Part shown: positions 1 through 64,000 of the stretch, one piece after another | Position numbering within the stretch: the first letter of the stretch is position 1 | Layout: the number at the start of each line of letters is the position of its first letter | From: an uncultured Candidatus Saccharibacteria bacterium | GTDB taxonomy: Bacteria > Patescibacteriota > Minisyncoccia > Phycocordibacterales > Phycocordibacteraceae | Reading direction: 5' to 3' | Length of the DNA stretch: 64,000 nt | Assembly (NCBI GenBank): GCA_964650475.1 | Contig: CAZYRK010000001.1 | Location: 8,356 to 72,355 of the forward strand | Position numbers and translations under genes: made by a program | Notes under the pieces: generated by a model | What the model saw: only the letters and a program-made list of their open reading frames with translations | What the model was told of the DNA's origin: nothing | The model's database searches: none

Positions 1-1250
1 ATTAATTTGTTTTCATTGTCATTGAGTGGATATCCAAAATCATCTTTTTTATCATAAGTAATCAATGCGTTTAACTTACTGTCATTTATACCAGTCTTTG
101 TTTTTAAATACTTACTCAAAGACTGATCCACCATATATTCAACAATTTGTCTTGGCGTATAAAAACTACCAGTACGTTTACGCTCACTAATTCCTGACGT
201 TTCGTCAATTTCTGCCAATAGATTCTCAAATATTCGCCCAAGCATCTCAGGGTCAACGGATATCTCCTGGTCAATGACAGTATTTTCATCAATGGTAAAG
301 TTATAGTTTTCAAGTATTCCAAAAAAATCCTTAAACCACTTATCAGATATTTTGAGAGTATTTATATGTTTTGATACTCCAAGCTGTATATCAAGGTCAT
401 AATAATCATCATACTGTGGACTAAATAAACCACCGTTCAAATATGGGACTTTGTCATATAAATCACTTTTAATATGTCGATTATCAATCTCTGTGTTCAA
501 AATCTCAAAAAACAATCTCTCTAGCACTTCATGATAATAACCATTATTTACTGCGCCGGAAGAAAGCAGTTCATCCGGTATGAGTTGCCCTCTATCTGAT
601 TTTTTTTGTTTTAGAAACCAGCAAAACATTATGCGCCCTATTAGCCGGACTGCGAAGTTTTTTCTTATATTCACTTCAGCTCCAGAAGGCATATTGAAGA
701 TATTGTTTCCTTCTGAAACCAGCTCGTCAAAATATTTAGCGATAGATAAATAGAATTGTTTATTTACAACATCCAGGGAGAACCTGTTTTGTAAATCTTC
801 AAAATCTTTAACTATGCCCTTCGCGATAAGAAACTTGGTTGGCGTATGTATTTTTGCGTTTTCTCCCAAGAAAAATGAAAAGCGCCGCGGATTGGAGAAT
901 TCTCTTGTCATTTTACCTTTCTCGTTTAAGACCGGCATCATAGTCATAAGTGACAATCTCCAGTCATTGTCTTTATTTGATTTATATACTATCAATGCAC
1001 GCTTCTCGGAATAATCTTTCATAATTCTAAAACCGTCTGTCGCAAGAGCTATGCGCGGATCGTTAATGGAATTATGCATCACTTCAAAGACGGCGAGTTC
1101 CAACTCGTCATCTCTACCAAGTAAATTTACTTCTTTTATTTCTTTCAGATTTTTTACTCCTACTGGGACTACATCTTTACTGAAATTAGGGAGGAAATTA
1201 TTTAAGAACTCAAGAAAATCACTTCGATTATATTCTTTATCTAATCTCAT
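1..1250 (-). CDS. N6-adenine DNA methyltransferase, Eco57I/type IIG/PglX-like; N-terminal ~416 aa only, the gene runs off the window start
   Basis: My own reverse-strand translation from the ATG at 1250..1248 is open to position 1 with no stop. It is missing from the supplied ORF track, presumably because there is no in-window stop. It reads ...VDPEMLGRIFENLLAEIDETSGISERKRTGSFYTPRQIVEYMVDQSL..., i.e. the LGxxFExxL and GxFYTP motifs of gamma-class N6A MTases. The NPPY motif would lie beyond the window. The start overlaps the upstream helicase stop as ATGA (1247-1250). Confidence 0.7.
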   Translation of the reverse strand, partial: MRLDKEYNRSDFLEFLNNFLPNFSKDVVPVGVKNLKEIKEVNLLGRDDELELAVFEVMHNSINDPRIALATDGFRIMKDYSEKRALIVYKSNKDNDWRLSLMTMMPVLNEKGKMTREFSNPRRFSFFLGENAKIHTPTKFLIAKGIVKDFEDLQNRFSLDVVNKQFYLSIAKYFDELVSEGNNIFNMPSGAEVNIRKNFAVRLIGRIMFCWFLKQKKSDRGQLIPDELLSSGAVNNGYYHEVLERLFFEILNTEIDNRHIKSDLYDKVPYLNGGLFSPQYDDYYDLDIQLGVSKHINTLKISDKWFKDFFGILENYNFTIDENTVIDQEISVDPEMLGRIFENLLAEIDETSGISERKRTGSFYTPRQIVEYMVDQSLSKYLKTKTGINDSKLNALITYDKKDDFGYPLNDNENKL

Positions 1251-4200
1251 AGTCTTATATCTTCACTTAGGACAACTGTCTCGCCCTCATTCTCTTGTTG
1301 CTCTACGCGATTCATTATTGTAGTTATTTGGTGTTCCGGCATGATTTCTCGGAGCTCATTATACGCATCTTCACTGTTGGACATATCTAATCTGATTATC
1401 CTTTTTAAATCTCCTTCATTAACAGCATCATACTTTTTGATAATGTTATGCAAATCCTTACAATATCCTTTCGCTTGAGGTACTGTGGTTTCTATCAGCT
1501 CAATCACGCCAATAGCATCACCGCGCCTACCCAAAGATGGCAAAAGCGGCGGCTTTGCAAATAAAGTGTTTCGCACCAACTTAAACACCTCATCATATTG
1601 AACGTCTGCCTTTGTGCTTTGTTCATCTACTGTTGCCTTAAAATATTCAAGAGCCTCCGCTGCCGAGGTGATGACCGGTAACTGGTCTGTCGCGCGTTTA
1701 ACTGCAAAAATACTATCGACGCCTTTTTTCCCAAAGGCTATTACTGCAGGATTTTCACTGTTTGTGCGTACAATACGACTTCTCGGGAGTATCTGTAGCG
1801 CTTCGTCAAACACTCCCTTATCTTTTTTGGCATTATTATAATCTTCTTTGTACTTCGCATCCCAGGTCTCTTGCTCGGCGTCTTTGTCAGCATCTTCCAA
1901 CTGTTCTTTAAAGAAACTCTCTAGTTTCTCATCATCTGTGAGTGTTTTTGTATCACTGCCTATAACAGCATTTATCAAACGCATTTTCAATGTAGAGATT
2001 TCTTTAATTCGTATATGTTTTTCTCCTATCATCGTAGGAAAACAATTATATATATGCAATTCATCAAATACTCTTTTATTTATTCTGTTTATGCGTCCAA
2101 TTCTTTGGATTACACGTGTTGGGTTGTACGGTATGTCGTAATTGATAATGATGCCAGCTCTATGGAGATTGTAGCCCTCACTAAGAGCATCTGTAGTTAT
2201 TAAGATGTCATAATCATTATTCTGTTCTTTCTCAGGGACACCTGCATCAAAGTCTTTTCGTATTATTACTTTTGCGGATTGTCCTGTATCTTTTGCCGTA
2301 TATTTAAATATCCTTTTTACACCTCGTTTTTCAAGCTCTGCATATAGATAGTTTACTGTATCTGCATAAGTAGAAAATATAATTATTTTTCTTTTCTTAT
2401 TTTCTTTTAGAAATTCTTCCAGCTTATCCTTTACGGTATCTAGTTTCGGGTCAAAATCATTTTGAGGTGGGCAGTCTTTTGCAAACCAATCATCGTATAT
2501 TTCTTTTAAAACTCTTTTGTCTTGACGGACTTTTTCAATAAACTCATCTTTAAACATTTCTTTCTCTATAGCTATAAGACCAGGCGTTGTTTCCAGTTTT
2601 TCTATTTCTTTTTCTGCTAGTTGCTCATCTATACCATCAGAAACCTCATCATCTGTTGTATTAAGCAGAGTATCCGGATCCGGGATTGCTCCTTTTTTCA
2701 TTATTGGAACCTTACCGAGAATATCCCACCACTGTTCAACAATATTTGTTGAATCTAACATTTTTAAAAGAGTGGAACGAAAAGCATCTTTAGAACTCTC
2801 AAAGCGCGCTACAAGAAGCCGGCGCATAAATTTCGCAAGGTTTGTTTGAGCTGTTTGTAGGTCTTTATCATCAAAATATTCACCGTACTCTTTTAAGAAA
2901 TCTTTCCGTTTGTCTTCCTTAATGTATGTTGTTGGTTTATATCGTGCACCTACGAATCCATTCTCTACACCATTTTCAACTAATTTAGATAGAGTTTTAT
3001 TATACAAATCAAACAGATCTCCCAAATCATAGCTAAGCAATTTCGGTGGTTTTACTTCTGAAAAAACAATATTTTGACGTTTAAGATCTTCCGCATACGT
3101 AGTTATCCTTTTTAGATCTAGACGTGAGCGCCGCACAATAACATTTTCAATTAACCGCCTTAATTCACCAGCAATCTCATCTGCTTCTTTATTTATACCT
3201 TCTTTTTCTAGTTTTCCATTTATGCGAGCCGTGTTAAGTTTTTTATAACGGTCTATCAATTCTCTAAAACGTAAGCTGAGGTTATCTACTGAACGTATTG
3301 TTGATGACCCCGGTATTTGAAATAACTTAACAAGCGCAAATATATCCTTAGGATTGTTATTAAATGGCGTGGCGGTAAGTAATACAATTTTATTATCTTT
3401 GTGTGAATTGCATATGTGGTGCAACAATCGATAATCATTTATGTCTTCATTACGATATCGGTGTGCCTCATCTACGATTATAAGAATCGGTTCATTGCTA
3501 TCTTTGTACTTATCATAGACCTCTTGTATCTTGCCGGAACTGTATACACGAGCACCGGGTAGCTTAAATTCCGCCTGATAATCTTCCCACTGTTCTTTAA
3601 GGTGTGGTGGTGCGATTATTATCACTGGTAATCCAACGTTATAAGCTACTGCCGAAGCTATAATACTCTTCCCAAGACCAACAACATCAGCAAGTATGAG
3701 ACCATTGTATTTATTTAATTTATCTATTGCAATTTTTATTGCTTCTGTTTGATACTCCAAGTCAAAGTACTTATTATTAGTTATTTCTCCCGGTGTTTTT
3801 ATTATTCTTTCTTCTTCATATGAGAACAACTCATGCAAAACTCTTACATATACAGCATATGGACTTGGCCGTGCATATACCCAGAGTTTTTCCTTTATAT
3901 TTTTTAAAAATTCATCTTTATTTTCCTTTGTGGCTATTTCTACATTCTCAGCATCAGCCCATTTTTTCTCAAATCTATCTGTATGTCTTTCGTACACTCC
4001 CTCGTCACTAAGTTTTTCATTAACTTCTTCTTGATTCAATAATCCCTGAAATGTAAAGTTACTGGAGCCCATAAATACAAACCCATGGTTATTATTTACA
4101 TCTTTCACTTCTGATTCGTTGTGAAGTATGTACACTTTGCCATGTGCTTTCTTCGACGTGAGCTTTATCTCCAATGTTCCATTAGCAACTTTTTCTTCAA

Positions 4201-4600
4201 GAACTTTATATGCCCCTTGGCTTTCTGTATTGTCAAATAAAGCAGATTGATTACTTAATTCTATAAATCCTTTAACGTATGTTTGCTTCTTTGCGCTATA
4301 TGATGTTTGCCCGGTTCTAGGTTGGTATGGACTAAGATCAACAGTATCGCCCTCTTGTTTAATCCGCGTTAAAAGCCCCGGTATTGCATCAGGGTCTATA
4401 TATGTACCGACAAGGATACGCACTTGTTTATCTTTTAAAGACTCTGCTAGTAGTTGCCACCCTGAAAAATAGAAGAAAGCAACCTCAATATCTACCCTAT
4501 CAGTATTAGATAATGCACTAATAAGCGCACTGCTCATTGTGATCTCATTATTATCTATAATCTTGGCTGAATTATCCATAATTACACCATATAATAACAT
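1247..4600 (-). CDS. PLD-family (single HKD) nuclease domain fused to an SNF2/DEAH-family helicase (1117 aa)
   Basis: N-terminus has an HKD-like motif, AHGKVYILHNE...GSSNFTFQGL. Then Walker A ADVVGLGKS, DEAH box IIVDEAHRY, a TATP motif, and helicase-C motifs TDALSEGYNLH...IQRIGRINRI. It is translationally coupled to the downstream MTase. Confidence 0.8.
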   Translation of the reverse strand: MLLYGVIMDNSAKIIDNNEITMSSALISALSNTDRVDIEVAFFYFSGWQLLAESLKDKQVRILVGTYIDPDAIPGLLTRIKQEGDTVDLSPYQPRTGQTSYSAKKQTYVKGFIELSNQSALFDNTESQGAYKVLEEKVANGTLEIKLTSKKAHGKVYILHNESEVKDVNNNHGFVFMGSSNFTFQGLLNQEEVNEKLSDEGVYERHTDRFEKKWADAENVEIATKENKDEFLKNIKEKLWVYARPSPYAVYVRVLHELFSYEEERIIKTPGEITNNKYFDLEYQTEAIKIAIDKLNKYNGLILADVVGLGKSIIASAVAYNVGLPVIIIAPPHLKEQWEDYQAEFKLPGARVYSSGKIQEVYDKYKDSNEPILIIVDEAHRYRNEDINDYRLLHHICNSHKDNKIVLLTATPFNNNPKDIFALVKLFQIPGSSTIRSVDNLSLRFRELIDRYKKLNTARINGKLEKEGINKEADEIAGELRRLIENVIVRRSRLDLKRITTYAEDLKRQNIVFSEVKPPKLLSYDLGDLFDLYNKTLSKLVENGVENGFVGARYKPTTYIKEDKRKDFLKEYGEYFDDKDLQTAQTNLAKFMRRLLVARFESSKDAFRSTLLKMLDSTNIVEQWWDILGKVPIMKKGAIPDPDTLLNTTDDEVSDGIDEQLAEKEIEKLETTPGLIAIEKEMFKDEFIEKVRQDKRVLKEIYDDWFAKDCPPQNDFDPKLDTVKDKLEEFLKENKKRKIIIFSTYADTVNYLYAELEKRGVKRIFKYTAKDTGQSAKVIIRKDFDAGVPEKEQNNDYDILITTDALSEGYNLHRAGIIINYDIPYNPTRVIQRIGRINRINKRVFDELHIYNCFPTMIGEKHIRIKEISTLKMRLINAVIGSDTKTLTDDEKLESFFKEQLEDADKDAEQETWDAKYKEDYNNAKKDKGVFDEALQILPRSRIVRTNSENPAVIAFGKKGVDSIFAVKRATDQLPVITSAAEALEYFKATVDEQSTKADVQYDEVFKLVRNTLFAKPPLLPSLGRRGDAIGVIELIETTVPQAKGYCKDLHNIIKKYDAVNEGDLKRIIRLDMSNSEDAYNELREIMPEHQITTIMNRVEQQENEGETVVLSEDIRL

Positions 4601-4896
4601 TTTCCTTGTTATTATAATAATTTAATTTTACTTATATAAATTCCATTCTCTATGGAGATTTATCAAAAAAAATTAGTTATTATAACTGATTTACAATATT
4701 TCAGCTTTATTTGTATTCAGTTTTTAAAAAGACATAACTACTACAATGGGTGTAACTAAACATAATTTACACATATTTTATATGTTTTTGCATAACTCAG
4801 AAGTATTTATTTACTTCCAAAACATCTAAATTTTTTTTAGAAACTTGTTAAGGACTCCTTACTTACGTTCGTTACAAACATACTATATATTACTAG

Positions 4897-4935
4897 GCGG
4901 AGTTTTTTGTTAAGAATATTTTTGACCTAAACGTG
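4897..4935. repeat. degenerate third copy of the tRNA-Glu 3'-flank/att-like repeat
   Basis: ggcggagttttttgttaagaatatttttgacctaaacgtgag matches cggagtttttcgttaagaatgtttttgtgaccctacgggg of the 6523-6650 and 6759-6873 repeats at about 34 of 40 positions. Confidence 0.35.
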
Positions 4936-5166
4936 AGACTTGCAGAAAAAGTATCACAAATGGTTAAATTAAAAATTCAATTCAAAATATATAACCTGTT
5001 CTTGCTTGACCTTTTTTTGTTGTTCTTGAACACTTTTATAAAAAGTTTTACAAAATACAATCAGTCCGGCAGCATCTGCAATGCCGCCGGACTGAAAACC
5101 AAACAAATAAGACGCTTTATCAGCTTGGTCTCAAGCTGCTGTTCAGATTAGCGAGCCGTTTGTTAA

Positions 5167-6312
5167 TTATTTAGTTTCTCCTTTTAAGGGCAGAAAATCA
5201 TTCTCATCGAGCGCGCGCATTATTCCACGCAACAGATATCCGTTTGATATTTTAATCATATATTTGCGCGACTTCTTCTTAATTGGGATAATAAGTTTAT
5301 TATTTCTCATACTGCGTAAAAAACGAGATATTTCAGTATGTGCTGTGTTCTCCGGAAACAAATGTTTTATGTCCGACGCTTGAAATTCGGTCTTTTCAAT
5401 CGCAATAACCAACACCTTCTTTTCTTTTTCATTTATCACCTTTCTTTCTTTGGCATATTCAATTGCTTTGTATAAAATATTTTCTTTAAGAAAATTGTAA
5501 TCCGCCAATTTATCAATTTTTGCAATTTCTTTTGATAAACCCTTTAACACATATTCCGACCAAGCAAGCACATCTTCATCTTTACCTGAATCAGCCGTCT
5601 CTAACATGTCATAGTATTTATTTCTATCACTACAAAATACTGCGGTTGGGTTTATAAGTCGTCCTTTTTCCAAATTAAACCCTTGCCTTATAAGCATGGC
5701 GTATGTCAAAGCTCGCACAGTACGACCGTTTCCGTTACCAAACGGGTGTATCCATGCAAAACGATGGTGTACAATCGCTGTTTTTAGCAAATCAAATTGT
5801 GGGTCATTTTTGTTATTTATAAAACCCATAAGTTCTTCCATATAACCCGGCACTTGTAAATGGTCCGGCGGGGTGTATTTAGATTTATTTATTGCCACAT
5901 TATGCGTACGGTATTGACCCGGGGTCGTATCACCCTCACGGGTAAGATTATTTACAATAATCTTTTGTATCTCACGTATGAACATGTGATTTATAGGCAT
6001 TGTTGCGCTATTTTCTTCTACAAAACCCATGACACGTTCATTGTTTTGAATTTCAAGAATACCTTCTGGCGGATTTTTTTCAGGAGTTATTTTACTCTCA
6101 ACATATTCAGCAATTGTTGTTCTGTTACCCTCAATACGCGTTGACCCAATACTTTCAAGTAAATGGAAAATCTCTTTAAGCTGAAAAAAAATGGTAGAAG
6201 GGGTGGTTCCGCCAAGTCGTGAATGTCGCATTCTGTCAAGCTCGAGTATAAGCTTGGTCAATTCTGAGCCAAATTTCGGCTCCGGAAGATGTAATTTATT
6301 ATAAGAAGACAT
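5167..6312 (-). CDS. Fic/DOC family protein (AMPylase-type), class II with an N-terminal inhibitory motif
   Basis: Canonical Fic motif HPFGNGNGRTVRAL. An (S/T)xxxE(G/N) inhibitory-helix motif, STRIEGN, lies in the N-terminal region. The C-terminus looks like a winged helix. Confidence 0.85.
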   Translation of the reverse strand: MSSYNKLHLPEPKFGSELTKLILELDRMRHSRLGGTTPSTIFFQLKEIFHLLESIGSTRIEGNRTTIAEYVESKITPEKNPPEGILEIQNNERVMGFVEENSATMPINHMFIREIQKIIVNNLTREGDTTPGQYRTHNVAINKSKYTPPDHLQVPGYMEELMGFINNKNDPQFDLLKTAIVHHRFAWIHPFGNGNGRTVRALTYAMLIRQGFNLEKGRLINPTAVFCSDRNKYYDMLETADSGKDEDVLAWSEYVLKGLSKEIAKIDKLADYNFLKENILYKAIEYAKERKVINEKEKKVLVIAIEKTEFQASDIKHLFPENTAHTEISRFLRSMRNNKLIIPIKKKSRKYMIKISNGYLLRGIMRALDENDFLPLKGETK

Positions 6313-6522
6313 GTAACAAATCTAAATTAAAGATGTAACATAATACTAGCAAGACCCCTTGTTTTAAGCAATTTTATACACAGTGTATTAAAAATAGATG
6401 TAACATCGCATGTTCACGACAAGTAACAATCGTTCCAAACAAAATGCCCCAAACTGCCTTTTCATTCTCAATCTCAATCCGTTTGTTTGATTGTCTAGTG
6501 TAACAAAACAACACAAAACTAC

Positions 6523-6650
6523 CCTGCCGGCGGTTCGACTCCCACAAACGGTGCGAAGGCACCGTTTTCGTATGCTCACAATATATTCTAAAACGAAAAA
6601 CTCCTGTCGGAGTTTTTCGTTAAGAATGTTTTTGTGACCCTACGGGGATT
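6523..6650. repeat. direct repeat copy A: last 13 nt of tRNA-Glu plus about 115 bp of its 3' flank (attL/attR-like)
   Basis: ccggcggttcgactcccacaaacggtgcgaaggcaccg...gtttttgtgaccctacgggg is near-identical to 6759-6873, with 2 mismatches. It ends with tgaccctacgggg, the reverse complement of the tRNA-Glu 3' terminus. Confidence 0.7.
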
Positions 6651-6758
6651 GATCCTGACGGTCACTAAGCTCGCGAGCTCGCTAAGTGCCGCGGGACACG
6701 CCTCGTCTGTCGCTTTCTTCGCTCAGCCAGCTTCACTTGTAGCGACATGACTCCGGCG

Positions 6759-6873
6759 GTTCGACTCCCACAAACGGTGCGAAGGCACCGTTTTCGTATG
6801 CTCACAATATATTCTAAAACAAAAAACTCCTGACGGAGTTTTTCGTTAAGAATGTTTTTGTGACCCTACGGGG
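6759..6873. repeat. direct repeat copy B: the genuine 3' flank of tRNA-Glu, overlapping the tRNA 3' end
   Basis: Same 115-bp sequence as 6523-6650, continuing into the intact tRNA. Confidence 0.7.
6806..6843 (-). terminator. rho-independent terminator downstream of tRNA-Glu
   Basis: Hairpin aaaaactcc-tgac-ggagttttt followed on the minus strand by TTTTTTGTTTT. It is duplicated inside repeat copy A. Confidence 0.55.
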
Positions 6874-6932
6874 AGTCGAACCCCGATTACCACCGTGAGA
6901 GGGTGATGTCCTAGCCATTAGACGATAGGGCC
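6861..6932 (-). tRNA. tRNA-Glu (anticodon CTC)
   Basis: Hand-folded cloverleaf: acceptor GGCCCTA/TAGGGTC, D-stem GTCT/GGAC, anticodon stem TCACC/GGTGG with loop CTCTCAC (T33, anticodon CTC, A37), T-stem CGGGG/CCCCG with loop TTCGACT. CCA is not encoded. Confidence 0.85.
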
Positions 6933-7136
6933 TGTTTTTCTATTTTTTGTGTGCGTTTTATGTGCGATTGGAGCGCAATTTTCTAACTTTCGGAGCACAT
7001 ACCGATAAAATACTTATACCAGAAAACTGCTGTTGGTGCCAGACATGTCAAAAATAAAAACGGCTTTTTTGATACGTACTTCCCTCTTTTTTAACCGTTA
7101 TCTGTATAACTTTTTGTGTAACTTAATTCCAAAAAA

Positions 7137-8426
7137 TTACTTCTGTCGCCACTCGCGCTCCTGGCGAACAAGGTTTTTAATATCCGAGGAGTCTGCTAGA
7201 AGTGCTTTTACAATATACTCCGTACGTACACTTTGCGAACCTTTCACAAGGAATACGTCTCCTGCCTGCGCCAGCTGTGTTATCGGCTGTATAGCGTCTT
7301 TGGCGGTATCAAAAGTATATACATTTTCTTTCGAAAGCCCGGCTTCGCGCGCGGAGTCTGCGACTCCGCGCGCGCGCACACCAACAGTGACAACGATATC
7401 CGCAACTTCAGCTACCAGCTTCCCCGCTCGCTGATGCTCTTCCACAGAATAGCGACCAAGCTCTAGCATGTCGCCCAAAATTGCAATCTTACGTTTTGCT
7501 TGTGTAAGAGTACGCAATGTATTGAGTGCTTCATCGACTGCGGAAGGAGAAGCGTTGTACGAATCATCGATAATGCAAGAATTGTTTATTCCACGGAAAA
7601 TTCTACCTCGACCTGGTGGCGGAACATGTCCTTTAAGACCTGAAAAAGCATCTTCAAGAGAAACGTTAAGCGCGCGAGCCACTGCGAGCGCAACAGCAGA
7701 TGGAGCAAGCTGTTGTCTACCTATCGACCCGCGAACCACCAAAGAGTGCGTACCACCATCAATGCAGACATCCGCTTGCATTCCGGCAATATGACCGTCT
7801 TCCATAAAAGTACGGATATTTGAAAGCTTAACATCGGCATCGTTTTCTATGCTGTACGTAATAACGCGCGCCGGTAGGCGCGCGGACATTGTTACTGCAT
7901 ATTTATCATCTGCGGAAACAATGAGCGGTGCTGATGGAGCGAGTGCGTATGCCGGAGCGAACTCTTCGTCACGTACAGACTGCGTTGTCGGATAAGCCTC
8001 AACATGAACAGGAACTTCAGGTAGGCGTGTCACAACAACAACGTCAGGAGTAACGATACGTAAAATATGCTCTAAGTCTCCGGGTCTGTCCGCTCCGACC
8101 TCAAGCACCAACATTTTAGGATAATGGTTTGGCAAAACCAGCACTGCTAGCGCTTCAAAAAAAACTTTTATCCACGCAAACAAATTTCCCCACGGATTTT
8201 TGGAACCGATGATAGTGAGAGGTACTCCAAATTCACTGTTGTAACTTTTCTCACTCTTTCGCAAAAAGAAGCTGTTTGAAAGTGCTGTTGCAATAGCATC
8301 TTTGGTAGAAGTTTTTCCAACACTTCCGGTAACCATAATTATTCGCGGATTGTACTTGCGTATAATTCCACGCGAAAGAACTGCTAAAAATGAAGCGACT
8401 ATACTGCGTCCAAAACTTTTTATCAT
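7137..8426 (-). CDS. murF: UDP-N-acetylmuramoyl-tripeptide--D-alanyl-D-alanine ligase
   Basis: Mur ligase P-loop IIMVTGSVGKTSTKD. It is the last gene of an mraZ-rsmH-ftsL-ftsI-murF cluster. Confidence 0.8.
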   Translation of the reverse strand: MIKSFGRSIVASFLAVLSRGIIRKYNPRIIMVTGSVGKTSTKDAIATALSNSFFLRKSEKSYNSEFGVPLTIIGSKNPWGNLFAWIKVFFEALAVLVLPNHYPKMLVLEVGADRPGDLEHILRIVTPDVVVVTRLPEVPVHVEAYPTTQSVRDEEFAPAYALAPSAPLIVSADDKYAVTMSARLPARVITYSIENDADVKLSNIRTFMEDGHIAGMQADVCIDGGTHSLVVRGSIGRQQLAPSAVALAVARALNVSLEDAFSGLKGHVPPPGRGRIFRGINNSCIIDDSYNASPSAVDEALNTLRTLTQAKRKIAILGDMLELGRYSVEEHQRAGKLVAEVADIVVTVGVRARGVADSAREAGLSKENVYTFDTAKDAIQPITQLAQAGDVFLVKGSQSVRTEYIVKALLADSSDIKNLVRQEREWRQK

Positions 8427-10147
8427 AGTGTGTGTACGGCAACTCCGCGATCAGGCGGTATGTTGTAATAATTTATAAGAAAATGAGTAAGATCCATAAA
8501 ACTCGATGTAAGCGTTTCCGCAGAATACATAACATTCTGGGGGTCATCCGTATACAGAAGAATAATAAACCTAGGAGCGTAACTTGGAAAGAACCCAACA
8601 AAAGAGTGAAAGAAACGGGCTTTATAATACCCTCCTGTAGGTTTCGTAAGCTGTGCTGTGCCGGTCTTAACGGCGACCGACATTGTAGGTATTTTTGCTC
8701 GTCCGTGACTAAGTTCGGTATCCATCAATGCGTCCATCATTGTCGTTGTCTCTTGAGAAGCTTTAGCGGAAAACACTCGTGTCTTGGTACTCCAGTCTGG
8801 ATACTGAAGTTTTCCAGACTGGAGTATTTTATCATGCATTAGGTGTGGATCTACCATTACGCCATTATTTGCCAAGGCACCTAGTGCGCGAATCATTTGC
8901 ATCGGAGTAACGGCAACACCTTGACCGAAAGCGGCTGTGTCATACTCGAGCTGTCGGGTACTCTTTAAATTTCCAATCATTGCTCCGGTTTCGTTTGGTA
9001 GATCAATTCCTGTCGTATGTCCGAAAAGCTTAGTGAAGTACGCGCGCTGTTTACTGTGCCCAAGCTGTGTTGCAACCCACGAAGCTCCGACATTAAGCGA
9101 CTGTACTATTATCTGCTCCATAGGAATAACTCCGCGAGCCTTATAATCCCAATTGCAAATACGGGCTCTGTTTACAACAATACAACCGGTATCGTCGTAG
9201 GTCGATGCGGGGGTTATCACTCCAGCGTCGAGTGCAGATGCCATTGTGAGCGGTTTGAATATGGAACCAAATTCATATATATGTTCAACAAGAGGATTCG
9301 CAAGTATTGAGAGTTTGGTAGAAGAAAAATTATTGGGATCAAACGTCGGCACACTGCCGAGGGCTACAATCTCTCCTGTTGAAGGAATCATTATAATACC
9401 TCCTGTCTCTTTACTGTGATATTTCTTTTGGACTCTCGTAATATCATCCATCAGTCTCTGCTCTACTTCCGGCTCGATTGTAGTTACAATATCGCCCTGT
9501 CTGGAAGCTCCCGCATTTACAAAAACATCACCCAGATTGGAAAACAGTTGTGCAAAAAAGTTTCGATACGTGGCACCGGTACGTTCTAGAGTACTTTCAT
9601 AATACCGTTCGAGACCATATCTTCCACGAAGAGTGGCATCATTGTCGTACGCAACAAAACCGACGGCATGCGCGGCAAGTGTCTTGCCTGGATACACTCT
9701 CCAACGATCTCTCACAACAGATACTCCTGTGATATCTTGCTCTGACAACGCTATTCCTGCTTTCTGTGAAATATGTCGCGCCACTTCTTCATGTGGGTCA
9801 TTCTTTTTTGCAACCAGAGCAAAAAATTTATCACGTTTAATCGGAGTAATTGCATTAATTGCGTTATACGCAACATTCGGTCTTTTTAAACGTTTTGGAT
9901 TAATCACTATAGTAAAACCTGTTTCCAAAGTTGCGGCAGCAATATGTGTTCCGTCTTTACGCGTAAAATAAATAGACCCCCTATCATATAGGGCGCCCAT
10001 ATTTGCGGTGTATTGTTTCTGTGCAATCTCACGATATTCATCACCTCTAATTATTTGTATAAAAAAGAGCTTTCCTACAAGCACTATCGCAACAAGCCCT
10101 AAAAAACCGAGCAGTATGCGGAGTCGAAATCGAAACGTGGCGCGCAT
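8423..10147 (-). CDS. ftsI: penicillin-binding protein / peptidoglycan D,D-transpeptidase (division-type)
   Basis: N-terminal TM segment. SxxK active site GSIFKP, and a KTGT motif as AVKTGTA. Sits in the dcw cluster position. Confidence 0.7.
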   Translation of the reverse strand: MRATFRFRLRILLGFLGLVAIVLVGKLFFIQIIRGDEYREIAQKQYTANMGALYDRGSIYFTRKDGTHIAAATLETGFTIVINPKRLKRPNVAYNAINAITPIKRDKFFALVAKKNDPHEEVARHISQKAGIALSEQDITGVSVVRDRWRVYPGKTLAAHAVGFVAYDNDATLRGRYGLERYYESTLERTGATYRNFFAQLFSNLGDVFVNAGASRQGDIVTTIEPEVEQRLMDDITRVQKKYHSKETGGIIMIPSTGEIVALGSVPTFDPNNFSSTKLSILANPLVEHIYEFGSIFKPLTMASALDAGVITPASTYDDTGCIVVNRARICNWDYKARGVIPMEQIIVQSLNVGASWVATQLGHSKQRAYFTKLFGHTTGIDLPNETGAMIGNLKSTRQLEYDTAAFGQGVAVTPMQMIRALGALANNGVMVDPHLMHDKILQSGKLQYPDWSTKTRVFSAKASQETTTMMDALMDTELSHGRAKIPTMSVAVKTGTAQLTKPTGGYYKARFFHSFVGFFPSYAPRFIILLYTDDPQNVMYSAETLTSSFMDLTHFLINYYNIPPDRGVAVHTL

Positions 10148-10162
10148 ATATATAAAATCAAA

Positions 10163-10477
10163 CTATCTGGTGCGCATTGAAACTGCTGTTTGTGTGTTTG
10201 TTATATAAGCAATACTTGAAGGCTTTTCGAATCCAAGCGATTCAGGTTTTATATCACTAAGCTTTGCAACGGTATCAAAATACTCCGCATCAAGAGTTGC
10301 AACATGTGCGCTTGTGTCTCGAACAGCTTCTGCAGACTGTATCTGTATTACACCGTAAGTCATTACGAAAGATAGGACTCCTATATAGACCACAAGCAAC
10401 ACGCCAACAAGTATTGAAAACGCTCGAACAAATTGAATGTCTGCGATTTTTGCGACTGGATTTGAAAAATTATACAT
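10163..10477 (-). CDS. small single-pass membrane protein, FtsL-like by position
   Basis: 104 aa with one TM helix, between rsmH and ftsI as ftsL is in dcw clusters. No motif-level proof. Confidence 0.4.
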   Translation of the reverse strand: MYNFSNPVAKIADIQFVRAFSILVGVLLVVYIGVLSFVMTYGVIQIQSAEAVRDTSAHVATLDAEYFDTVAKLSDIKPESLGFEKPSSIAYITNTQTAVSMRTR

Positions 10478-11420
10478 AAAGACTTTTAGCTAAATTATTA
10501 ACGGTTTTTTTATAATCTGTAGAGGTAATTCCACAAGCAAACACACGGAGTTTTGCACTTCTTGCACGGCGGTTCTCTTCGAGCTCTTTTGCAGAAGGAA
10601 CTATAGGCTTGCGTGTTACGATAGTTCCCTTGTCTTCATACGCGGCATCGCGAAAAAGATGCTTCACAATCCTGTCTTCTATGCTGTGAAATGTAATAAC
10701 TGCAATGCGTCCGCCGGGACGAGTGCGTTCAATCGCAGAAGTGAGTCCTTCTCGAATGGCGCCGAGCTCATCGTTAACCGCGATACGCAATGCCTGAAAT
10801 GTCCTTGTTGAAGGATGTACACGTCGGTGCTGATACCACGCCGGTGTTGCCATTTCTATTACACGTACTAAATCACCAGTGGTTATGATGTGTTTGTTTT
10901 TTCGTTCACGAACAATCGTGCGAGCTATCTGATACGCAAACCTTTCTTCGCCAAAGTTTCGCAATATATCTGAAAGTTCTTCTTCCGAAGAGCTGTTCAC
11001 AAGCTCAGCTGCAGAATTCGAAGCGTTCTTTCCATACGTCATAAGAAGTGGTTCGTCTTGCTGAAAAGAGAAACCACGCCCTGAAGCAAGCTGAAAACCG
11101 CTCCAACCTAAATCAAAAAGCGACTTATCTATTTTCGATATTTTTAAATCATCCAGTATGCTTGCAAGATTTCTAAAATTGTCTTCAACAAGTTTTATGT
11201 TTGGAGTGTTTCCCAACACGTGCTTTTGCGCGCGTTGTAGAGCGTCTGCATCTGCGTCAATTCCAACCAAAGTTCCGGCACTCCCAAGAAGTGCGAGAAT
11301 CCTTGCAAAATGCCCGGCTCCTCCAACAGTCGCGTCAACTACAGTGTCATCTGCGGAAATCTCAAGCGTTTCAATTGCTTCTTGTGGAAAAACTGTGTCG
11401 TGGCGAGGCTCCATAGGCAT
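10470..11420 (-). CDS. rsmH: 16S rRNA (cytosine1402-N4)-methyltransferase
   Basis: Typical MraW/RsmH N-terminus with a SAM-binding region, DATVGGAGH. Immediately downstream of mraZ. Confidence 0.8.
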   Translation of the reverse strand: MPMEPRHDTVFPQEAIETLEISADDTVVDATVGGAGHFARILALLGSAGTLVGIDADADALQRAQKHVLGNTPNIKLVEDNFRNLASILDDLKISKIDKSLFDLGWSGFQLASGRGFSFQQDEPLLMTYGKNASNSAAELVNSSSEEELSDILRNFGEERFAYQIARTIVRERKNKHIITTGDLVRVIEMATPAWYQHRRVHPSTRTFQALRIAVNDELGAIREGLTSAIERTRPGGRIAVITFHSIEDRIVKHLFRDAAYEDKGTIVTRKPIVPSAKELEENRRARSAKLRVFACGITSTDYKKTVNNLAKSLYV

Positions 11421-11854
11421 TAGGCTTTTTCTTGATTACCTATCTTTTCTGCAAAATTATCCGCATCACGTTCGATATCTTTCGTATATTTTTGCCACGC
11501 CTCTTCGTTCCAAAGCTCTACCCTGTCGTTCACACCTGCCACAACCACTTTTGTACCGAGAGATGCGAAAGCTCGTAAATAGTCCGGAACAAGAACGCGC
11601 CCTGCAGAATCCACACCTGTCTCCCCAGCGCCAGCAAGCATGAGGCGCGCAAGCCCACGACCAGCAGAACTACCCATAGAATGGCGCGCCACGTTTTCCG
11701 CCTGATTCTTCCACGCGGATTTCGGGTACACAAAAAGACAATGATCTAGACCACGCGTAACGATTACCGACCGACCAAGCTCCTTCCGAAACTTTGCCGG
11801 AAGGGATATGCGATTTTTTGCGTCTAGGGTGTGTCGGTATTCTCCAATAAACAT
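11420..11854 (-). CDS. mraZ: transcriptional regulator MraZ
   Basis: About 144 aa. N-terminus MFIGEYRHTLDAKNRISLPAKFR is the typical MraZ duplicated domain. First gene of the dcw cluster. Confidence 0.8.
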   Translation of the reverse strand: MFIGEYRHTLDAKNRISLPAKFRKELGRSVIVTRGLDHCLFVYPKSAWKNQAENVARHSMGSSAGRGLARLMLAGAGETGVDSAGRVLVPDYLRAFASLGTKVVVAGVNDRVELWNEEAWQKYTKDIERDADNFAEKIGNQEKA

Positions 11855-12008
11855 AATTTACATTGAGAATGATAGGAGCGCGCTATTTTCATGCTTTTTA
11901 CGCTTTCCCACTTCATCCCACTAGTATGTAATTATATGCCACTTTACCCCACTAGACCACACGTTATCCACATCAAATCGGCACGCGCCGTACGGCGCGT
12001 GCCGATTA

Positions 12009-12042
12009 AAAAAACCGCACCGCCTACGGCGGTGCGGTTTTT
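12009..12042. terminator. bidirectional rho-independent terminator after lysS, followed by a second GC-rich palindrome at 11977-12006
   Basis: aaaaaccgcaccgcc-tac-ggcggtgcggttttt has a 10-bp GC stem with A/T runs on both sides. The adjacent perfect palindrome is tcggcacgcgccgtacggcgcgtgccga. Confidence 0.6.
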
Positions 12043-12059
12043 AAACCAAAAACCCAAAA

Positions 12060-13523
12060 CTATTTCTGCGCAGGTCTAAGCAAAGGGAAAAGCTGTGCCT
12101 CTCGTGTTGAGATACCTTCCAAGAAACTAAAGAGTCTCTCCGATACACCGAAACCAAATGTCGGTGGCATTCCATATTCGAGAGCATCTACATAAGAAAC
12201 GTCATTCATCTGCGCTTCTTCATCACCGCCATCACGAAGCGATTGCTGGTGTGCAAAACGTTCAGCTTGATCTACAGGGTCATTTAATTCACTGAAACCC
12301 TTACCTACTTCCGATCCAGCAATAATCACCTGAAAACGTTCGACAACACGCGGGTCTTTTTCACTTCGCTTTGCAAGCGGTTCCATGTAAACTGGCACTC
12401 CTATCAAAAAACCCGGTCCTGACAAATCTTTTCGTATGTGTTTCCAAAGAGTGTCCACTCCGCGTTCAAGACTTAGCCCCTTCTTTTCAAACGGAATTTT
12501 ATTTTGCGTTAGTGCATTCTGTACTTCTTCAAGATTCGTTTCAAGCGGATCAATATCAAAAGACTCCTTAATAAGGGCGCAGAAATCGTACCTTTGCCAC
12601 TCCGAACCAAAATCAACCTCATGCTCACGTATTGTAAACTTGCGAGTACCATACACTTCATCAGCAATTTTTTTATAAAGTTCGGTAATCATATTCATAC
12701 CCTCTTCATAATCCTTAAACGCCTCGTAAAATTCCACCTGAGTATAGTCTTGCGCATGTTCAAATGACATTCCTTCATTCCTAAAGATACGACCTATCTC
12801 AAACACTTTCGGTAGCCCTGCAATCATAAGGCGTTTTTGCCACAGCTCCCCTGCGCTTATACGCAGATAAACGTCAATATTTAACGCGTTGTGATGAGTA
12901 GCAAAAGGTTTTGCGTCTGCACCGCCAGTAGTACTCTCAAGCACAGGTGTCTCAACTTCTGTATATTCTCTATCAAGTAAAAATGTACGGATAGTGTTCC
13001 AAAAAGCCGAACGCCTGCGAAAACGATCTGCCAGCTCCCTTGAAAGCAAAATATCTAGATATCGTTTTCGATACCTTTCTTCTTCATCCTTAATACCAAA
13101 CCACTCGTCCGGTATCGGACGTATGGATTTTGCTAGCATTCTCCATGAAGAAACCAAAAGAGACGGCATCCCGCGTTTGGTTGTAAACGCCATTCCCGTA
13201 CACTCGATAAAATCTCCTATATCTACAGCGCTCGCAAAGAGAGCAAAAGCGTCTTCACTAAGATTGTCTTTTTTCAAATACCCCTGTACACGATCTGTTC
13301 CGTCAAAAATATCCAGAAACACAGAGCCTCCGTGTTCGCGTATAGACATGACGCGCCCTGCAAGCGTAACTGTTTCGTTATTCGTTTCAAGTACAGAATG
13401 ATTTTCAAGGAAAAGCGCTCCCGTATGTGTACGATTTGTGTGTGCCGGAAAAGGGTTTACGCCACTGTCTCGCAAACGTGCGATTTTTTCAAGACGATTG
13501 TCGCGTATCTCATCTAATGCCAT
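12060..13523 (-). CDS. lysS: lysyl-tRNA synthetase, class II
   Basis: 487 aa. N-terminal anticodon-binding OB domain, class II motifs, and a GLPPTGG-like region, MPPTFGFGVSERL. Confidence 0.8.
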   Translation of the reverse strand: MALDEIRDNRLEKIARLRDSGVNPFPAHTNRTHTGALFLENHSVLETNNETVTLAGRVMSIREHGGSVFLDIFDGTDRVQGYLKKDNLSEDAFALFASAVDIGDFIECTGMAFTTKRGMPSLLVSSWRMLAKSIRPIPDEWFGIKDEEERYRKRYLDILLSRELADRFRRRSAFWNTIRTFLLDREYTEVETPVLESTTGGADAKPFATHHNALNIDVYLRISAGELWQKRLMIAGLPKVFEIGRIFRNEGMSFEHAQDYTQVEFYEAFKDYEEGMNMITELYKKIADEVYGTRKFTIREHEVDFGSEWQRYDFCALIKESFDIDPLETNLEEVQNALTQNKIPFEKKGLSLERGVDTLWKHIRKDLSGPGFLIGVPVYMEPLAKRSEKDPRVVERFQVIIAGSEVGKGFSELNDPVDQAERFAHQQSLRDGGDEEAQMNDVSYVDALEYGMPPTFGFGVSERLFSFLEGISTREAQLFPLLRPAQK

Positions 13524-13589
13524 TACGCGATACTATAGCAGAAAAAAATTAAGCGTGCGTTAAAAACCAGACAATTTTACTAAAATAAA

Positions 13590-14063
13590 TTACCCGACTT
13601 TCTCTATTGTGTATGTTTGCTTTCCGTTTGGTGTTTCAAAAGTAAACGAATCACCTTTTTTCTTTCCTATAAGCGCGGCGCCTAGTGGCGAAACATGCGA
13701 GAGCTTGTGTGCGCGCATGTCAGCTTCTTCACTCCCAACTATTGTGTACTCGTATGAAGCGTCACCGTCTTTCCTTCGAATTGTTACTACGGAACCGAAA
13801 CCAACTTCATTTTTCTTTTTTCCGTTTGTGATAATCTTTGCGTTTTTTACCAAATCCTCAAGACGACGAATCCTCTCTTCTGTTGCGGCTTGTAGTTCTC
13901 GCGCTTCTTGATACTCTGCATTTTCAGAAAGATCGCCGAGCGAACGTGTGTACTCGAGATTCTTTGCAATCTCTGTTCGTCGCTCTGTCTTTAAATACTC
14001 AAGCTCTCGCACCATGTCATCAAATTTTTCTTGCGAAACGATTGTGTCTTGTGTCTCTTCCAT
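13590..14063 (-). CDS. greA: transcription elongation factor GreA
   Basis: 157 aa. Coiled-coil N-terminus with LGDLSENAEYQEARE and a C-terminal FKBP-like domain. Confidence 0.8.
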   Translation of the reverse strand: MEETQDTIVSQEKFDDMVRELEYLKTERRTEIAKNLEYTRSLGDLSENAEYQEARELQAATEERIRRLEDLVKNAKIITNGKKKNEVGFGSVVTIRRKDGDASYEYTIVGSEEADMRAHKLSHVSPLGAALIGKKKGDSFTFETPNGKQTYTIEKVG

Positions 14064-14191
14064 AGTTTGAAATATTTAAATTTAATGTATGTTTTTACTT
14101 TCTTTAATGTACGTATTGTACTCAAGCAATACTATAGTGCAAGATACCCCGATACTGTTAATTGCACAAACAAGTGCGTTCCGATAAAGCA

Positions 14192-15937
14192 TTACAATAC
14201 CCCCACTTGTTTTGAGGAAGTAGCTACAGAAGAGCTTGTCTTGCTTGTTGATGATGCAAATATGTTTGTTCCGCCAACATACTGAGAATTTATCTTATGC
14301 AATGAAACAAAAAGCTCACGCATGACATTTACAGCCTGCTCGCCCGCACCCGAGGGACCTCGCTCAAGCACAACAGCAAAAGCATACTCCGGTTTTTCAT
14401 ATGGGAAAAAACCTTCCACCCACGCATTGTCGTATTGATTGTTCAAACCAACTTGCGCTGTACCGGTTTTTGCTGCGACAGCTACGTACGGAAGGTTTAT
14501 CGCTCCAGCAAGAGCTTCTGTTACACCCTGCCTCATTCCGGCACGCACTGTTGCGAGATTTTTCTTCGATACCGGAATTTTCTTCGAGACGTATGTTTTG
14601 TCTTCTACCAACATCGGCGTAAGAAGCGTTCCGCCATTTGCTACAGAAGCCGTGGCGCGCACCATCTGTATCGGGGTGACCTGCATACCGTACTGTCCTA
14701 TAGATGTAAAATAAGTATCACCGAGATACCATGGTTGCTTGAATACAGACTCTTTCCATTTTGGGCTCGGAATTATTCCTACAGCTTCTCCCGGCAAATC
14801 AATTCCTGTTCGTTTACCGAGACCAAACTGTTCATACCAATAATCAAGCCTGTCAATCCCCAAACCTTTCATATCTTTAAAACCACCACCTACAGTATAA
14901 AAGAAAATGTCGGAAGACCATGCAATCGCTTTTTCAACGTTTACTGGACCGAGCGCCTTCCATCCGATATAAACAAAATTGTGCCCAGGACGATACGGGT
15001 TTGGTATAAGTATTTTACCCTTATCGTCAATCACAGTATCCTTTGTAATGATTCCATCGGTGAGTGCACCGGATGCAACAAACGGTTTTACAATCGAGCC
15101 CGGAGTGTAAATACCCTGAACAGCATGATCAAGGAAAGGATGTCCTGCATCGGTGTTATATTTTGCAATTACGCTTGACGGTCCACCATTGACCATTATA
15201 TTCGGGTCGTAACTCGGATAAGAAACAATGGCGCGAACAGCTCCGGTGTGAACGTCCATAATCACACCCGCTCCGGCAACAAAATGTTTGGCTTTCACAA
15301 TATCTGAAAGGGCTTTTGCAAACTTCTTTTCCAGTGTCGCGTCGATTGTCAGAGCGAGTTTGTTCCCTTCTACTGCAGAAACTACCGTGCCTTGCGAACG
15401 CACATTACCAAGAGCATCACGCTCCGTAAGAATCTTTCCATTTTTACCAGTAAGACGCGTATTATATACCGCTTCAAGACCGGCTAACCCAACTTCAGCT
15501 GTACTGTAATAATTTCCGCTCGAATCTTTCTTTAATGACGACACGTAACCAATAATTTGACCCATCTCCGGCAATGTGTAGTGCCTGCGTATACTGCCAT
15601 CTGAGTTCTTAATATTCTCAGCAAGAACCGTTCCGTACACATCCGTAATAACTCCGCGAGGTGCAAAAATCGTTGTAGCTTCCAAGCTGTTGTGCGCGCT
15701 TTCAGTAGCAAACTTACTTCCTTTCCAAATCTGTAAATAACCTGTACGCAATAATAAAACTGCAAAAATAATTCCGACAGAAACAAAAACCCAAAAGAAA
15801 GTACGTTGTGATATCGGTTTTTCAAAACGTCCTTCAAACTGTTCTCTGTTAAATTTTTGAAGATTACTTGCGTCGAGAAATATCTCGTCCGGAGCGATTT
15901 CATGAACAATAATACGTTTTTTACGAAAAAATCTCAT
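14192..15937 (-). CDS. mrdA: penicillin-binding protein 2 (elongation-type transpeptidase)
   Basis: SxxK motif GSIVKP and KTGT as AKTGTAQ. Immediately downstream of mreBCD. Confidence 0.7.
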   Translation of the reverse strand: MRFFRKKRIIVHEIAPDEIFLDASNLQKFNREQFEGRFEKPISQRTFFWVFVSVGIIFAVLLLRTGYLQIWKGSKFATESAHNSLEATTIFAPRGVITDVYGTVLAENIKNSDGSIRRHYTLPEMGQIIGYVSSLKKDSSGNYYSTAEVGLAGLEAVYNTRLTGKNGKILTERDALGNVRSQGTVVSAVEGNKLALTIDATLEKKFAKALSDIVKAKHFVAGAGVIMDVHTGAVRAIVSYPSYDPNIMVNGGPSSVIAKYNTDAGHPFLDHAVQGIYTPGSIVKPFVASGALTDGIITKDTVIDDKGKILIPNPYRPGHNFVYIGWKALGPVNVEKAIAWSSDIFFYTVGGGFKDMKGLGIDRLDYWYEQFGLGKRTGIDLPGEAVGIIPSPKWKESVFKQPWYLGDTYFTSIGQYGMQVTPIQMVRATASVANGGTLLTPMLVEDKTYVSKKIPVSKKNLATVRAGMRQGVTEALAGAINLPYVAVAAKTGTAQVGLNNQYDNAWVEGFFPYEKPEYAFAVVLERGPSGAGEQAVNVMRELFVSLHKINSQYVGGTNIFASSTSKTSSSVATSSKQVGVL

Positions 15938-15946
15938 GTTATTAAC

Positions 15947-16222
15947 TCATGTCATTAATATATGCGTATGTACAAAACGACGCATTGCAAAAAATAAAAG
16001 CATCACGACAAAGCCCCACATACTTGCATGAGGTATGCTAGCTAAACCATGCGCAAAATACAGCGAGTCTATTTCAATACCAACAACAAGAGCAACCGGA
16101 GGGTACCAAAATGAAGCAATAACAGCTACTGACACCACGTATTGCCACGGGAAAAATAAAGGGGCTATCAATGCAAATATACTTATGGAGCGTCCAAACA
16201 TATTTTTACTAACGAGCAACAT
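15947..16222 (-). CDS. small polytopic membrane protein, MreD-like by position
   Basis: 91 aa, hydrophobic, overlapping the mreC stop. Shorter than a typical MreD. Confidence 0.35.
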   Translation of the reverse strand: MLLVSKNMFGRSISIFALIAPLFFPWQYVVSVAVIASFWYPPVALVVGIEIDSLYFAHGLASIPHASMWGFVVMLLFFAMRRFVHTHILMT

Positions 16223-16991
16223 TAACCATCATAATGGAGAACGGATTTACAAAAGGACGTATATGCAGAACCACAGTAACCGCTGCCGGGTCATTATCTA
16301 TCTTAGCGACTACACCTATCGGCGCAGAACCATTTCCAGACACATAAACAAGCTCTCCAACAGTCGCGCTAATCTGGCGAGAGACTTCAGAACTAAAAGC
16401 TCCCGCACCGTCACCGCTCAATATTATAGGTGTTCGAGAAGTCCCTATCCAAGCGTTTGTTTTTTTAGCTGGAGATGAAAAAAGAACAACATGCGCTGTG
16501 TGAGATGTGATATCTGATATTTTTCCAACAGGAACACCTCCTTGCGCAGAAACACTGTCTCCTACGGCAATAGCGTCCGCGCTTCCTGCATCGATAAGCA
16601 AAGTGTCGTAAGGAGACTCTGGTGGTCGCGAAAGAACATTTGCAACCACTCCATAAGTGTTTTTTGTTGACGTACCTACAAGAGTTGTTAAATCTTGTAC
16701 CTGCGCTGTAAGTGCCCTGTTCTCATTTTCAAGTATTGTATTTTTTAACACGAGAGAATCTCTTTTATGAACGAGTGCTTGTTTATCTGCAAAAATATTC
16801 ATTACCGTGGCCACGCTGGCGCTAAGAGAGGTGCCGGCGCGTAGCGCCGGCACCTCTGCAAAAGAAAAGATACCTGGCGTAACAATACGTACAAAAAGTA
16901 CAAAAAAACCAAATGCTAGTACAGCAGTGCCGAACGAAAACATACGCACACTAAAAAGTGCTTTATTTCTGCGATAAAATTGCTTCTTCAT
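16209..16991 (-). CDS. mreC: rod shape-determining protein MreC
   Basis: N-terminal TM plus coiled coil, LKNTILENENRALTAQVQDL, then a beta-rich C-terminal domain. Located between mreB and mreD/mrdA. Confidence 0.7.
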   Translation of the reverse strand: MKKQFYRRNKALFSVRMFSFGTAVLAFGFFVLFVRIVTPGIFSFAEVPALRAGTSLSASVATVMNIFADKQALVHKRDSLVLKNTILENENRALTAQVQDLTTLVGTSTKNTYGVVANVLSRPPESPYDTLLIDAGSADAIAVGDSVSAQGGVPVGKISDITSHTAHVVLFSSPAKKTNAWIGTSRTPIILSGDGAGAFSSEVSRQISATVGELVYVSGNGSAPIGVVAKIDNDPAAVTVVLHIRPFVNPFSIMMVNVAR

Positions 16992-18024
16992 GTAAGAAAA
17001 TATCTACAAACGGTCTCGGGTCCTCGGTAATAATCCCCGTACCGCGAACAACCGCCGTTAAAGGATCGGACGCTATGCGTACCGGAACACCGAGCATCTG
17101 CGAAAGCAAATCTGGTAGCCCGCGAAGCAACGCTCCGCCACCAAACACGACAACGCCTCTCTCAAGTACGTCTGAAAGAAGTTCGGGAGGAGTTTGTTCT
17201 ATCACATCTTTTAGTGCGTCTAGCAGACCGTCAAGAGAAGGTGTAATAGCCTCTCGAACGTGATCGTTCGACAAAATAACTTCGCGAGGAAGCCCTGTGG
17301 CAAGGTCTCTTCCACGAACACTGCGTGAGATTTTTTCTGGCTGAGGCAAAACAGCTCCTATTGAAATTTTTACATCTTCTGCTGTCCTCTCGCCTATGGA
17401 AAGCCTAAATTCATTACGCACATAATCGGTAATCATATCGTTAAAGTGGTCCCCTGCAATATACGAGCTTTTCGATGCGACCGTTCCGCCGAGAGAAAGC
17501 ATCGCTATATCACACGTGCCCCCGCCGATATCAAGAACCATTGTTCCGACCGCTTCATGTATAGGTAGCTTTGCACCAACAGCTCCTGCAACCGGCTCTT
17601 CAATAATATAAACTTCCCGCGCGCCGGCTGTAAAAGCAGCGTCACGCACCGCACGACTTTCAACATTTGTAACCCCTGTTGGAACACCCACAACAACGCG
17701 CGGTCCAAAAAAACGCGCCCTACCACCCTGCGCCTTATTTATAAGATATGCCAAAAGCTCTTCAGTGGCTTCAAAGTCTGAAATAACCCCGTGCGACAAA
17801 GGTCGCACGGCGCGAATGTGAGGAGGTGTTTTTCCAAGCATAACCTTCGCTTCCCCGCCAACAGCGACCATCTGACCTGTTTTGTCATTTATAGCGATTA
17901 CAGAAGGTTCGTTTATCACGATACCGCGACCGCGCACATAGACCAGTGTGTTTGCAGTTCCTAGATCGATACCTATATCGCTGGAAAAAAATGAGCTCTT
18001 TGAAATTTTCGGAACTTTTGCCAT
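16963..18024 (-). CDS. mreB: rod shape-determining protein MreB (actin homolog)
   Basis: Classic N-terminus DIGIDLGTANTLVYV and actin-fold phosphate loops, VLDIGGGTCDIAML. Confidence 0.9.
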   Translation of the reverse strand: MAKVPKISKSSFFSSDIGIDLGTANTLVYVRGRGIVINEPSVIAINDKTGQMVAVGGEAKVMLGKTPPHIRAVRPLSHGVISDFEATEELLAYLINKAQGGRARFFGPRVVVGVPTGVTNVESRAVRDAAFTAGAREVYIIEEPVAGAVGAKLPIHEAVGTMVLDIGGGTCDIAMLSLGGTVASKSSYIAGDHFNDMITDYVRNEFRLSIGERTAEDVKISIGAVLPQPEKISRSVRGRDLATGLPREVILSNDHVREAITPSLDGLLDALKDVIEQTPPELLSDVLERGVVVFGGGALLRGLPDLLSQMLGVPVRIASDPLTAVVRGTGIITEDPRPFVDIFLHEEAILSQK

Positions 18025-18027
18025 ACG

Positions 18028-19335
18028 CTACATTTTAAGTATCTCTTCACGAGTTTTCTTTTCTAGCGAGCCGTCTGCTCTACGCACAACTTCTATAGAA
18101 TTTTCCGCAACGGCGTTTTTGCCGATTATAATCCGATACGGAATACCGAGAAGGTCGCTGTCCGTAAACTTTTCTCCGGCGCGCGCATCGCGATCGTCAT
18201 AAAGAACCTCAATTCCATTTTTCTGCATATCTGCATACAGCTTATCTGCGTATTCATGTACAGAAGCATCCGTACCTGCGAGTGAAATTAAATGAACCTT
18301 AAACGGAGCGATAGACTCCGGCCAAACAATACCTTTTTCATCCGACAAAACTTCAACAACGGTACCAATAAGACGTGTTGGTCCTATTCCATAACAACCC
18401 ATTACAACCGGAACGTCTTTACCTTCTTCGTCTTTAAATGAGAGACCGAGTGGCTCAGAAAAACGAGTTCCGAGTTTGAAAATATTCCCGACTTCAATCG
18501 CTGTGTGCTTTTCAAGACCTTCGCTAGAAAGCCCTATGTCACTAAGCACTTCATCTTTCATAACCTCACTGTTTACAGCGATATTTTTTTCTCGAGAAAG
18601 ATATACTGTGTCTTCTCCGGCATCAGAGAGAGTTTGAAATTCATGGCTGTATTTTGAAAACGCTCCACCTGAAGCAAACGTAAGAAAAGTATATTCACCA
18701 ATACCTACCTGCTCAAACACGCGAACATAAGCGCCTTTAGCTTTCTCATAAAATGCATCTAAATCTTCTTGGTTTCTATGAAAAGAATAAAGATCTTTCA
18801 TTAAAAATTCGCGCCCGCGCATAACTCCAGATTTTGCGCGCTCTTCATTGCGAAACTTTGTTTGAATCTGATATACAGAAAAAGGAAGATCTCTGTACGA
18901 GTTTATGTATTGCGACGCGATACGAGTGACGGTCTCTTCTTGTGTCCAACCAAAACCGATTTCGCCACCAGCCTTGAGAGAGGTCTTAAACCATATATCT
19001 TGTTCCCATCTGTCTGTCTTTTTCCAAATCTCCGGATTTTGAAGCTCGGACATCACAAGCTCCTGCCCGCCTATCGCGTTCATCTCTTTTCTGATAATTT
19101 CTACGATTTTATTTAAGACTCGCAGACCAAGCGGGAGATAAGAATAAACTCCCGCCATTTCTTTATGCACATAACCGGCACGAATAAGAAGCTGGGCATT
19201 CTTAGAGAGCTCGTCACGTGGCGCAGAGCGTCGGGTTTTTGTAAAAAGAAGTGATTGGCGCATATACATACAGTATACGTGCCTAAGGCGTAGTGTGCAA
19301 AAAACCGATTTCGCGGTTTTTTTGCCTACAAACAA
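18028..19335 (-). CDS. proS: prolyl-tRNA synthetase, bacterial type without the INS editing domain
   Basis: Aligns by eye to E. coli ProRS: GVYSYLPLGLRVLNKI, RWEQ, YQIQTKFRNEER...GVMRGREFLMKDLYSFH, SHEFQ, GCYGIGPTR. It is 435 aa, so the insertion domain is absent. Confidence 0.8.
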   Translation of the reverse strand: MFVGKKTAKSVFCTLRLRHVYCMYMRQSLLFTKTRRSAPRDELSKNAQLLIRAGYVHKEMAGVYSYLPLGLRVLNKIVEIIRKEMNAIGGQELVMSELQNPEIWKKTDRWEQDIWFKTSLKAGGEIGFGWTQEETVTRIASQYINSYRDLPFSVYQIQTKFRNEERAKSGVMRGREFLMKDLYSFHRNQEDLDAFYEKAKGAYVRVFEQVGIGEYTFLTFASGGAFSKYSHEFQTLSDAGEDTVYLSREKNIAVNSEVMKDEVLSDIGLSSEGLEKHTAIEVGNIFKLGTRFSEPLGLSFKDEEGKDVPVVMGCYGIGPTRLIGTVVEVLSDEKGIVWPESIAPFKVHLISLAGTDASVHEYADKLYADMQKNGIEVLYDDRDARAGEKFTDSDLLGIPYRIIIGKNAVAENSIEVVRRADGSLEKKTREEILKM

Positions 19336-20445
19336 CTACCCAAATATTCTGAAAATATCGTGAGCAGTAACAACGACCATAAGTATTATAATTAAAATAA
19401 AACCTACTGCGTTCATTAACTGCGTTATGCGAGGCTTAATCGGGCGACGTGTTATAGCTTCAATAATTACAAAAAACAATCTTCCGCCATCAAGCGCCGG
19501 AATCGGGATGAGATTTATAAGAGCTAGGTTTATGGAAATTAATGCCATGAGTGAAAAAATATTACCGAGACCGGAAGATGCCGCTGCACCAACAGCACTC
19601 GCTATCCCGATAGGGCCAGAAACTTGTGATAAGTTTGCAGAAAATGTAACGGCGTGCGCAAGAAATGATACAAGCCCTACAGCTGTTTCGCGTGTAAGCT
19701 CCCATGTTATGGCAGTGCCTGTTTTTATCGCATTAGTAAACGACAACGGCAAAATACCTACCGGTGATATCCCAACACCAAGTATAAACCGGTTTGGATT
19801 AGAAGGAGCAATCCCTTGAACTGGTGTTGCAGTAACGGTGCGATTAACTCCGTTGCTGATGATTGAAATCTGTATCGGTGCGCCTTTATCAGAAGATACA
19901 AATTTGGTAAAAGCCACCGCATCTGCACCTTTCCATGACGCTGTTTTTGTGTGTGCGGTTTTTATAAAGTCTCCGGGGACAATACCCGCGCGCTCTGCCG
20001 GAGAACCGGGAAGCACACTACCGACAGCAAGAGACACATTACTGGCGTGCGGAATCTCAGCAACAGAAAGAGCGCGCGGGGTTCCGACCAGCAAAGCTCC
20101 CGTTAAAAGAATCCATGCGAATATAAGATTCATTGTAATACCGGCAAGTAAAACAAAAGCCTGTGCTAATCTGGATTTCTCGGTAAAAGCTCCTGTTTTT
20201 GGTTTTCCGGCTTCGCCTTTTACAACCCCAACTTCATTTTCTCCGAAAATTCGCACAAAACCACCAAAAGGAAGTGCGTTTATTGTGTACTCGGTTTCTC
20301 CAAACTTTTTTCCTGCAATACGTGGCGGGTATCCAAGCCCAAACTCGTCAACACGCATACCGCAAGCCTTTGCTGCAAAAAAGTGCCCTGCCTCATGCAC
20401 AAGGATAAGCACAACCAATACACCTATAAAAATCAAAATACTCAT
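19336..20445 (-). CDS. rseP: site-2 protease RseP (M50 zinc metalloprotease with PDZ domain)
   Basis: HEAGHFFAAK HExxH motif in TM1, a PDZ region, and a C-terminal LDGG motif, ALDGGRLFFV. Lies between frr and proS as in many bacteria. Confidence 0.8.
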   Translation of the reverse strand: MSILIFIGVLVVLILVHEAGHFFAAKACGMRVDEFGLGYPPRIAGKKFGETEYTINALPFGGFVRIFGENEVGVVKGEAGKPKTGAFTEKSRLAQAFVLLAGITMNLIFAWILLTGALLVGTPRALSVAEIPHASNVSLAVGSVLPGSPAERAGIVPGDFIKTAHTKTASWKGADAVAFTKFVSSDKGAPIQISIISNGVNRTVTATPVQGIAPSNPNRFILGVGISPVGILPLSFTNAIKTGTAITWELTRETAVGLVSFLAHAVTFSANLSQVSGPIGIASAVGAAASSGLGNIFSLMALISINLALINLIPIPALDGGRLFFVIIEAITRRPIKPRITQLMNAVGFILIIILMVVVTAHDIFRIFG

Positions 20446-20515
20446 ATCGAATTCAAAAAATTAAAGTTTGTTTTGTTTTTTAGTAAAAAAAGCTACATGC
20501 TCTGGCATACTTAAT

Positions 20516-21068
20516 CTAGCGAGCAATCTCATCTCGTTTGCGGGTTGCGGAAGCCTCAAAACGTTCTATTCCATCATTAACAAGTTTTTGCACTTCTTCT
20601 TTAAACCGAAAAAGCTCATCTTTACTAATGTCACTGTTTTTTTCATCTGATTCGAGAGTGCGTATAAAATCTGTACGATGATTACGAACAGAAACCTTTG
20701 CTTGCTCAAGCTTTTCCCGTACGAGCTTGTTTAAAAGCTCGCGCCTTTCGGATGTTAGATCCGGAAAAGTAACACGCACACCCTGATCGTCTACGGAAAC
20801 AGACACTCCGAGATTTGTATCAATAATTGCTTTTTCTATAGCTTTCCCGAGACCCTTATCCCATGCAACAACACGCAATGTCCGTGCGTCTTCTATTGAA
20901 ACAGAAGCGATTTCTCGCAAAGGAGTACGCGTTCCGTAAGCCTCCGGCTTAACGCTATCTAAAAGCGTCGGAACAGCGCGCCCTGTGCGAATATTGGAAA
21001 ACTCCCTCGCAAGATGCTCTTCTGTTTCTTTAATACCATTTGTAAGTTTTGAAAAATCGTATGCCATA
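20516..21068 (-). CDS. frr: ribosome recycling factor
   Basis: Frr-like from MAYDFSKLTNGIKETEEH onward, 184 aa. The ORF-track N-terminal extension to 21202 is probably not translated. Confidence 0.8.
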
Positions 21069-21219
21069 GAATCATTAAGGTTATGTTTGTATTGTACCAG
21101 ACACGTACGCGCATAGAAACATAATGCGGGAGCTCGGCTGTAGATACTTACAAAAACGCTCTTGCGGGCTTTAGGCTTAAAAACAGTACTGCCACATTTC
21201 ATGGTACGCTACAGTAACT

Positions 21220-21636
21220 ATGCGCCCACTATTTGAACAACAAGCACCAGAATTGATACATTTTGGATGGGCTCACGGTCGCTATCTAGACTTCTGGTCT
21301 TTCATACATATATTAACCGGCTCCTTGTTTGGAATACTTGCTTATGTCTTTGCAATACCTCTTTTTACAACGATGCTTTGCATCGCAGGTATCGCAACTC
21401 TTTACGAAGTGTTTGAAATCCTTTTGCGTGTTTCGGAAGATGCGCAAAACGTAGCCAGCGACATTGTTTTGACCACAGGCGGAGGCGTCCTTGCACAGTA
21501 TTTAATAGGCACATTGCAACCGACCTTTACAACCGAAATATTTATTTTTACCGGAGTGTCAATACTTAACATCACTCTGTTATACGCAGGCTGGAATCAC
21601 TATCTGAAGAAAAAACTACTTTCCATAAAGAAATAA
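21220..21636 (+). CDS. hypothetical membrane protein
   Basis: 138-aa hydrophobic ORF followed by a strong terminator. Confidence 0.5.
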   Translation: MRPLFEQQAPELIHFGWAHGRYLDFWSFIHILTGSLFGILAYVFAIPLFTTMLCIAGIATLYEVFEILLRVSEDAQNVASDIVLTTGGGVLAQYLIGTLQPTFTTEIFIFTGVSILNITLLYAGWNHYLKKKLLSIKK

Positions 21637-21660
21637 AAACCGCCGATCGGCGGTTTTTTC
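21635..21660. terminator. bidirectional rho-independent terminator
   Basis: aaaaaccgccgatcggcggtttttt, between convergent genes. Confidence 0.7.
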
Positions 21661-21686
21661 ATACGTTGTCATACGTATTCCTGTTT

Positions 21687-21953
21687 TTAGGATGCAGAGA
21701 GTTTTTCAAGCTCTTCCTCAGCTGCCTTTCTATAATTTTCCCAAAAGGCCATAAGGCGAGCCGTTGCGGAAAGTTTTTTCACACTTTCTCCCCCGCCAAA
21801 ACGCTCCAGAAACTCATCTTGAATCTCTCTATTCTTTGTGCATGTAATCAAGCGCAGTAACTCGTGTTTCTCATCACGGTTACCAAGCTCTAAAAGAGAG
21901 CGCATCGCACTCTCATAAGCATCACTAAACTCTTTGAAAGTTACCATTCCCAT
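21687..21953 (-). CDS. hypothetical small protein
   Basis: 88-aa ORF in a position with convergent terminator sharing. No recognisable motif. Confidence 0.4.
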   Translation of the reverse strand: MGMVTFKEFSDAYESAMRSLLELGNRDEKHELLRLITCTKNREIQDEFLERFGGGESVKKLSATARLMAFWENYRKAAEEELEKLSAS

Positions 21954-22096
21954 TTTATATTCCTCCTTTTGTTTATGCGTTTGTGTGAGACTTGTTTATA
22001 AGAACATCCTCGGCAAGTAGACCACAAAAGACTGTTTTAATCAAACCCGTCGATGATACAATTTAAAGTTTTTTACATGATACAATCGCAATAAAC

Positions 22097-24481
22097 ATGA
22101 ATAAAGAAGCTGTACTGCAAACACACCCATTAACACAACGTTTTTCCGCATATAAACGCATCTCTCTTGAGATTGGCTATCTGCTTGCACGAAATATTTT
22201 TATTCCGATTAACCTCATAATATTTACAATAGTTGGTCTGCTTATATATTTTGGTGACACGCGCGAAGGACTTTCGCTGGCACTCATTATCTCTATAAAC
22301 ATCGTACTCGGCATCGTTCAAGATATAAGGGCATGGTTTGTACTGGAGCGCTTACAATTATTGACCGCGATGAAAATAACACGCATCACAAAGGACGGAG
22401 CGCACGAGATTGTCGCACCGGAAACTCTTTTACACGGCGACAGTATCGTACTTTCACTTGGTGATACTGTTCCTTGCGACAGTACTGTTTTGAATTCAAA
22501 AGCTCTTGAAGTAAGTGAGTCGGTCATTACCGGCGAGTCCGTTTCTTTCCCGCGCACGGTTAGCGAGCCATTGCTCGCCGGTAGTATCATTACCGCAGGT
22601 TCAGGTATCGCAACAATCGACAAGGTTTTCAAAGAAAGCAGTCTTGCAAAAATGACCGCACAAGTAAAACGCTATACAATAAACGAAAGCCCTATACAGC
22701 GCACCATAAACAAGATTGTCACGTATACGGGGTATTTACTTCTACTGGTTATAGCATTCATTGTTGCGCACGGTTTTTTAATTCAAACACCTTGGGTAGA
22801 CACTGTAAAAACAATAGGGGCACTCTCCGCCATCCTTGTTCCACAAGGTCTTGTTGTGGCGGTAACGCTTCTTTTTGCGTTCGGTGGTATTCATTTTTAT
22901 CGTCATCACGTATTATTGCGCGAAGTTAACGCAACCGAAAAAATTGCCCGCATAAAAAATCTATGCGTCGACAAAACCGGCACATTGACCGAAAACACGC
23001 TCTCGGTCGAAACACTTATCGCTCCAAAAAACATTACAAAAGATAGTGCGAAAGCGCTGACCAGAGCATACATTAAAGGGTCTGGTGATACCTCGGAATT
23101 AATGTCGGCTCTTGAGAGTTTTCTTAAAGAAACTGACGGTGATATAACACCCACAAGAGACGGGCTTCCCTTTTCTTCATGGCGTCAATACGGAGGCGTT
23201 TTATTAAATCACAATGACAAAAACGTGGCTGTACTCGCCGGAACTCCTGAAGTATTTACGTCATACATGTCGAAAGACGATAGTGCGTGGCTTATGAACA
23301 TCGTTACAAAAGAAGCCGGAGCAGGTAAACGTGTGTTTTGTTTAGTACAATCCGATACCGACAAAATACCGCGCACATTAAATAATACAGGTTTACAGTT
23401 TGCACCTGTTGCTGTTTTTATTCTTACAAACCAACTGCGCGACGGTACCGGTGCAACAATCGACTTCTTCCAAAAACGCGGAGTACGTATACGCGTCCTC
23501 TCCGGTGACAACACCGAAACTATCAAAGCGGTTACGCGAATGGCGGGTATACACGAACCGGAAAAACTTATTACCGGAGCCGAAATGAGTAAATGGACTC
23601 AAGCAGATTTTGATGAACATGCGAAAGACTACACAATATTTGCGCGCATAGTACCGGAACAAAAAGAACACATTATTGATGCATTGAAAAAAGACGGCTT
23701 CACCGCGATGATTGGAGACGGAGCTAACGACGCCCTCGCAATAAAAAAAGCGGATGTTGGGATTGCGATGTTTGACGGGGCTCCAGCGACACGCCAAATC
23801 GCCGCTGTCGTGCTTATGCGAAACAGTTTTGCAGAGCTACCAAACGGTGTTCGGCTAGCAGATAGTATTATTGAAAATTTATATATCTTCGGCGCGGTGT
23901 TTTTAAACCAAGCGACTCTCGGTTTTTTTCTTTATGTGTTTTTAACTGCATTTGGATATTCGTTTCCATTCTCCCCTCTCAATATTGCATTCACAAGCTA
24001 CTTCACAATAGGTATCCCCAACATGCTTATTTCGTATTGGGCGCTACTTCCCTCTGGCGAAGTTGGAAAAGCTGACGAAGAAACTTTCTTAAAAAAAGTA
24101 CTGCCTTATTCTATTGTATCCGGTATTTTTTCCGCAATTATACTTGCCGGTATCGTAATAGTATCTGCGCGCAGTGTCGATGAGACCTCTGCTATAACAC
24201 TCGGTGTTATTTCTTTTTCCATTCTCGGGTACGTTTTCTTCACTATGGCACCGATGGTATACAGCACAGCAAAGCGCCGCACTCGGGCATTGGAAATGTT
24301 TGGCATCGGACTTGCTGAAATACTGCTCGCGATAATTATTTTTTCCATTCCGCCAGTACGAGCATTTTTCGATCTGACAAAAATCTCTATATTCAGTATC
24401 GCGATGCTTCTTCCTTTTTTCATCGGGTACGCACTTATACAATATTTACTGGCACGTCGCTTCACACGGTTTGTCCATTAA
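22097..24481 (+). CDS. cation-transporting P-type ATPase
   Basis: TGES, DKTGTLTEN and GDGANDALAIKKADVGIAM motifs, with about 8-10 TM segments. Confidence 0.85.
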   Translation: MNKEAVLQTHPLTQRFSAYKRISLEIGYLLARNIFIPINLIIFTIVGLLIYFGDTREGLSLALIISINIVLGIVQDIRAWFVLERLQLLTAMKITRITKDGAHEIVAPETLLHGDSIVLSLGDTVPCDSTVLNSKALEVSESVITGESVSFPRTVSEPLLAGSIITAGSGIATIDKVFKESSLAKMTAQVKRYTINESPIQRTINKIVTYTGYLLLLVIAFIVAHGFLIQTPWVDTVKTIGALSAILVPQGLVVAVTLLFAFGGIHFYRHHVLLREVNATEKIARIKNLCVDKTGTLTENTLSVETLIAPKNITKDSAKALTRAYIKGSGDTSELMSALESFLKETDGDITPTRDGLPFSSWRQYGGVLLNHNDKNVAVLAGTPEVFTSYMSKDDSAWLMNIVTKEAGAGKRVFCLVQSDTDKIPRTLNNTGLQFAPVAVFILTNQLRDGTGATIDFFQKRGVRIRVLSGDNTETIKAVTRMAGIHEPEKLITGAEMSKWTQADFDEHAKDYTIFARIVPEQKEHIIDALKKDGFTAMIGDGANDALAIKKADVGIAMFDGAPATRQIAAVVLMRNSFAELPNGVRLADSIIENLYIFGAVFLNQATLGFFLYVFLTAFGYSFPFSPLNIAFTSYFTIGIPNMLISYWALLPSGEVGKADEETFLKKVLPYSIVSGIFSAIILAGIVIVSARSVDETSAITLGVISFSILGYVFFTMAPMVYSTAKRRTRALEMFGIGLAEILLAIIIFSIPPVRAFFDLTKISIFSIAMLLPFFIGYALIQYLLARRFTRFVH

Positions 24482-24508
24482 TTTAACAAGCTGATACAAT
24501 ACCAAAAT

Positions 24509-25234
24509 ATGTATATATCAATTATAATCCCGACCTTAAACGAAGAACACTACATTGAACGCACTCTTAAAAATTTAAAGACTATCCATTCAATTTCCTA
24601 TGAAATAATCGTGGCGGATACAAAAAGTACCGACAAAACCGTAGATATAGCAAAAAAATATGCTGATACTGTTACCGTATACTCCAAAGAGGAAAAACCA
24701 AACGCTTCCATTATTCGTAATCTAGGTGCAAAATCCGCAAAAGGAGATATTCTTTTATTTCAAGACGCGGATGTTATTTTAAAAGACCCCGACAAGTTTA
24801 TTACGACTGCGTGTGATGTCCTGAAACAAAATCCGAAGCTGGTTGCTGTTACCACAGCTTCTAGAGTTGAACCTGAATCTGAAACTGTGATGGATTTTGT
24901 AATGTATAAAATTATTAACCTCACGTTTGTTTTTCTAAACAATATTTTTCACATTGGCGGTGCCTCCGGTGAGTGCCAAATTATTCGCAAAGAAGCTTTT
25001 GAAAAAGTTGGCGGGTACAACGAGACTTTGCCTATTGCAGAAGACAACGAAATGTTTCAAAAGCTCGCGCGTATCGGACGAACTCGTATTATTATGAAAT
25101 TAGTTACTCTTCAAACAGGTCGGCGCCAACACGCTATCGGTTGGCCACGCCTTCTGTGGCAATGGCAAGTAAACTGGTTCACTATGACTTTCATGCATAA
25201 ATCAGCTTCAAATATGTGGGAAGAGGTGCGCTAA
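24509..25234 (+). CDS. family 2 glycosyltransferase
   Basis: N-terminus ISIIIPTLNEE; a DxD-like motif, FQDADVIL. Confidence 0.7.
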   Translation: MYISIIIPTLNEEHYIERTLKNLKTIHSISYEIIVADTKSTDKTVDIAKKYADTVTVYSKEEKPNASIIRNLGAKSAKGDILLFQDADVILKDPDKFITTACDVLKQNPKLVAVTTASRVEPESETVMDFVMYKIINLTFVFLNNIFHIGGASGECQIIRKEAFEKVGGYNETLPIAEDNEMFQKLARIGRTRIIMKLVTLQTGRRQHAIGWPRLLWQWQVNWFTMTFMHKSASNMWEEVR

Positions 25235-25263
25235 AGCTGCACAAATACACAAATGAAATAATA

Positions 25264-25303
25264 ATCGGCACGGAAAATTGCTAAAGCAATTTTCCGTGCC
25301 GAT
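25264..25303. terminator. hairpin terminator between convergent genes
   Basis: atcggcacggaaaattgc-taaa-gcaattttccgtgccgat has an 18-bp stem. Confidence 0.5.
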
Positions 25304-25333
25304 TCGTTTAAAACAAAAAAGAATTAAAAACTT

Positions 25334-25702
25334 CTAGCCGGAGCGGATAGCTTTCGCTATCTCTCCAACATCCGGATCGCGCTCCGCCTCCTCAACAGCG
25401 GTCACAACAAGACGTGCGCGAACCCCGCGCTTATAAAGCGCTATCGCCAAGCGAAACCTGACGATACGGTACTCGTCCGCAAGCACACGGCTCTCTATAA
25501 TACTCAACTGCCGTGTACTGAGTTTTGCATCTGAAATCATCAAAATGGTAGCGACGAGATCACGCACATTGTCATCGCGATCGAAAAGGTCTTCCTCTAT
25601 TGCGTGATACAGCACACAATTCGCAACCTCAGCATTTAAATTGTTATCAACAAAACTCCAGTCTTCCATTTTCGCCGCTTTGCGCAGCTTGCTGTATTTC
25701 AT
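25334..25702 (-). CDS. hypothetical protein
   Basis: 122-aa ORF with no recognisable motifs. Confidence 0.4.
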   Translation of the reverse strand: MKYSKLRKAAKMEDWSFVDNNLNAEVANCVLYHAIEEDLFDRDDNVRDLVATILMISDAKLSTRQLSIIESRVLADEYRIVRFRLAIALYKRGVRARLVVTAVEEAERDPDVGEIAKAIRSG

Positions 25703-25779
25703 TTTTTCTCTCCTTTGTTTTAGTGTTAAAAATCAATATCATCCAAATATAACTTTAGCACAATTTCATACCTATTGCT

Positions 25780-25817
25780 TTCATAGCTATATCAATATAC
25801 ATTGATATAGCTATGAA
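25780..25817 (+). promoter_or_regulatory. 17-4-17 inverted-repeat operator overlapping the arsR start codon
   Basis: ttcatagctatatcaat-atac-attgatatagctatgaa has perfect arms. The ATG of the ArsR-family gene lies inside the right arm. Confidence 0.6.
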
Positions 25818-26127
25818 ATGCTTTTACAAGACAAATAAAAATACAAAACAACTTTCTAAAAACTTATTGCTTTTAAAAACACTTTCTGACGAAAACCGAC
25901 TGAAAATAATTTGTTTTTTGAAAACCGGTGAAAAATGTGTTTGTGAGATTGTTGATTTTCTAGAACTTCCACAAAATCTTGTTTCCCATCATTTAAAAAT
26001 CTTAAGGGATCAAAATATCGTTTCTACAAAAAAACAAGGATTGAAAATAATTTACTCGCTGAACACTGCGTGGCTTCCAACCATTATCAAATTCTTTAAT
26101 TCTTTAAACCCTAGATATGTCGACTAA
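25813..26127 (+). CDS. ArsR/SmtB-family transcriptional regulator
   Basis: HTH region CVCEIVDFLELPQNLVSHHLKILRDQNIV. Confidence 0.8.
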   Translation: MKCFYKTNKNTKQLSKNLLLLKTLSDENRLKIICFLKTGEKCVCEIVDFLELPQNLVSHHLKILRDQNIVSTKKQGLKIIYSLNTAWLPTIIKFFNSLNPRYVD

Positions 26128-26374
26128 AACAACAATTAAGGTTCTAGGTTCCGGATGTCCTTCTTGCAAAAAACTCTATACAAAAGTTTTAAAAAACGTA
26201 AAAGAAATAGACCGCGATTTAAACGTTGAGTACATTACCGACATTACAAAAATACTGGAACTTGGTGTTATGAGTAGCCCTGTCTTTATGATAAACGACA
26301 GAATAATATTTGTAGGGAGAATACCCGATGACAAAGAGATAAAAGAAGCTCTTCTTAGCAATCTGAGCACATAA
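26117..26374 (+). CDS. thioredoxin-fold small redox-active protein (CxxC)
   Basis: VLGSGCPSCKKL CxxC, about 85 aa. Typical partner of COG0701 permeases. Confidence 0.7.
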   Translation: MSTKTTIKVLGSGCPSCKKLYTKVLKNVKEIDRDLNVEYITDITKILELGVMSSPVFMINDRIIFVGRIPDDKEIKEALLSNLST

Positions 26375-26379
26375 AACAT

Positions 26380-27351
26380 ATGAGTGTTTTTTATCCATTA
26401 AAAGAGATGGCAGACTATATAACATACAGTCTTCTCTCCCTACAAACAGGCTCACATTTGGCAAATTCCGTACAATTCTTTTTTTATGATTCGCTAAAAA
26501 TAATTATTTTAATTTTAATGATCACTCATTTAATGAGCCTTCTCCGGTATTACTTACCGATTGAAAAGTTACGCGACTTTCTTATAACTCATAATTTTTA
26601 CGGATTAGATTATTTTCTAGCTACAATATTTGGAGCGATTACTCCATTTTGCTCCTGTTCATCTATTCCTTTATTTATTGGTTTTATTGAAGCGGAAATT
26701 CCGCTCGGTGTAACTTTTGCTTTTTTAATAACATCTCCTCTTATCAATGAAATAGCTCTGGCATTATTTATCGGTATGTTTGGAATTAAAATAACTTTTT
26801 TTTACATACTGGCAGGAATAACCATAGGAATGATTGGAGGGTTTGCTATCGGTAAATTACATTTGGAAAGATTTGTGGAAGATTTTGTTTGGAAAACTCA
26901 AATGAATAGACGAGATATTTCTACAAAAAAATTGGCTTTTATCAAAATTTTAAAAATTATATCCAAAGAAGCTTTTAATATAACGAGTAAGATTATCCTT
27001 TATGTTTTAATTGGTGTTGGGCTTGGAGCTTTTATCCACGGATTTGTTCCACAAGGTTTCTTTGAAAAATATCTCCTGGAAGCGGGATGGCTTGGCGTCC
27101 CGCTCGCCGTTATATTGGCTGTACCGCTTTACTCGAACGCAAGCGGAGTTATTCCGATTATTGAATCGTTAGTCTCAAAAGGAGTACCTATCGGAACTGC
27201 GCTATCCCTAATGATGGCTATTGTTGGGATTTCACTACCGGAAGCATTAATACTTAAAAAAATACTTAAGTGGCAACTACTTGCTGTGTTTTTTGGAATA
27301 GTAACGTTTGGGATAATAATAATCGGATACTTGTTTAATATAATTCTTTAA
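26380..27351 (+). CDS. COG0701/DUF318-type permease
   Basis: Polytopic membrane protein with the paired-Cys segment ITPFCSCSSIPLF. In an operon with arsR and the Trx-like gene. Confidence 0.65.
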   Translation: MSVFYPLKEMADYITYSLLSLQTGSHLANSVQFFFYDSLKIIILILMITHLMSLLRYYLPIEKLRDFLITHNFYGLDYFLATIFGAITPFCSCSSIPLFIGFIEAEIPLGVTFAFLITSPLINEIALALFIGMFGIKITFFYILAGITIGMIGGFAIGKLHLERFVEDFVWKTQMNRRDISTKKLAFIKILKIISKEAFNITSKIILYVLIGVGLGAFIHGFVPQGFFEKYLLEAGWLGVPLAVILAVPLYSNASGVIPIIESLVSKGVPIGTALSLMMAIVGISLPEALILKKILKWQLLAVFFGIVTFGIIIIGYLFNIIL

Positions 27352-27436
27352 AAAAGAAGCATGTCTTATACTTATTTAATTTAAAAAACAAAAAACACCC
27401 GTTGCTTTGCTCAGGGTGTTTTTACGATACTTTAAG

Positions 27437-27628
27437 CTAGTTTGTATGTACAAACTTTTTTTCGTATTTAGTTAAGATGTCTTTTTGGTCAGCCGAAGCA
27501 CCGCGCAGGGCTTTTCTATATGCTTTTGCCTTTGTTTTTGCATCGGCTTCAGCAAAAAAAACATACACAGGGCTTTTGTCGCCTTGCGCGGTTTTTGTAA
27601 TTCCGAGATACCTCAATATAGTTTTCAT
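27437..27628 (-). CDS. hypothetical small protein
   Basis: 63-aa ORF next to the RhuM fragment. Confidence 0.3.
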   Translation of the reverse strand: MKTILRYLGITKTAQGDKSPVYVFFAEADAKTKAKAYRKALRGASADQKDILTKYEKKFVHTN

Positions 27629-27703
27629 AAAATCTCCATTAGTTTATCTTTAGAATAGCTTTTCTTTATATACCCGTCAATACTGTATATATTAAAGTTG
27701 AAT

Positions 27704-28204
27704 CTATATGTTATTTATTAGATTTAAATTTTTTAATTTGATTTTCAAAATCAGAGTCAAATCCAGTAATTCTTGAAAGTAATCTTTACCAAAATATTGA
27801 CCGTTTTTTAACCTCTTGTCATCCATTGCAAAACCTTTGATAATATATTCTTTCAAGATTTTACTCGCCCAAATACGAAACTGTGTTGCTCTTTTTGAAT
27901 TTACACGGTAACCAACAGCAATAATTATATTAAGATTATAGTATCTAATCGGTTTATCAGAATGACCAAAGTGCATTTTTTGCACATTGCTTTTTTCTTT
28001 TAATTCATCATTTTCAAAAATATTCTTTATATGTTTTGTAACAACAGACCTGTCAACACCAAAAAGCTCCGATATTCTTTTTTGCGAAAGCCAAATGCTC
28101 TCGTTATGTAAAAACGCCTCCACCCTCACCTCGCCATTCGGGTCGGTATAAAGCAAAAACTCCGTCAACCCGTCTTTGTCTTTACCTGTGATTTTTTTGG
28201 TCAT
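27704..28204 (-). CDS. RhuM-family (virulence/antirepressor-like) protein, N-terminal fragment; probable remnant of an integrated element
   Basis: SELFGVDRSVVTKHIKNIF...YYNLNIIIAVGYRVNSKRATQFRIWASKILKEYIIKGF matches the RhuM family. 166 aa against about 330 for full length. Confidence 0.6.
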   Translation of the reverse strand: MTKKITGKDKDGLTEFLLYTDPNGEVRVEAFLHNESIWLSQKRISELFGVDRSVVTKHIKNIFENDELKEKSNVQKMHFGHSDKPIRYYNLNIIIAVGYRVNSKRATQFRIWASKILKEYIIKGFAMDDKRLKNGQYFGKDYFQELLDLTLILKIKLKNLNLINNI

Positions 28205-28384
28205 AGTATTAAAAAATTGTTTTTTATAAAAACAGTCATATCTTGAATATGAGTTATACGAGTTATTGGTTCTTCGTCGGAATATATTGACTGGTATATT
28301 TTGACTAATCCGGATATCCAGTTAAATATATTATACTACAAACGCCATATCAGGATGTGAGTTACTCTGATTCGTCAAAATTTA

Positions 28385-28409
28385 TTTGGGAAGGTTAGAC
28401 CTTCTCAAC
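28385..28409. repeat. copy of repeat module E (ttgggaagg-N5-ccttc hairpin) next to tRNA-Asn att remnants
   Basis: tttgggaaggttagaccttctcaac resembles the modules at 48014, 55113, 55160, 55541 and 56340. Confidence 0.5.
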
Positions 28410-28419
28410 TGACAAGTAT

Positions 28420-28535
28420 TGGCTCCGGCTGTAAGCAAAGCTTGCCACCGTTCGTATCCTCAAAAAAGAACATCGCACTCGCGGTATTTCTTTTTGTTCG
28501 GATGCTCCGGCGGTAAGCAGAGCTTTCCACCGCTC
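28420..28535. repeat. two degenerate direct copies of the tRNA-Asn 3' end (att-site remnants)
   Basis: ggctccggctgtaagcaaagcttgccaccg (28420-28450) and gctccggcggtaagcagagctttccaccg (28503-28532) share GCTCCGGCGGTA with the reverse complement of the tRNA-Asn 3' end. Confidence 0.55.
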
Positions 28536-28548
28536 ACCTCGGTGAGCA

Positions 28549-28588
28549 TACAAATACCCGCGACTATCGTCGCGAGTATTTGTATGCT
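28549..28588. repeat. 18-bp inverted repeat hairpin just 3' of tRNA-Asn
   Basis: catacaaatacccgcgac-tatc-gtcgcgagtatttgtatg with 1 mismatch. Confidence 0.5.
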
Positions 28589-28595
28589 ACCTCGG

Positions 28596-28667
28596 CTCCG
28601 GCGGTAGGACTCGAACCTACAACCAATTCGTTAACAGCGAACTGCTCTACCATTGAGCTACACCGGA
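28596..28667 (-). tRNA. tRNA-Asn (anticodon GTT)
   Basis: Hand-folded: acceptor TCCGGTG/CGCCGGA, D-stem GCTC/GAGC, anticodon stem GTTCG/CGAAT with loop CTGTTAA, T-stem GTAGG/CCTAC with loop TTCGAGT, discriminator G. Confidence 0.85.
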
Positions 28668-28790
28668 ATGTGTTTTTATTGCAAATTTATCTTTGCTGGT
28701 TTCAGCGCAAGCCAAAACCGTACTGATAAGTATAGCGAATATGAAACGTCTTTGCAAAGCATGCGGCACTATCGTTTTTTAAGTCGTAAT

Positions 28791-29393
28791 TTATCGTAAG
28801 GCGAGGGTGCTGGCGTTCTCCATTATTTTGCGTGCGAGTTCATCTTGAGTGTGTGGGATATGTGCAATTTTTATATGCCCAACAACGCGAATCGTCATAT
28901 TCTTGCAAACACCAAGTGCAATGCTCGGATTTAAAGTCCTCTTCCCCACTCGCACAGTATTCCTCTGGTCTAAAAGAATATCCACTTGTTTGTGTTTGCT
29001 GGCGTTCATTGTATCTGCAATAACACGATAGCCTATTTGTTTTTTAACAAGCCCATAACCACATGTTGGTGAATATTTTTCATTTAGACTTACCATTACC
29101 ACGGTTCCAAAAGGAAGTTTTTTTGCTAGGTCGCGCGAACGCGCGGCAACTACTTCCGGATTTGAATATGCTCCACTTGCCGTTATAAATGGCGACCCGT
29201 CGGTTTGCTCCGGCACAGCATTGTATGAAGTAACAGTTACGTTTAATTTTGATTTAGACGGTATCTTTTTAGTTACGGAAACGGTACTTGCTACTGTTTG
29301 CACAGGAAAATGAACACCGGCTGTCGGAGAGTTTGGTACCGAGATACTCGGCAAAAAGAAAAGACCCATAAGGGCTGAAGCGATAAGATGCAT
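28791..29393 (-). CDS. secreted 3D-domain (MltA-like fold) protein
   Basis: Signal peptide; TSYNAVPEQTDGSPFITASG is typical of 3D-domain proteins. Immediately downstream of the large surface-protein gene. Confidence 0.5.
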   Translation of the reverse strand: MHLIASALMGLFFLPSISVPNSPTAGVHFPVQTVASTVSVTKKIPSKSKLNVTVTSYNAVPEQTDGSPFITASGAYSNPEVVAARSRDLAKKLPFGTVVMVSLNEKYSPTCGYGLVKKQIGYRVIADTMNASKHKQVDILLDQRNTVRVGKRTLNPSIALGVCKNMTIRVVGHIKIAHIPHTQDELARKIMENASTLALR

Positions 29394-29474
29394 AGGTTTG
29401 AGAGAATTGTCTCTGTCTTAATACACCAAACCCTACCACATTGGCATAGCTCTTGTCAATAGCAAAACACTTGT

Positions 29475-32400
29475 TTATATAGAAGCTCTCGTCATAGGAC
29501 CGAACCAGCCGGTTGCAGGAAGTCCTTTGCTTTTCTGGTAGCGCACAAGAGCACGATATGTTTTCCGCCCGAAATAAGTAGTCTCATGACCAGGCGCTCC
29601 GTACCCGGTATCGGAAACGAGATACCCATGCGAATTCAAAAATGTTTGAAGTTTTTTCACACGTGCGCCAACATCGCCAAGATTAAGGTTTCTCATGAAT
29701 TTATAAACTGGAATATCGATAGACTGTGTTTTCCCAAGAGTACTCTCAACTTTTTTAATAATGTCAGCGTCGACCCCAAATGATTTTAATATTGAGATGA
29801 TTGCGGATACTTGTGCGTTTGTGAGTGTTGGTTTTGGTGTTGCTGTTTTTTGTTTAGTACTGGGTCGCGTATGCGCCACCTTTCCGAGCATTTCTGTGCC
29901 TGAGTCTATAAGAGCAGAAGTCGATGTAGCTGTTTTCTTTATTGTACTTACAGGTGTTATATCCCCGCAAGGAATATTAAAGTTTTTTTTATCCGAAGAT
30001 GTTGTATTCCCATTATTATCCACTGCCATGACACTCCACTCGTGCGACTCGTTGCACTTGTATGTGGTTGGAACAGATACTGATGTGGAAGTTGGCGGTA
30101 TATTATCCGATGCAATTGCTCCGTCAACATAAAGCCGGTATTTTGCGATACCTATGTCAGATGAAGATTTGTTCCATGAAAGCTTTGAGCTGTTTGAGAG
30201 TTTCGCTTTTGCTTCTCCAAGAAGATTGAAGGTGCTCGGTGCATCTGTATATTTATCAAGTGCGAAAGTATGGGTAGAATATCCTCCGATATATTTGAAA
30301 ATTATTTGCCCGCTTGAATCTGAAAGACATTCTCCGTTTGAGTTACAAGCTGAGCCTGTAACTGCGGTAGTGGAAGCTGTTCCATCTATTTTAAATTGAT
30401 AATATGTGTTTGGCATTAAATCTCCCACAGTATAAACAGTGCTTGTGGCATGGGTTTTAAACTCTCCCGTAGCGGAGGAAGCTGTCCACTCTTTGTTTTT
30501 GTTTCCTGTTGTGTTCCATTTATCAATAGTAATATCCATAAACTGAGTTGTTGTGGCAAGATACTTCCCTCCCACGGGAGTTACAGAGAAAGAAGCTTTT
30601 GCTGACGATGATGAAGCTGTTTTCATTCTGTATTTACCATCACCATATATTCTGATACTTCCTGTTGTCGGGATATTATTTGTTCCTATTGCGTATGGAG
30701 GTTGGTATTCGTACGCTCCGATATCAGGGGCACCGTATATTGGGTTACCTGCGAAGTCTTTAGTTCTATATGAGATGTATGTTCCAGCGTCAATATCCGG
30801 GCTGTTAGAACTTAATTTAAAATTATATTTTGCATAGTCATTAAAATAGGCGGTTGCAGCGATTGAGTGCAAATCTTTTCCAGAATCTAATCGCCAAGAA
30901 TTTAATTCATCGGATGCGTACGATTTATACGTTGGCGAATAAATGTCAATAAGAGTACCGCTTTTACTGTAATGATTATAGTCCAGATTTAGTTTCGAAA
31001 ACCAGTCAGTATCAGTGGTTCTAATTGCGCTCTCAGTAGAATCATAAGCAATGTTATTACGAATAAATATGTTTGTTAAAATAGCCGGATTAGACCAAAA
31101 TATGAATGCTCTTCCATTAACCCCATCAGGTCTTTGGTTATGCGCCCAGCCACCACCGCTTTTAATTATCGAGTTGTTTTCAAAATGAATATTATTAACA
31201 GTAGTATCCTCCGGTCTCTCCCAAAACGCAAGCCCGTATTCCGAATTCCAAATTATATTATTATAGATATATATATTATAAATATTGGATGTACTCGACC
31301 CTTGAGGAGTTACTGCATCATCATAAATTTGCCAAATCTTATTATTATAAATATCAATATCATGTCCTGCGTTCCAAAGTTGTACGGCATTACCATATCT
31401 AACAGTATGGATTCCGTCCATATATTGATCACCTCCTCCAATATATGAAAAATCGCAATTTTTTATAATCATATGGTCAGAATTATGCATGGATATTCCC
31501 AATGCTCCGCCCATGGATATTCCCAGACCAGTAAATATATTATATTTTTTGTTACTAGCTTCAATATTCATATTTCTTAAAACCAAAGTTATATCATTGT
31601 GATAAAAATCTGCAGGGTTTTGAGTGGAATACATCTCTAGAGCATGGTTATTTAAGTCATACCAATAATCTCCTTGAGCAGTAAGATCATTTTCTTTCCA
31701 TACTTTTACCCCAAAGATACTTTTGTTTTCCATAATTATATTTCCAACATCTGAATCCAAAAAACCGCCACTGACACTAACTTCTTTAAAACTCATATCG
31801 TCTAAATACACTACGGAATTATTAGGTATAAGCCCGAGTGAAAAATTTATTCGAGCGTCAGATACAGTCTTACTAGCTTTAAAATAAATTGTATATTTTT
31901 TCCAACTGGTCGTTATGGTATGTACTCTTACCGGTGCATTAGAATAGTAGAGAGTGTATGGTGGCGATTCTTTAAACAGACTTATTGTTGCACTAAATTC
32001 GTTATCTGATTTTGCATAAAAAGAAAACTTGTAATATTTTCCACTTTCAATAGAGAGGTGGGTGGTTCCAAATTGAATATCGTTTGATGAGGCACTGCTT
32101 GTACTGACAGTTAGTTTATACCCTGCCGGAGCAGAATAAAACTCACCAGAAGTGGTCGTTCTTTCTGCAGAGCCTGTGACACCTGCGCCTAAATTTAAAT
32201 AAGTAAACCAATTAGATAAGTCTGTATCAAAACTAGGGTTTAAAAGCTTCTCTGAGCCTTCAGTAATCCCTGCATTATCACTATTCACCCAAATATTGCC
32301 GGTTTTGTTTTCCCAATCACTAGTTTTATTTCTTGTAACAGCAGTTGTCAATACGGGTTTTGACCCAGTTCCATACGCTCCGTAAGTGATATAACCATCA

Positions 32401-32726
32401 GATGAGCCACTTGCTACAATTAAAGTGTTGCTGTTATTACCTTCCCAAATATCGCCTCTCTTAAATAAGACCTCGTCTCCGGGGTTAAGGGTGGCGTCAT
32501 TTACTTTTGAAATAGTTTTCCACGGAGCACTGATTGAAGTTCCGTTGTTTGTATCACTTCCGTTTACTGAGTCCACATAATATGTAGCGGCACTTACGCT
32601 TTGGGGAATGATTAAAATAAACAGGATAAAAAACACACTTAGCATAAGCATGCTTTTGGAAAACAGTCTGTCGTGACCAAATTTTAAACCATAATACTTT
32701 AACAAACCGCTTTTAATTTTCTCCAT
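29475..32726 (-). CDS. large secreted/cell-surface protein: right-handed beta-helix + CBM4/9-like module + Fn3-like region + C-terminal peptidoglycan-binding (PG_binding_1) domain
   Basis: N-terminal TM/signal. ATYYVDSVNGSDTNNGTSISAPWKTI...PGDEVLFKRGDIW is a beta-helix N-cap. LNPSFDTDLSNWF begins the CBM. Repeated NN(I/K)IWxS beta-helix rungs. C-terminus LQTFLNSHGYLVSDTGYGAPGHETTYFGRKTYRALVRYQKSKGL is PG-binding. Confidence 0.7.
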   Translation of the reverse strand: MEKIKSGLLKYYGLKFGHDRLFSKSMLMLSVFFILFILIIPQSVSAATYYVDSVNGSDTNNGTSISAPWKTISKVNDATLNPGDEVLFKRGDIWEGNNSNTLIVASGSSDGYITYGAYGTGSKPVLTTAVTRNKTSDWENKTGNIWVNSDNAGITEGSEKLLNPSFDTDLSNWFTYLNLGAGVTGSAERTTTSGEFYSAPAGYKLTVSTSSASSNDIQFGTTHLSIESGKYYKFSFYAKSDNEFSATISLFKESPPYTLYYSNAPVRVHTITTSWKKYTIYFKASKTVSDARINFSLGLIPNNSVVYLDDMSFKEVSVSGGFLDSDVGNIIMENKSIFGVKVWKENDLTAQGDYWYDLNNHALEMYSTQNPADFYHNDITLVLRNMNIEASNKKYNIFTGLGISMGGALGISMHNSDHMIIKNCDFSYIGGGDQYMDGIHTVRYGNAVQLWNAGHDIDIYNNKIWQIYDDAVTPQGSSTSNIYNIYIYNNIIWNSEYGLAFWERPEDTTVNNIHFENNSIIKSGGGWAHNQRPDGVNGRAFIFWSNPAILTNIFIRNNIAYDSTESAIRTTDTDWFSKLNLDYNHYSKSGTLIDIYSPTYKSYASDELNSWRLDSGKDLHSIAATAYFNDYAKYNFKLSSNSPDIDAGTYISYRTKDFAGNPIYGAPDIGAYEYQPPYAIGTNNIPTTGSIRIYGDGKYRMKTASSSSAKASFSVTPVGGKYLATTTQFMDITIDKWNTTGNKNKEWTASSATGEFKTHATSTVYTVGDLMPNTYYQFKIDGTASTTAVTGSACNSNGECLSDSSGQIIFKYIGGYSTHTFALDKYTDAPSTFNLLGEAKAKLSNSSKLSWNKSSSDIGIAKYRLYVDGAIASDNIPPTSTSVSVPTTYKCNESHEWSVMAVDNNGNTTSSDKKNFNIPCGDITPVSTIKKTATSTSALIDSGTEMLGKVAHTRPSTKQKTATPKPTLTNAQVSAIISILKSFGVDADIIKKVESTLGKTQSIDIPVYKFMRNLNLGDVGARVKKLQTFLNSHGYLVSDTGYGAPGHETTYFGRKTYRALVRYQKSKGLPATGWFGPMTRASI

Positions 32727-32834
32727 TTTTAAATAATTTCTTCTGCGTTTCTAATGTACTTATTGTACTACATACAAAAAAACGTGTTTCTTGTGTGTAG
32801 CCACGACGCATTACTTTTTTACAGCTTCAATTAT

Positions 32835-33848
32835 TTAAGATTTTGGCTCTATTGTGTTTTGTGGTGTGCCTTTGGCGAAAGCTGTAAGGTTTTCCGCAGA
32901 CGTGTCGAGAATACGCTCGACAGCTTCCTGCGAATTAAATGCGATGTGCGCGGTGACGATAACACGCGGATGATCTATAAGATAATGGTTTGCAAGAGTT
33001 GTCTTTAGTTCTTCTTCGCGCGGATGCGGAAGCGAGAAAAGCCTTGCTTCGTCTTGCATGTCTCCCTCTTCTTCAAGAACATCGAGCCCCGCTCCCGCAA
33101 GCACATTTTCTTGAAGTGCGGTAACAAGTGCCTCTGTTTCAACCACCGCTCCGCGAGCCGTGTTTATAAGATACGCTCCTTTTTTAAACTCGTGGATATT
33201 GTCTTTATTAATCAGGTGATGCGTTTGCGGATTGTACGGAACATGTAGCGTTACTATGTCAGATTTATTCAATAGTTCATTAAGAGATACATATGTAAAA
33301 CCGAGTTCTTTGTCTAGCCCCTCTTTCGGAAAAGCGTCAAACGCGATTACATTCATAGCAAACCCTTTTGCCATTTGTATCGCGTGCACACCGATATGCC
33401 CCGTGCCAACAACACCAATAGTCTTTCCTGAAAGATCAAAACCGCGCAGACCTTCCTGCGAAAAAGACCCTGTATTACTGACACGCTTATACGCATCATA
33501 GATACGGCGCGAAAGAGCAAGGATAAGTGCGAAAGCAAACTCTGCGACAGTATTTACCCCGTAAGAAGGTACGGTACAGACAAGTATCCCGCGTTTTTTT
33601 GCTTCAACAAGATCGATATGGTCAAAACCGGTCGAGCGCGTGGCGATAATTTTCAAATTTGGGAACTTGTCGAGCTCTTTAGCTCCGATATGCGTTGTTA
33701 TAAATATAGACAGCGCTTCGGCATCAGCATCGCCTTCCAGTTCCCCGTCTTTTGAAATAAGAAACTCGGTCTCATAACCGGCTTCGGACAGCCTTTCTTC
33801 TAGGTACTCCTGTTCCCACTCTTCCTCTGCAATGTATACAAGTTTCAT
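32835..33848 (-). CDS. D-isomer-specific 2-hydroxyacid dehydrogenase (lactate/glycerate/hydroxypyruvate reductase type)
   Basis: NAD-binding GVVGTGHIGVHAIQ and catalytic-domain signatures. Adjacent to eno. Confidence 0.75.
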   Translation of the reverse strand: MKLVYIAEEEWEQEYLEERLSEAGYETEFLISKDGELEGDADAEALSIFITTHIGAKELDKFPNLKIIATRSTGFDHIDLVEAKKRGILVCTVPSYGVNTVAEFAFALILALSRRIYDAYKRVSNTGSFSQEGLRGFDLSGKTIGVVGTGHIGVHAIQMAKGFAMNVIAFDAFPKEGLDKELGFTYVSLNELLNKSDIVTLHVPYNPQTHHLINKDNIHEFKKGAYLINTARGAVVETEALVTALQENVLAGAGLDVLEEEGDMQDEARLFSLPHPREEELKTTLANHYLIDHPRVIVTAHIAFNSQEAVERILDTSAENLTAFAKGTPQNTIEPKS

Positions 33849-33857
33849 ATTACGATT

Positions 33858-35057
33858 TTAATTAAGTTCTGTTTCTATTTCTTGCAATCGTTCATATTTT
33901 CTGCGACGTTGCATCTGCCCAAACCCGCCGGCTTTTATACCGTGAGACCCCATTCCATAAGCAAAATCCGCTATGAAAGTGTCTTCTGTCTCGCCTGAAC
34001 GGTGCGAGCAGACTGTAGCCCACCCTGCGGAATGCGTTTTCAAAACAGCTTTTGCCGCTTCAGATACCGTACCTATTTGATTTGGTTTTATAAGCACTGC
34101 ATTTATCGAGTGCTTTGATATAGCGTCCTCAATGCGCTCTGTGTCGGTAACGATTAAATCATCACCTATTACAAGTACCTTGTCTCCAAGTGCCGCTGTG
34201 ATAGAAACAAATCCATCAACATCATCTTCAGCGAAAGGGTCTTCTATCGCATGAAATGGAAACTTGCTAACTAGAGTTTCGTATAGTTCCTGTAGTTCGG
34301 ACGGTGTGTACTTTTTGCCGAGCAATTTGTATGCATCTGTTCCGTCTCGCAATCCGTTTGCGGCAGCATCGATAGCTATCGAAGTGTTTGGATGAGCGCT
34401 AACAAGCTCGGAAAGTATCTCGAAAGGTCTTTCTATCGCTTCAAACTTTGGCGAATATCCACCTTCGTCTCCCATCGGGAGCTCGTTTGTTTCTTTGCGC
34501 AACATTTCACCGAGTGTTGCAAAAGCACTTTCTGCCGTTTTTACAGACTCTGTTACAGTTTTCTCACCCACTACAAACAAATACTCTTGTATCGGTAAAC
34601 GGAAATCTGCGTGTTCCCCACCGTTCATTACGTTTACAAACAAATGAGGGGCAGAAGGTGTGGTGCCGTAGGTATCTGCAAGATACCTCCACAAAGGAAC
34701 ACCTGCCTCTTGCGCGAAAAGTCGCGATGCAGCGATGGAGACAGAGAGGATTGCGTTTGCTCCAAGACGCGACTTGTCCGGAGTTCCGTCTAAGTCAATG
34801 AGGAAGTCATCGATTTCTTTCGTTGAAGCAAAATCTTTTTCTGAAAGTGAGAAAAAAATCTCTCCCTCAAGCGAGGCACACACACCGGAAACCCCGCCAT
34901 CTGCATCACGAAGTTCTTTTGCTTCATGTGAGCCCGTACTTTTTCCGGAAGGAACCGACGCAATCGCCTCAAGAGAATCTGTACGAAGAGTAGTCTCAAC
35001 TGTCTCGCGCCCTCGGCTATCTAAAATAGCTCGCGCATGTATTTCTTTTATTCTCAT
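33858..35057 (-). CDS. eno: enolase (phosphopyruvate hydratase)
   Basis: MRIKEIHARAILDSRG N-terminus and the SHRSGETEDTFIADFA signature. The true start is probably the internal Met at 35057, not the ORF-track 35117. Confidence 0.9.
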   Translation of the reverse strand: MRIKEIHARAILDSRGRETVETTLRTDSLEAIASVPSGKSTGSHEAKELRDADGGVSGVCASLEGEIFFSLSEKDFASTKEIDDFLIDLDGTPDKSRLGANAILSVSIAASRLFAQEAGVPLWRYLADTYGTTPSAPHLFVNVMNGGEHADFRLPIQEYLFVVGEKTVTESVKTAESAFATLGEMLRKETNELPMGDEGGYSPKFEAIERPFEILSELVSAHPNTSIAIDAAANGLRDGTDAYKLLGKKYTPSELQELYETLVSKFPFHAIEDPFAEDDVDGFVSITAALGDKVLVIGDDLIVTDTERIEDAISKHSINAVLIKPNQIGTVSEAAKAVLKTHSAGWATVCSHRSGETEDTFIADFAYGMGSHGIKAGGFGQMQRRRKYERLQEIETELN

Positions 35058-35058
35058 A

Positions 35059-37512
35059 TTACTCTTTTGTACTTTCAGAAGGCTTTTTACCAGAACCTCT
35101 GCCAAGCTCCTCTTCAAGCTTTGCTACGTTTATCATTGTTTTTACAACAACGTCCGAGTTAAGCGACATACTTTCAATCCCGTTCTCAACCAAGAAAGAT
35201 GCGAAGTCCGGAAGGTCTGAAGGTCCTTGTCCGCAAATTCCGATATATTTTCCGCGTTCCTTTGCTTTGGCGATTATTGTCTCAATAAATTTACGTACTG
35301 CCGGATTGTTCTCATTTCCAACAGCGCTTACGATACCAGAGTCTCTATCCAAACCGAGCGTAAGCTGTGTAAGGTCGTTACTTCCGATGGACATTCCATC
35401 GAAGCGGTCGAAGAAATCATCTGCAAGCAATACGTTGCTTGGAATCTCACACATCATATACACAGGCGTAGCTTGTTCTCCTGGGCGAGCATACGATGTC
35501 GGCACGATACCGTGAGCAGACATAATCTTAAGAACCTTATCTGCCTCTTCTGTTGTACGGCAGAAAGGAATCATCGGAATAACATTGTTTAGTCCCATTG
35601 TCTCACGCACTATTTTTAGCGCTTCAACTTCCAGCACAAAAGCTTTCTCAAATTTCGGATCGTAATAACGCGATGCTCCACGCCAACCAATCATCGGGTT
35701 CGACTCCGTCGGTTCATAATCCGCTCCACCCAAAAGTGTGCTGTATTCGTTTGATTTGAAATCTGAAAAACGAACAATCACAGGGCGCGGATAAAACGCA
35801 GCTCCGATACGCGCAATTCCGTAAGACAGTTTGTCGCGATAAAAAGCAACAGGATCTTTCCACCCGACCATTTTCTTTGCAATAGCAAGCCTTAAGGCGT
35901 TTGAAAGCGACTTAAAATCAATAAGTGCCATCGGGTGCACTCCTATATGCGAAGCAATAATAAACTCTTCACGAGCAAGCCCGACACCTTCTACCGGCAA
36001 AAACGAGTGGTCGAAAGCCATGTCCGGTGTCGCAACATTTACCATTATTTTTGTGTCCGGTGTAGGGATTTTCGTAACATCATGTTCATGGATAGCAAAA
36101 TCTGCTTTCCCAGAATACACAGTACCCTCACTACCTATTGTGTCGGCTGTAACAATATCGCCAGTCTTAATAAGGTGTGTTGCACGTTCTGTGCCGACAA
36201 TAGCCGGTACGCCAAGCTCGCGCGAAACAATAGCGGCGTGCGAAGTACGACCTCCGCGATCGGTAATAATGGCAGATGCCATACGCATAATCGGTTCCCA
36301 GTCCGGGTCTGTCATGCTTGTAACAAGCACTTCTCCTTTTTTGAAGGTCGGTATTTTTTTAAGATCGAGAATAACGTGTGCCGGTCCAGTTGCAATGCTT
36401 GAACCCACCGAGATACCTTTTATTATTTCTTTACCATGCGACTTCATTTCAAACTCCTTGAGTTTTGTCATATCGCGCGTAGACTGCACTGTTTCCGGAC
36501 GCGCCTGCACCAGATAAAGCTCGTTTGTGTCGCCATCTTTAGCCCACTCCATATCCATTGGAGACCACTTTCCTGCACGGTCAGAATAATGCTTTTCCAC
36601 AATCATTCCCCACTCTGCAAGAGTGCGAATCTCATCATCGGAAAGAACAAAAGTATGCTGTTCCTCGTGTGTTGCGGAAATAACTTTCGTTTCTTGAATT
36701 CCGGACATCTTTCTGCCTCCGTAAATCATCTTTTTCTTTTTAACACCAGCTTTCTTTTCGATAATAGGGTTCGGTGCGGTATTTAGAGTTTCTTTGAATA
36801 CAAGGTACTCGTCCGGAATAACATGCCCCTGCACAATCATCTCGCCAAGCCCCCATGTCGCGTTAATGACAACGACATTACGAAAACCGGATTCCGTATC
36901 AACAGTAAACATAACGCCAGAAGCGCCCTTATCGCTTCTTACCATTTTTTGTACACCTGCAGAAAGAGCGACCTTCATATGCCCGTACCCTTTATCTATA
37001 CGGTACGAAATTGCGCGGTTCGTAAAGAGAGACGCCATTGTCCACTTAACAGCTTTCAAAACATCTTTTTTTCCACGAATACCCAAATAACTTTCTTGCT
37101 GACCTGCAAAAGACGCCCCTGGCAAGTCCTCTGCGGTTGCACTGGAGCGAACAGCCACATCGGTATTTTTTCCATACCGTTCTTCCATTTGTACATACGC
37201 TGCAAAAATCTCATCTGCAAGATCTTTAGGAAATTTTGTACGATAAATAGCGTTGCGTACCTTCTTTCCGCGCCGTGCCAAGTCCGCGAGGTTTTCTTTA
37301 TTGACACCATCGAGCGTTTTCTCAATAAAAGCATCAAGTCCTGTTTGCTGTAAAAAATAACGGTAAGCGGATGCTGTCGTAACAAAACCCGAAGGAATTC
37401 GTATACCTTTGTCGGTAAGATTGCGTATCATTTCACCAAGAGATGCGTTTTTACCACCGACTTCCGGAACATCATCCATGTTAATGTCTTCCATCCAAAG
37501 AATATGTGCCAT
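35059..37512 (-). CDS. ppsA: phosphoenolpyruvate synthase (pyruvate, water dikinase)
   Basis: N-terminal VGGKNASLGEM; phospho-His region GGRTSHAAIVSRELGVPAIVG; C-terminal PEP-utilising TIM barrel. 817 aa. Confidence 0.85.
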   Translation of the reverse strand: MAHILWMEDINMDDVPEVGGKNASLGEMIRNLTDKGIRIPSGFVTTASAYRYFLQQTGLDAFIEKTLDGVNKENLADLARRGKKVRNAIYRTKFPKDLADEIFAAYVQMEERYGKNTDVAVRSSATAEDLPGASFAGQQESYLGIRGKKDVLKAVKWTMASLFTNRAISYRIDKGYGHMKVALSAGVQKMVRSDKGASGVMFTVDTESGFRNVVVINATWGLGEMIVQGHVIPDEYLVFKETLNTAPNPIIEKKAGVKKKKMIYGGRKMSGIQETKVISATHEEQHTFVLSDDEIRTLAEWGMIVEKHYSDRAGKWSPMDMEWAKDGDTNELYLVQARPETVQSTRDMTKLKEFEMKSHGKEIIKGISVGSSIATGPAHVILDLKKIPTFKKGEVLVTSMTDPDWEPIMRMASAIITDRGGRTSHAAIVSRELGVPAIVGTERATHLIKTGDIVTADTIGSEGTVYSGKADFAIHEHDVTKIPTPDTKIMVNVATPDMAFDHSFLPVEGVGLAREEFIIASHIGVHPMALIDFKSLSNALRLAIAKKMVGWKDPVAFYRDKLSYGIARIGAAFYPRPVIVRFSDFKSNEYSTLLGGADYEPTESNPMIGWRGASRYYDPKFEKAFVLEVEALKIVRETMGLNNVIPMIPFCRTTEEADKVLKIMSAHGIVPTSYARPGEQATPVYMMCEIPSNVLLADDFFDRFDGMSIGSNDLTQLTLGLDRDSGIVSAVGNENNPAVRKFIETIIAKAKERGKYIGICGQGPSDLPDFASFLVENGIESMSLNSDVVVKTMINVAKLEEELGRGSGKKPSESTKE

Positions 37513-37527
37513 ATGTAATTTAATGTG

Positions 37528-38844
37528 TTATGTAATGCGAGCTTTAAGCGCAATTATAAGATCCGAGACGTTTGAACCGGTGTATCCGGTTATAAGAGCA
37601 TCTGCGGTTGCGGTGAAAAAATCATAAGAACTGTGTGATGCGAGATATTCACCAATATCAAGTGCGCGCTCTTCTGCGTGCGCTCTTGTAATATTATCAC
37701 ACAGTGCCCCTGCAAAATCCGTATCGTCGTGTCCATCTGAGGAAAACGGTATTATGATTTCGTCATCGTGAATACGCGCGAGTGCGGAAAGCGCAAGCTC
37801 CTGAGAGCGCCCGCCCTTGCCTGCGTTTTCATTGAGAGTAACGGTAGACTCGCCACCGTAAAGCAGAACAGTGCCCGGCTCCGCTTTGGAGAGTTCGTTT
37901 AAAACATCTTGTGCCACATCGCGCGCTTCACCGGAAAAGCGGTCGGTTACGATACGTGGTTTATACCCTTTTTCTTTAGCGGTTTCCGCCATAGCCTGAA
38001 GAGCCAAGACATTTGTAACAAGAAGCTCATTGTGTACCCGAGCAAAAAACTTTTCGTCTTTAGGGGTCGGAAGCAAAGCGACACCACTAAGCGCACGCAC
38101 GTTATACTTTTCGATAATCGCGCGCGCATCGTCTACGGTTGTTTCATCTTTTACAGTAGGTCCGGATGAAATAAATGAAATATCATTTCCCGGCACATCG
38201 GAAAAAATAAGACTCACTACACGCGCCGGGTACGCCACTTCCGCAAGCTTACCTCCGCGTGCTTTAGAAAGATGCTTACGCACTGTATTCATTTCTTGTA
38301 TTGTCGCACCAACATCGGTGAGCTCTTCAAAAACAGCAACTTCTGTTGCAACGGTTACAGGTTCTTCCGGCAAACACAAAAGAGTTGAGCCTCCTCCGGA
38401 AACAAGCACGATAACGATGTCGTCTTCTTTTAGTAAGTGCAACGTGTCGACTAGTTGCGATGTTGCTTCAACATTTTTTTCTGACGGTTTCGGATGGCTT
38501 CCTAAAAAACTTTTTATTTTCTTAAGTGGCAAACGATGGTTTGTATCCGCCACATCAATAATGGTGCCGCCGGCAATCCTGTCTCCCAAGATTTCTTCCA
38601 GAGCCGACCCTGCGACAACCGAACATTTTCCGGCTCCAACAACCCATATCTTTTGGTCTTTTTTAAGATTGTATGTATTTCCGACGACTGTAAGAGTGTC
38701 GCCACTAAGATTCACCGCCTTTATCAAAGCTGTACGCGTGTCGATTGCGGAGTATCCGGCTTCAACAATTTCAAGAGCATCGCGCCTCTTTTGCGTCTCG
38801 CCAAGAGATTCGGAGTTCTTAATAATCGCTGTCATTATATTCAA
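37528..38844 (-). CDS. glycerate kinase, MOFRL family (glycerate 2-kinase / TtuD-like)
   Basis: GTVLLYGGESTVTL...GKGGRSQELALSA signature of the DUF4147/MOFRL glycerate kinases. Confidence 0.7.
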   Translation of the reverse strand: MNIMTAIIKNSESLGETQKRRDALEIVEAGYSAIDTRTALIKAVNLSGDTLTVVGNTYNLKKDQKIWVVGAGKCSVVAGSALEEILGDRIAGGTIIDVADTNHRLPLKKIKSFLGSHPKPSEKNVEATSQLVDTLHLLKEDDIVIVLVSGGGSTLLCLPEEPVTVATEVAVFEELTDVGATIQEMNTVRKHLSKARGGKLAEVAYPARVVSLIFSDVPGNDISFISSGPTVKDETTVDDARAIIEKYNVRALSGVALLPTPKDEKFFARVHNELLVTNVLALQAMAETAKEKGYKPRIVTDRFSGEARDVAQDVLNELSKAEPGTVLLYGGESTVTLNENAGKGGRSQELALSALARIHDDEIIIPFSSDGHDDTDFAGALCDNITRAHAEERALDIGEYLASHSSYDFFTATADALITGYTGSNVSDLIIALKARIT

Positions 38845-38909
38845 TGATAACAGATGATTTTAAAAAATAATGTAAAACTGGGCGCACCTGTCGAAAAACC
38901 GATTTTTAA

Positions 38910-39668
38910 TTAAAAAGACTCAGAGTCTTTGACTGTCTCGCGTATGTCTTTATGTGACTTTGTAAGAGGCTTACCAAAAAGATTCGTATAAATAAAATTT
39001 ATCGCGTAGCGAGCTCCGGTAGTAAGTACGCCTTCACTGGAAAGGCGCCGCCCTGAAGTGTACATCGGTAGCGCAAAAGTCCATTTCACTTTTCCGACCT
39101 TGTTCAAACGACGTGCCACATCCGTGTCTTCGCCATAAAACTCGATAGTTGTATCAAAACCACCAACTATCTCAAAAGATGAGCGTCTTATTATAAAATT
39201 TCCTCCTTGAAGCATTGCTCCTTTTCTAAACATTTTTAGAAAAAGCTGTGTGATATATCCAAAAAAATAGAAAACCTTCACATACGCGCGCCTTAATATG
39301 GAAAGATCATAATAAATGAACGGACCACTTAAAGCCACAAGTTTTTCATCGCGCTCAAACTCACGGAGCACAGTCTCCAGCCAACCGCCTGGAAGCACTG
39401 TATCTGAATCAATATTTAAAATAAGCTCGCCGGTCGAAGCCTGCATGCCTGCATGACGAGCATGCACGAGTCCTTTTTTGGGTTCGTTTACAATTCGTAC
39501 CATTTCAAAATCGCCGGCGATTTTTGCGGTCGCGTCCGTACTTGCGTTGTTTACCACCACGACTTCGCAATCACACGGCGTGCGCGCGATTTCTTTTTCA
39601 ACCGAAGCAAGACACTTCGCTATGTATTTTTCTTCATTGTATGCCGGTATTACAAAACTGATATGCAT
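38910..39668 (-). CDS. family 2 glycosyltransferase
   Basis: ISFVIPAYNEEKYI and a DSD motif, NIDSDTVL. Confidence 0.7.
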   Translation of the reverse strand: MHISFVIPAYNEEKYIAKCLASVEKEIARTPCDCEVVVVNNASTDATAKIAGDFEMVRIVNEPKKGLVHARHAGMQASTGELILNIDSDTVLPGGWLETVLREFERDEKLVALSGPFIYYDLSILRRAYVKVFYFFGYITQLFLKMFRKGAMLQGGNFIIRRSSFEIVGGFDTTIEFYGEDTDVARRLNKVGKVKWTFALPMYTSGRRLSSEGVLTTGARYAINFIYTNLFGKPLTKSHKDIRETVKDSESF

Positions 39669-39762
39669 AAGTTATATAATAAACAAGATAGCAAAAAGAA
39701 AAAGCCCGGCAAGCAAAGCGAAAGCTTTACTTGCCGGGCTTTTGACGCCACCGGTTAAGAAA

Positions 39763-40401
39763 TCAATACAAATACAAACCGGCAGACACCCAAATAGCAA
39801 TCCCCAGCATATAGAAAGACATTTTTTCTTGTACTCCAAAGCGCCATAATGGGCTAAATTTTGCCTGTCCGAAATATGCCCATAAGGTAAGCAAAACGGA
39901 GGTCATGAATATATCGTTATTTGACACAGGGATTGTAGTCAACCCTGTGTACGCCATAACGATAACCCATGTTGTGAAAGTGGCAAAAAGAATGTGTATG
40001 TACCCCGCCACGGTCACATACCCTCCGTGTGCATGTGCCTCGGGTATGTTCTTGCTTGCCGGAGCATAAACCAACACTGCGAGCAAAAACCACGCCCAGA
40101 AAAAGATCATGAATAATACGAGGCCTCCAAACTGCATGTATTCGAAACTATACTTTTGCACAAGATACGCAACCAACGGACTTATGATGAACAAATCCGC
40201 CCACATACCTCCGTGCTGCATAAACGAATACCCTTTTACACCACGTTCCTCCATTTGTTTTTTTGTGGCGTATCCATCAATTCTGGACGCAACAAACTGC
40301 GCCAAAATTAAAAGAAGCTCCAGACCCAGCACTTCAAAGAAAATCGCATTTGCCTTGATTAATCCCCAAACGACAAAGAACATCTCATGTACATTAAACA
40401 T
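39763..40401 (-). CDS. hypothetical polytopic membrane protein
   Basis: 212-aa hydrophobic ORF, divergent from the gene at 40658. Confidence 0.5.
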   Translation of the reverse strand: MFNVHEMFFVVWGLIKANAIFFEVLGLELLLILAQFVASRIDGYATKKQMEERGVKGYSFMQHGGMWADLFIISPLVAYLVQKYSFEYMQFGGLVLFMIFFWAWFLLAVLVYAPASKNIPEAHAHGGYVTVAGYIHILFATFTTWVIVMAYTGLTTIPVSNNDIFMTSVLLTLWAYFGQAKFSPLWRFGVQEKMSFYMLGIAIWVSAGLYLY

Positions 40402-40496
40402 TTCACTCCTCCCTTTTTATATACACAATTATGATTTTTAATACATTGTTTATAAATGTATCTCCTGTATAAACTATATCTATTTTAGAGCATTAT

Positions 40497-40556
40497 GTCA
40501 AGCGCGCTGAATTAACTCTTGAACTGCAGTTCAAGAGTTAATTCAGCGCGCTTGAC
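40497..40556. repeat. perfect 60-bp palindrome centred on CTGCAG
   Basis: gtcaagcgcgctgaattaactcttgaactg|cagttcaagagttaattcagcgcgcttgac, checked base by base. Confidence 0.9.
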
Positions 40557-40657
40557 TATCGCTTGGCAATCTGGCATTATTATTTTTAGATAAAAGATCC
40601 TTTCAAAAAGTCAACCAACAAAAAGTAATACAAACCCTAAACCTAGAGGAGGTTATT

Positions 40658-41173
40658 ATGGGAACAAGACTTTTAACGCAAAGGCTGGTGCCCCGCCAAA
40701 GAGAACCCATGGATATAGAAACTCTGTCGACAATGGTGTCGACGTTTCCGTGGATCGCCGAGCGCATCGGCGAGACACCTGAGTATGTCCACATAGTGGA
40801 TGCTCAGATGTCTATATTAAGTTACCAACCAATGATTGAGGAAGTAATTTGGTTGTTAAACAAAAAAGGCGAGGTTGTTGTGTTTAGCCCGCCGATCAGA
40901 AAGATTTTGTTCTGGAAACTGCCTGCCAAAAGCTCTGTAAATGGTGTTGTACGGAACGAGGAAGTAGGAGATGTTGTTTATCGTCTCGGAAAGGAAGCTG
41001 AAAAAATCCGTATTGTGCTTTCCTACCACCGAGGTAATGAAACAGCGATTGTGTATCTCCTAGGAGATACACAATCGCTGTACGAAAGTCTCGACGAGGA
41101 ATACCAGCGCGAACGCGAAACCTTTTTACAGTTTGCCACGCGCGCAAGTTTGCTAAACAGTGGGCATCTGTAA
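40658..41173 (+). CDS. hypothetical protein
   Basis: 171-aa ORF preceded by a strong SD, aggagg-N6-ATG, and followed by two tandem terminators. Confidence 0.55.
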   Translation: MGTRLLTQRLVPRQREPMDIETLSTMVSTFPWIAERIGETPEYVHIVDAQMSILSYQPMIEEVIWLLNKKGEVVVFSPPIRKILFWKLPAKSSVNGVVRNEEVGDVVYRLGKEAEKIRIVLSYHRGNETAIVYLLGDTQSLYESLDEEYQRERETFLQFATRASLLNSGHL

Positions 41174-41202
41174 TTTCCGCGTGTTTTCCACCACGCATTC
41201 AA

Positions 41203-41237
41203 AGGTTCGTCGTTTACGACGAACCTTTTTCTTTTTA
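41203..41237 (+). terminator. rho-independent terminator
   Basis: aaaggttcgtcg-tttac-gacgaacctttttcttttt. Confidence 0.7.
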
Positions 41238-41300
41238 AATCGCACTACATATAAAACTTAATAAACAGTGCGCCTTTATAATTAGTGCCCGTTACAACTC

Positions 41301-41337
41301 AAAACGCCCGCCGTTTACGGCGGGCGTTTTTTCTTTT
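41301..41337 (+). terminator. second tandem rho-independent terminator
   Basis: aaaacgcccgccg-tttac-ggcgggcgttttttcttttt. Confidence 0.7.
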
Positions 41338-41398
41338 TATATTATATTTAAGTGGATTGCTTCCCTATCGAAAACTAAATCTAATGTATGCTTATTAA

Positions 41399-43222
41399 AT
41401 GCTTACACGCCCACAATCCTGCTGTGTAAAAAACGTTTTCAATAACTCAGGAGACGTTTCGCTCACAAGTCTTATTTTCGGCGCGCCCCTTATTTTTACA
41501 GTACTCAGCATTATTGGTTTTTTGTTTCACCTGCCACTACTGTATTTAATAGTTATAGCCACTTCCATAGTAACAATTCTCATTCATTCTTATCATGAGA
41601 TTCGTAACGGAAATTTCTCACTCGAATACATAACACTGCTTGCTCTTTTTGTTAGCGCCGGAACAGAAGAATACCTTGCAGGAGCAATTATCGGCACCAT
41701 GTTTGCAATAGGCAGAGTTTTCGAAAAATACACTCTTGCGAGAGTTTTAAAACCTCTCAAAGATTTTTTAGATTTTATTCCGAAAACTGCTCTGATTAAA
41801 AAAGGCGTTTCAAAAACGCGAGAAACACCTATTACAAGCGTACACGAAGGAGACATTGTTGTGGTACATAATGGCAACGTCGTGCCTTTAGATGGTTGGC
41901 TCCTTTCAGAAAACGCGGTATTAAATATTTCAAAACTAACAAATGAACAGGCTCCGAAAATAATCCTGAGAGATGCATTCATCAGAAGCGGTAGTATCAA
42001 TACTGGAAAAACTTTTGAGTTTTTGGTTGCGAACACATCTGCAACATCAACGTACCACCGAGTAGTCTCACTTGTTACGCGAGCCAAAGTCGGCAGAGCA
42101 CACTTCGTGCGCTCTGCCGAAAAAGCAAACACACCGTTTACAATTTTAATACTCGCCGTGGCACTTGGCACATATTTAATAACACACGACCCTTCTCGCA
42201 CACTTGCGGTACTGGCAGTAGCAACAACAAGATCGCTTACTATCGCTACACCGATTGCTTTTTTCGGAGGTATTTCACAAACACTTCGTTCCAACATTAT
42301 AATCAAACATCCTTCCGTACTTGAAAGCCTTGCAAAGGCTTCCGATATCTTTTTTGACAAAACACGCACCCTGACATTCGGCTCGATACATTTTGTTGCT
42401 GTCGATTTATATAATTCGGATTTTTCCGTCACCAGTGCGCTCGCGTATGCGAGCGCACTGGGGCTCCACTCCACACACCCTCTTTCCGAAGCTGTTGTAA
42501 AAACCGCGCACATATGCGAAACACCGATATATTTCGCAACGAAAGTAACAGAACAAAGCAAAAGAGGTATAAACGGATATATAGACGGAATGCCGGTTTC
42601 TCTTACACATACAATTTCCCAAAAAACCGACTACGATATCGCACTCACTCTTTCTGTAAACGAAATACCATACGCAACATTATTTTTTGCAGAAAACATC
42701 GACACTGACACAAAAAAACAATTCCTAAAACTTTCCAAAACAGGATGTAATATTTCAATTTTTACTCAGAAACAATCTGCGTCGACACGAGTTTTTAAAC
42801 AAACGCCAATAACACTACACACCGGATGCACTTCTGAAAAAAAGAGTTCCTTAATCTCCCGAGCAAAACTTGGCGGGAAAATTGTAGCTGTTGTCGGTGA
42901 CGGAATGAGTGATACCCAAACCCTTTCATGTGCAGACGTGGGGATAATGCTTTCAGGTGCTGAAACAGGTACCTGCGTTTATGCAACAAGTGTTGTCGTG
43001 CTTGGAAATAATCCAGAGCATATACGCACCTTAATAAAGATTGCGAACAAAACCGTTTATATAGCAAAACAAAGTATATATATAGGTATAGGTTTTTCTA
43101 TTATAGGGATATGGTTTGCAACCGCAGGAATCATCACTCCTATTAGCGGAGCACTACTGCAAAAAACCGTAGATGTTTTCGTTACATTAAACACTCTTCG
43201 CAACAAAACAGCTGCACAATAA
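41399..43222 (+). CDS. divergent P1B-like P-type ATPase homolog with degenerate catalytic and metal-binding motifs
   Basis: Still has the HP motif (STHPLSEAVV) and a GDGMSDTQTLSCADVGIML hinge. DKTGT is DKTRT, TGES is TNEQ, and the TM6 CPC is replaced (TTRSLTIATPIAF). Confidence 0.6.
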   Translation: MLTRPQSCCVKNVFNNSGDVSLTSLIFGAPLIFTVLSIIGFLFHLPLLYLIVIATSIVTILIHSYHEIRNGNFSLEYITLLALFVSAGTEEYLAGAIIGTMFAIGRVFEKYTLARVLKPLKDFLDFIPKTALIKKGVSKTRETPITSVHEGDIVVVHNGNVVPLDGWLLSENAVLNISKLTNEQAPKIILRDAFIRSGSINTGKTFEFLVANTSATSTYHRVVSLVTRAKVGRAHFVRSAEKANTPFTILILAVALGTYLITHDPSRTLAVLAVATTRSLTIATPIAFFGGISQTLRSNIIIKHPSVLESLAKASDIFFDKTRTLTFGSIHFVAVDLYNSDFSVTSALAYASALGLHSTHPLSEAVVKTAHICETPIYFATKVTEQSKRGINGYIDGMPVSLTHTISQKTDYDIALTLSVNEIPYATLFFAENIDTDTKKQFLKLSKTGCNISIFTQKQSASTRVFKQTPITLHTGCTSEKKSSLISRAKLGGKIVAVVGDGMSDTQTLSCADVGIMLSGAETGTCVYATSVVVLGNNPEHIRTLIKIANKTVYIAKQSIYIGIGFSIIGIWFATAGIITPISGALLQKTVDVFVTLNTLRNKTAAQ

Positions 43223-43293
43223 AACAAAGAACTCTTGCATGTGGATAAACACATTATATTTTTTATGCAAGGTGTTACTGTATAAATAATTGT

Positions 43294-43653
43294 ATGAACC
43301 TCTTAGCTTATCGTGAACATGAAAACCGACCATGGGGTTCGTTTGAACAATTCACTAAAAACGAGCCTTCGACTGTAAAAATAATTTCGGTCAAACCGGA
43401 CAAGCGTCTCTCTTTGCAAAAGCACGCGCACCGCAACGAGTTTTGGTACATAATTTCCGGAAACGGAACAGTAACAATAGGAGAAAAAGAGCTTCAGGCA
43501 AAACCAAACAACTCGTTTGAAGTTCCTGTCCACACGCTTCACCGTATTTCCGCAGGACACGAAGGTATCTCATTACTTGAAATTGCGTTTGGTTCTTTCG
43601 ATGAAAACGATATAGAACGCATTGAAGACGACTTCGGTCGCACCACCCCATAA
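43294..43653 (+). CDS. cupin-domain protein (mannose-6-phosphate isomerase type II C-terminal-like)
   Basis: 119-aa double-stranded beta-helix with His motifs, LQKHAHRNEFWYIISG...HRIS. Confidence 0.55.
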   Translation: MNLLAYREHENRPWGSFEQFTKNEPSTVKIISVKPDKRLSLQKHAHRNEFWYIISGNGTVTIGEKELQAKPNNSFEVPVHTLHRISAGHEGISLLEIAFGSFDENDIERIEDDFGRTTP

Positions 43654-44848
43654 ATTTATGTTCATACTTATCGCGTACACAATTGCGTTTTTTGTTACCG
43701 GTTTTACTGCCAGTGTTATTGTTGGAATTGTTTTTTTCCCTCCTGTACGGAAAAAAATTATCGAGAAGCTTTCAGAGTTTACAAAACATCATGAGGCAAA
43801 AAAACAACCTGAGCTTTTACTCAAACGACACCAAACAAACCCCATTTTAAAACCTCATGCAAATCTATGGGAAGCAGTGTCTGTAATGAACCCGGCGGCG
43901 ATACACCTAGACGGGAAAATCCATCTTATTTATCGAGCTATAGGAGCTGACGGTGTTTCGCGTCTCGGGTACGCAAACAGTAACGACGGTATAAATTTTG
44001 ATACAGTCCTTCCATATCCTGTTTACGCCGTATTGAACCCCGGCGGAGCCGGTTCAATACGGCGTTACTCCCCTGTTTTATATCCTTCCGGAGGTTCGTG
44101 GGGAGGTTGCGAAGATCCGCGCATGGTCGTGATAGATGAAAATGTGTACGTTACATTTAATCTGTTCGATAACTGGGTACTTCGTATCGGTGTAATATCA
44201 ATAAGCAAAAACAACTTCATTGCAAACCGTTTTAATAAATGGAGCGATGCGATTATCCTTTCGAACAGTAATCGTGAAAAAAACTGGATGTTATTTCCTG
44301 AGAAAATCCACGGGAAATTTGCCGTCTTGCACGGCATCATAGACGAAGATGAAAATAAGGTACGCATAGAATACACAGCCCACCTAAACGACTTATCCAA
44401 ACAAAAGTTTGAAACCGTTGACCCGCAAACAGTGCCTGACAAAAAAATCGCTTGGCATATGCACGTGCGCAGTGCAGGCCCTCCGCCGATAAAAACAAAA
44501 TACGGATGGCTCGTGCTCTATCACGCACACGACCAAGAAGAGTCGAGTCGCTATAAACTCGGAGCAATGCTACTCGACCTAAACGACCCGACAAAAATAT
44601 TACACCGATCTCCGCACCCCATACTCGAGCCCGATGCGGTATATGAAAACGATGGTAAGCCCGGGGTTATTTACGCTTGCGGTGCAGTGATAAAAGACGA
44701 TACGATGTTTGTGTACTATGGTGGAGCCGACAAAATAACTGCAGTAGCAAGCACTCCGGCGGAAGACTTTTTACAAGCACTTGTACAAGACAATACAAGC
44801 GCAGATGATGTGGAACTTTCACTTCATGCAAGTTCCGGAGCAAATTAA
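43622..44848 (+). CDS. GH130-family (DUF377) glycoside phosphorylase/hydrolase-like protein with an N-terminal TM anchor
   Basis: VMNPAAIHLDGKIHLIYRAIG and GCEDPRMVVIDENVYVTFN are GH130 signatures. The hydrophobic N-terminus is ILIAYTIAFFVTGFTASVIVGIVFF. The true start may be the ATG at 43658. Confidence 0.65.
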   Translation: MKTTSVAPPHKFMFILIAYTIAFFVTGFTASVIVGIVFFPPVRKKIIEKLSEFTKHHEAKKQPELLLKRHQTNPILKPHANLWEAVSVMNPAAIHLDGKIHLIYRAIGADGVSRLGYANSNDGINFDTVLPYPVYAVLNPGGAGSIRRYSPVLYPSGGSWGGCEDPRMVVIDENVYVTFNLFDNWVLRIGVISISKNNFIANRFNKWSDAIILSNSNREKNWMLFPEKIHGKFAVLHGIIDEDENKVRIEYTAHLNDLSKQKFETVDPQTVPDKKIAWHMHVRSAGPPPIKTKYGWLVLYHAHDQEESSRYKLGAMLLDLNDPTKILHRSPHPILEPDAVYENDGKPGVIYACGAVIKDDTMFVYYGGADKITAVASTPAEDFLQALVQDNTSADDVELSLHASSGAN

Positions 44849-44870
44849 AAATTAATTCAAATAAGAAAAC

Positions 44871-46802
44871 ATGTTTATTGTCCGTCGCGAACCAAGCAAC
44901 CCTATACTTTTACCGCACAACACACGCTCGTGGGAAGCTGTTGCCACTTACAATCCATCTGCCATCCGTACAAATGATGGCGTGCGCATATACTATAGAG
45001 CGCTTGGTGACCCGGACACACTTACTACCCCACCGGCAAGTTTCTCCACGGTTGCAACCGCCTTTTCCGAAGACGGGATTCATTTTCATTCACACCGTCA
45101 AGTAATATCTCCCACAGAACCGTGGGAACAATTCGGGTGCGAAGATCCACGTGCTACTTTTTTCGAAGGCAAATGGTACGTATTTTATACCGCACTAGGT
45201 GGCTTCCCTTTTGGTCCGGACAATATAAAAGTCGGTGTAGCTATCGGTGAAAAACCCGAGGAGCTCACCGAACACCGTCTTGTTACACCATTCAATGCAA
45301 AAGCCGCAACTTTATTTCCGGAGCGCATCGATGGTGATGTGGTTTTAATGCTAACAGCTCATACAGATTGGACCGAGGAGCACCCGTACCCGACAATAGG
45401 CATAGCTCGTGCAAAACAAATCGAAGACTTTTTTGATAGCTCGTATTGGGAAGATTGGCATTCAAACATTGAGCAACACGCACTTGCGGAGCTACGCCGT
45501 TCAGACAATGACCATATTGAAGTTGGGGCAACACCTATCAAGACAAACGAGGGCTGGTTGTTTATATATTCTTATATCCAAAATTATTATGATGAGAGCA
45601 AACGTACCTTTGGTATCGAGGCAGCTATTCTTGACCGTGGAAATCCAAAACGTCTAATCTCACGAACGTACCCTATGCTTGTTCCTGAAGAAGTTTATGA
45701 AAAATACGGACTTGTACCGAATATCATATTTCCTTCCGGAGCTACAATAAACGGCAACATGCTTGAGATATGGTATGGAGCCTCAGATACAGTCTCTGCA
45801 AAATGCTACATTCGACTAAACGACATTTTGCGCGCGCTCGACCCTTCGCGCCCTGCGCGCACTCTTATACGTGCACCACAAAATCCGATACTCGAACCGC
45901 GTGGAAACGGTTTTGAAGAATCCGCAGTATTTAATGCCGGCGCGATAGACCTCGACGGCTCGATATATATCTTATACAGAGCAATGGGTAGCGAAAACAC
46001 ATCTGTAATAGGATGTGCGATTTCAAAAGACGGGGTTCATATCGATGAAAGACTTGATAAACCGATATATATTCCACGCGCGGATTTTGAACAGAAAAAA
46101 GGAGGCTCACACGGAAATTCTGGTTGTGAAGACCCACGTCTTTCTTTAATTGATAATCGTATTTATCTTACGTATACCGCATACGACGGTGTGAACACCC
46201 CAAAAGGCGCATTGTCTTCTATATCTGTCGAAGATTTTAAAGCCCGTCGTTTTGAAAATTGGGAAATGCCGGTGCTCATCACACCAGATAATATAGACGA
46301 CAAAGACATTGGTCTTTTGCCTGAAAAAATTGATGGGAACTTCCTAATCTATCACCGCATAGCGAACCATATCTGCGCTGACATACTTCCGGATATTACG
46401 CTTGGGAAACGTATTTCGCGATGCATAGAGATTATGGGGCCACGCGAAGGTATGTGGGATTCAGAAAAAGTTGGTCTTGCAGGCACACCGATTAAAGTCG
46501 AAGACGGTTGGCTCTTTATATATCACGGGGTTTCGCATCGAGGACGATATCGCCTTGGAGTGGCACTTCTTGCGCATGACGGACTTACCATCTTGGCGCG
46601 TACCGCAGATCCTGTTTTTGAACCCGTTAAACCATATGAACAAGACGGGGCTGTTCATAACGTTGTCTTTTCCTGTGGAAGCGTGGTTCGTGATGACACT
46701 GTTTTCGTATATTACGGTGGAGGTGATCGTGTTACCGGAGTGGCAACAGGTAGCATGAAGCACATACTGGACACTCTTCGCGCAAACAAAACATATGTCT
46801 GA
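44871..46802 (+). CDS. tandem double GH130-like domain protein
   Basis: Two full repeats, each with YNPSAI/FNAGAI...YRA(L/M)G and GCEDPR motifs (GCEDPRATFFEGKWYVFYTA and GCEDPRLSLIDNRIYLTYTA). 643 aa. Confidence 0.65.
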   Translation: MFIVRREPSNPILLPHNTRSWEAVATYNPSAIRTNDGVRIYYRALGDPDTLTTPPASFSTVATAFSEDGIHFHSHRQVISPTEPWEQFGCEDPRATFFEGKWYVFYTALGGFPFGPDNIKVGVAIGEKPEELTEHRLVTPFNAKAATLFPERIDGDVVLMLTAHTDWTEEHPYPTIGIARAKQIEDFFDSSYWEDWHSNIEQHALAELRRSDNDHIEVGATPIKTNEGWLFIYSYIQNYYDESKRTFGIEAAILDRGNPKRLISRTYPMLVPEEVYEKYGLVPNIIFPSGATINGNMLEIWYGASDTVSAKCYIRLNDILRALDPSRPARTLIRAPQNPILEPRGNGFEESAVFNAGAIDLDGSIYILYRAMGSENTSVIGCAISKDGVHIDERLDKPIYIPRADFEQKKGGSHGNSGCEDPRLSLIDNRIYLTYTAYDGVNTPKGALSSISVEDFKARRFENWEMPVLITPDNIDDKDIGLLPEKIDGNFLIYHRIANHICADILPDITLGKRISRCIEIMGPREGMWDSEKVGLAGTPIKVEDGWLFIYHGVSHRGRYRLGVALLAHDGLTILARTADPVFEPVKPYEQDGAVHNVVFSCGSVVRDDTVFVYYGGGDRVTGVATGSMKHILDTLRANKTYV

Positions 46803-47568
46803 TTTACCTTCGCAAGCGATACCAAAATGTGTCATGTTTGACTTGGACAATACACTTGCCAAAAGCAAGCAGTCTCTTGACGAGACAATGGCGCAAACGC
46901 TTACAAAACTTTTGAAAGTTACAAACGTTGCAATAACTTCCGGAGGAAAACTTGAGCAACTCGTTAAGCAGGTCGACAACCAACTTGGTGACGAAGCCTG
47001 TCGCGAGAGACTTTTCTTATTACCGACCTCAGGTGCCTCTCTTTACGTACATACCAACAATACATGGACTCGCATATATGAAGAGACTCTTTCTCCGAAA
47101 GAAGAAAGAGAAATTGCAAACGCTATAAAGATAGCAAACGATACTACGCACACTGTCGATTTTAACCAAAGAGCTTATGGAGAGCGAATCGAGTTTCGTG
47201 GAGCGCAAGTTTCTTTCTCTGCGCTCGGTCAAGAAGCTCCGCTTGATAAAAAACTGACGTGGGACAAGACGCGCGCGAAACGCGAAGCGTTTCGCGCGCG
47301 TCTTGCTCCGATACTAAAAAACTACACAGTGCGCATCGGTGGCACAACGACAATCGACATAACAAAAAAAGGTATCGACAAAGCCTATGGAGTACGCAAA
47401 CTTTCCGAATACCTCTCTATTCCAATTAAACAGATGCTTTATGTCGGCGACGAGCTTAAAGAAAACGGCAATGACGAGGTGGTTATTTCAACAGGTATCA
47501 AAACACACCCTGTTACATCTCCGGACGACACGCGAGATTTTATAAAACAATTTATCTTACATATTTAA
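46795..47568 (+). CDS. HAD-superfamily hydrolase (IIB/Cof-like sugar-phosphate phosphatase type)
   Basis: Motif I VMFDLDNTLA, motif II ITSGG, C-terminal GDELKENGND. Overlaps the GH130 gene stop. Confidence 0.6.
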   Translation: MSDLPSQAIPKCVMFDLDNTLAKSKQSLDETMAQTLTKLLKVTNVAITSGGKLEQLVKQVDNQLGDEACRERLFLLPTSGASLYVHTNNTWTRIYEETLSPKEEREIANAIKIANDTTHTVDFNQRAYGERIEFRGAQVSFSALGQEAPLDKKLTWDKTRAKREAFRARLAPILKNYTVRIGGTTTIDITKKGIDKAYGVRKLSEYLSIPIKQMLYVGDELKENGNDEVVISTGIKTHPVTSPDDTRDFIKQFILHI

Positions 47569-47580
47569 AGACCCATCCAC

Positions 47581-47625
47581 AAGACCAAACACAGCGCCGG
47601 CTTCGCCGGCGCTGTGTTTGGTCTT
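47581..47625 (+). terminator. 20-bp-stem hairpin after the HAD gene
   Basis: aagaccaaacacagcgccgg-cttc-gccggcgctgtgtttggtctt is a perfect stem. Confidence 0.6.
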
Positions 47626-48060
47626 TAGAAAGTAATGTGGCGCGGGTTTTTACACTAAGTTTTGCGGACACTTAGTGTCCGCAAGTGTTTAAGTGTCCGC
47701 AAGTGTTTAAAAGCTGTACATTGCGATGAGTTTTGCGGACACTTAGTGTCGGCAGAAGTGTCGGCAGAACTTGCGGACACTTAGCGCAGAACAAGTTGCG
47801 GACACTTAGTGTCCGCAGAAATGTCCGCAGAAATTAACAACTAAAAAGCGCGCGGTACGTTGCGATGAATGTGATAAAACTCGGGAGAGCTTCCTTGTTC
47901 GCGTTTCGTCCGCGTCATGCTGTTTTGTAATGCAGCGCGGGGTTTTGCGGACACTTAGTGTCCGCAAAAGTAATGTAGCGCGGGATTTTGAGGTTTGGAG
48001 AGACCAGCTAACATTTTGGGAAGGTCTAACCTTCCCAACTTCATTCCGAAGGTTAAAGTT
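47626..48060. repeat. mosaic hairpin-repeat locus 1 (modules A, B, C, D, E, F)
   Basis: At least 6 copies of the palindrome tttgcggacac-tta-gtgtccgcaaa, plus ggtacgttgcgatg, gtaatgtagcgcgNggttttg..gagaccagctaaca and ttgggaaggtctaaccttcccaac modules shared with loci 2 and 3. Confidence 0.8.
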
Positions 48061-48166
48061 ATACACACACGCACTGTTGATACAGCGTGCTAAAAGAGCG
48101 CATACTATATTAATATAAGGCGTTTTTTCCGTCTGTATTTTACACAATAATCACCAGCACAATAAC

Positions 48167-48586
48167 ATGCATCACAATCTTCGCGAACTCGCAAAAATCG
48201 CAACCGGTTTTGTTCTCGCCGACGCCGTTTTCGGTGTTTGGTTTTCAATGACAGGGCTCTTACCGATAAACTTTTTCGGGATAGAACTCACACAAGCAAC
48301 AATCTTACCCGGCGTCATATTTGATTCTGTAATGGCACTACTTCTGGCGCACTACGGCTGGGGTATAAAACTTCCTGTGCGAAGTGTTCGAGAGCGCACA
48401 TTGTTACGCATAGCTGGAACACTATTTGCAATAGTCGCAATCGGTCACTGGACGCGCATCGCTTTTGGAGCAGATATAGTACTAGGCGGTTGGATGATGC
48501 CGGTATGGCTTTCATGGGTTGCTGTTACTATTACCACTTATCTGTCATATATGAGTTTCCATTTCTCATTTATACGCAAAAACTAA
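48167..48586 (+). CDS. hypothetical small membrane protein
   Basis: 139-aa hydrophobic ORF immediately upstream of the P-type ATPase. Confidence 0.45.
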   Translation: MHHNLRELAKIATGFVLADAVFGVWFSMTGLLPINFFGIELTQATILPGVIFDSVMALLLAHYGWGIKLPVRSVRERTLLRIAGTLFAIVAIGHWTRIAFGADIVLGGWMMPVWLSWVAVTITTYLSYMSFHFSFIRKN

Positions 48587-48592
48587 ATTAAC

Positions 48593-51022
48593 GTGACAAA
48601 GAAAACAAATCCGATTCCAGTACATTTACATGAGCCTGCAGGTCTATCGACCGCAGAAGCTACACGTGTACGCCAACAAGTAGGACCAAACACACTTGAA
48701 GAAAAAAAGAGCGGTGCATTTGCAAAGTTTGTCTCATGGGTCGTCACTCCGATATCGCTGATGCTTCTTGTTGCCGCTTCCCTTTCTTTTTTCGCAGGAA
48801 AAATGGCTGACGGATGGATTATTATTTTTCTTTTTGCAACAAACTTCGGAATACGCATCTGGCATGAAGGAAAAGCTGATCAAGCCGTTGCAAAACTTCA
48901 AGAACACCTCACCGTATTCTCGCGCGTGCGCAGAGACGGTCACTGGCAACGCCTATCTGCCACAGAGATAGTCCCTGGAGATGTTGTGATGCTTTTGGTT
49001 GGTACTATTGTTCCGGCAGACGCAGTAATTTTCTCCGCTACAAACCTTTCTCTCAACGAGTCTATGCTTACCGGAGAATCTTTGCCACGTGATCGCACTG
49101 AAGGAGAAACAATTTATTCTGGTTCATTCGTAGCAACAGGTACGGCAATCGCAACCATTTCCGCAACAGGAAACCATACTTATTTCGGGAAGACTCTCGC
49201 TTCTGTCGAACACACAAAAAAACGCAGTGCCCTTGAGCAAGACATTCTCACAATCTCACGCTTCCTTTCTATTTTTGCAATTGTAGCGATTGTGATTTTG
49301 TCTGCATTTTTATTTACAAAACCGGGGATAAGCTGGATAGAGCTTGCAACACTCGACATATCCCTACTTATCGCAGGCATTCCTGTGGCACTTCCGACCG
49401 TTATGAGCCTCATTATAAGTATCGGGGTGCTGGAACTCGCAAAAAAGCAAGCTATCGTACGGCGCCTCGCCTCTCTTGAAGACCTTGCAAACGTGGACAT
49501 GCTTCTCTCCGACAAAACAGGCACTCTTACGGAAAACAAAATCCATGTCGATAGAGTGCTTGTACTCTCGGCAAAAGACGAAGCAGAAGTCCTTACTTTT
49601 GCAACCAGCGCTACCGACACTGCGGATGGAAATCCCCTAGAAAACGCAGTCATAGCGAAAGCAAAAGAGCTCCTTGCAATACGTCTTCCACAAACCGCAT
49701 TTACTCCCGGTGATTCAAAACGCAAAAGAAGTACTGCTTTTGTAACTAAAGACGATACCCCGTGGATAGTTACACTCGGAGCCCCGAGTACCGTGCGTGC
49801 TCTTTGCAAATTCAGTAACAAAACTTTAGAAAAACAATTCGACGAAGGAGTGGCAACCGCAGCGACACGTGGCGATCGCGCACTTGCCGTTGCAGTGCGG
49901 AGTAATGCAACAGAAGAAAAAGACCTCACCCCCCTCGGGATACTTTTTCTCTCTGACACTCTACGGAGCGACGCAAAAGAAACTATCGAAGGAATGTATG
50001 ACCAAGGTATTTCTGTAAAAATGCTTACCGGCGACGGTATTCAAATAGCAAAATATGTATCGGAAGAGCTGGGACTTCGAGGAGAGATTGTTAAACGTGA
50101 CATATTCGATTCACCGGAAAGGCTCGCAAGCTCTTTTGACGATGTTGGTGGCTTCGCAGAAGTATTACCAAAAGACAAGTACCTTGCGGTGGAAACAGCA
50201 AAAAAGACCCACGTCGTTGCGGTAACTGGTGATGGCGTAAATGATGTACCACCTATTAAAGCGGCTGATGTCGGCATCGCAGTAAAAAATTCTGTAGACG
50301 CTCTGCGCTCAAGTGCAGATATTGTACTTCTTGCCAACGGTATCTCTTCCATACGCGATGCTATTATAGAGGCACGAAAAGTTTTCTTGCGCGTATATCA
50401 CTACTCTGTTTACCGTATCTCAGAAAGCGCACGACTAATTATTACAATTACAATTATCGGAATTATTGTCGGCAACTACCCTCTCACTCCTGTACAAATT
50501 ATACTTCTCGCCGTATTAAACGACCTTCCAATAGTCTCTCTGGCTTTTGACCACGTCAACAAAGCACGCGAACCTGCAACGATTGACGTCCGTCGCAGAT
50601 TTATCCTAGGAAGTGTTTACGGTTTTACAGGCGTTCTAAACAGCATGCTCATGCTACTTATCGCTCTCACGGTACTGCATATTCCATGGGGTCAAGTACA
50701 AACACTTTTCTTCCTTAAGCTTGTGGTTTCCGGAAACCTTCTTATTTATGTAGCTCACACGGAAGAAAGATGGTTCCGATATCTGCCGAGCTGGCAAGTC
50801 ATGGCATCTATTTCAACAACCCAGTTTATAGCGACAGCATGGGCGCTAAGTGGTTTCTACACCTCCGCTCTTCCGATATGGCTTGTAGGATTTATCTGGG
50901 TATGGTCATTCTTCTGGATGCAAACAGCAGAGCTTGGCAAAATGCTTGTTGCGCGCTTCACAAAAGCAAAAGCAGGGAGCCCTCAGACGATGGCTACAGC
51001 TCCGACAACACAACCAAACTAA
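48593..51022 (+). CDS. P-type ATPase, type IIIA-like (H+/Mg2+ family)
   Basis: TGES (MLTGESLP), DKTGTLTEN, TM4 IPVALPTV and GDGVNDVPPIKAADVGIAV. Probable GTG start. Confidence 0.85.
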   Translation: MTKKTNPIPVHLHEPAGLSTAEATRVRQQVGPNTLEEKKSGAFAKFVSWVVTPISLMLLVAASLSFFAGKMADGWIIIFLFATNFGIRIWHEGKADQAVAKLQEHLTVFSRVRRDGHWQRLSATEIVPGDVVMLLVGTIVPADAVIFSATNLSLNESMLTGESLPRDRTEGETIYSGSFVATGTAIATISATGNHTYFGKTLASVEHTKKRSALEQDILTISRFLSIFAIVAIVILSAFLFTKPGISWIELATLDISLLIAGIPVALPTVMSLIISIGVLELAKKQAIVRRLASLEDLANVDMLLSDKTGTLTENKIHVDRVLVLSAKDEAEVLTFATSATDTADGNPLENAVIAKAKELLAIRLPQTAFTPGDSKRKRSTAFVTKDDTPWIVTLGAPSTVRALCKFSNKTLEKQFDEGVATAATRGDRALAVAVRSNATEEKDLTPLGILFLSDTLRSDAKETIEGMYDQGISVKMLTGDGIQIAKYVSEELGLRGEIVKRDIFDSPERLASSFDDVGGFAEVLPKDKYLAVETAKKTHVVAVTGDGVNDVPPIKAADVGIAVKNSVDALRSSADIVLLANGISSIRDAIIEARKVFLRVYHYSVYRISESARLIITITIIGIIVGNYPLTPVQIILLAVLNDLPIVSLAFDHVNKAREPATIDVRRRFILGSVYGFTGVLNSMLMLLIALTVLHIPWGQVQTLFFLKLVVSGNLLIYVAHTEERWFRYLPSWQVMASISTTQFIATAWALSGFYTSALPIWLVGFIWVWSFFWMQTAELGKMLVARFTKAKAGSPQTMATAPTTQPN

Positions 51023-51196
51023 CAACACCGTTCCGACAAACAAAACATATTAACAGTCTCTTGAAAAAAAGATTGCACATAAACATGCTTTATGGCATAC
51101 TAAATTTAACTCGCAGTGTCTCTTGAGCTTCATAACAACTTAGGTTGTTGTAAGCGTTCGGTACCCGGCGAGGGTTATCAGGTTCACTACGTACAC

Positions 51197-51502
51197 ATGC
51201 AAGAAGAAAACAAGAAAAAATTATTTGTCGGTGGTATCCCTTGGGCATCGACAGAGGAAGATGTTAGAAAAGCTTTTGAGGAGGTTGGTACGGTTGTATC
51301 GGTAAGTCTACCGATTGATCGTATGTACAATCGTCCGCGCGGATTCGGATTCGTCGAAATGTCGACTGAAGAAGAAGCACAGAAAGCCGTTGAACGATGG
51401 GATGGCAAAGACTTTGGTGGTCGCACACTTAAAGTTGATTTTGCTCGCCCTGAGAGCGAACGCCCGCCACGCGAAAATCGTGGAGGATACGGAAGCTACT
51501 AA
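51197..51502 (+). CDS. RNA-binding protein with RRM domain
   Basis: RNP-2 LFVGGI and RNP-1 RGFGFVEM. The ORF-track start at 51116 is probably too far upstream. Confidence 0.75.
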   Translation: MQEENKKKLFVGGIPWASTEEDVRKAFEEVGTVVSVSLPIDRMYNRPRGFGFVEMSTEEEAQKAVERWDGKDFGGRTLKVDFARPESERPPRENRGGYGSY

Positions 51503-51520
51503 ACTGCAATTCCGCAAAAC

Positions 51521-51555
51521 AAAAATGGCGCGCCTTTGGCGCGCCATTTTTGTTT
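51521..51555 (+). terminator. rho-independent terminator
   Basis: aaaaatggcgcgcc-tttg-gcgcgccatttttgtttt. Confidence 0.75.
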
Positions 51556-51604
51556 TATACAAAATAGGTTGCAAACTACCTTATCTACAATTACTATTTT
51601 CAAC

Positions 51605-52366
51605 ATGCCTTACCCCATACCAAATGAAGTTTCCAAAAAAGATGCCTCGTGGTTGCTTCGCGATAAGTACAGCGGTATCGAAAACGAAGAGTACGCCAAA
51701 GACATTAAGCGCCTCTCTCAAGGAGAGCCTCTCGGCTATGTTATCGGTTGGGTTCCTTTTTTGGGTACTCACATAAAATTGACCTCTCGCCCACTCATAC
51801 CACGCACCGAAACAGAGTGGTGGGTTGAAAAACTGATTAGCATACTGTCTACAAAATTTAGTACAGACGCCTTTACTCTACTCGACATGGGAGCCGGCTC
51901 CGGTGCAATAGGTTGCTCGATACTTGCCCACTTGCCAAACGTACATGTTTCGTTCGGAGAAATCAACAAAAAACATTTGGAAACCATACGCTCAAATATT
52001 ATCGATAACGACATAGACATCGCTCGTACCGACATACGCGCAGGAAACCTTTTTGAAAAATTCGAAAATAGAAAATTTGATGTAATCATATCGAACCCCC
52101 CGTACGTTCCAAAAAATCGAGAGCTTCCAAAAAGCGTCTCCTCTTACGAGCCTTCAGAAGCTCTTTACGCCGGAGAGGACGGACTTTCGGTTATTCGCGA
52201 ACTTGCAAAAAAACTTTCCGAGCACCTAACGCAAAACGGCTTTGCGTGGATAGAGGTGGACACAGAACATGCACAAGAAGCCGAGAATTTGTTTATACAA
52301 GCACATTTCAACACAAAGATACTAAACGACCAATATGGTCGCGCGCGTGTTGTTATGGCATACTAA
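51605..52366 (+). CDS. prmC: release-factor glutamine N5-methyltransferase (HemK/PrmC family)
   Basis: SAM motif DMGAGSGAIG and catalytic NPPY (IISNPPYVP). Start taken at the ATG at 51605 inside the ORF-track frame. Confidence 0.75.
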   Translation: MPYPIPNEVSKKDASWLLRDKYSGIENEEYAKDIKRLSQGEPLGYVIGWVPFLGTHIKLTSRPLIPRTETEWWVEKLISILSTKFSTDAFTLLDMGAGSGAIGCSILAHLPNVHVSFGEINKKHLETIRSNIIDNDIDIARTDIRAGNLFEKFENRKFDVIISNPPYVPKNRELPKSVSSYEPSEALYAGEDGLSVIRELAKKLSEHLTQNGFAWIEVDTEHAQEAENLFIQAHFNTKILNDQYGRARVVMAY

Positions 52367-52631
52367 AGAAACTATGAACGTTTCTCAAAAAGCTCTTACA
52401 TTTACTCCTGCAATGCCTTTTACACACTTTCTTTCAAGCATGGGCATAGGCAAAATAGAAATGATAGCGTTTGGCATTATTTTTATGATATGGATAATTT
52501 TTACAATAATATCCGCCTATCATTGGATACGATATAACTACCGCTCTGTTATAACATTACCGATGCTAGCGCTACACGTTTTCATTTCTTTTTCTCTTAT
52601 AATGTACGCATGGAGCGGAATTGCGATATAA
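52335..52631 (+). CDS. hypothetical small membrane protein
   Basis: 98 aa with two TM helices. Confidence 0.4.
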   Translation: MVARVLLWHTKETMNVSQKALTFTPAMPFTHFLSSMGIGKIEMIAFGIIFMIWIIFTIISAYHWIRYNYRSVITLPMLALHVFISFSLIMYAWSGIAI

Positions 52632-53220
52632 CACAAATATAAACATGGAAGAATTTGGACTAGAAAAAGGTGAGCGAATTGTACGAAAGGTACGAGCACA
52701 CTGGATTGTGCTCGTCGGTTCGCTTTTGCCTATTGCGGTGCTTGCGATTGCTCCGTTTGCAATTAAACCTCTTCTTAATTTTTCCACCTCAGCGACACCT
52801 GCCCTCGCAATAATAACCAAAAACATTACCCTGTTTTCAAACAGCCCGCTAGCACATACGGTACTTGGTTTGTGGTGGCTACTCCTTTGGATAGGAGCTT
52901 TTAATACCATTACATATTATTTCCTAAACGTATGGGTGCTTACAACCGAGCGACTTGTTGAGATTCGCCAGCCACGGTATTTTAATCGAAAAGTTTCGAG
53001 TTTCTTTCTCAGTCGTGTTCAAGATGTATCATCAGATGTAAACGGTGTACTTGGCACACTTTTCGGTTTTGGTTTTATTCATGTCGAAACAGCCGGAGAA
53101 AGCGAAACATTTGAGATGCACGGCATACGCAGACCAAACGCATTACGTGATATTATCTTACATGAAATTGATGAAATCCATCGCAATCACGCCGGCAATT
53201 CCGGCACCGACGGATTATAA
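52621..53220 (+). CDS. membrane protein with a bacterial PH-like (YdbS/DUF304-type) domain
   Basis: N-terminus ...ERIVRKVRAHWIVLVGSLLPIAVLAIAPF followed by a TM hairpin, typical of bPH_2 proteins. Confidence 0.45.
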   Translation: MRYNTNINMEEFGLEKGERIVRKVRAHWIVLVGSLLPIAVLAIAPFAIKPLLNFSTSATPALAIITKNITLFSNSPLAHTVLGLWWLLLWIGAFNTITYYFLNVWVLTTERLVEIRQPRYFNRKVSSFFLSRVQDVSSDVNGVLGTLFGFGFIHVETAGESETFEMHGIRRPNALRDIILHEIDEIHRNHAGNSGTDGL

Positions 53221-53241
53221 AAATCTGATACACTTTACTTC

Positions 53242-54510
53242 ATGACCGATTCAAACAAACTTTCAACAAACCCATACAAAGGAGTACGGGATTTCTACCC
53301 AAAAGACTGGGCACGCTTACAGGCTATTTTTACAAATATCAGAAAAACTCTGGCGAGATACGGATACGAAGAGTACAACGCGTCCCCTCTTGAGCGCGCT
53401 GAAATATATGAAAACAAAACGTCCGAAGAAATCGTAAATGAGCAAACCTATACTTTTACCGACCGAGGAAATCGCCGTGTCACACTTCGACCGGAAATGA
53501 CCCCGACACTCGCGCGCATGGTGGCCGGAAAGAGACGAGAAATACCATTTCCCATACGATGGTTTTCAATAGGAAACCGTTTTCGTTACGAACGCCCGCA
53601 ACACGGTCGCCTGCGAGAGTTCTACCAAACAGACGTAGACCTACTCGGAGTTTCCGGAGCTGAAGCTGATATTGAAATTGTCACGCTAGCCTCAACAATC
53701 CTAAAAGACTTCGGTGCCTCTGAAAAGGATTTCACAATCCGAATAAGCTCACGAGCGCTTTTAAACAGCGCTTGCGAATCTGTAGGACTCACTCCGGAAA
53801 AAATAAAAACTTACATGCACTTGCTCGACCGCAAAGCGAAAATGCCCGCAGATGACTTTGCTTCATCTGTACATGAGATAACCGACAAAGATCCTCTGGA
53901 GCTGATTACAGAGGGCGACAACTCAATCGTTGAGCGAGAACGGCGCGCTTTGCTTGACCTAATAGAGACACTTAAAGCACGGGGCATAACAAACGTTTTG
54001 TTCGACCCTAGTGTTACTCGCGGGTTCGACTACTACACCGGAATCGTTTTCGAAATATTCGATACAGATCCGGCAAACACACGGGCGATGTTTGGCGGAG
54101 GACGTTATGACAAACTCGTTACAATGTTTGGTGGCGACCCTATCCCTGCCGTAGGTTTTGGTATGGGCGACGTAACTCTAACCGACTTCCTAAACACACA
54201 CGAGCTTTCGGTTTCCATAAACACCAAACCGCAACTCTATATAGGCACACCGTCATTTGGAGACATTCCCGGAGCAAAAGAATTTGCACAAACATTGCGA
54301 GCACAAGGGGCTCGGGTTTTTGTAAACATTACAGAAAAATCACTCGGCGACCAGATTAAAGATGCTGTTAAACGCGAGATACCGCTTTTCCTTGCGTACG
54401 GAGAAAACGAAGTACGAAAAGATCTTGTTCGCTTAAAAATACTTGCAACAAGCGAGGAGATTGGTATGGCTTCCAACGAGCTTCCGCTATATTTACAATC
54501 ACAAAAATAA
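53242..54510 (+). CDS. hisS: histidyl-tRNA synthetase
   Basis: P-G-x-D-F-x-P N-terminal motif (YKGVRDFYP), motif 2 FRYERPQHGRLREFYQ, GGGRYD motif, C-terminal anticodon-binding domain. Confidence 0.85.
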   Translation: MTDSNKLSTNPYKGVRDFYPKDWARLQAIFTNIRKTLARYGYEEYNASPLERAEIYENKTSEEIVNEQTYTFTDRGNRRVTLRPEMTPTLARMVAGKRREIPFPIRWFSIGNRFRYERPQHGRLREFYQTDVDLLGVSGAEADIEIVTLASTILKDFGASEKDFTIRISSRALLNSACESVGLTPEKIKTYMHLLDRKAKMPADDFASSVHEITDKDPLELITEGDNSIVERERRALLDLIETLKARGITNVLFDPSVTRGFDYYTGIVFEIFDTDPANTRAMFGGGRYDKLVTMFGGDPIPAVGFGMGDVTLTDFLNTHELSVSINTKPQLYIGTPSFGDIPGAKEFAQTLRAQGARVFVNITEKSLGDQIKDAVKREIPLFLAYGENEVRKDLVRLKILATSEEIGMASNELPLYLQSQK

Positions 54511-54512
54511 AA

Positions 54513-55091
54513 ATGCGAGCAATAACATTCGATATCGAAACAAAATCCACATCTGCCGTAAGAGGACGTGTTAATCCAGATGAAATGGAGCTGACTGTCG
54601 TTGCAATACACGATTCTGACACTGGAGAATACTCATCGTACTTCAAAGAAGAACTGCCGAAACTATGGCCAATACTTGAGCGGGCCGATATGCTTATCGG
54701 TTTCAATTCAAACACCTTCGATATTCCAATTCTAAACCGTTACTACCCTGGAGACTTGTCACTTATACACTCGCTAGATCTGCTTGTAGAGGTACACAAA
54801 GCTCTTGGGAGACGTATTCGCCTGCAACTTTTAGCGGAAGCAACACTTGGCAGAGGCAAGTCCGGAGATGGCTTAAAAGCAATTGACTGGTGGGCTGAAG
54901 GAAGGTTCGATGAGGTTCGCGAATACTGTATTGAAGACGTGCGCATAACGCGAGAGCTCTATGAATACGCACTGACTAACAAAAAACTTCGCTACAAAGA
55001 CCTGAAAGATTTCCGCGATATAAAAATTGACACTAGCGAATGGAATATAAGTACCGACCACCCCTCAATGACCCATACCCTTGGAATATAA
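54513..55091 (+). CDS. DEDDy-type 3'-5' exonuclease (RNase H-like fold, PolB-exo/YprB-like)
   Basis: Exo I FDIET, Exo II FNSNTFDIPIL, Exo III YCIEDV. Confidence 0.6.
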   Translation: MRAITFDIETKSTSAVRGRVNPDEMELTVVAIHDSDTGEYSSYFKEELPKLWPILERADMLIGFNSNTFDIPILNRYYPGDLSLIHSLDLLVEVHKALGRRIRLQLLAEATLGRGKSGDGLKAIDWWAEGRFDEVREYCIEDVRITRELYEYALTNKKLRYKDLKDFRDIKIDTSEWNISTDHPSMTHTLGI

Positions 55092-55094
55092 AAC

Positions 55095-55600
55095 CCCCAT
55101 AAGTTGCGACGCGTTTGGGAAGGTCTAACCTTCCCACTTTTCCGAGAAAAACCCTTGGCATATTTTGGGAAGGTCTAACCTTCCCAACTTTTCACAAATA
55201 AAAACCTAAGCGGTACGTTGCGATGGATAGGGTAAGACATGGCCGAGCAGTTTTGCGGACACTAAGTGTCCGCAAAACTAAGTGTCCGCAGAAAGTGTCC
55301 GCAGAAATTAACCGCTAAAAACCTAAGCGGTACGTTGCGATGGTGCAGGGTAAAACTGCCGACATTGCCGACACTTAGTGTCGGCAGAGAGAGACTGTTC
55401 GCGTCATATTGTTTTGTAATGTAGCGCGTGGTTTTGGGGTTTAGATAGACCGGCTAAACATTTTGGGAAAGTTAGACCTTTTGCGGACACTTAGTGTCCG
55501 CAGAAATATAGCGCGTGGGTTTGCGGACACTTAGTGTCCGCAAAAATAGATTTTAGGAAGGTTAGACCTTCCTAACTTTTTCCGAGATGTTTTTAGACTA
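55095..55600. repeat. mosaic hairpin-repeat locus 2
   Basis: Same module set as locus 1, with E modules at 55113, 55160 and 55541 and B palindromes at 55250, 55480 and 55520. Confidence 0.8.
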
Positions 55601-55640
55601 TAGATTTATATCGCTTAATTAAAATGGTATTATCGAAAAT

Positions 55641-56327
55641 ATGAAAAGAAGTTCTGTAATTCCAATAACAATCATCCTCGGCGGCATGCTCGTGGCAAGT
55701 GCTATATATATTACAACAATCCAAAAAGCCCCTCCACAAAAAATGCACTCCGATTTGTTTCGTCCTGTAAGCGTTACCGACCACATTCTTGGCAACCCAG
55801 ACGCCCCTGTAAAAATAATCGAGTACTCCGACCTTACCTGCAAATATTGCAAAGACTTCGACAATACAATGCGACAAATAATTAAGAAATACGGGGCGTC
55901 AGGAAATGTCGCATGGGTGTTTCGCGAGTTTCCATTAACCGAAATACATCCAAACGCCATGAGATTCGCTATCGCCGCCGAATGCGTTGCAAAAACCGCG
56001 GGAGAAACTGCATTTTGGAACTTCCTTAAAATTATTTTTGCAGACCAACCTGCCAATACAAAAAACTTGGGGCAATACGCCAAAGAATCTGGAGCGAACC
56101 CAGACGTCGTAGCAACTTGTATCATTAGCGGTTCTGTAAACAAAAAAATAAATGCGGACAGAAAAAACGCTCTCTCTATAGGAGCAAGCGGCACGCCTTA
56201 TTCTCTCATCACAACATACGGAGCCCCTCCCGTTATTATAAATGGCGCGTATCCATACGACTATATTGAACAAGAAATAAACACAGCTCTAAATATAGCC
56301 AGCTCAACCGAGGCGGCACAAAAATAA
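55641..56327 (+). CDS. DsbA-like thiol:disulfide oxidoreductase (thioredoxin fold, membrane-anchored)
   Basis: N-terminal TM; CxxC active site DLTCKYCKDF. Confidence 0.75.
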   Translation: MKRSSVIPITIILGGMLVASAIYITTIQKAPPQKMHSDLFRPVSVTDHILGNPDAPVKIIEYSDLTCKYCKDFDNTMRQIIKKYGASGNVAWVFREFPLTEIHPNAMRFAIAAECVAKTAGETAFWNFLKIIFADQPANTKNLGQYAKESGANPDVVATCIISGSVNKKINADRKNALSIGASGTPYSLITTYGAPPVIINGAYPYDYIEQEINTALNIASSTEAAQK

Positions 56328-56334
56328 AATCGAC

Positions 56335-56700
56335 TAGCATTTGGGAAGGTCTAACCTTCCCAACATGAACCGCTAAAAACCTAAGCGGTACGTTGCGATG
56401 GATAGGGTAAGACATGAGTTTTGCGGACACTTAGTGTCCGCAAAAGTGTAGCGCATGGTTTTGTAGTGCGTGGTTTTGATATCTAAGAGACCAGCTAACA
56501 TGAACAGCTAAAAAGCACGCGGTACGTTGCGATGAGTTTTGCGGACACTAAGTGTCCGCAAAATAGTATCGGCAGAAATTAACACTTGCGGACACTTAGT
56601 GTCCGCAAAAGTGTCCGCAAAAAGTGTCCGCAGAAATGTAGCGCGGGGGTTTGGGGTTTGGGGTTTGGGGTTTGGGGTTTGGGGTTTGGGGAGACCAGCT
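56335..56700. repeat. mosaic hairpin-repeat locus 3, ending in a (GGGGTTT)5GGGG microsatellite (56646-56684)
   Basis: Modules E, A, B, D repeated. The final D module has its ggttttgRggttt segment expanded to five GGGGTTT units. Confidence 0.8.
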
Positions 56701-59533
56701 AGTCCTCAAGAAGTTTAAGTATTGCGTCATACTCTGACAATGCTCCACGACGCCACTTTCCACTGCGTAATTCGCGCACAACAGTATCCATATCTTTAAG
56801 TGCGTTTTCTCGCTCCTGTTTCCCTACCGGAACTGAAACTTTTTTAATCCCCTTATCTGAAATACCTAGCAACAAACCACTGGAAACATCTTCTCCATTT
56901 GCAAAAAGCATTGCCGCATAAAGTGCAAGCTGTCGTGCATACGCTTCGTTTTTTGCGGAAACACTAGTTCCTGTTTTAAAATCCGCCACAACAAGTTTGC
57001 CATCTTTTTTAAAGACCGCATCAATCTTCCCCGCCAAAATTACTGGAACGCCATCAATCTTTTGCTCCATAGAAAAACCTTTTTCAACATAAACCGGTTC
57101 TCCGAGTTCTTCCAATTCCGGAAACACTGCACCAACAGCTTTCTTAGATTCACTGCGTAGTTTCTCAAACGCCAAATCCCTTACAAGCAACGAACGCGCG
57201 AACACCCGAGAAAGCGCGACATAAGAATCTTCCAGTGTTCCTCCGGAAAGAGCTGTCGCGAGCGCCACGTGTATTGCACTACCGTAAACAAGCGGCGGCG
57301 TTGGTGGCTCATGTATACGTAAAACACGGCGCGCGAAAAAAGTCGCTGGTGACTCAAGATATTCGTTTACAGCAGACGGTGAAAGTCCTCCCGTTTCCAG
57401 ATACTGTTCCACCAATTCGTGTATTTTTTTTGGAGCGTTAATTGTTGCGTGCAAGGCAGGTAGAATATCTCCTTCTACATTGACCTCTGAAATATTTTTT
57501 GGCATCAGTAATGTCGGAAGTCTGTCACGCCCGGTGTCACTTGTACGTGCATAAAAAAGATACGCATAATCTTTTGCTCGAGTAAGTGCAACATAAAACA
57601 ATCGGCGTGCGTCATCTATCGTTTGTTTACTATCGAACGGGGTCGGTACGGTTGAAGACCTATTGTTTTTTTCCCAAGTATTTTCAGTACAATCTGGAAC
57701 AATAACATACTTAAATTCCATACCTTTTGCCTTGTGCGCGGTAATCACAGTAATGAAACCTTCTCGCTCAGTCAAAGAAACCTTAACCGGCGAAAGTCCG
57801 TGCTCCCTGGCGCGCGTAAGATCTCTAAAAGCCTCTGCAAACATTGTGGCTTCTGTAAGAAGCACAACATTTTCAAGGTGCATCATAAGCGCGCGCACAA
57901 GAGATATGTTGTCTATAAGCTCCGCATGTGACAAAAAGTAATCACGAGCTCCGCTCTCTGTAAAAACATATGAAAACGTAGCTATTGGCGTAAGTACGAG
58001 CGCTTCACGTACACAAGAAGCGATTATCTTTGATGTCTCTGGAAATTGACGATACAAATCGGAAACTAAATCTTTATCATTTGTTGTTCGCAAAAAATGA
58101 AGCATCTGAACAATGGGTACTCCCCACCAAGGAGCGAGTAACGCTTCCCGCAGACTTCCTGTGCGCAAAGGATCTGCAACATAATCCATAAGAGATACAA
58201 GAGCCCTTACTACAGGTTGTGCTGTTAAAGACAGATCACCAGCCCGAAGAACCGGCAGATTTTTTGCTACAAGCGCCTGTGCAAACAAATCCGCTGTTTT
58301 ATTTTTACGAGAGATTATTGCAATCTCGTGCGGAAGCACTCCGTCTTTTATAAGCTTTTCAACAAGAGCAACTACACGAGAGCGCTCATCAAGCGGGTCG
58401 GAAGCTGTGACAAAAGATACACACGCCGTATCTCCGGAACGCGTCGCAGTGAGGCGCGAGTGTTCTCCAGCAGAATCCACAACAGAGTGCGCCGTATCAA
58501 GAATATTTTGATACGAACGAAAAGAAGATGTTAGATTGATTACAACAGTTCGCGGAAAAAGCTTTGTGAAGGTTTTAAAAGCTCCGATATCAGCTCCTTG
58601 GAAACGATAGATCGCCTGTTTTTCATCACCAACAACAAAAATATTCGGATGGTCATCGTACGCAAAAAGCTCGAGCATTTTATGTTGGGAAGCATTAGCG
58701 TCTTGATGTTCATCAGCCAAAATATACTGGTAGCGCTCTTGCAAATCGCTTCGCAAACTCTCATTTGACGCGATACAGCCGACTACACCTGTCAAAATAT
58801 CAGAAAAATCAATAAGCCCTCGAGCGTCTTTAAGTTCTTGATACAGAGAGAGTACACAAACAGCTTCGTCAACCCTATCAAACCGGGCAATCTTATCATG
58901 CCCGGCTTTTGTTAATTCACCGATACACTTTCCTTTCTTGTACTGAAAAGCTTCGTCCTCTTTAATAGCAAGCACTTCTTTGCTTCCCCACTCACGATAC
59001 TCGTCGTACGTTATTCCTTCTCGCGAGAACAAACCGTAAAGACTTTTCAAATCTCGCAAATAAGTATACGGGGCTTTTGGTGGACGCAAAATATTTATAT
59101 CTGCCATATCAATAGCCTTTCGAAGCAAAAGAGTTTCTTCAACATCACCCATCAAGCGCTTATCGATTTCGCCTGCAAAAGCATCTGGATATTCCGAGCG
59201 CACTAGCTCCGCAAACCCGTGGAAAGTTGTGATAGTAACCTTCCGAGCAGTTTCCTCACCAATTAGTACCGATAGGCGCCCGCGCATCGTCCGCGCTGCC
59301 GAGTCGGTAAAAGTCAGCGCGAGAATACTATCTGGCGTCGCTTGTGTTATTCGCAATATATTTGCGATGCGCAATGTAAGAATATGGGTTTTACCAGTAC
59401 CAGGACCTGCAAGTACCATCACAGGACCCTCTACAGTATCGACCGCTTGTTTTTGTTCTTTTGTAAGTTTTGTATACGCCTCATCAAAAGCTTTGCTTCC
59501 ATGTATCATATGTTTAGTGTACCCGAATATCAC
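56699..59533 (-). CDS. UvrD/PcrA-family SF1 helicase fused to a C-terminal RecB-family PD-(D/E)xK nuclease (AddA-like)
   Basis: Walker A LAGPGTGKTH. UvrD motifs including VDEFQD as ADEHQDAN. C-terminal nuclease motifs GKIDAVF, VVADFKTG and QLALY. Confidence 0.75.
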   Translation of the reverse strand: MIFGYTKHMIHGSKAFDEAYTKLTKEQKQAVDTVEGPVMVLAGPGTGKTHILTLRIANILRITQATPDSILALTFTDSAARTMRGRLSVLIGEETARKVTITTFHGFAELVRSEYPDAFAGEIDKRLMGDVEETLLLRKAIDMADINILRPPKAPYTYLRDLKSLYGLFSREGITYDEYREWGSKEVLAIKEDEAFQYKKGKCIGELTKAGHDKIARFDRVDEAVCVLSLYQELKDARGLIDFSDILTGVVGCIASNESLRSDLQERYQYILADEHQDANASQHKMLELFAYDDHPNIFVVGDEKQAIYRFQGADIGAFKTFTKLFPRTVVINLTSSFRSYQNILDTAHSVVDSAGEHSRLTATRSGDTACVSFVTASDPLDERSRVVALVEKLIKDGVLPHEIAIISRKNKTADLFAQALVAKNLPVLRAGDLSLTAQPVVRALVSLMDYVADPLRTGSLREALLAPWWGVPIVQMLHFLRTTNDKDLVSDLYRQFPETSKIIASCVREALVLTPIATFSYVFTESGARDYFLSHAELIDNISLVRALMMHLENVVLLTEATMFAEAFRDLTRAREHGLSPVKVSLTEREGFITVITAHKAKGMEFKYVIVPDCTENTWEKNNRSSTVPTPFDSKQTIDDARRLFYVALTRAKDYAYLFYARTSDTGRDRLPTLLMPKNISEVNVEGDILPALHATINAPKKIHELVEQYLETGGLSPSAVNEYLESPATFFARRVLRIHEPPTPPLVYGSAIHVALATALSGGTLEDSYVALSRVFARSLLVRDLAFEKLRSESKKAVGAVFPELEELGEPVYVEKGFSMEQKIDGVPVILAGKIDAVFKKDGKLVVADFKTGTSVSAKNEAYARQLALYAAMLFANGEDVSSGLLLGISDKGIKKVSVPVGKQERENALKDMDTVVRELRSGKWRRGALSEYDAILKLLED

Positions 59534-59542
59534 AAAAATAGA

Positions 59543-59571
59543 AAAAACGCCTGTTTTAAAGAGGCGTTTTT
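59543..59571 (-). terminator. rho-independent terminator
   Basis: aaaaacgcct-gttttaaag-aggcgttttt followed on the minus strand by a T-run. Confidence 0.65.
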
Positions 59572-59599
59572 ATGCAGAACTAAAGAGCTCGTGAAAATT

Positions 59600-60403
59600 T
59601 TAGGCTACAAAGCCATCAATGACCGCCTTGCCGTCATACTTTTCAAGCAGCACAGCAAGGCTTACATCAGTTTTAACACGTTGTAGCTCTTCTTCATTGT
59701 TTGCAACTACAACCAGCGAAAACGGTGTGTCTTTTGTAAAACTATCTCCAAAGCCATGGTCACCAAAAGCAATAGTGAGAGAAAGCTCAACTTGTCCGAT
59801 AAAATCCTCTGTTGAAACCGGTGCTGTAGATATCTCAAAACCCACAGGAAAATCCGGAGCTTCTTTAAGCGAAAAATTATCCGTGAAGGAAAGGTACGCG
59901 CATGTCTCCGGATGGAAATTTAAATCCACCGAAAGCGTTTTTGTCTCCTCTTTACCGCCGAGAAGCCGAGCCAATTCATCAGCCCAAGCAAACGCATCTG
60001 CCTTTGCCCGGTCAAGCGAAATGCCTTTCTGTTTTGCATAAACTCCCAAAGCCCCACAGTCATCGTGTAGTGTAACTTTTTTAATACCTTTTTGACGCAA
60101 ACTGTTTACAAGCCTCTCTTTTGCTTGAGGATTGTCCTTTATGAGGATGCCCGATCCTGCGATTGCAACAGCGTTTTGGAAAGGAGCTACACGCCCATCG
60201 ATACAACAAACACATGTCGCTGAACGATCCACCATTTCTTTAACTTCATCTGCGTATTCTCGCGCAAGCGATGCAAAGCCTCCTTTAGCACGTATTTTTT
60301 TAATTCTTTCCTCAGAGTTCTTCCAAACATTTTCCTTTTCCTTCATGTCTTCTCCTTCATGGTTATGTGGCAATTCCGCCACGTTCGATTCCGTATGTAT
60401 CAT
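59600..60403 (-). CDS. hypothetical protein with a possible beta-carbonic-anhydrase-like zinc site
   Basis: CIDGR resembles the CxDxR motif and HDDCGA the HxxCG motif of beta-CAs. Weak, motif-level only. Confidence 0.35.
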   Translation of the reverse strand: MIHTESNVAELPHNHEGEDMKEKENVWKNSEERIKKIRAKGGFASLAREYADEVKEMVDRSATCVCCIDGRVAPFQNAVAIAGSGILIKDNPQAKERLVNSLRQKGIKKVTLHDDCGALGVYAKQKGISLDRAKADAFAWADELARLLGGKEETKTLSVDLNFHPETCAYLSFTDNFSLKEAPDFPVGFEISTAPVSTEDFIGQVELSLTIAFGDHGFGDSFTKDTPFSLVVVANNEEELQRVKTDVSLAVLLEKYDGKAVIDGFVA

Positions 60404-60412
60404 ATGCTTTGA

Positions 60413-61744
60413 TTAGTAGCTTTTCAAGTGCCGTGACTTTTCGTGAAAACGAATTTTCTCAAGAGCCTTCGCTTCAATCTGACGAATACGCTCACGAGTA
60501 ACCCCAAATTCCCTTCCGACTTCTTCAAGTGTGTGATATATACCGTCTGCAAGACCGTGCCTAAGCTCAAGAATTTTGCGCTCTTTTGGTGATAAGTCTC
60601 CGAGTATGTCGCGCACTTGCGTTGCAAGAATTCGTTCCGATGACTCTTGCACAGGAGAAGGTACCTTATCATCTGCAATAAAGTCACCGAGAGTGGAGCG
60701 TTCATCACTTCCGTCGCCGACAGGGTTTTCAAGTGAAAGTGTGTCTTGATTGATTTTCTCTATCTGATAAATTTTTTCCGGTTCAACATTCATTTCAACA
60801 GCAACCTCTTCCGGTTGCGGGTCACGCCCGAGCATCTGCGCCAAACGGCGAGATATCTGTTTGTACTTTGCGATTGTTTCAACCATATGCACAGGAATAC
60901 GAATCGTACGCGACTGATCCGCCAGTGCGCGCGTAATAGCTTGTCGAATCCACCATGTCGCGTATGTAGAAAACTTATACCCGCGTTTCCAGTCAAATTT
61001 ATCAACAGCTTTGAAAAGTCCGAGGTTTCCTTCTTGGATAAGGTCGAGCAATGTCAAATCCGGCGAGCGACCAACATATTTTTTAGCAATAGAAACCACC
61101 AAACGTAAGTTCGAACGGGCTAAAATATTTCGAGCTTCGCCATCACCAGACTCAATGCGCTGCGCAAGCTCGCGCTCCTCAACAGCGGTTAAAAGCGGGT
61201 ACTGACCGATTTCTCTAAGATAAATCTGTATTGAATTATACGCTTTTGATTCTCGAGACTTTATATTGCGTGTTGCAAGATATTTGTCTGCGTCATCTTC
61301 AAGCATTCCGCCTTCAAGAACGTCTACCCCAGCTGTTGCAAGCTTTTCATAAAGATCTTCAAGAAATTCTACATTGTTTTCTACATGTGGAAACTCTTTT
61401 AAAATCTCACTGTAAGTAACGTATCCCCGTTCACGACCTTTCGAAACAATCGATTCGGCTTGCGCATTCATTTTTATACGGCCTCTGGACAATTTTTTTG
61501 TTGTGGTTTTTTTTGTTTTTTTAGTATTAGTAACTGCTGTCTTTTTTGTAAGCGGATGCTTTGTTGTTTTTACAATTTTCGCCGTTTTCTTTTTCAAAAC
61601 TGTTTTCTTGGATACCGGTTTCTTTACCACGGTGCGTACCGCTTTTTTTGCCACAGTTGCCACAGTACGTGCCACTTGCTTCTTTACGCTTTCGCGGTTC
61701 GCTTTTACGGTAGTTGTCTTCTTTTTTGTTTTTATTGTTGCCAT
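60413..61744 (-). CDS. rpoD: RNA polymerase sigma-70 factor RpoD with a Lys/Thr-rich basic N-terminal extension
   Basis: Region 2 [40 protein letters not shown]. Region 4 [27 protein letters not shown]. The first ~90 aa are K/T/V-rich. Confidence 0.9.
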
Positions 61745-61748
61745 AATT

Positions 61749-63443
61749 TTATAGTAGATTCTTTGTACTTTTTGCCATACATTTTATCAAGTCCGCACAA
61801 GCTTCCTCTGCAAGTGTCTCAGCTTTACTGTCTCCAGCCACTTGCGCACACCGGAGTTTATCAAGCATTGCCTCGTATTTCTCCTTTAATAAGGACTGTT
61901 CAAATACACCGATTAGTTCATCTACCGCTTCCTCCGATGGTTCTTCACCAAACAAAATCTCCGTTTCAAATACGGCTTTCTCTGAGGGCTCCGGAAGCGG
62001 AGTGTTCCCTACTATTCGAGCGTACTCGTTTTGTATGCGTTTAGCAAGGGGGCTTTCTGGATAACTCGTAACTATACTTGCTAATATTTCCGCACGCGCA
62101 GTTGTTACAGATGGTTTATTTTCCTCTTTCGGAGAGACAATTCTAGCCTTACCGGAAATTTCTTGTGTTTCTGGAATCGCAGAAAGAGATTCTCGCACAG
62201 CCTCATTGGTAGTAGCAAGAGCTTGCGCGACTATCCCAACGAAGTGCTCTCTTTCGAGAGGGCTTTTGACAGCCTTAACAAGCGGAAGCACTTTCGTTTC
62301 AACAGCCTGTACTAGTTTGTGCGTATCTTTCTCTTTTTTTGCCAGTGTTTCAAGAAAAAACTCGACTACGGACTTTGCTTCCGTAACACGTGTGGCAAAG
62401 TCTTTTGCATCATGCGAAATGATATCCGCAGGGTCCTTTCCTTCAGGTAGCATTACAGCTTTTACACGCATGCCTGCCTTAAGCGCGAGCTTCGCAGAGC
62501 GCTCGGTTGCAGAAAGCCCTGCGTCATCACTGTCAAGAACAAGCATTATGTTATCCGCATATCTTTTTATAATGGACAAATGATGCTCTGAAAGCGCAGT
62601 TCCGGATAATGCGATAGCGTTTGTGAAGCCTGCTTGATGGCAATGCAGAACATCCATCTGCCCTTCAACCAATAAAGCGAACCCCCGTACGCGTATTGCA
62701 TCTTTCGCTCTGTCCATCCCAAAGATAATCTCTGATTTTTTGAACAGTTCGGTTTCCGGCGAATTCAGATACTTTGCTTGCTCATCTGCATCCAGCGTCC
62801 TTCCAGTAAATGCCACAGTCCGTCCTGCGATATCACATATCGGAAACATTAATCTGTTACGAAAACGATCGTAGAAAGTACCCTGCTTCCCACTCGACTC
62901 TTTAATAAGCCCTGCAGATATTAATTCTTCTTTTGAAAAGCCTTGTGCAGACAATGCTTCTAAGAGGTTTCGCCAACCATCTAAGGCATATCCCACGCTC
63001 CAAGAACGAATAGTTTCCTCAGAAAGCCCTCGACTTTTTGCATACGAATACGCATCACTCTCGCTTGGAAGTTGAGATGTAAAGTACAATACTGCGCGCG
63101 CAAGCGCCTCACGCGTTCGCTCATGTTTAGAACGATCAGCCCCAGACTTATGTTCATAGTGCAAAGGAACTCCAGCTTTCTCTGCAAGAATTTTAAGAGC
63201 CCCCTTAAAATCGACACCCTCCATACTTTCGATGAAAGTAAACATGTCGCCTCCCTGTCCACTCGAAAAACAATGGTACGTACCTCGCTCAGGCGAAACA
63301 AAGAAAGACGGTGTCTTTTCCTTATTGAACGGGGAAAGCCCGCGCCAATGTTTACCTGCGCGCGCAAGTTTTACATACGGTTGCACTACATCATTAATGC
63401 TCAGTTTTTCTTTTATCTCCTGAACCGTGTCGCGGTTCGCCAT
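61749..63443 (-). CDS. dnaG: DNA primase DnaG (with degenerate zinc-binding motif)
   Basis: TOPRIM motifs EGQMD and LVLDSDDAG. The N-terminal [34 protein letters not shown] keeps only one of the four usual Cys/His ligands. Confidence 0.85.
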
Positions 63444-63461
63444 ATCTTATATTTTCAGATT

Positions 63462-64000
63462 TTATTTACCTTTCTCGGATTCCAAACGCTCCGCGTGCAT
63501 TTTTGCAATCGCCTCAAACTTTTTGCTTCCTGCAAAACCTGTCCCTGCCGGAATCAAACGACCAAGAATAATATTTTCCTTGAGTCCTCGCAAGCGGTCT
63601 ACCGAGCCTTTAAGTGCCGCGTTAATAAGAATCTTGGTTGTCTGTTCGAACGACGCGGCAGAAAGGAACGATCTTCGCGAAAGCGCGGACTCCTTAATTC
63701 CGAGTACAATTTCTTTAGCTTTAGGTGGCATTTTGTTTTCTGCTTCACAGGTAGCTTCTGTCTGTACAAACTCCCACCCCTCAATGACATCACCAACAGA
63801 ATAATCGGAATCACCCGCATCGGAAATACGTACACGAGAAAACATCTGCTTCACAACAACTTCAATATGTTTGCGAGAAACCGTAGCTCCTTGCAATTCA
63901 TAAATCTTTGTTGTTTCCGCAATAATATATTCCTGTGTGGCAGCGCGTCCAGCGTGCTCAAAGAGCTCCGTAAGGTTTGCAGAACCATCAGTGAGTATTT
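63462..64000 (-). CDS. rpoC: DNA-directed RNA polymerase beta' subunit, C-terminal end (gene continues beyond the window end)
   Basis: ...YELQGATVSRKHIEVVVKQM... matches E. coli [20 protein letters not shown]. C-terminal ENIILGRLIPAGTGF. The frame is open to position 64000; the ORF-track 'M' is a TTG. Confidence 0.85.
   Translation of the reverse strand, partial: ILTDGSANLTELFEHAGRAATQEYIIAETTKIYELQGATVSRKHIEVVVKQMFSRVRISDAGDSDYSVGDVIEGWEFVQTEATCEAENKMPPKAKEIVLGIKESALSRRSFLSAASFEQTTKILINAALKGSVDRLRGLKENIILGRLIPAGTGFAGSKKFEAIAKMHAERLESEKGK

Follow-up and report, generated by a model that had tools for sequence, protein, structure and literature searches.

Few enzyme families are as strictly conserved as the P-type ATPases, whose signature motifs are regarded as all but invariant. 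In the P1B pumps a (C/S)PC motif and an acidic residue in M6 together form the metal site, which is essential (PMC4285229, PMC8880997), and the Cys motif of M4 is essential in all P1B pumps studied (PMC4285229). Three secondary sources list PCP as a P1B signature and name Ni2+ and Fe2+ as tentative P1B-5 substrates (PMC4932525, PMC10246665, PMC9388753). A P-type scaffold kept for a role beyond simple cation pumping is known from the P4-ATPase-like domains of apicomplexan guanylyl cyclases; PfGCalpha conserves, and requires, the Asp and 47 of 56 catalytic residues (PMC7858053). Our literature search found no description of a stand-alone bacterial P-type ATPase that lacks its ion site and several catalytic loops and is yet under purifying selection.

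Here we examine such a candidate, a gene in a 64,000-nucleotide stretch of DNA (the window) from an uncultured, ultra-small and streamlined CPR/Paceibacterota bacterium. Its product has the same fold and domain order as the P1B-5 pumps Sinorhizobium meliloti Nia and the Acidothermus cellulolyticus P1B-5-ATPase, but it is without TPCP, the M6 Glu, the TGE Gly, TGD and the NDAP hinge; a C-terminal hemerythrin domain is missing both from it and from its closest intact relatives. Whereas the apicomplexan domains are eukaryotic, P4-type and fused to a cyclase, this protein is stand-alone, prokaryotic, P1B-derived and much more degenerate. The features of the locus are collected in Table 1. We think it slightly more likely than not that the gene encodes a putative pseudo-pump: a P1B-5 ortholog that no longer pumps metal and is kept under a different constraint.

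Table 1. Features of the window (nucleotide positions within the window; residue numbers, in parentheses, from the 607-aa protein).
Feature	Position	Strand	Remarks
171-aa hypothetical gene	40658..41173	+	Fast-evolving homolog in sister genomes
Two strong intrinsic-terminator-like hairpins	41201-41238, 41301-41340 (span 41201..41340)	+	3' of upstream gene
Weak promoter-like site	41314-41343		Overlaps the terminator-like hairpins
Degenerate P1B-5-type ATPase gene, 607 aa	41399..43222	+	Open reading frame, family scores, syntenic orthology with L088, purifying selection across 7 copies
Antisense open reading frame, 322 aa	41593-42561	-	
A-domain loop TNEQ (181-184), family TGE(P/A/S)	41939..41950	+	Gly182 lost; Thr181, Glu183 kept
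M4 ATTRSL (275-280), family ATPCPL	42221..42238	+	M4 Pro, metal-ligand Cys and second Pro replaced by Thr-Arg-Ser
Phosphorylation loop DKTRTLT (320-326)	42356..42376	+	Asp320, Lys321, Thr322, Thr324, Thr326 kept; Gly323 to Arg
N-domain GLHSTHP (355-361)	42461..42481	+	SxHP kept; acidic residue 5 before His is Gly (E355G)
N-domain EQSKRGING (385-393)	42551..42577	+	First Gly of ExxGxGxxG nucleotide loop is Lys (G388K); G390, G393 kept
P-domain T-QK (456-458), family (T/S)GD	42764..42772	+	Gly deleted, Asp to Gln, Thr kept
SEKK (479-482), family P(E/D)xK	42833..42844	+	Pro to Ser; conserved Lys482 kept
Hinge GDGMSDTQ (500-507), family GDGxNDAP	42896..42919	+	Asp501, Asp505 kept; Asn, Ala, Pro lost
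M6 QKTVD (588-592), family QExID	43160..43174	+	Glu589 to Lys; Gln588, Asp592 kept
Downstream syntenic genes: cupin (mannose-6-P isomerase-like), two GH130, PMM-like HAD	43294..47568	+	

Descent from an intact P1B-5 pump

The open reading frame is as an earlier note on this DNA had described it, and its product is P1B-like as stated there. The protein scores 102.3 bits against the P-type ATPase model TIGR01494 (curated cutoff 62.3) and 82.3 bits against PF00122, E1-E2_ATPase (cutoff 28.1), and it has 8 hydrophobic segments, an A-domain, a P-domain and an N-domain with SxHP. The PF00702 Hydrolase score, 23.1 bits, lies under the gathering score of 26.4. The best-scoring class is that of the heavy-metal P1B models, yet these too stay under their curated cutoffs (TIGR01525, 283.7 bits against 346.25; TIGR01512, 260.4 bits against 313.5).

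The nearest homologs, all of the TPCP type, and the gene order both trace the gene to P1B-5 members, and the ancestral class of the protein is P1B-5 (TPCP) rather than CPC. The earlier note was right that the metal motif is gone, but the motif that its "no CPC" should have named as lost is TPCP. In a related Paceibacterota metagenome-assembled genome (L088) an intact P1B-5 pump, of the P0396/HEX8946611 type, occupies the corresponding place, and the gene is its positional ortholog: the window shares with L088 the order 794-aa ATPase, GT2, further genes, P1B-5, cupin, GH130, GH130, PMM, H+-ATPase, MTS and HisRS. The gene is therefore not the paralog it had been called: the two other P-type ATPases of the window (at 22097 and 48593) differ from it in class, one being a P3A-type H+-ATPase and the other, of 794 aa, an unclassified P-type ATPase. 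The earlier note had called both apparently intact, and each has its TGES and DKTGTLT unchanged, under the same AT-biased mutation as the degenerate gene.

Identity to the intact ortholog is 47%, against 57-85% for ten other syntenic genes. In Tajima relative-rate tests the window lineage is the faster, with 63-99 unique changes against 27-39 (p from 0.017 to 6e-10), and lineage-unique changes number 110 in the window protein and 22 in the ortholog, an acceleration of about 5-fold that extends across all domains. Synonymous sites are saturated between the two genes, whose GC contents are 43% (window) and 60% (ortholog). In sister genomes the intact ATPase is preceded, at a distance of a few kb, by a homolog of the 171-aa gene (27-28% identity). 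Because the same neighbours flank the intact ortholog, the adjacency to cupin and GH130 genes is ancestral and holds no functional clue, and we dropped genomic context as a pointer to the role of the gene. The analysis gave no positive sign of a new function.

A scan of the genome collection with the single protein as query gave no match, and one with the family alignment gave a best match of 32% identity; from both scans, the lineage is without a close representative among GTDB species genomes. In the leader, which is about 3 times more conserved than synonymous sites, a search for a riboswitch or other known RNA element returned no Rfam family at gathering score, the matches being generic terminator hairpins. 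No Shine-Dalgarno motif was found for the gene; we do not read this as lack of expression, since most genes of the genome are also without one.

Loss of the metal site and of catalytic loops

We aligned the protein residue by residue to the solved structures of LpCopA (3rfu), SsZntA (4umv) and sCoaT (7qbz), and placed the motifs also from alignments to 23-80 relatives. TNE(Q) falls on TGE, T276-T277-R278 on C-P-C, DKTRT on DKTGT and GDGMSDTQ on GDGxNDAP, so the changes are real and not the alignment artefacts that would have undone the earlier observation. The reported STHPL, IATPIAF segment and phospho-Asp (D320) are likewise there. The extent of alteration had been understated: TGD to T-QK, the Pro of PxxK to Ser, E355G, G388K and E589K add to it.

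All 22 close relatives combine TPCP in M4 with QExxD in M6, where the window protein has TTRS and QKTVD. ATTRSL contains neither Cys nor Pro, and with it the Cys-containing M4 metal motif of P1B pumps (xPC, CPx or PCP; TM6 in 8-helix numbering) is absent. R278 aligns with C394 of ZntA and K589 with its metal-ligand Asp714. Position 277, Thr here, is Pro in 80/80 relatives and aligns with the Pro of CPC or SPC in ZntA, CopA and sCoaT. To our knowledge, the M4 proline is conserved across P-type ATPases. With Arg (R278) in place of the M4 Cys, Lys (K589) in place of the M6 carboxylate and the M4 Pro gone, the transmembrane metal site, as read from the aligned residues, is destroyed. The hydropathy of M1, M4 and M6 lies at the 0-1st percentile of the family, and M4 is the least hydrophobic in the family.

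The cytoplasmic domains have lost motifs as well. Position 182 of the A-domain, Asn in the window protein, is Gly in all 80 relatives, and no TGE(S) loop remains. In the N-domain S358, H360, P361, G390 and G393 stand beside the substituted E355 and G388, the former at a position that is E or D in 75 of 80 relatives. Neither TGD nor GDGxNDxP survives in the P-domain, and the core carries a single in-frame codon deletion. The TGE Gly, the TGD Gly-Asp, the hinge Asn, the adenine-pocket Glu and the first nucleotide-loop Gly are kept in 22 of 22 close relatives and each in at least 74 of 80 in the larger alignment. What the window protein itself keeps is D320, K321, T322, T324, T456, K482, D501, D505, T181, E183, S358, H360 and P361.

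This pattern of loss is far beyond chance. In the columns that are at least 90% conserved among 80 relatives, 20 of 66 are changed, metal ligands and active-site loops included; of the sites invariant in 11 relatives, 22 of 74 are changed, where each relative changed 0-6 in a leave-one-out over 13 sequences. Every motif is kept in relatives down to 25% identity, all motifs are present in 122 of 134 full-length family representatives, and among these 134 only one other sequence besides the window protein shows multiple losses. Retention of the consensus residue by conservation class is 0.69, 0.70, 0.54 and 0.35 in the window protein, against 1.00, 0.93, 0.73 and 0.49 in normal members. Since the split from the ortholog, the loss of family-conserved residues has thus run at much the same rate whatever the conservation class, indicating that the old site-specific constraints were lifted. 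Residues required by the parental mechanism are gone, as in a pseudoenzyme.

By contrast, the Arg of DKTRT is no evidence of inactivation by itself. The earlier note had listed this substitution, which is real, but the identical loop FDKTRTLTFG occurs in three otherwise canonical CPC-type pumps (L090, L092 and L093; 23-25% identity to the window protein), in which TGE, CPC, SSHP, TGD and GDGVNDAP are intact. Since these pumps form a conserved clade (72-77% mutual identity, omega < 0.1), DKTRT alone is not diagnostic of inactivity, and we dropped it from the argument. That canonical pumps tolerate it as a natural variant is a minor but useful amendment to classification by motif.

A second degenerate P1B-5 homolog (P0241/P0394) occurs in a Saccharimonadia-like CPR lineage. 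Like the window protein it stands alone among relatives that are intact (all motifs in 119 of 119) and has lost multiple catalytic and metal-site elements; its open reading frame is full-length in two samples, which differ at 8 synonymous and 4 nonsynonymous positions, and its neighbour is a VIT1-family gene. Unlike the window protein, it has NKTGV, with loss of the phospho-Asp, as well as TGQ, PSP and QQ..I in M6, and it keeps moderately conserved positions normally. Its degeneration, through different substitutions, is an event independent of that in the window lineage.

Selection on the present-day gene

Seven copies of the gene from independent samples, forming a single 90%-identity cluster (dS at most 0.07), were compared. 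Samples that contain the gene include SRR14803398, SRR6439370/72, ERZ23491265 and JGI 3300003543. All seven copies are 1824 nt long, without a stop or indel. Of 62 segregating sites, 37 are synonymous and 25 nonsynonymous; given the narrowness of this lineage, our estimates of selection rest on these 62 sites. Pairwise omega ranges from 0.15 to 0.25, and neighbouring genes have 0.09-0.30. With the observed transition bias allowed for, the excess of synonymous changes is significant, at P = 0.0006 in one pair and at 2e-5 (binomial) when all sites are taken. The gene is therefore maintained by purifying selection, a further mark of a pseudoenzyme. Synonymous and nonsynonymous sites stand at 21:6 in the C-terminal half (codons 346-607) and 16:19 in the N-terminal half (Fisher p = 0.018): present-day constraint is tightest in the half with the N-domain, hinge and M5-M6.

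A recently inactivated gene heading for loss, whose frame is open for lack of time, would correspond to the decaying paralog or plain pseudogene of the earlier note. The roughly fivefold acceleration, the loss of invariant residues as fast as variable ones, the missed family cutoffs and, for what it is worth in a genome where few genes have one, the missing Shine-Dalgarno motif would all suit such a gene, but the dN/dS comparison and the seven intact frames contradict it. In neutral simulations with substitutions of the observed divergence, the reading frame stayed open in 0-1.5% of runs and closed in at least 98.5%, even with indels ignored. The only deletion in the core is in frame, GC3 is within the range of the genome, the leader is more conserved than synonymous sites, and the host genome is streamlined; bacteria in general remove pseudogenes fast (PMC6054270). 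We regard decay as largely refuted already. The other options that had been offered, a pseudo-ATPase or an ATPase of altered chemistry, survive these tests.

Least probable of all is that the constraint is on something else, either the antisense open reading frame or uninterrupted translation and transcription into the downstream cupin and GH130 genes. The antisense frame is open for 345 codons, a length reached in none of 2000 synonymous-codon shuffles, and every one of the seven copies keeps it open; within the overlap the synonymous and nonsynonymous counts are similar in both frames, although these counts are not independent because the third codon positions of the two frames coincide. However, the tightest sense constraint lies almost entirely outside the antisense frame, its product has no Pfam match, similarly long shadow frames occur in two unrelated window genes, and the antisense frame of the GC-rich sister gene is open over 606 of its 635 codons; we judge it unlikely to be a selected feature. 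As for a need for read-through, a terminator was looked for in the stretch from the ATPase stop codon to the cupin gene and none was found, but avoidance of polarity selects against stops and would not lower missense rates.

A proposed pseudo-pump

A basic side chain at the transmembrane metal site, beside an M6 carboxylate, has precedents in SsZntA (K693-D714) and sCoaT (H657), to which R278, K589 and the retained D592 may be compared (PMC8880997). In ZntA and sCoaT, however, the basic residue accompanies Cys and carboxylate ligands that are intact, and it functions in a transport cycle that still runs; in the window protein the basic residues replace the ligands themselves, so that no metal site is left.

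Competing most seriously with the pseudo-pump, though we consider it unlikely, is a working P-type ATPase with changed cargo, in which the HAD core would carry out both phosphorylation and dephosphorylation and the polar, cationic M4/M6 site binds an anion, a polar organic molecule or a lipid head group, or holds built-in counter-ions in a modified cycle. Built-in cationic residues are, after all, a known device in P1B-2 and P1B-4 pumps (ZntA K693, sCoaT H657; PMC8880997). The entire HAD phosphotransfer core is retained, as are the A-domain Glu and the residues T181, S358, H360 and P361, and the functional-looking pumps with DKTRT are under strong constraint; both facts count against the pseudo-pump, and the concentration of current constraint on the N-domain, hinge and M5-M6 half likewise suits an active enzyme. 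Set against this are the joint loss of the TGE Gly, the TGD Gly-Asp (with a deletion), the hinge Asn, the adenine-pocket Glu and the nucleotide-loop Gly, the missing M4 proline, and Pfam Hydrolase and P1B subfamily scores that fall under their cutoffs. The flat rate of loss across conservation classes, moreover, resembles released catalytic constraint and not the retuning of a site.

For the pseudo-pump that we favour, we infer that the cycle of metal-triggered phosphorylation followed by TGE-catalysed dephosphorylation could not run. With its HAD core and HP motif retained, the protein may still bind nucleotide or phosphate weakly or undergo one slow phosphorylation, and the tethered Arg and Lys may pair with D592 and Q588, mimicking an occupied or counter-ion-filled site. 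Such a protein might serve as a non-transporting membrane scaffold, as a switch or sensor, or as a passive polar pathway. More tentative, and in our judgement falling a little short of an even chance, is the broader proposal of a prokaryotic pseudo-P-type ATPase, non-pumping, with its ion site filled by Arg and Lys and its loops dismantled, to which conversion would have recurred independently in CPR, in the window lineage and in that of the second degenerate homolog.

If confirmed, these observations would place P-type pumps among the enzyme scaffolds from which pseudoenzymes arise, and the gene would serve as a natural experiment showing what in the fold still matters after transport is given up. 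They would also point to a class of genes that automatic annotation mislabels "heavy metal translocating ATPase" in the prediction of metal resistance in CPR bacteria.

Descent of the degenerate gene

The window is ordinary chromosome, with genes for a Mur ligase, PBPs, aminoacyl-tRNA synthetases and DnaG, and its LysRS shares 71-79% identity with proteins that carry the names Candidatus Paceibacterota, Parcubacteria or Kaiserbacteria, which places the host among the CPR (Patescibacteria). The 607-aa product of the ATPase ORF matches Pfam E1-E2_ATPase (82 bits), with its HAD/Hydrolase domain below the gathering score, and passes the generic P-type NCBIfam model TIGR01494 (102 bits vs 62); the heavy-metal P1B models are closest to it, yet it stays under their curated cutoffs (TIGR01525: 283.7 vs 346). 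Alignment to the solved pumps LpCopA (3rfu), SsZntA (4umv) and sCoaT (7qbz) placed every motif unambiguously: TNE on TGE in the A-domain, T276-T277-R278 on C-P-C in M4, DKTRT on DKTGT in the phosphorylation loop, GDGMSDTQ on GDGxNDAP in the hinge, and K589 of M6 on the ZntA metal-ligand Asp714. The earlier note's reading of this ORF as a degenerate P1B-type ATPase is therefore correct. Its list did not include the replacement of the P-domain TGD by T-QK (one residue deleted), of the PxxK proline by Ser, of the nucleotide loop's first Gly by Lys388 and of the M6 Glu by Lys589, nor Gly355, which stands five residues ahead of the HP histidine where 75 of 80 relatives have an acidic residue (E/D). 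By its M4 motif (no Cys/Pro), TGE, TGD, hinge and curated profile scores, the protein falls outside the working family.

In a leave-one-out comparison with 11 relatives, 22 of 74 invariant sites are changed (0-6 in each relative), and 20 of the 66 columns at least 90% conserved among 80 relatives are lost. What is kept comprises the HAD phosphotransfer core (D320, K321, T322, T324, T456, K482, D501, D505), T181 and E183 of the A-domain, S358, H360, P361, E385, G390 and G393 of the N-domain, and Q588 and D592 of M6. M1, M4 and M6 rank lowest in hydrophobicity, at the 0-1st percentile of the family, and the outer helices are unremarkable.

Its own 90% cluster aside (five distinct, near-identical 607-aa sequences), the closest homolog is 47% identical and comes from a Paceibacterota MAG with intact motifs. 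Down to 25% identity, every homolog has TGE, TPCP, DKTGT, SxH(P) and GxG, as well as (T/S)GD, PxxK, GDGxNDAP and the M6 QExxD. TPCP/PCP marks the P1B-5 subgroup (PMC4932525), whose tentative substrates are Ni2+/Fe2+ (PMC10246665). The ancestral M4 motif was therefore TPCP: the absence of CPC remarked on earlier holds as an M4 loss and not as a statement of CPC ancestry. The gene descends from P1B-5 ATPases. Two matches of the homolog search have a hemerythrin domain, as do some known P1B-5 pumps (PMC9388753).

Gene order is shared with L088, the locus of the intact homolog: the 794-aa ATPase and GT2, then further along P1B-5, cupin MPI, two GH130, PMM, H+-ATPase, MTS and HisRS. This makes the gene the positional ortholog of a working-type pump, and not, as first proposed, a paralog; the two other P-type ATPases of the window (at 22097 and 48593), which do keep their motifs as reported, belong to different classes. 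Ten syntenic pairs are 57-85% identical and the P1B-5 pair 47%; a single pair is lower still (28%), formed by the window's 171-aa ORF and its small homolog. GC content is 43% on the window side vs 60% for the intact ortholog, and synonymous sites between the two are saturated.

The block has further features of its own (Table). The small gene encodes a hypothetical protein of 171-194 aa without a Pfam match, upstream of the P1B-5 gene in degenerate and intact lineages alike; at 27-28% identity between lineages it is the fastest-evolving gene of the block. About 15 kb separate GT2 from this gene and the ATPase, where L088 has ~0.7 kb to the homolog of the small gene and ~3.8 kb to the ATPase. 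This additional stretch holds low-GC segments (26-32 kb, GC 0.33-0.37), a tRNA-Asn, a 1083-aa CBM/beta-helix/PG-binding protein and PPDK-like and glycerate-kinase-like genes, which suggests insertion or rearrangement. The PMM-like gene and the H+-ATPase, adjacent in L088 and called there as one 1051-aa product, stand ~1 kb apart in the window; between them lie clustered repeats, a palindromic unit (TTGCGGACACTTAGTGTCCGCAA-like) in five copies and a second, 23-nt repeat in three. The 794-aa ATPase, with TGES and DKTGTLT intact, scores under the curated cutoff of every NCBIfam subfamily, is 69% conserved and syntenic in the sister genome, and may represent an unclassified P-type group in Paceibacterota.

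Features of the window and of related loci
Feature	Location	Strand	Remark
Degenerate P1B-5 ATPase gene	window 41399-43222	+	607 aa
Antisense ORF	window 41593-42561	-	322 aa
Other genes with long antisense ORFs	window 14192-15937; 37528-38844		
Leader hairpins	window 41201-41238; 41301-41340		loop TTTACG in both
171-194 aa hypothetical gene	window 40658-41173	+	
same, sister genomes	L088:6726-7310; L002:2275-2856		
GT2 gene	window 24509-25234		
Extra DNA	window 25235-40657		
tRNA-Asn	window 28594-28667		
Repeat cluster	window 47659-47984		
794-aa P-type ATPase	window 22097-24481	+	
CPC-type pump with natural DKTRT	L090:4646-6583	-	metagenome scan
same	L092:560-2425	+	metagenome scan
same	L093:3405-5345	+	metagenome scan
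Second degenerate P1B-5 homolog (P0241, P0394)	L094:1173-3008; L095:1120-2955		other CPR (Saccharimonadia-like) lineage

Accelerated divergence and present-day constraint

Since the split from the intact ortholog, the window lineage has evolved faster. Tajima-type relative-rate tests with ten outgroups assign it 63-99 unique changes vs 27-39 in the intact sister (p from 0.017 to 6e-10), and a five-sequence outgroup consensus gives 110 vs 22, spread across all domains. Consensus residues are kept at 0.69/0.70/0.54/0.35 over the conservation classes vs 1.00/0.93/0.73/0.49 in normal members, or ~70-75% of normal retention in every class; the family's site-specific constraints have therefore been released across the board. 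Base composition as the sole cause of residue loss was rejected, the AT-rich member P0003 showing none.

Seven gene copies from independent assemblies of one species-level cluster are each 1824 nt long, free of stops and indels, and identical in the degenerate motifs. Their 62 segregating sites comprise 37 synonymous and 25 nonsynonymous, and pairwise NG86 omega is 0.15-0.25 (dS up to 0.069), comparable to 0.09-0.24 in the adjacent cupin gene and up to 0.30 in other neighbours. The synonymous excess persists under strong transition bias (P = 0.0006 for one pair; binomial 2e-5 over all sites), and in neutral, substitution-only simulations run to the observed residue loss the ORF stayed open in 0-1.5% of runs. 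These results speak strongly against a plain pseudogene, and with it the decay that the earlier note had allowed. The two parts of the gene are unequally constrained today (Fisher p = 0.018): codons 346-607, which span the N-domain, hinge and M5-M6, hold 21 synonymous and 6 nonsynonymous sites and are under the tighter constraint, and codons 1-345 hold 16 and 19. GC3 lies inside the genome's range, the leader is ~3x more conserved than synonymous sites, and a Shine-Dalgarno motif is absent, as is the rule in this genome.

Upstream stand two strong, terminator-like tandem hairpins with similar stems, fully conserved across alleles except at the foot of the second stem, where a single base varies (A/G, column 144 of the A4 alignment). 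Within the gene, an antisense ORF (open stretch 345 codons) is open in 7/7 copies and exceeds the length reached in any of 2000 synonymous-codon shuffles; its product has no match in a Pfam search. Two other genes display the same effect and 14 do not. Since the sister ATPase gene is antisense-open over 606/635 codons, this ORF may be a legacy of a GC-rich ancestor.

Possible function and a second degenerate lineage

A metagenome scan with back-translated FDKTRTLTFG recovered three CPC-type P1B pumps with DKTRT and all other motifs canonical (mutual identity 72-77%, dS saturated, omega < 0.1). The occurrence of DKTRT in this otherwise canonical clade suggests that Arg after DKT is tolerated in seemingly functional pumps, and the change is by itself not diagnostic of inactivity.

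The metal-binding positions tell more directly on transport. Both the second Cys of M4 and the M6 carboxylate are essential in P1B pumps (PMC4285229, PMC8880997). In the 607-aa protein both are basic (Arg and Lys, respectively), the M4 proline is lost and the core helices are polar, from which canonical metal binding and occlusion is predicted to be impossible. In P-type ATPases phosphorylation is normally triggered by metal binding, and the TGE loop, TGD and the hinge Asn act in transferring and hydrolysing the phosphoryl group; we infer that the protein should be unable to go through the normal E1-E1P-E2P-E2 cycle. As tethered charges, the two basic residues may form pairs with D592 and Q588, both of them retained, reminiscent of, yet going beyond, the built-in counter-ions K693-D714 of ZntA and H657 of sCoaT (PMC8880997). 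Residual nucleotide or phosphate binding is conceivable, with the HAD core intact and the N/P-domain half tightly constrained.

We favour a non-pumping, repurposed protein, with a probability of roughly 0.55, over an ATPase active on a new substrate, which we consider doubtful. A decaying gene and selection acting on an overlapping feature instead of the protein are both unlikely. The neighbourhood gives no clue to the cellular role because the genes around the intact ortholog are the same. Two of three pseudoenzyme hallmarks were found, namely loss of required residues and purifying selection. A full-text literature search that paired P-type ATPase with pseudoenzyme or inactivity terms found no bacterial protein of this kind described; the closest parallel is the P4-ATPase-like domain of apicomplexan guanylyl cyclases, which differs in keeping its catalytic residues (PMC7858053).

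All seven motifs are present in 122 of the 134 full-length representatives of the family; 11 lack only QExxD, and one, P0241, is multiply degenerate: DKTGT is NKTGV (phospho-Asp lost), TGE is TGQ, PCP is PSP, the hinge reads GDGASDSP and M6 QQILI. All 119 of its 119 closest relatives are intact (48-54% identity; several named Patescibacteria or Saccharimonadales), and its two alleles, both full length, show 8 synonymous and 4 nonsynonymous differences. It is adjoined, in divergent orientation, by a VIT1-family gene. Degenerate P1B-5 genes with intact ORFs have thus arisen independently in two CPR lineages. For the gene of the window the evolutionary evidence is solid, though it comes from a narrow lineage.

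Follow-up and report, generated by a model that had tools for sequence, protein, structure and literature searches.

Three gene spacers in the 64-kb stretch of DNA analysed here (the window) are dense with hairpin-repeat modules, which raises the question of what these repeats are and how they came to be there. A preliminary description held that the spacers are built from the same reshuffled modules, and we confirmed the presence of the modules at these coordinates (Table 1).

Hairpin modules in three gene spacers

Module B is a palindrome (TTGCGGACAC-TWA-GTGTCCGCAA) with 11 full copies in the window. Its core, GCGGACACTTAGTGTCCGC, matched 11 sites with up to three mismatches against none expected from 100 shuffles, and all of them lie within 47662-47967, 55253-55543 and 56421-56608. 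A separate search identified eight solitary B half-sites, seven of which repeat the 3' arm just past a full palindrome, giving tandem arm reiterations with a period of 12-18 nt. The "at least 13" B copies counted previously therefore correspond to 11 full palindromes and eight half-sites. Stem compensation at B positions 7 and 11 exceeds that in all 200 shuffles, and the arms cease to be complementary roughly 12 nt out from the centre.

Hairpin E is found at six sites, as counted before, with none expected; the site at 28386 on the minus strand is the only family member found in the window outside the three spacers. One additional, degenerate E copy (55461-55478) is an 18-nt copy of the 5' arm and loop of the E hairpin at 55553-55575, on the opposite side of an inserted B-B block. 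The module A core, GCGGTACGTTGCGATG, occurs in five exact and one degenerate copies, exclusively on the plus strand (0.5 expected), and there are three to four D/F units, three copies being long and several others partial (repeat families D8 and D1). These modules are the largest repeat families of the entire window. B hairpins are spaced 31 to 205 nt apart without periodicity, in agreement with the earlier view that the clusters are not CRISPR-like, and the A-to-B composites range from 59 to 166 nt as a nested-deletion series. The spacers carry a fast-evolving hairpin-repeat family.

Table 1. Repeat features of the window, by locus.
Feature	Coordinates	Strand	Remarks
Repeat locus 1	47626-48045		spacer between PMM/HAD gene and 139-aa gene; order F-head-like, B, half-site, degenerate A, B, half-site, partial B, B, half-site, A, linker, D, F-head, B, F-head, F-tail, E
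B palindrome	47662-47684		REP-like hairpin, centre T; repeat family D2
B half-site	47693-47701	+	GTGTCCGCA
B palindrome	47733-47755		hybrid GCGG/CGGC arms
B half-site	47758-47766	+
B half-site	47772-47780	-
B palindrome	47796-47818		strain contig L025: centre A, adjacent 12-nt arm duplication absent
B half-site	47821-47829	+
Module A	47836-47868	+	CTAAAAA..GCGGTACGTTGCGATG; runs on into linker and D, 47869-47944
B palindrome	47945-47967		preceded by F-head GTAATGCAGCGCGGGGTTTT
F unit	47970-48012	+	GTAATGTAGCGCG-G/T-rich-GAGACCAGCTAACA; repeat family D8
Hairpin E	48016-48038	+	TTGGGAAGG-TCTAA-CCTTCCCAA
Repeat locus 2	55112-55578		spacer between RNaseH-like gene and dsbA; order E, E, A, B, two half-sites, A, B (cggc variant), D/F, degenerate E, B, F-head, B, E(-)
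Hairpin E	55115-55137	+
Hairpin E	55165-55187	+	fixed E-A arrangement
Module A + linker	55194-55241	+	linker GATAGGGTAAGACATG; repeat family D5
B palindrome	55253-55275		centre A
B half-site	55282-55290	+
B half-site	55295-55303	+
Module A + linker	55311-55358	+
B palindrome	55365-55387		compensated GCCG/CGGC variant
D/F unit	55395-55460	+
B palindrome	55481-55503		in B-F-head-B block, missing in sibling genome
B palindrome	55521-55543		in B-F-head-B block, missing in sibling genome
Hairpin E	55553-55575	-	reverse loop
Repeat locus 3	56338-56702		spacer between convergent dsbA and addA-like genes; order E, A, B, F, A, B, B, two half-sites, F with (GGGGTTT)6.6
Hairpin E	56341-56363	+	E-A arrangement
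Module A + linker	56369-56416	+
B palindrome	56421-56443		orthologous copy in sibling (L041): centre A
F unit	56446-56500	+
Module A	56503-56535	+	joined straight to B
B palindrome	56539-56561		centre A; immediately after module A
B palindrome	56586-56608		followed by two reiterated 3' arms
B half-site	56611-56619	+	reiterated 3' arm
B half-site	56624-56632	+	reiterated 3' arm
F unit	56636-56702	+	G/T tract expanded to (GGGGTTT)6.6, 56646-56691; F-tail overlaps addA-like stop codon
Lone hairpin E	28386-28408	-	outside the three loci; adjoins tRNA-Asn

Dispersal and turnover of the repeats

Copies are also found elsewhere, as they would not be after a purely local duplication: B is present on 27 contigs of the source metagenome, 25 of them beyond the window, and the B-bearing contigs match the window in composition (r = 0.77-0.97). 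Although ORFs of 150 aa or longer make up 81% of the DNA, 91 of 101 B copies fall outside them. The modules are dispersed genome-wide and are extragenic. Of 18 copies of module A, 16 reside on the strand of negative GC skew (p = 0.0013), and our own tally of the skew table has 12 of the 14 A-bearing contigs in agreement. Its orientation bears no relation to the direction of neighbouring genes (15 same, 22 opposite). Replication-coupled transposition through single-stranded DNA, as in the IS200/IS605 family, is expected to yield such a replication-strand bias.

The orthologous spacers differ greatly in length at sites of conserved gene order, which demonstrates rapid turnover of the repeats. 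They measure 598, 549 and 371 bp in the window, the last two are 264 and 94 bp in a sibling genome (97% HisRS identity), and those of relatives at 75-78% identity span 53-314 bp. Differences between genomes consist of entire module blocks. The sibling has only E-A-D/F-E and no B at locus 2, where the B-F-head-B block of the window is absent, and its 94-bp locus 3 holds only a half-site, B and F. At locus 1 the distal half varies between strains while the proximal half is conserved, and a 12-nt arm unit is polymorphic between the window and L025. Some of these differences resemble products of slippage or of unequal recombination, and the strain and sibling comparisons yielded no clean insertion junction that had a recurring target site. 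Gene order is identical in relatives with few or no repeats, so the bracketing of dsbA and of the 48167-55091 block noted earlier, although positionally true, is incidental and without biological meaning.

A Y1 HUH transposase flanked by the same modules

The same modules flank a gene for a 229-aa Y1 HUH transposase on three contigs; no such gene was found in the window itself. The 229-aa ORF on contig L004 passes the Pfam Y1_Tnp model (28.6 bits, gathering score 23) and has B palindromes on both sides together with module A and F-tail. Immediately downstream of it lies DNA that is 91% identical to the F-tail/A/B stretch at 56484-56561 of the window. An identical protein (100%) is encoded on L028, which derives from the same assembly (VAPM) as the DsbA contig of the window, and on L040 an E-E-A-B spacer joins the 3' end of the transposase gene to the genes for PGK and TIM. 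Judging from the shared metagenome, modules and composition in an assembly that is not closed, the transposase most likely belongs to the same genome as the window.

Eighteen family members all carry the HUH motif (N84 H85 x H87) and the Tyr motif (Y145 K149 N150) without variation. The AF2 model (pLDDT 90.6) best matches PDB entry 4ER8, the E. coli RAYT with its REP hairpin, followed by the TnpA proteins of ISDra2 and IS608; the fold search barely separates RAYT (E = 1e-4) from IS200/IS605 TnpA (5e-4). Profile comparison with RAYT-labelled proteins gave 98.6% probability, but scores against NCBIfam REP_Tyr_transpos were 29-32 bits, below its cutoff of 80. In all 10 sampled relatives the transposase gene is flanked by a short palindrome, on both sides in nine, whose sequence tracks the protein clade and not the host genome. 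The GCCG/CGGC variant of B flanks a 67%-identical RAYT homolog on L006. RAYT C-terminal fragments truncated at a B hairpin are present on L019 and L036 (70% and 93% identity), representing one or two further loci, which suggests that the gene itself has been copied, a more IS-like behaviour.

Origin of the repeats

We consider it probable, at about 75%, that the spacers are BIME-like mosaic clusters of a REP-type family partnered with a RAYT-like Y1 (HUH) transposase whose gene lies elsewhere in the same Kaiserbacteria-like genome; the REP/BIME likeness proposed earlier thus gains a candidate cognate enzyme. In this reading the REP itself would be module B, whose compact hairpin has a central T or A and a stem of about 11 bp. 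The analogy with E. coli TnpA(REP) and IS200/IS605 TnpA suggests that the enzyme may bind the hairpin where the replication fork leaves DNA single-stranded; cutting and rejoining of strands could then disperse, duplicate and reshuffle B along with adjacent sequence. A longer composite (F-tail, [E], A, linker, D, F-head, B) would be copied together with B and then decay via nested internal deletions, with A, D and F as its conserved non-palindromic passengers or spacers; replication slippage may add the arm reiterations of 12-18 nt and the (GGGGTTT)n tract. The enzyme model leaves the roles of A, D and F without explanation. A second RAYT, of clade 2, probably has hairpin E as its REP, and no enzyme for E was found.

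REP/BIME-type systems are already well known in E. coli and Pseudomonas, and we found no report of one in this bacterial group. The repeats resemble the REP/BIME and RAYT (TnpA-REP, "REPtron") systems of E. coli and other Proteobacteria (PMC3479197; Bertels et al. 2017, PMC5581495) in the Y1 HUH enzyme, in the repeat on both sides of its gene, in short extragenic hairpins far outnumbering that gene, in clusters mixing hairpins with other conserved motifs (BIMEs) and in lineage-specific repeat sequence. In contrast to the imperfect hairpin of canonical REPs, B is a perfect odd-length palindrome, and its foot has no conserved 5' GTAG or CGTC tag and no conserved unpaired GTAG-like guide tetranucleotide; in E. 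coli both binding and cleavage depend on the GTAG tag (Messing et al. 2012, PMC3479197). Also distinctive are the long sequence-conserved non-palindromic modules (A, D, F), the reiterated hairpin arms and the host, a Patescibacterium with a tiny genome. The protein itself (about 230 aa) belongs to a separate clade; its C-terminal region is helical, and about 28 residues are inserted ahead of the HUH strand. Like the REPINs of P. fluorescens (Bertels and Rainey 2011, PMC3116915), the repeats are a non-autonomous, RAYT-associated extragenic population with fast turnover within a lineage; REPINs, however, are REP doublets forming hairpins, whereas the irregular spacing of B and its short complementarity leave no fixed inverted doublet here.

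Alternatively, the repeats could be MITE/PATE-like miniature derivatives of autonomous IS200/IS605-type elements and not partners of a domesticated single-copy RAYT, with the Y1 gene moving together with its flanking hairpins and the spacers holding its deletion derivatives. The RAYT fragments truncated at a B hairpin, which occur in addition to the intact gene, the nested-deletion series and the near-equal fold scores of IS608 and ISDra2 TnpA all favour this, and the family shares the Y1 HUH fold, presumably hairpin recognition, and a behaviour that the strand bias matches. Yet the same palindrome stands on both sides of the gene, where IS200/IS605 elements have left and right ends that differ, and the protein exceeds TnpA by about 80 residues. 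As a unit the gene is not multi-copy, about 100 palindromes are set against a few gene copies, no internal RAYT coding sequence is found in the composites, and nine relatives keep a single gene amid housekeeping genes with two to four palindromes nearby. We therefore regard this origin as unlikely. Spread by selection for an RNA-level role, as multi-copy small RNAs or as 3'/5' UTR hairpins in termination or mRNA stability, is quite improbable. REPs of E. coli do affect mRNA stability, the copies often sit directly past stop codons (E at 55115 and 56341) and one E copy (55553-55575) fits a terminator pattern on both strands. But B, once taken for a bidirectional terminator, has a T-run, a stem and an A-run on both strands, an intrinsic terminator reversed, and is thus not a terminator; three of its 11 copies fit loosely in a terminator scan, through incidental tails. 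Nor did the suggested terminated A+B sRNA hold up, as RNAalifold yields the B hairpin alone (covariation term 0.03), composite length varies and A ignores gene direction. The modules have no Rfam match even at permissive thresholds, and none to phage or plasmid DNA. Such a role would be secondary at most, for it explains neither the origin of the repeats nor their association with RAYT.

A perfect palindrome accompanied by half-sites in direct repeat every 12-13 nt, or about one turn of the helix, is a typical signature of dimeric DNA-binding proteins and iterons, and B with its half-sites might be a double-stranded operator, iteron or parS-like array with a regulatory or chromosome-organising function. 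This is even less probable given at least 100 copies in unrelated spacers that vary between sibling strains, and compensatory stem changes that include the whole-arm CGGC variant; the clade-specific palindrome beside the Y1 gene in 10 of 10 relatives points to the Y1 enzyme as the partner. Least probable of all is an origin without any transposase, by local tandem duplication, slippage and homologous recombination among existing repeats, which could not have brought the same modules to at least 27 separate contigs and spacers and leaves both the palindrome-protein clade correspondence and the strand bias of A unexplained. Within clusters, the polymorphic 12-nt arm duplication, the expanded (GGGGTTT)n tract and the 18-nt E-arm duplication flanking the inserted block, as from unequal recombination, indicate that these processes are likely a contributor and not the origin.

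Modules of the three repeat-bearing spacers

The three intergenic spacers had been proposed to be assembled from common, reshuffled modules, and both sequence reading and a repeat census bore this out. These modules are the biggest repeat families in the 64-kb window, and outside the three spacers only one copy of hairpin E occurs. The core of palindrome B (GCGGACACTTAGTGTCCGC, up to three mismatches) is present in 11 copies compared with 0 expected by chance; there are also eight solitary B half-sites in the window, seven of which are the 3' arm reiterated with a 12-18 nt period directly after a full palindrome. Hairpin E (TTGGGAAGG-TCTAA-CCTTCCCAA) has six copies against 0 expected, plus an extra degenerate one. 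The core of the non-palindromic module A (GCGGTACGTTGCGATG) is found five times exactly and once in degenerate form, all on the + strand, against 0.5 expected. The surrounding genes are ordinary and encode a GH130 protein, a PMM-like HAD protein, a P-type ATPase, an RRM protein, a PrmC-like methyltransferase, a bPH protein, HisRS, an RNaseH-like exonuclease, DsbA and an AddA-like helicase-nuclease. Judged by its HisRS homologs, the organism falls within Patescibacteria, near Candidatus Kaiserbacteria and Paceibacterota.

Positions of the repeat spacers and of related or neighbouring features
Sequence	Position (strand)	Feature
Window	47626-48045	repeat spacer
Window	55112-55578	repeat spacer
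Window	56338-56702	repeat spacer
Window	28386 (-)	lone E hairpin
Window	55461	degenerate E copy
Window	56484-56561	91% identical over 78 nt to DNA just downstream of the L004 ORF
Window	56505-56535	segment compared with L001
L001 (VAPM010258248.1)	1010-1038	counterpart of window 56505-56535
L043	11900-11960	long palindrome with GCGGAC-TAAT-GTCCGC in the RNaseH/DsbA spacer
L006	17573-17617	two GCCGACAC-TWA-GTGTCGGC palindromes
Window	47583-47625	long GC-rich hairpin GACCAAACACAGCGCCGGC-ttcg-GCCGGCGCTGTGTTTGGTC, then TTT
Window	56646-56691	perfect (GGGGTTT)6.6 tandem tract
Window	6527-6648	122-nt direct repeat, first copy
Window	6753-6874	122-nt direct repeat, second copy (98% identity)
Window	6860-6932 (-)	tRNA-Glu(ctc)
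Window	28415-28560	two fragments sharing CTTAC[C/A]GCCGGAGC with the tRNA-Asn 3' end
Window	28594-28667 (-)	tRNA-Asn

Pooling of about 100 distinct B copies from the window and related contigs gave the consensus nTTT-GCGGACAC-T[T/A]A-GTGTCCGC-AAAn, a perfect odd-length palindrome. Its arms pair over ~10-11 bp about one central base (T or A), and complementarity is at background past ~12 nt. Compensated changes exceeded all 200 shuffles at stem position 7 (GC 78, CG 10, mismatch 14) and stem position 11 (TA 73, CG 11, TG 13). Strong covariation of the flanks (tttt/aaaa, cactt/aagtg etc.) was rejected, as counting left only these two positions above the shuffles. Information content is ~0 outside the stem across the same copies, and thus no unpaired 5' GTAG (or CGTC) tetranucleotide is conserved at the hairpin foot; TGTAGCGCG stands ~10 nt upstream of B in only about a quarter of copies. 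The GTAG tag is required in E. coli (PMC3479197). Successive REPs of a BIME alternate in orientation, which in B could be read only from the central base. Among the window copies this base, as read from the matches, is T in eight and A in three, B being otherwise symmetric; a regex count gave nine and two but also catches a non-palindromic site. Orthologous B copies differ in this base. 'Loop flips' were dropped as evidence of inversion because orientation hangs on the one central base, where a point mutation is possible.

What is conserved in module A is its primary sequence, (C)AGCTAAAAA..GCGGTACGTTGCGATG, followed by the linker GATAGGGTAAGAC. It is preceded by B, E or F-tail and followed either directly by B or by the linker, a GC-rich segment, D, F-head and then B. 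The modules of the window and other contigs follow the order [F-tail, E or B], A, [linker, D, F-head], B(n), [F-head, F-tail], with the A-to-B copies, 59-166 nt long, making up a series of nested deletions. E is nearly invariant (of 29 copies, 23 match the 17-nt core exactly), and F-tail, E, A is a frequent order. Of 18 A copies, 16 are on the strand with negative GC skew (p = 0.0013, for a small sample of non-independent copies), with strand agreement in 12 of 14 A-bearing contigs in our own tally of the same table; the orientation of A has no relation to that of neighbouring genes (15 same, 22 opposite). This bias fits a replication-strand-specific process acting at the DNA level. Y1 transposases of the IS200/IS605 family act in a replication-strand-specific way.

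Several readings of these modules can be weighed on their anatomy. B had been called a bidirectional terminator-like palindrome, and this does not hold: on either strand its consensus runs TTT, stem, AAA, opposite to the layout of an intrinsic terminator, and only 3 of the 11 window copies fit even a loose terminator scan. A structured sRNA made of A and B together likewise found no support: RNAalifold on 12 copies returned nothing beyond the B hairpin (covariation term 0.03). Nor do the modules belong to a known ncRNA family: Rfam 15 at gathering score recovered only two tRNAs in the window and no module, and a permissive search gave only hairpin matches far below threshold. The arrays are indeed not CRISPR-like, as the preliminary description held; spacing from one B hairpin to the next runs from 31 to 205 nt without a period or dominant value, and the 'spacers' are themselves repeated modules.

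A RAYT-like enzyme and the dispersal of its flanking palindrome

When reference genomes were scanned for the exact pattern, a 1.3-kb contig (L004, CAZODM010000230.1) emerged, with five exact B matches and several further B variants. B, module A and F-tail all lie on both sides of its 229-aa ORF. L004 is filed under a Desulfobacterales MAG and is probably mis-binned, because its repeats match the Patescibacteria window. The ORF product passes Pfam Y1_Tnp (28.6 bits; gathering score 23), and the HUH motif (H85/H87) and the Tyr-x3-Lys-Asn motif (Y145) are invariant in 18 relatives. A fold search was needed because the family profile matched the PDB by sequence only weakly, with ISDra2 alone (E = 0.34). 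The AlphaFold model of P0003, a relative 67% identical to the L004 protein, has a pLDDT of 90.6; the closest PDB structure is 4ER8, E. coli RAYT in complex with a REP hairpin, with ISDra2 and IS608 TnpA close behind (2XM3, 2VJV). Profile-profile comparison (hhalign) with proteins that one source labels REP-associated tyrosine transposase gave 98.6% probability, the alignment showing a ~28-residue insertion before the HUH strand. NCBIfam NF047646 REP_Tyr_transpos scored 28.7-31.8 bits for the L004 protein (31.8), P0003, P0018 and P0044, below the cutoff of 80. No RAYT gene was found in the window by tblastn (best E = 2.8).

The family comprises 1,592 proteins at E <= 1e-20, and its named members carry hardly any label other than Kaiserbacteria, Paceibacterota, Taylorbacteria or Patescibacteria. 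All 10 sampled members have a flanking palindrome, identical on both sides in nine. The second copy on contig L006 is 53% identical to P0044 and has the same palindrome, whereas it is only 41% identical to its genomic neighbour P0003, which has the other palindrome type. The palindrome sequence thus follows the protein clade. Module E resembles the clade-2 palindromes and so may be the REP of a second, clade-2 enzyme; a clade-2 profile search and one contig look-up found no enzyme cognate to E and yielded L048, from another MAG, as the tenth palindrome-flanked example. Contig L006 also holds two more palindromes 7 kb from the RAYT homolog, within the 5' end called for a peptidyl-tRNA hydrolase gene. 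The start of that gene is probably miscalled, in which case they would be extragenic.

Palindromes flanking sampled members of the transposase family
Contig (protein)	Palindrome
L004; L006 copy 1 (P0003)	GC[G/C]GACAC-TWA-GTGTC[C/G]GC
L044 (P0013)	GATGGACAC-TWA-GTGTCCATC
L008 (P0018)	GATGGACAC-GTA-GTGTCCATC
L045 (P0016)	GGTATGACACG-S-CGTGTCATACC
L046 (P0038)	imperfect doublet, upstream only
L011 (P0044); L006 copy 2	GGAAGTC-W-GACTTCC
L047 (P0045)	TGGGAACATC-T-GATGTTCCCA
L048 (P0234)	TACCGAAG-TTAAA-CTTCGGTA + reiterated arm

One scan of metagenomes for B gave 27 contigs. They all belong to the VAPK, VAPL and VAPM assemblies, which also contain the window DsbA at 100% identity. Only two of them overlap the window; B is therefore present elsewhere, on 25 contigs, and is not a purely local duplication, the possibility that the preliminary description had set against a dispersed family. 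The transposase is encoded at 100% identity on one contig (L028), and on another (L040) its 3' end lies beside PGK, TIM and a pilin-like gene, with an E-E-A-B spacer between. The tetranucleotide signatures of the B contigs correlate with that of the window at r = 0.77-0.97, compared with -0.2 to 0.3 for five unrelated Patescibacteria loci; L011-L013 (0.74) and L046 (0.82) come near the range of the B contigs. From assembly origin and composition we infer that the B contigs, the transposase and the window belong to the same genome. Outside stop-to-stop ORFs of at least 150 aa, which make up 81% of the DNA, lie 91 of 101 B copies. One intact transposase gene was found (L004, L028), with gene-end pieces on L019 and L040, in a metagenome of several strains; given truncated fragments beside B on L019 and L036 (70% and 93% identity), the gene may not be strictly single-copy, as a REPtron transposase that does not copy itself would be.

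A phage or plasmid origin was rejected, there being no match in viral, phage or plasmid DNA: viral contigs held 0 exact matches to B or E, blastn of phages and plasmids gave no match to the repeats, and a protein search of plasmids gave remote matches only. A single palindrome match in a Streptomyces contig (L005, GC 0.72) was taken as chance.

Turnover of the spacers and relation to known systems

Gene order around HisRS is exactly alike in three relatives, the sibling genome L041 and the more distant L042 and L043, while the spacers differ. The 'bracketing' of dsbA and of a seven-gene block noted in the preliminary description is therefore incidental, as the same order occurs in relatives with few or no repeats, and the repeats expanded within pre-existing spacers.

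Spacer lengths at orthologous loci, with HisRS identity to the window
Spacer	Window	L041 (97%)	L042 (78%)	L043 (75%)
PMM to 139-aa gene	598 bp	contig starts here	225 bp	138 bp
RNaseH-like to DsbA	549 bp	264 bp	53 bp	314 bp
DsbA to AddA-like	371 bp	94 bp	217 bp	59 bp

The module families recur in L041 in fewer copies, its RNaseH/DsbA spacer reading E-A-D/F-E without B; L042 retains one exact E, and L043 has none of the window's modules. The comparison of strains that had been called for showed that the window and L041 differ by whole blocks: an E-A-B block of ~170 nt; a B-F-head-B block lying inside an E hairpin, with an 18-nt duplication of the E arm at its flank; and an F-A-B-B-F block of ~210 nt. 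The strain contig L025 differs from the window in segments, namely a 12-nt arm duplication and a replaced B-containing segment. No clean insertion junctions or target site could be extracted from the three spacer alignments. In L001, another assembly of the same DsbA region, the sequence diverges from the window where module A begins, immediately past AACAGCTAAAAA; either the strains differ in this module or the assembly broke within the repeat. The long palindrome in L043 recalls the B core, perhaps as a diverged member of the same REP lineage.

The early likening of these repeats to REP/BIME clusters is borne out by a Y1 gene flanked by B, extragenic dispersal and mosaic clusters, and a REP/BIME-type system is the best-supported reading. 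By the published accounts of REP-RAYT systems (PMC3479197, PMC5581495), a REPtron pairs a Y1 HUH enzyme, with its HUH motif and one catalytic tyrosine, with a flanking repeat that is extragenic and far exceeds the gene in copy number. The enzyme here has both features; B flanks its gene on L004, with partial views on L028 and L040, and far outnumbers it in what we take to be the same genome. As in BIMEs, the hairpins are combined with other conserved motifs in variable order. The canonical E. coli REP is an imperfect palindrome with stem mismatches and a GTAG tag, whereas B is perfect and untagged, and reiterated hairpin arms, long non-palindromic modules and a separate protein clade are further differences. 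Because of these, we file the system as one that works like REP-RAYT and lies outside the GTAG-tagged E. coli-type family. A REPIN, in which two inverted REPs a short, constant distance apart fold into a long hairpin, does not fit B hairpins 31-205 nt apart without complementarity past ~12 nt. An IS200/IS605 element would be a multi-copy gene with distinct left and right subterminal hairpins; here the same hairpin stands on both sides, palindromes far outnumber genes, and the relatives' genes sit singly among housekeeping genes.

In the REP/BIME-type reading, B would be the hairpin recognised by the RAYT-like Y1 HUH enzyme, whose gene lies in another part of the genome. By homology, this enzyme would cut single-stranded DNA and transfer strands, so that B would be dispersed and reshuffled with adjacent sequence, and the clusters could then be remodelled by slippage and recombination. 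A broader picture, to which we give about a two-in-five chance, is that Patescibacteria harbour a large undescribed clade of ~230-aa RAYT-like enzymes, each co-evolving with its own perfect-palindrome REP, and that in a Kaiserbacteria-like lineage these expanded into multi-module mosaics turning over between sibling strains, a REPIN-like replicator population in a ~1 Mb genome; A might be a functional part, e.g., a cleavage or guide site replacing the missing GTAG tag. The literature searched, of incomplete coverage such that an earlier description may exist, contained no report of REP/RAYT in Patescibacteria, and the sample accessions were absent from every paper in it.

REP/RAYT are the best-studied vertically inherited intragenomic replicators and are known mainly from large proteobacterial genomes. 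A REP/RAYT-like system in ultra-small, streamlined symbiont genomes would widen the known host range, extending a well-known mechanism to a new, very large bacterial group with altered hairpin rules, and would offer a natural test of element persistence where non-coding DNA is scarce. The palindrome-enzyme pairs are ready substrates for the biochemistry of Y1 HUH specificity. The repeats also break short-read assemblies: contigs with the window DsbA are all ~1 kb, and most family members lie on contigs of 1-3 kb. Such breaks fragment Patescibacteria MAGs and can cause mis-binning, as for L004 in its Desulfobacterales MAG.

Other features of the window

The GC-rich hairpin directly after the PMM-like gene is conserved in L041 and L025, and a similar sequence lies upstream of a B copy on contig L027; it is plausibly a genuine terminator separate from the repeat family. 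The (GGGGTTT) tract lies within an F module and adjoins the addA-like stop codon. It is G-rich and length-variable, with G-quadruplex potential, and is absent at the orthologous sibling position; other F copies have one or two degenerate units.

Two observations concern tRNA genes. The second copy of the 122-nt direct repeat ends in the 3' terminal bases of tRNA-Glu, and the first carries the same bases plus ~105 nt of downstream DNA; the pair resembles the attL/attR-type scar left by an element that had integrated at, or been excised from, the 3' end of tRNA-Glu. The tRNA-Asn site may be an integration site used repeatedly: the two fragments that share sequence with its 3' end adjoin the lone E hairpin, in a 26-32 kb region of low GC (0.33-0.37).
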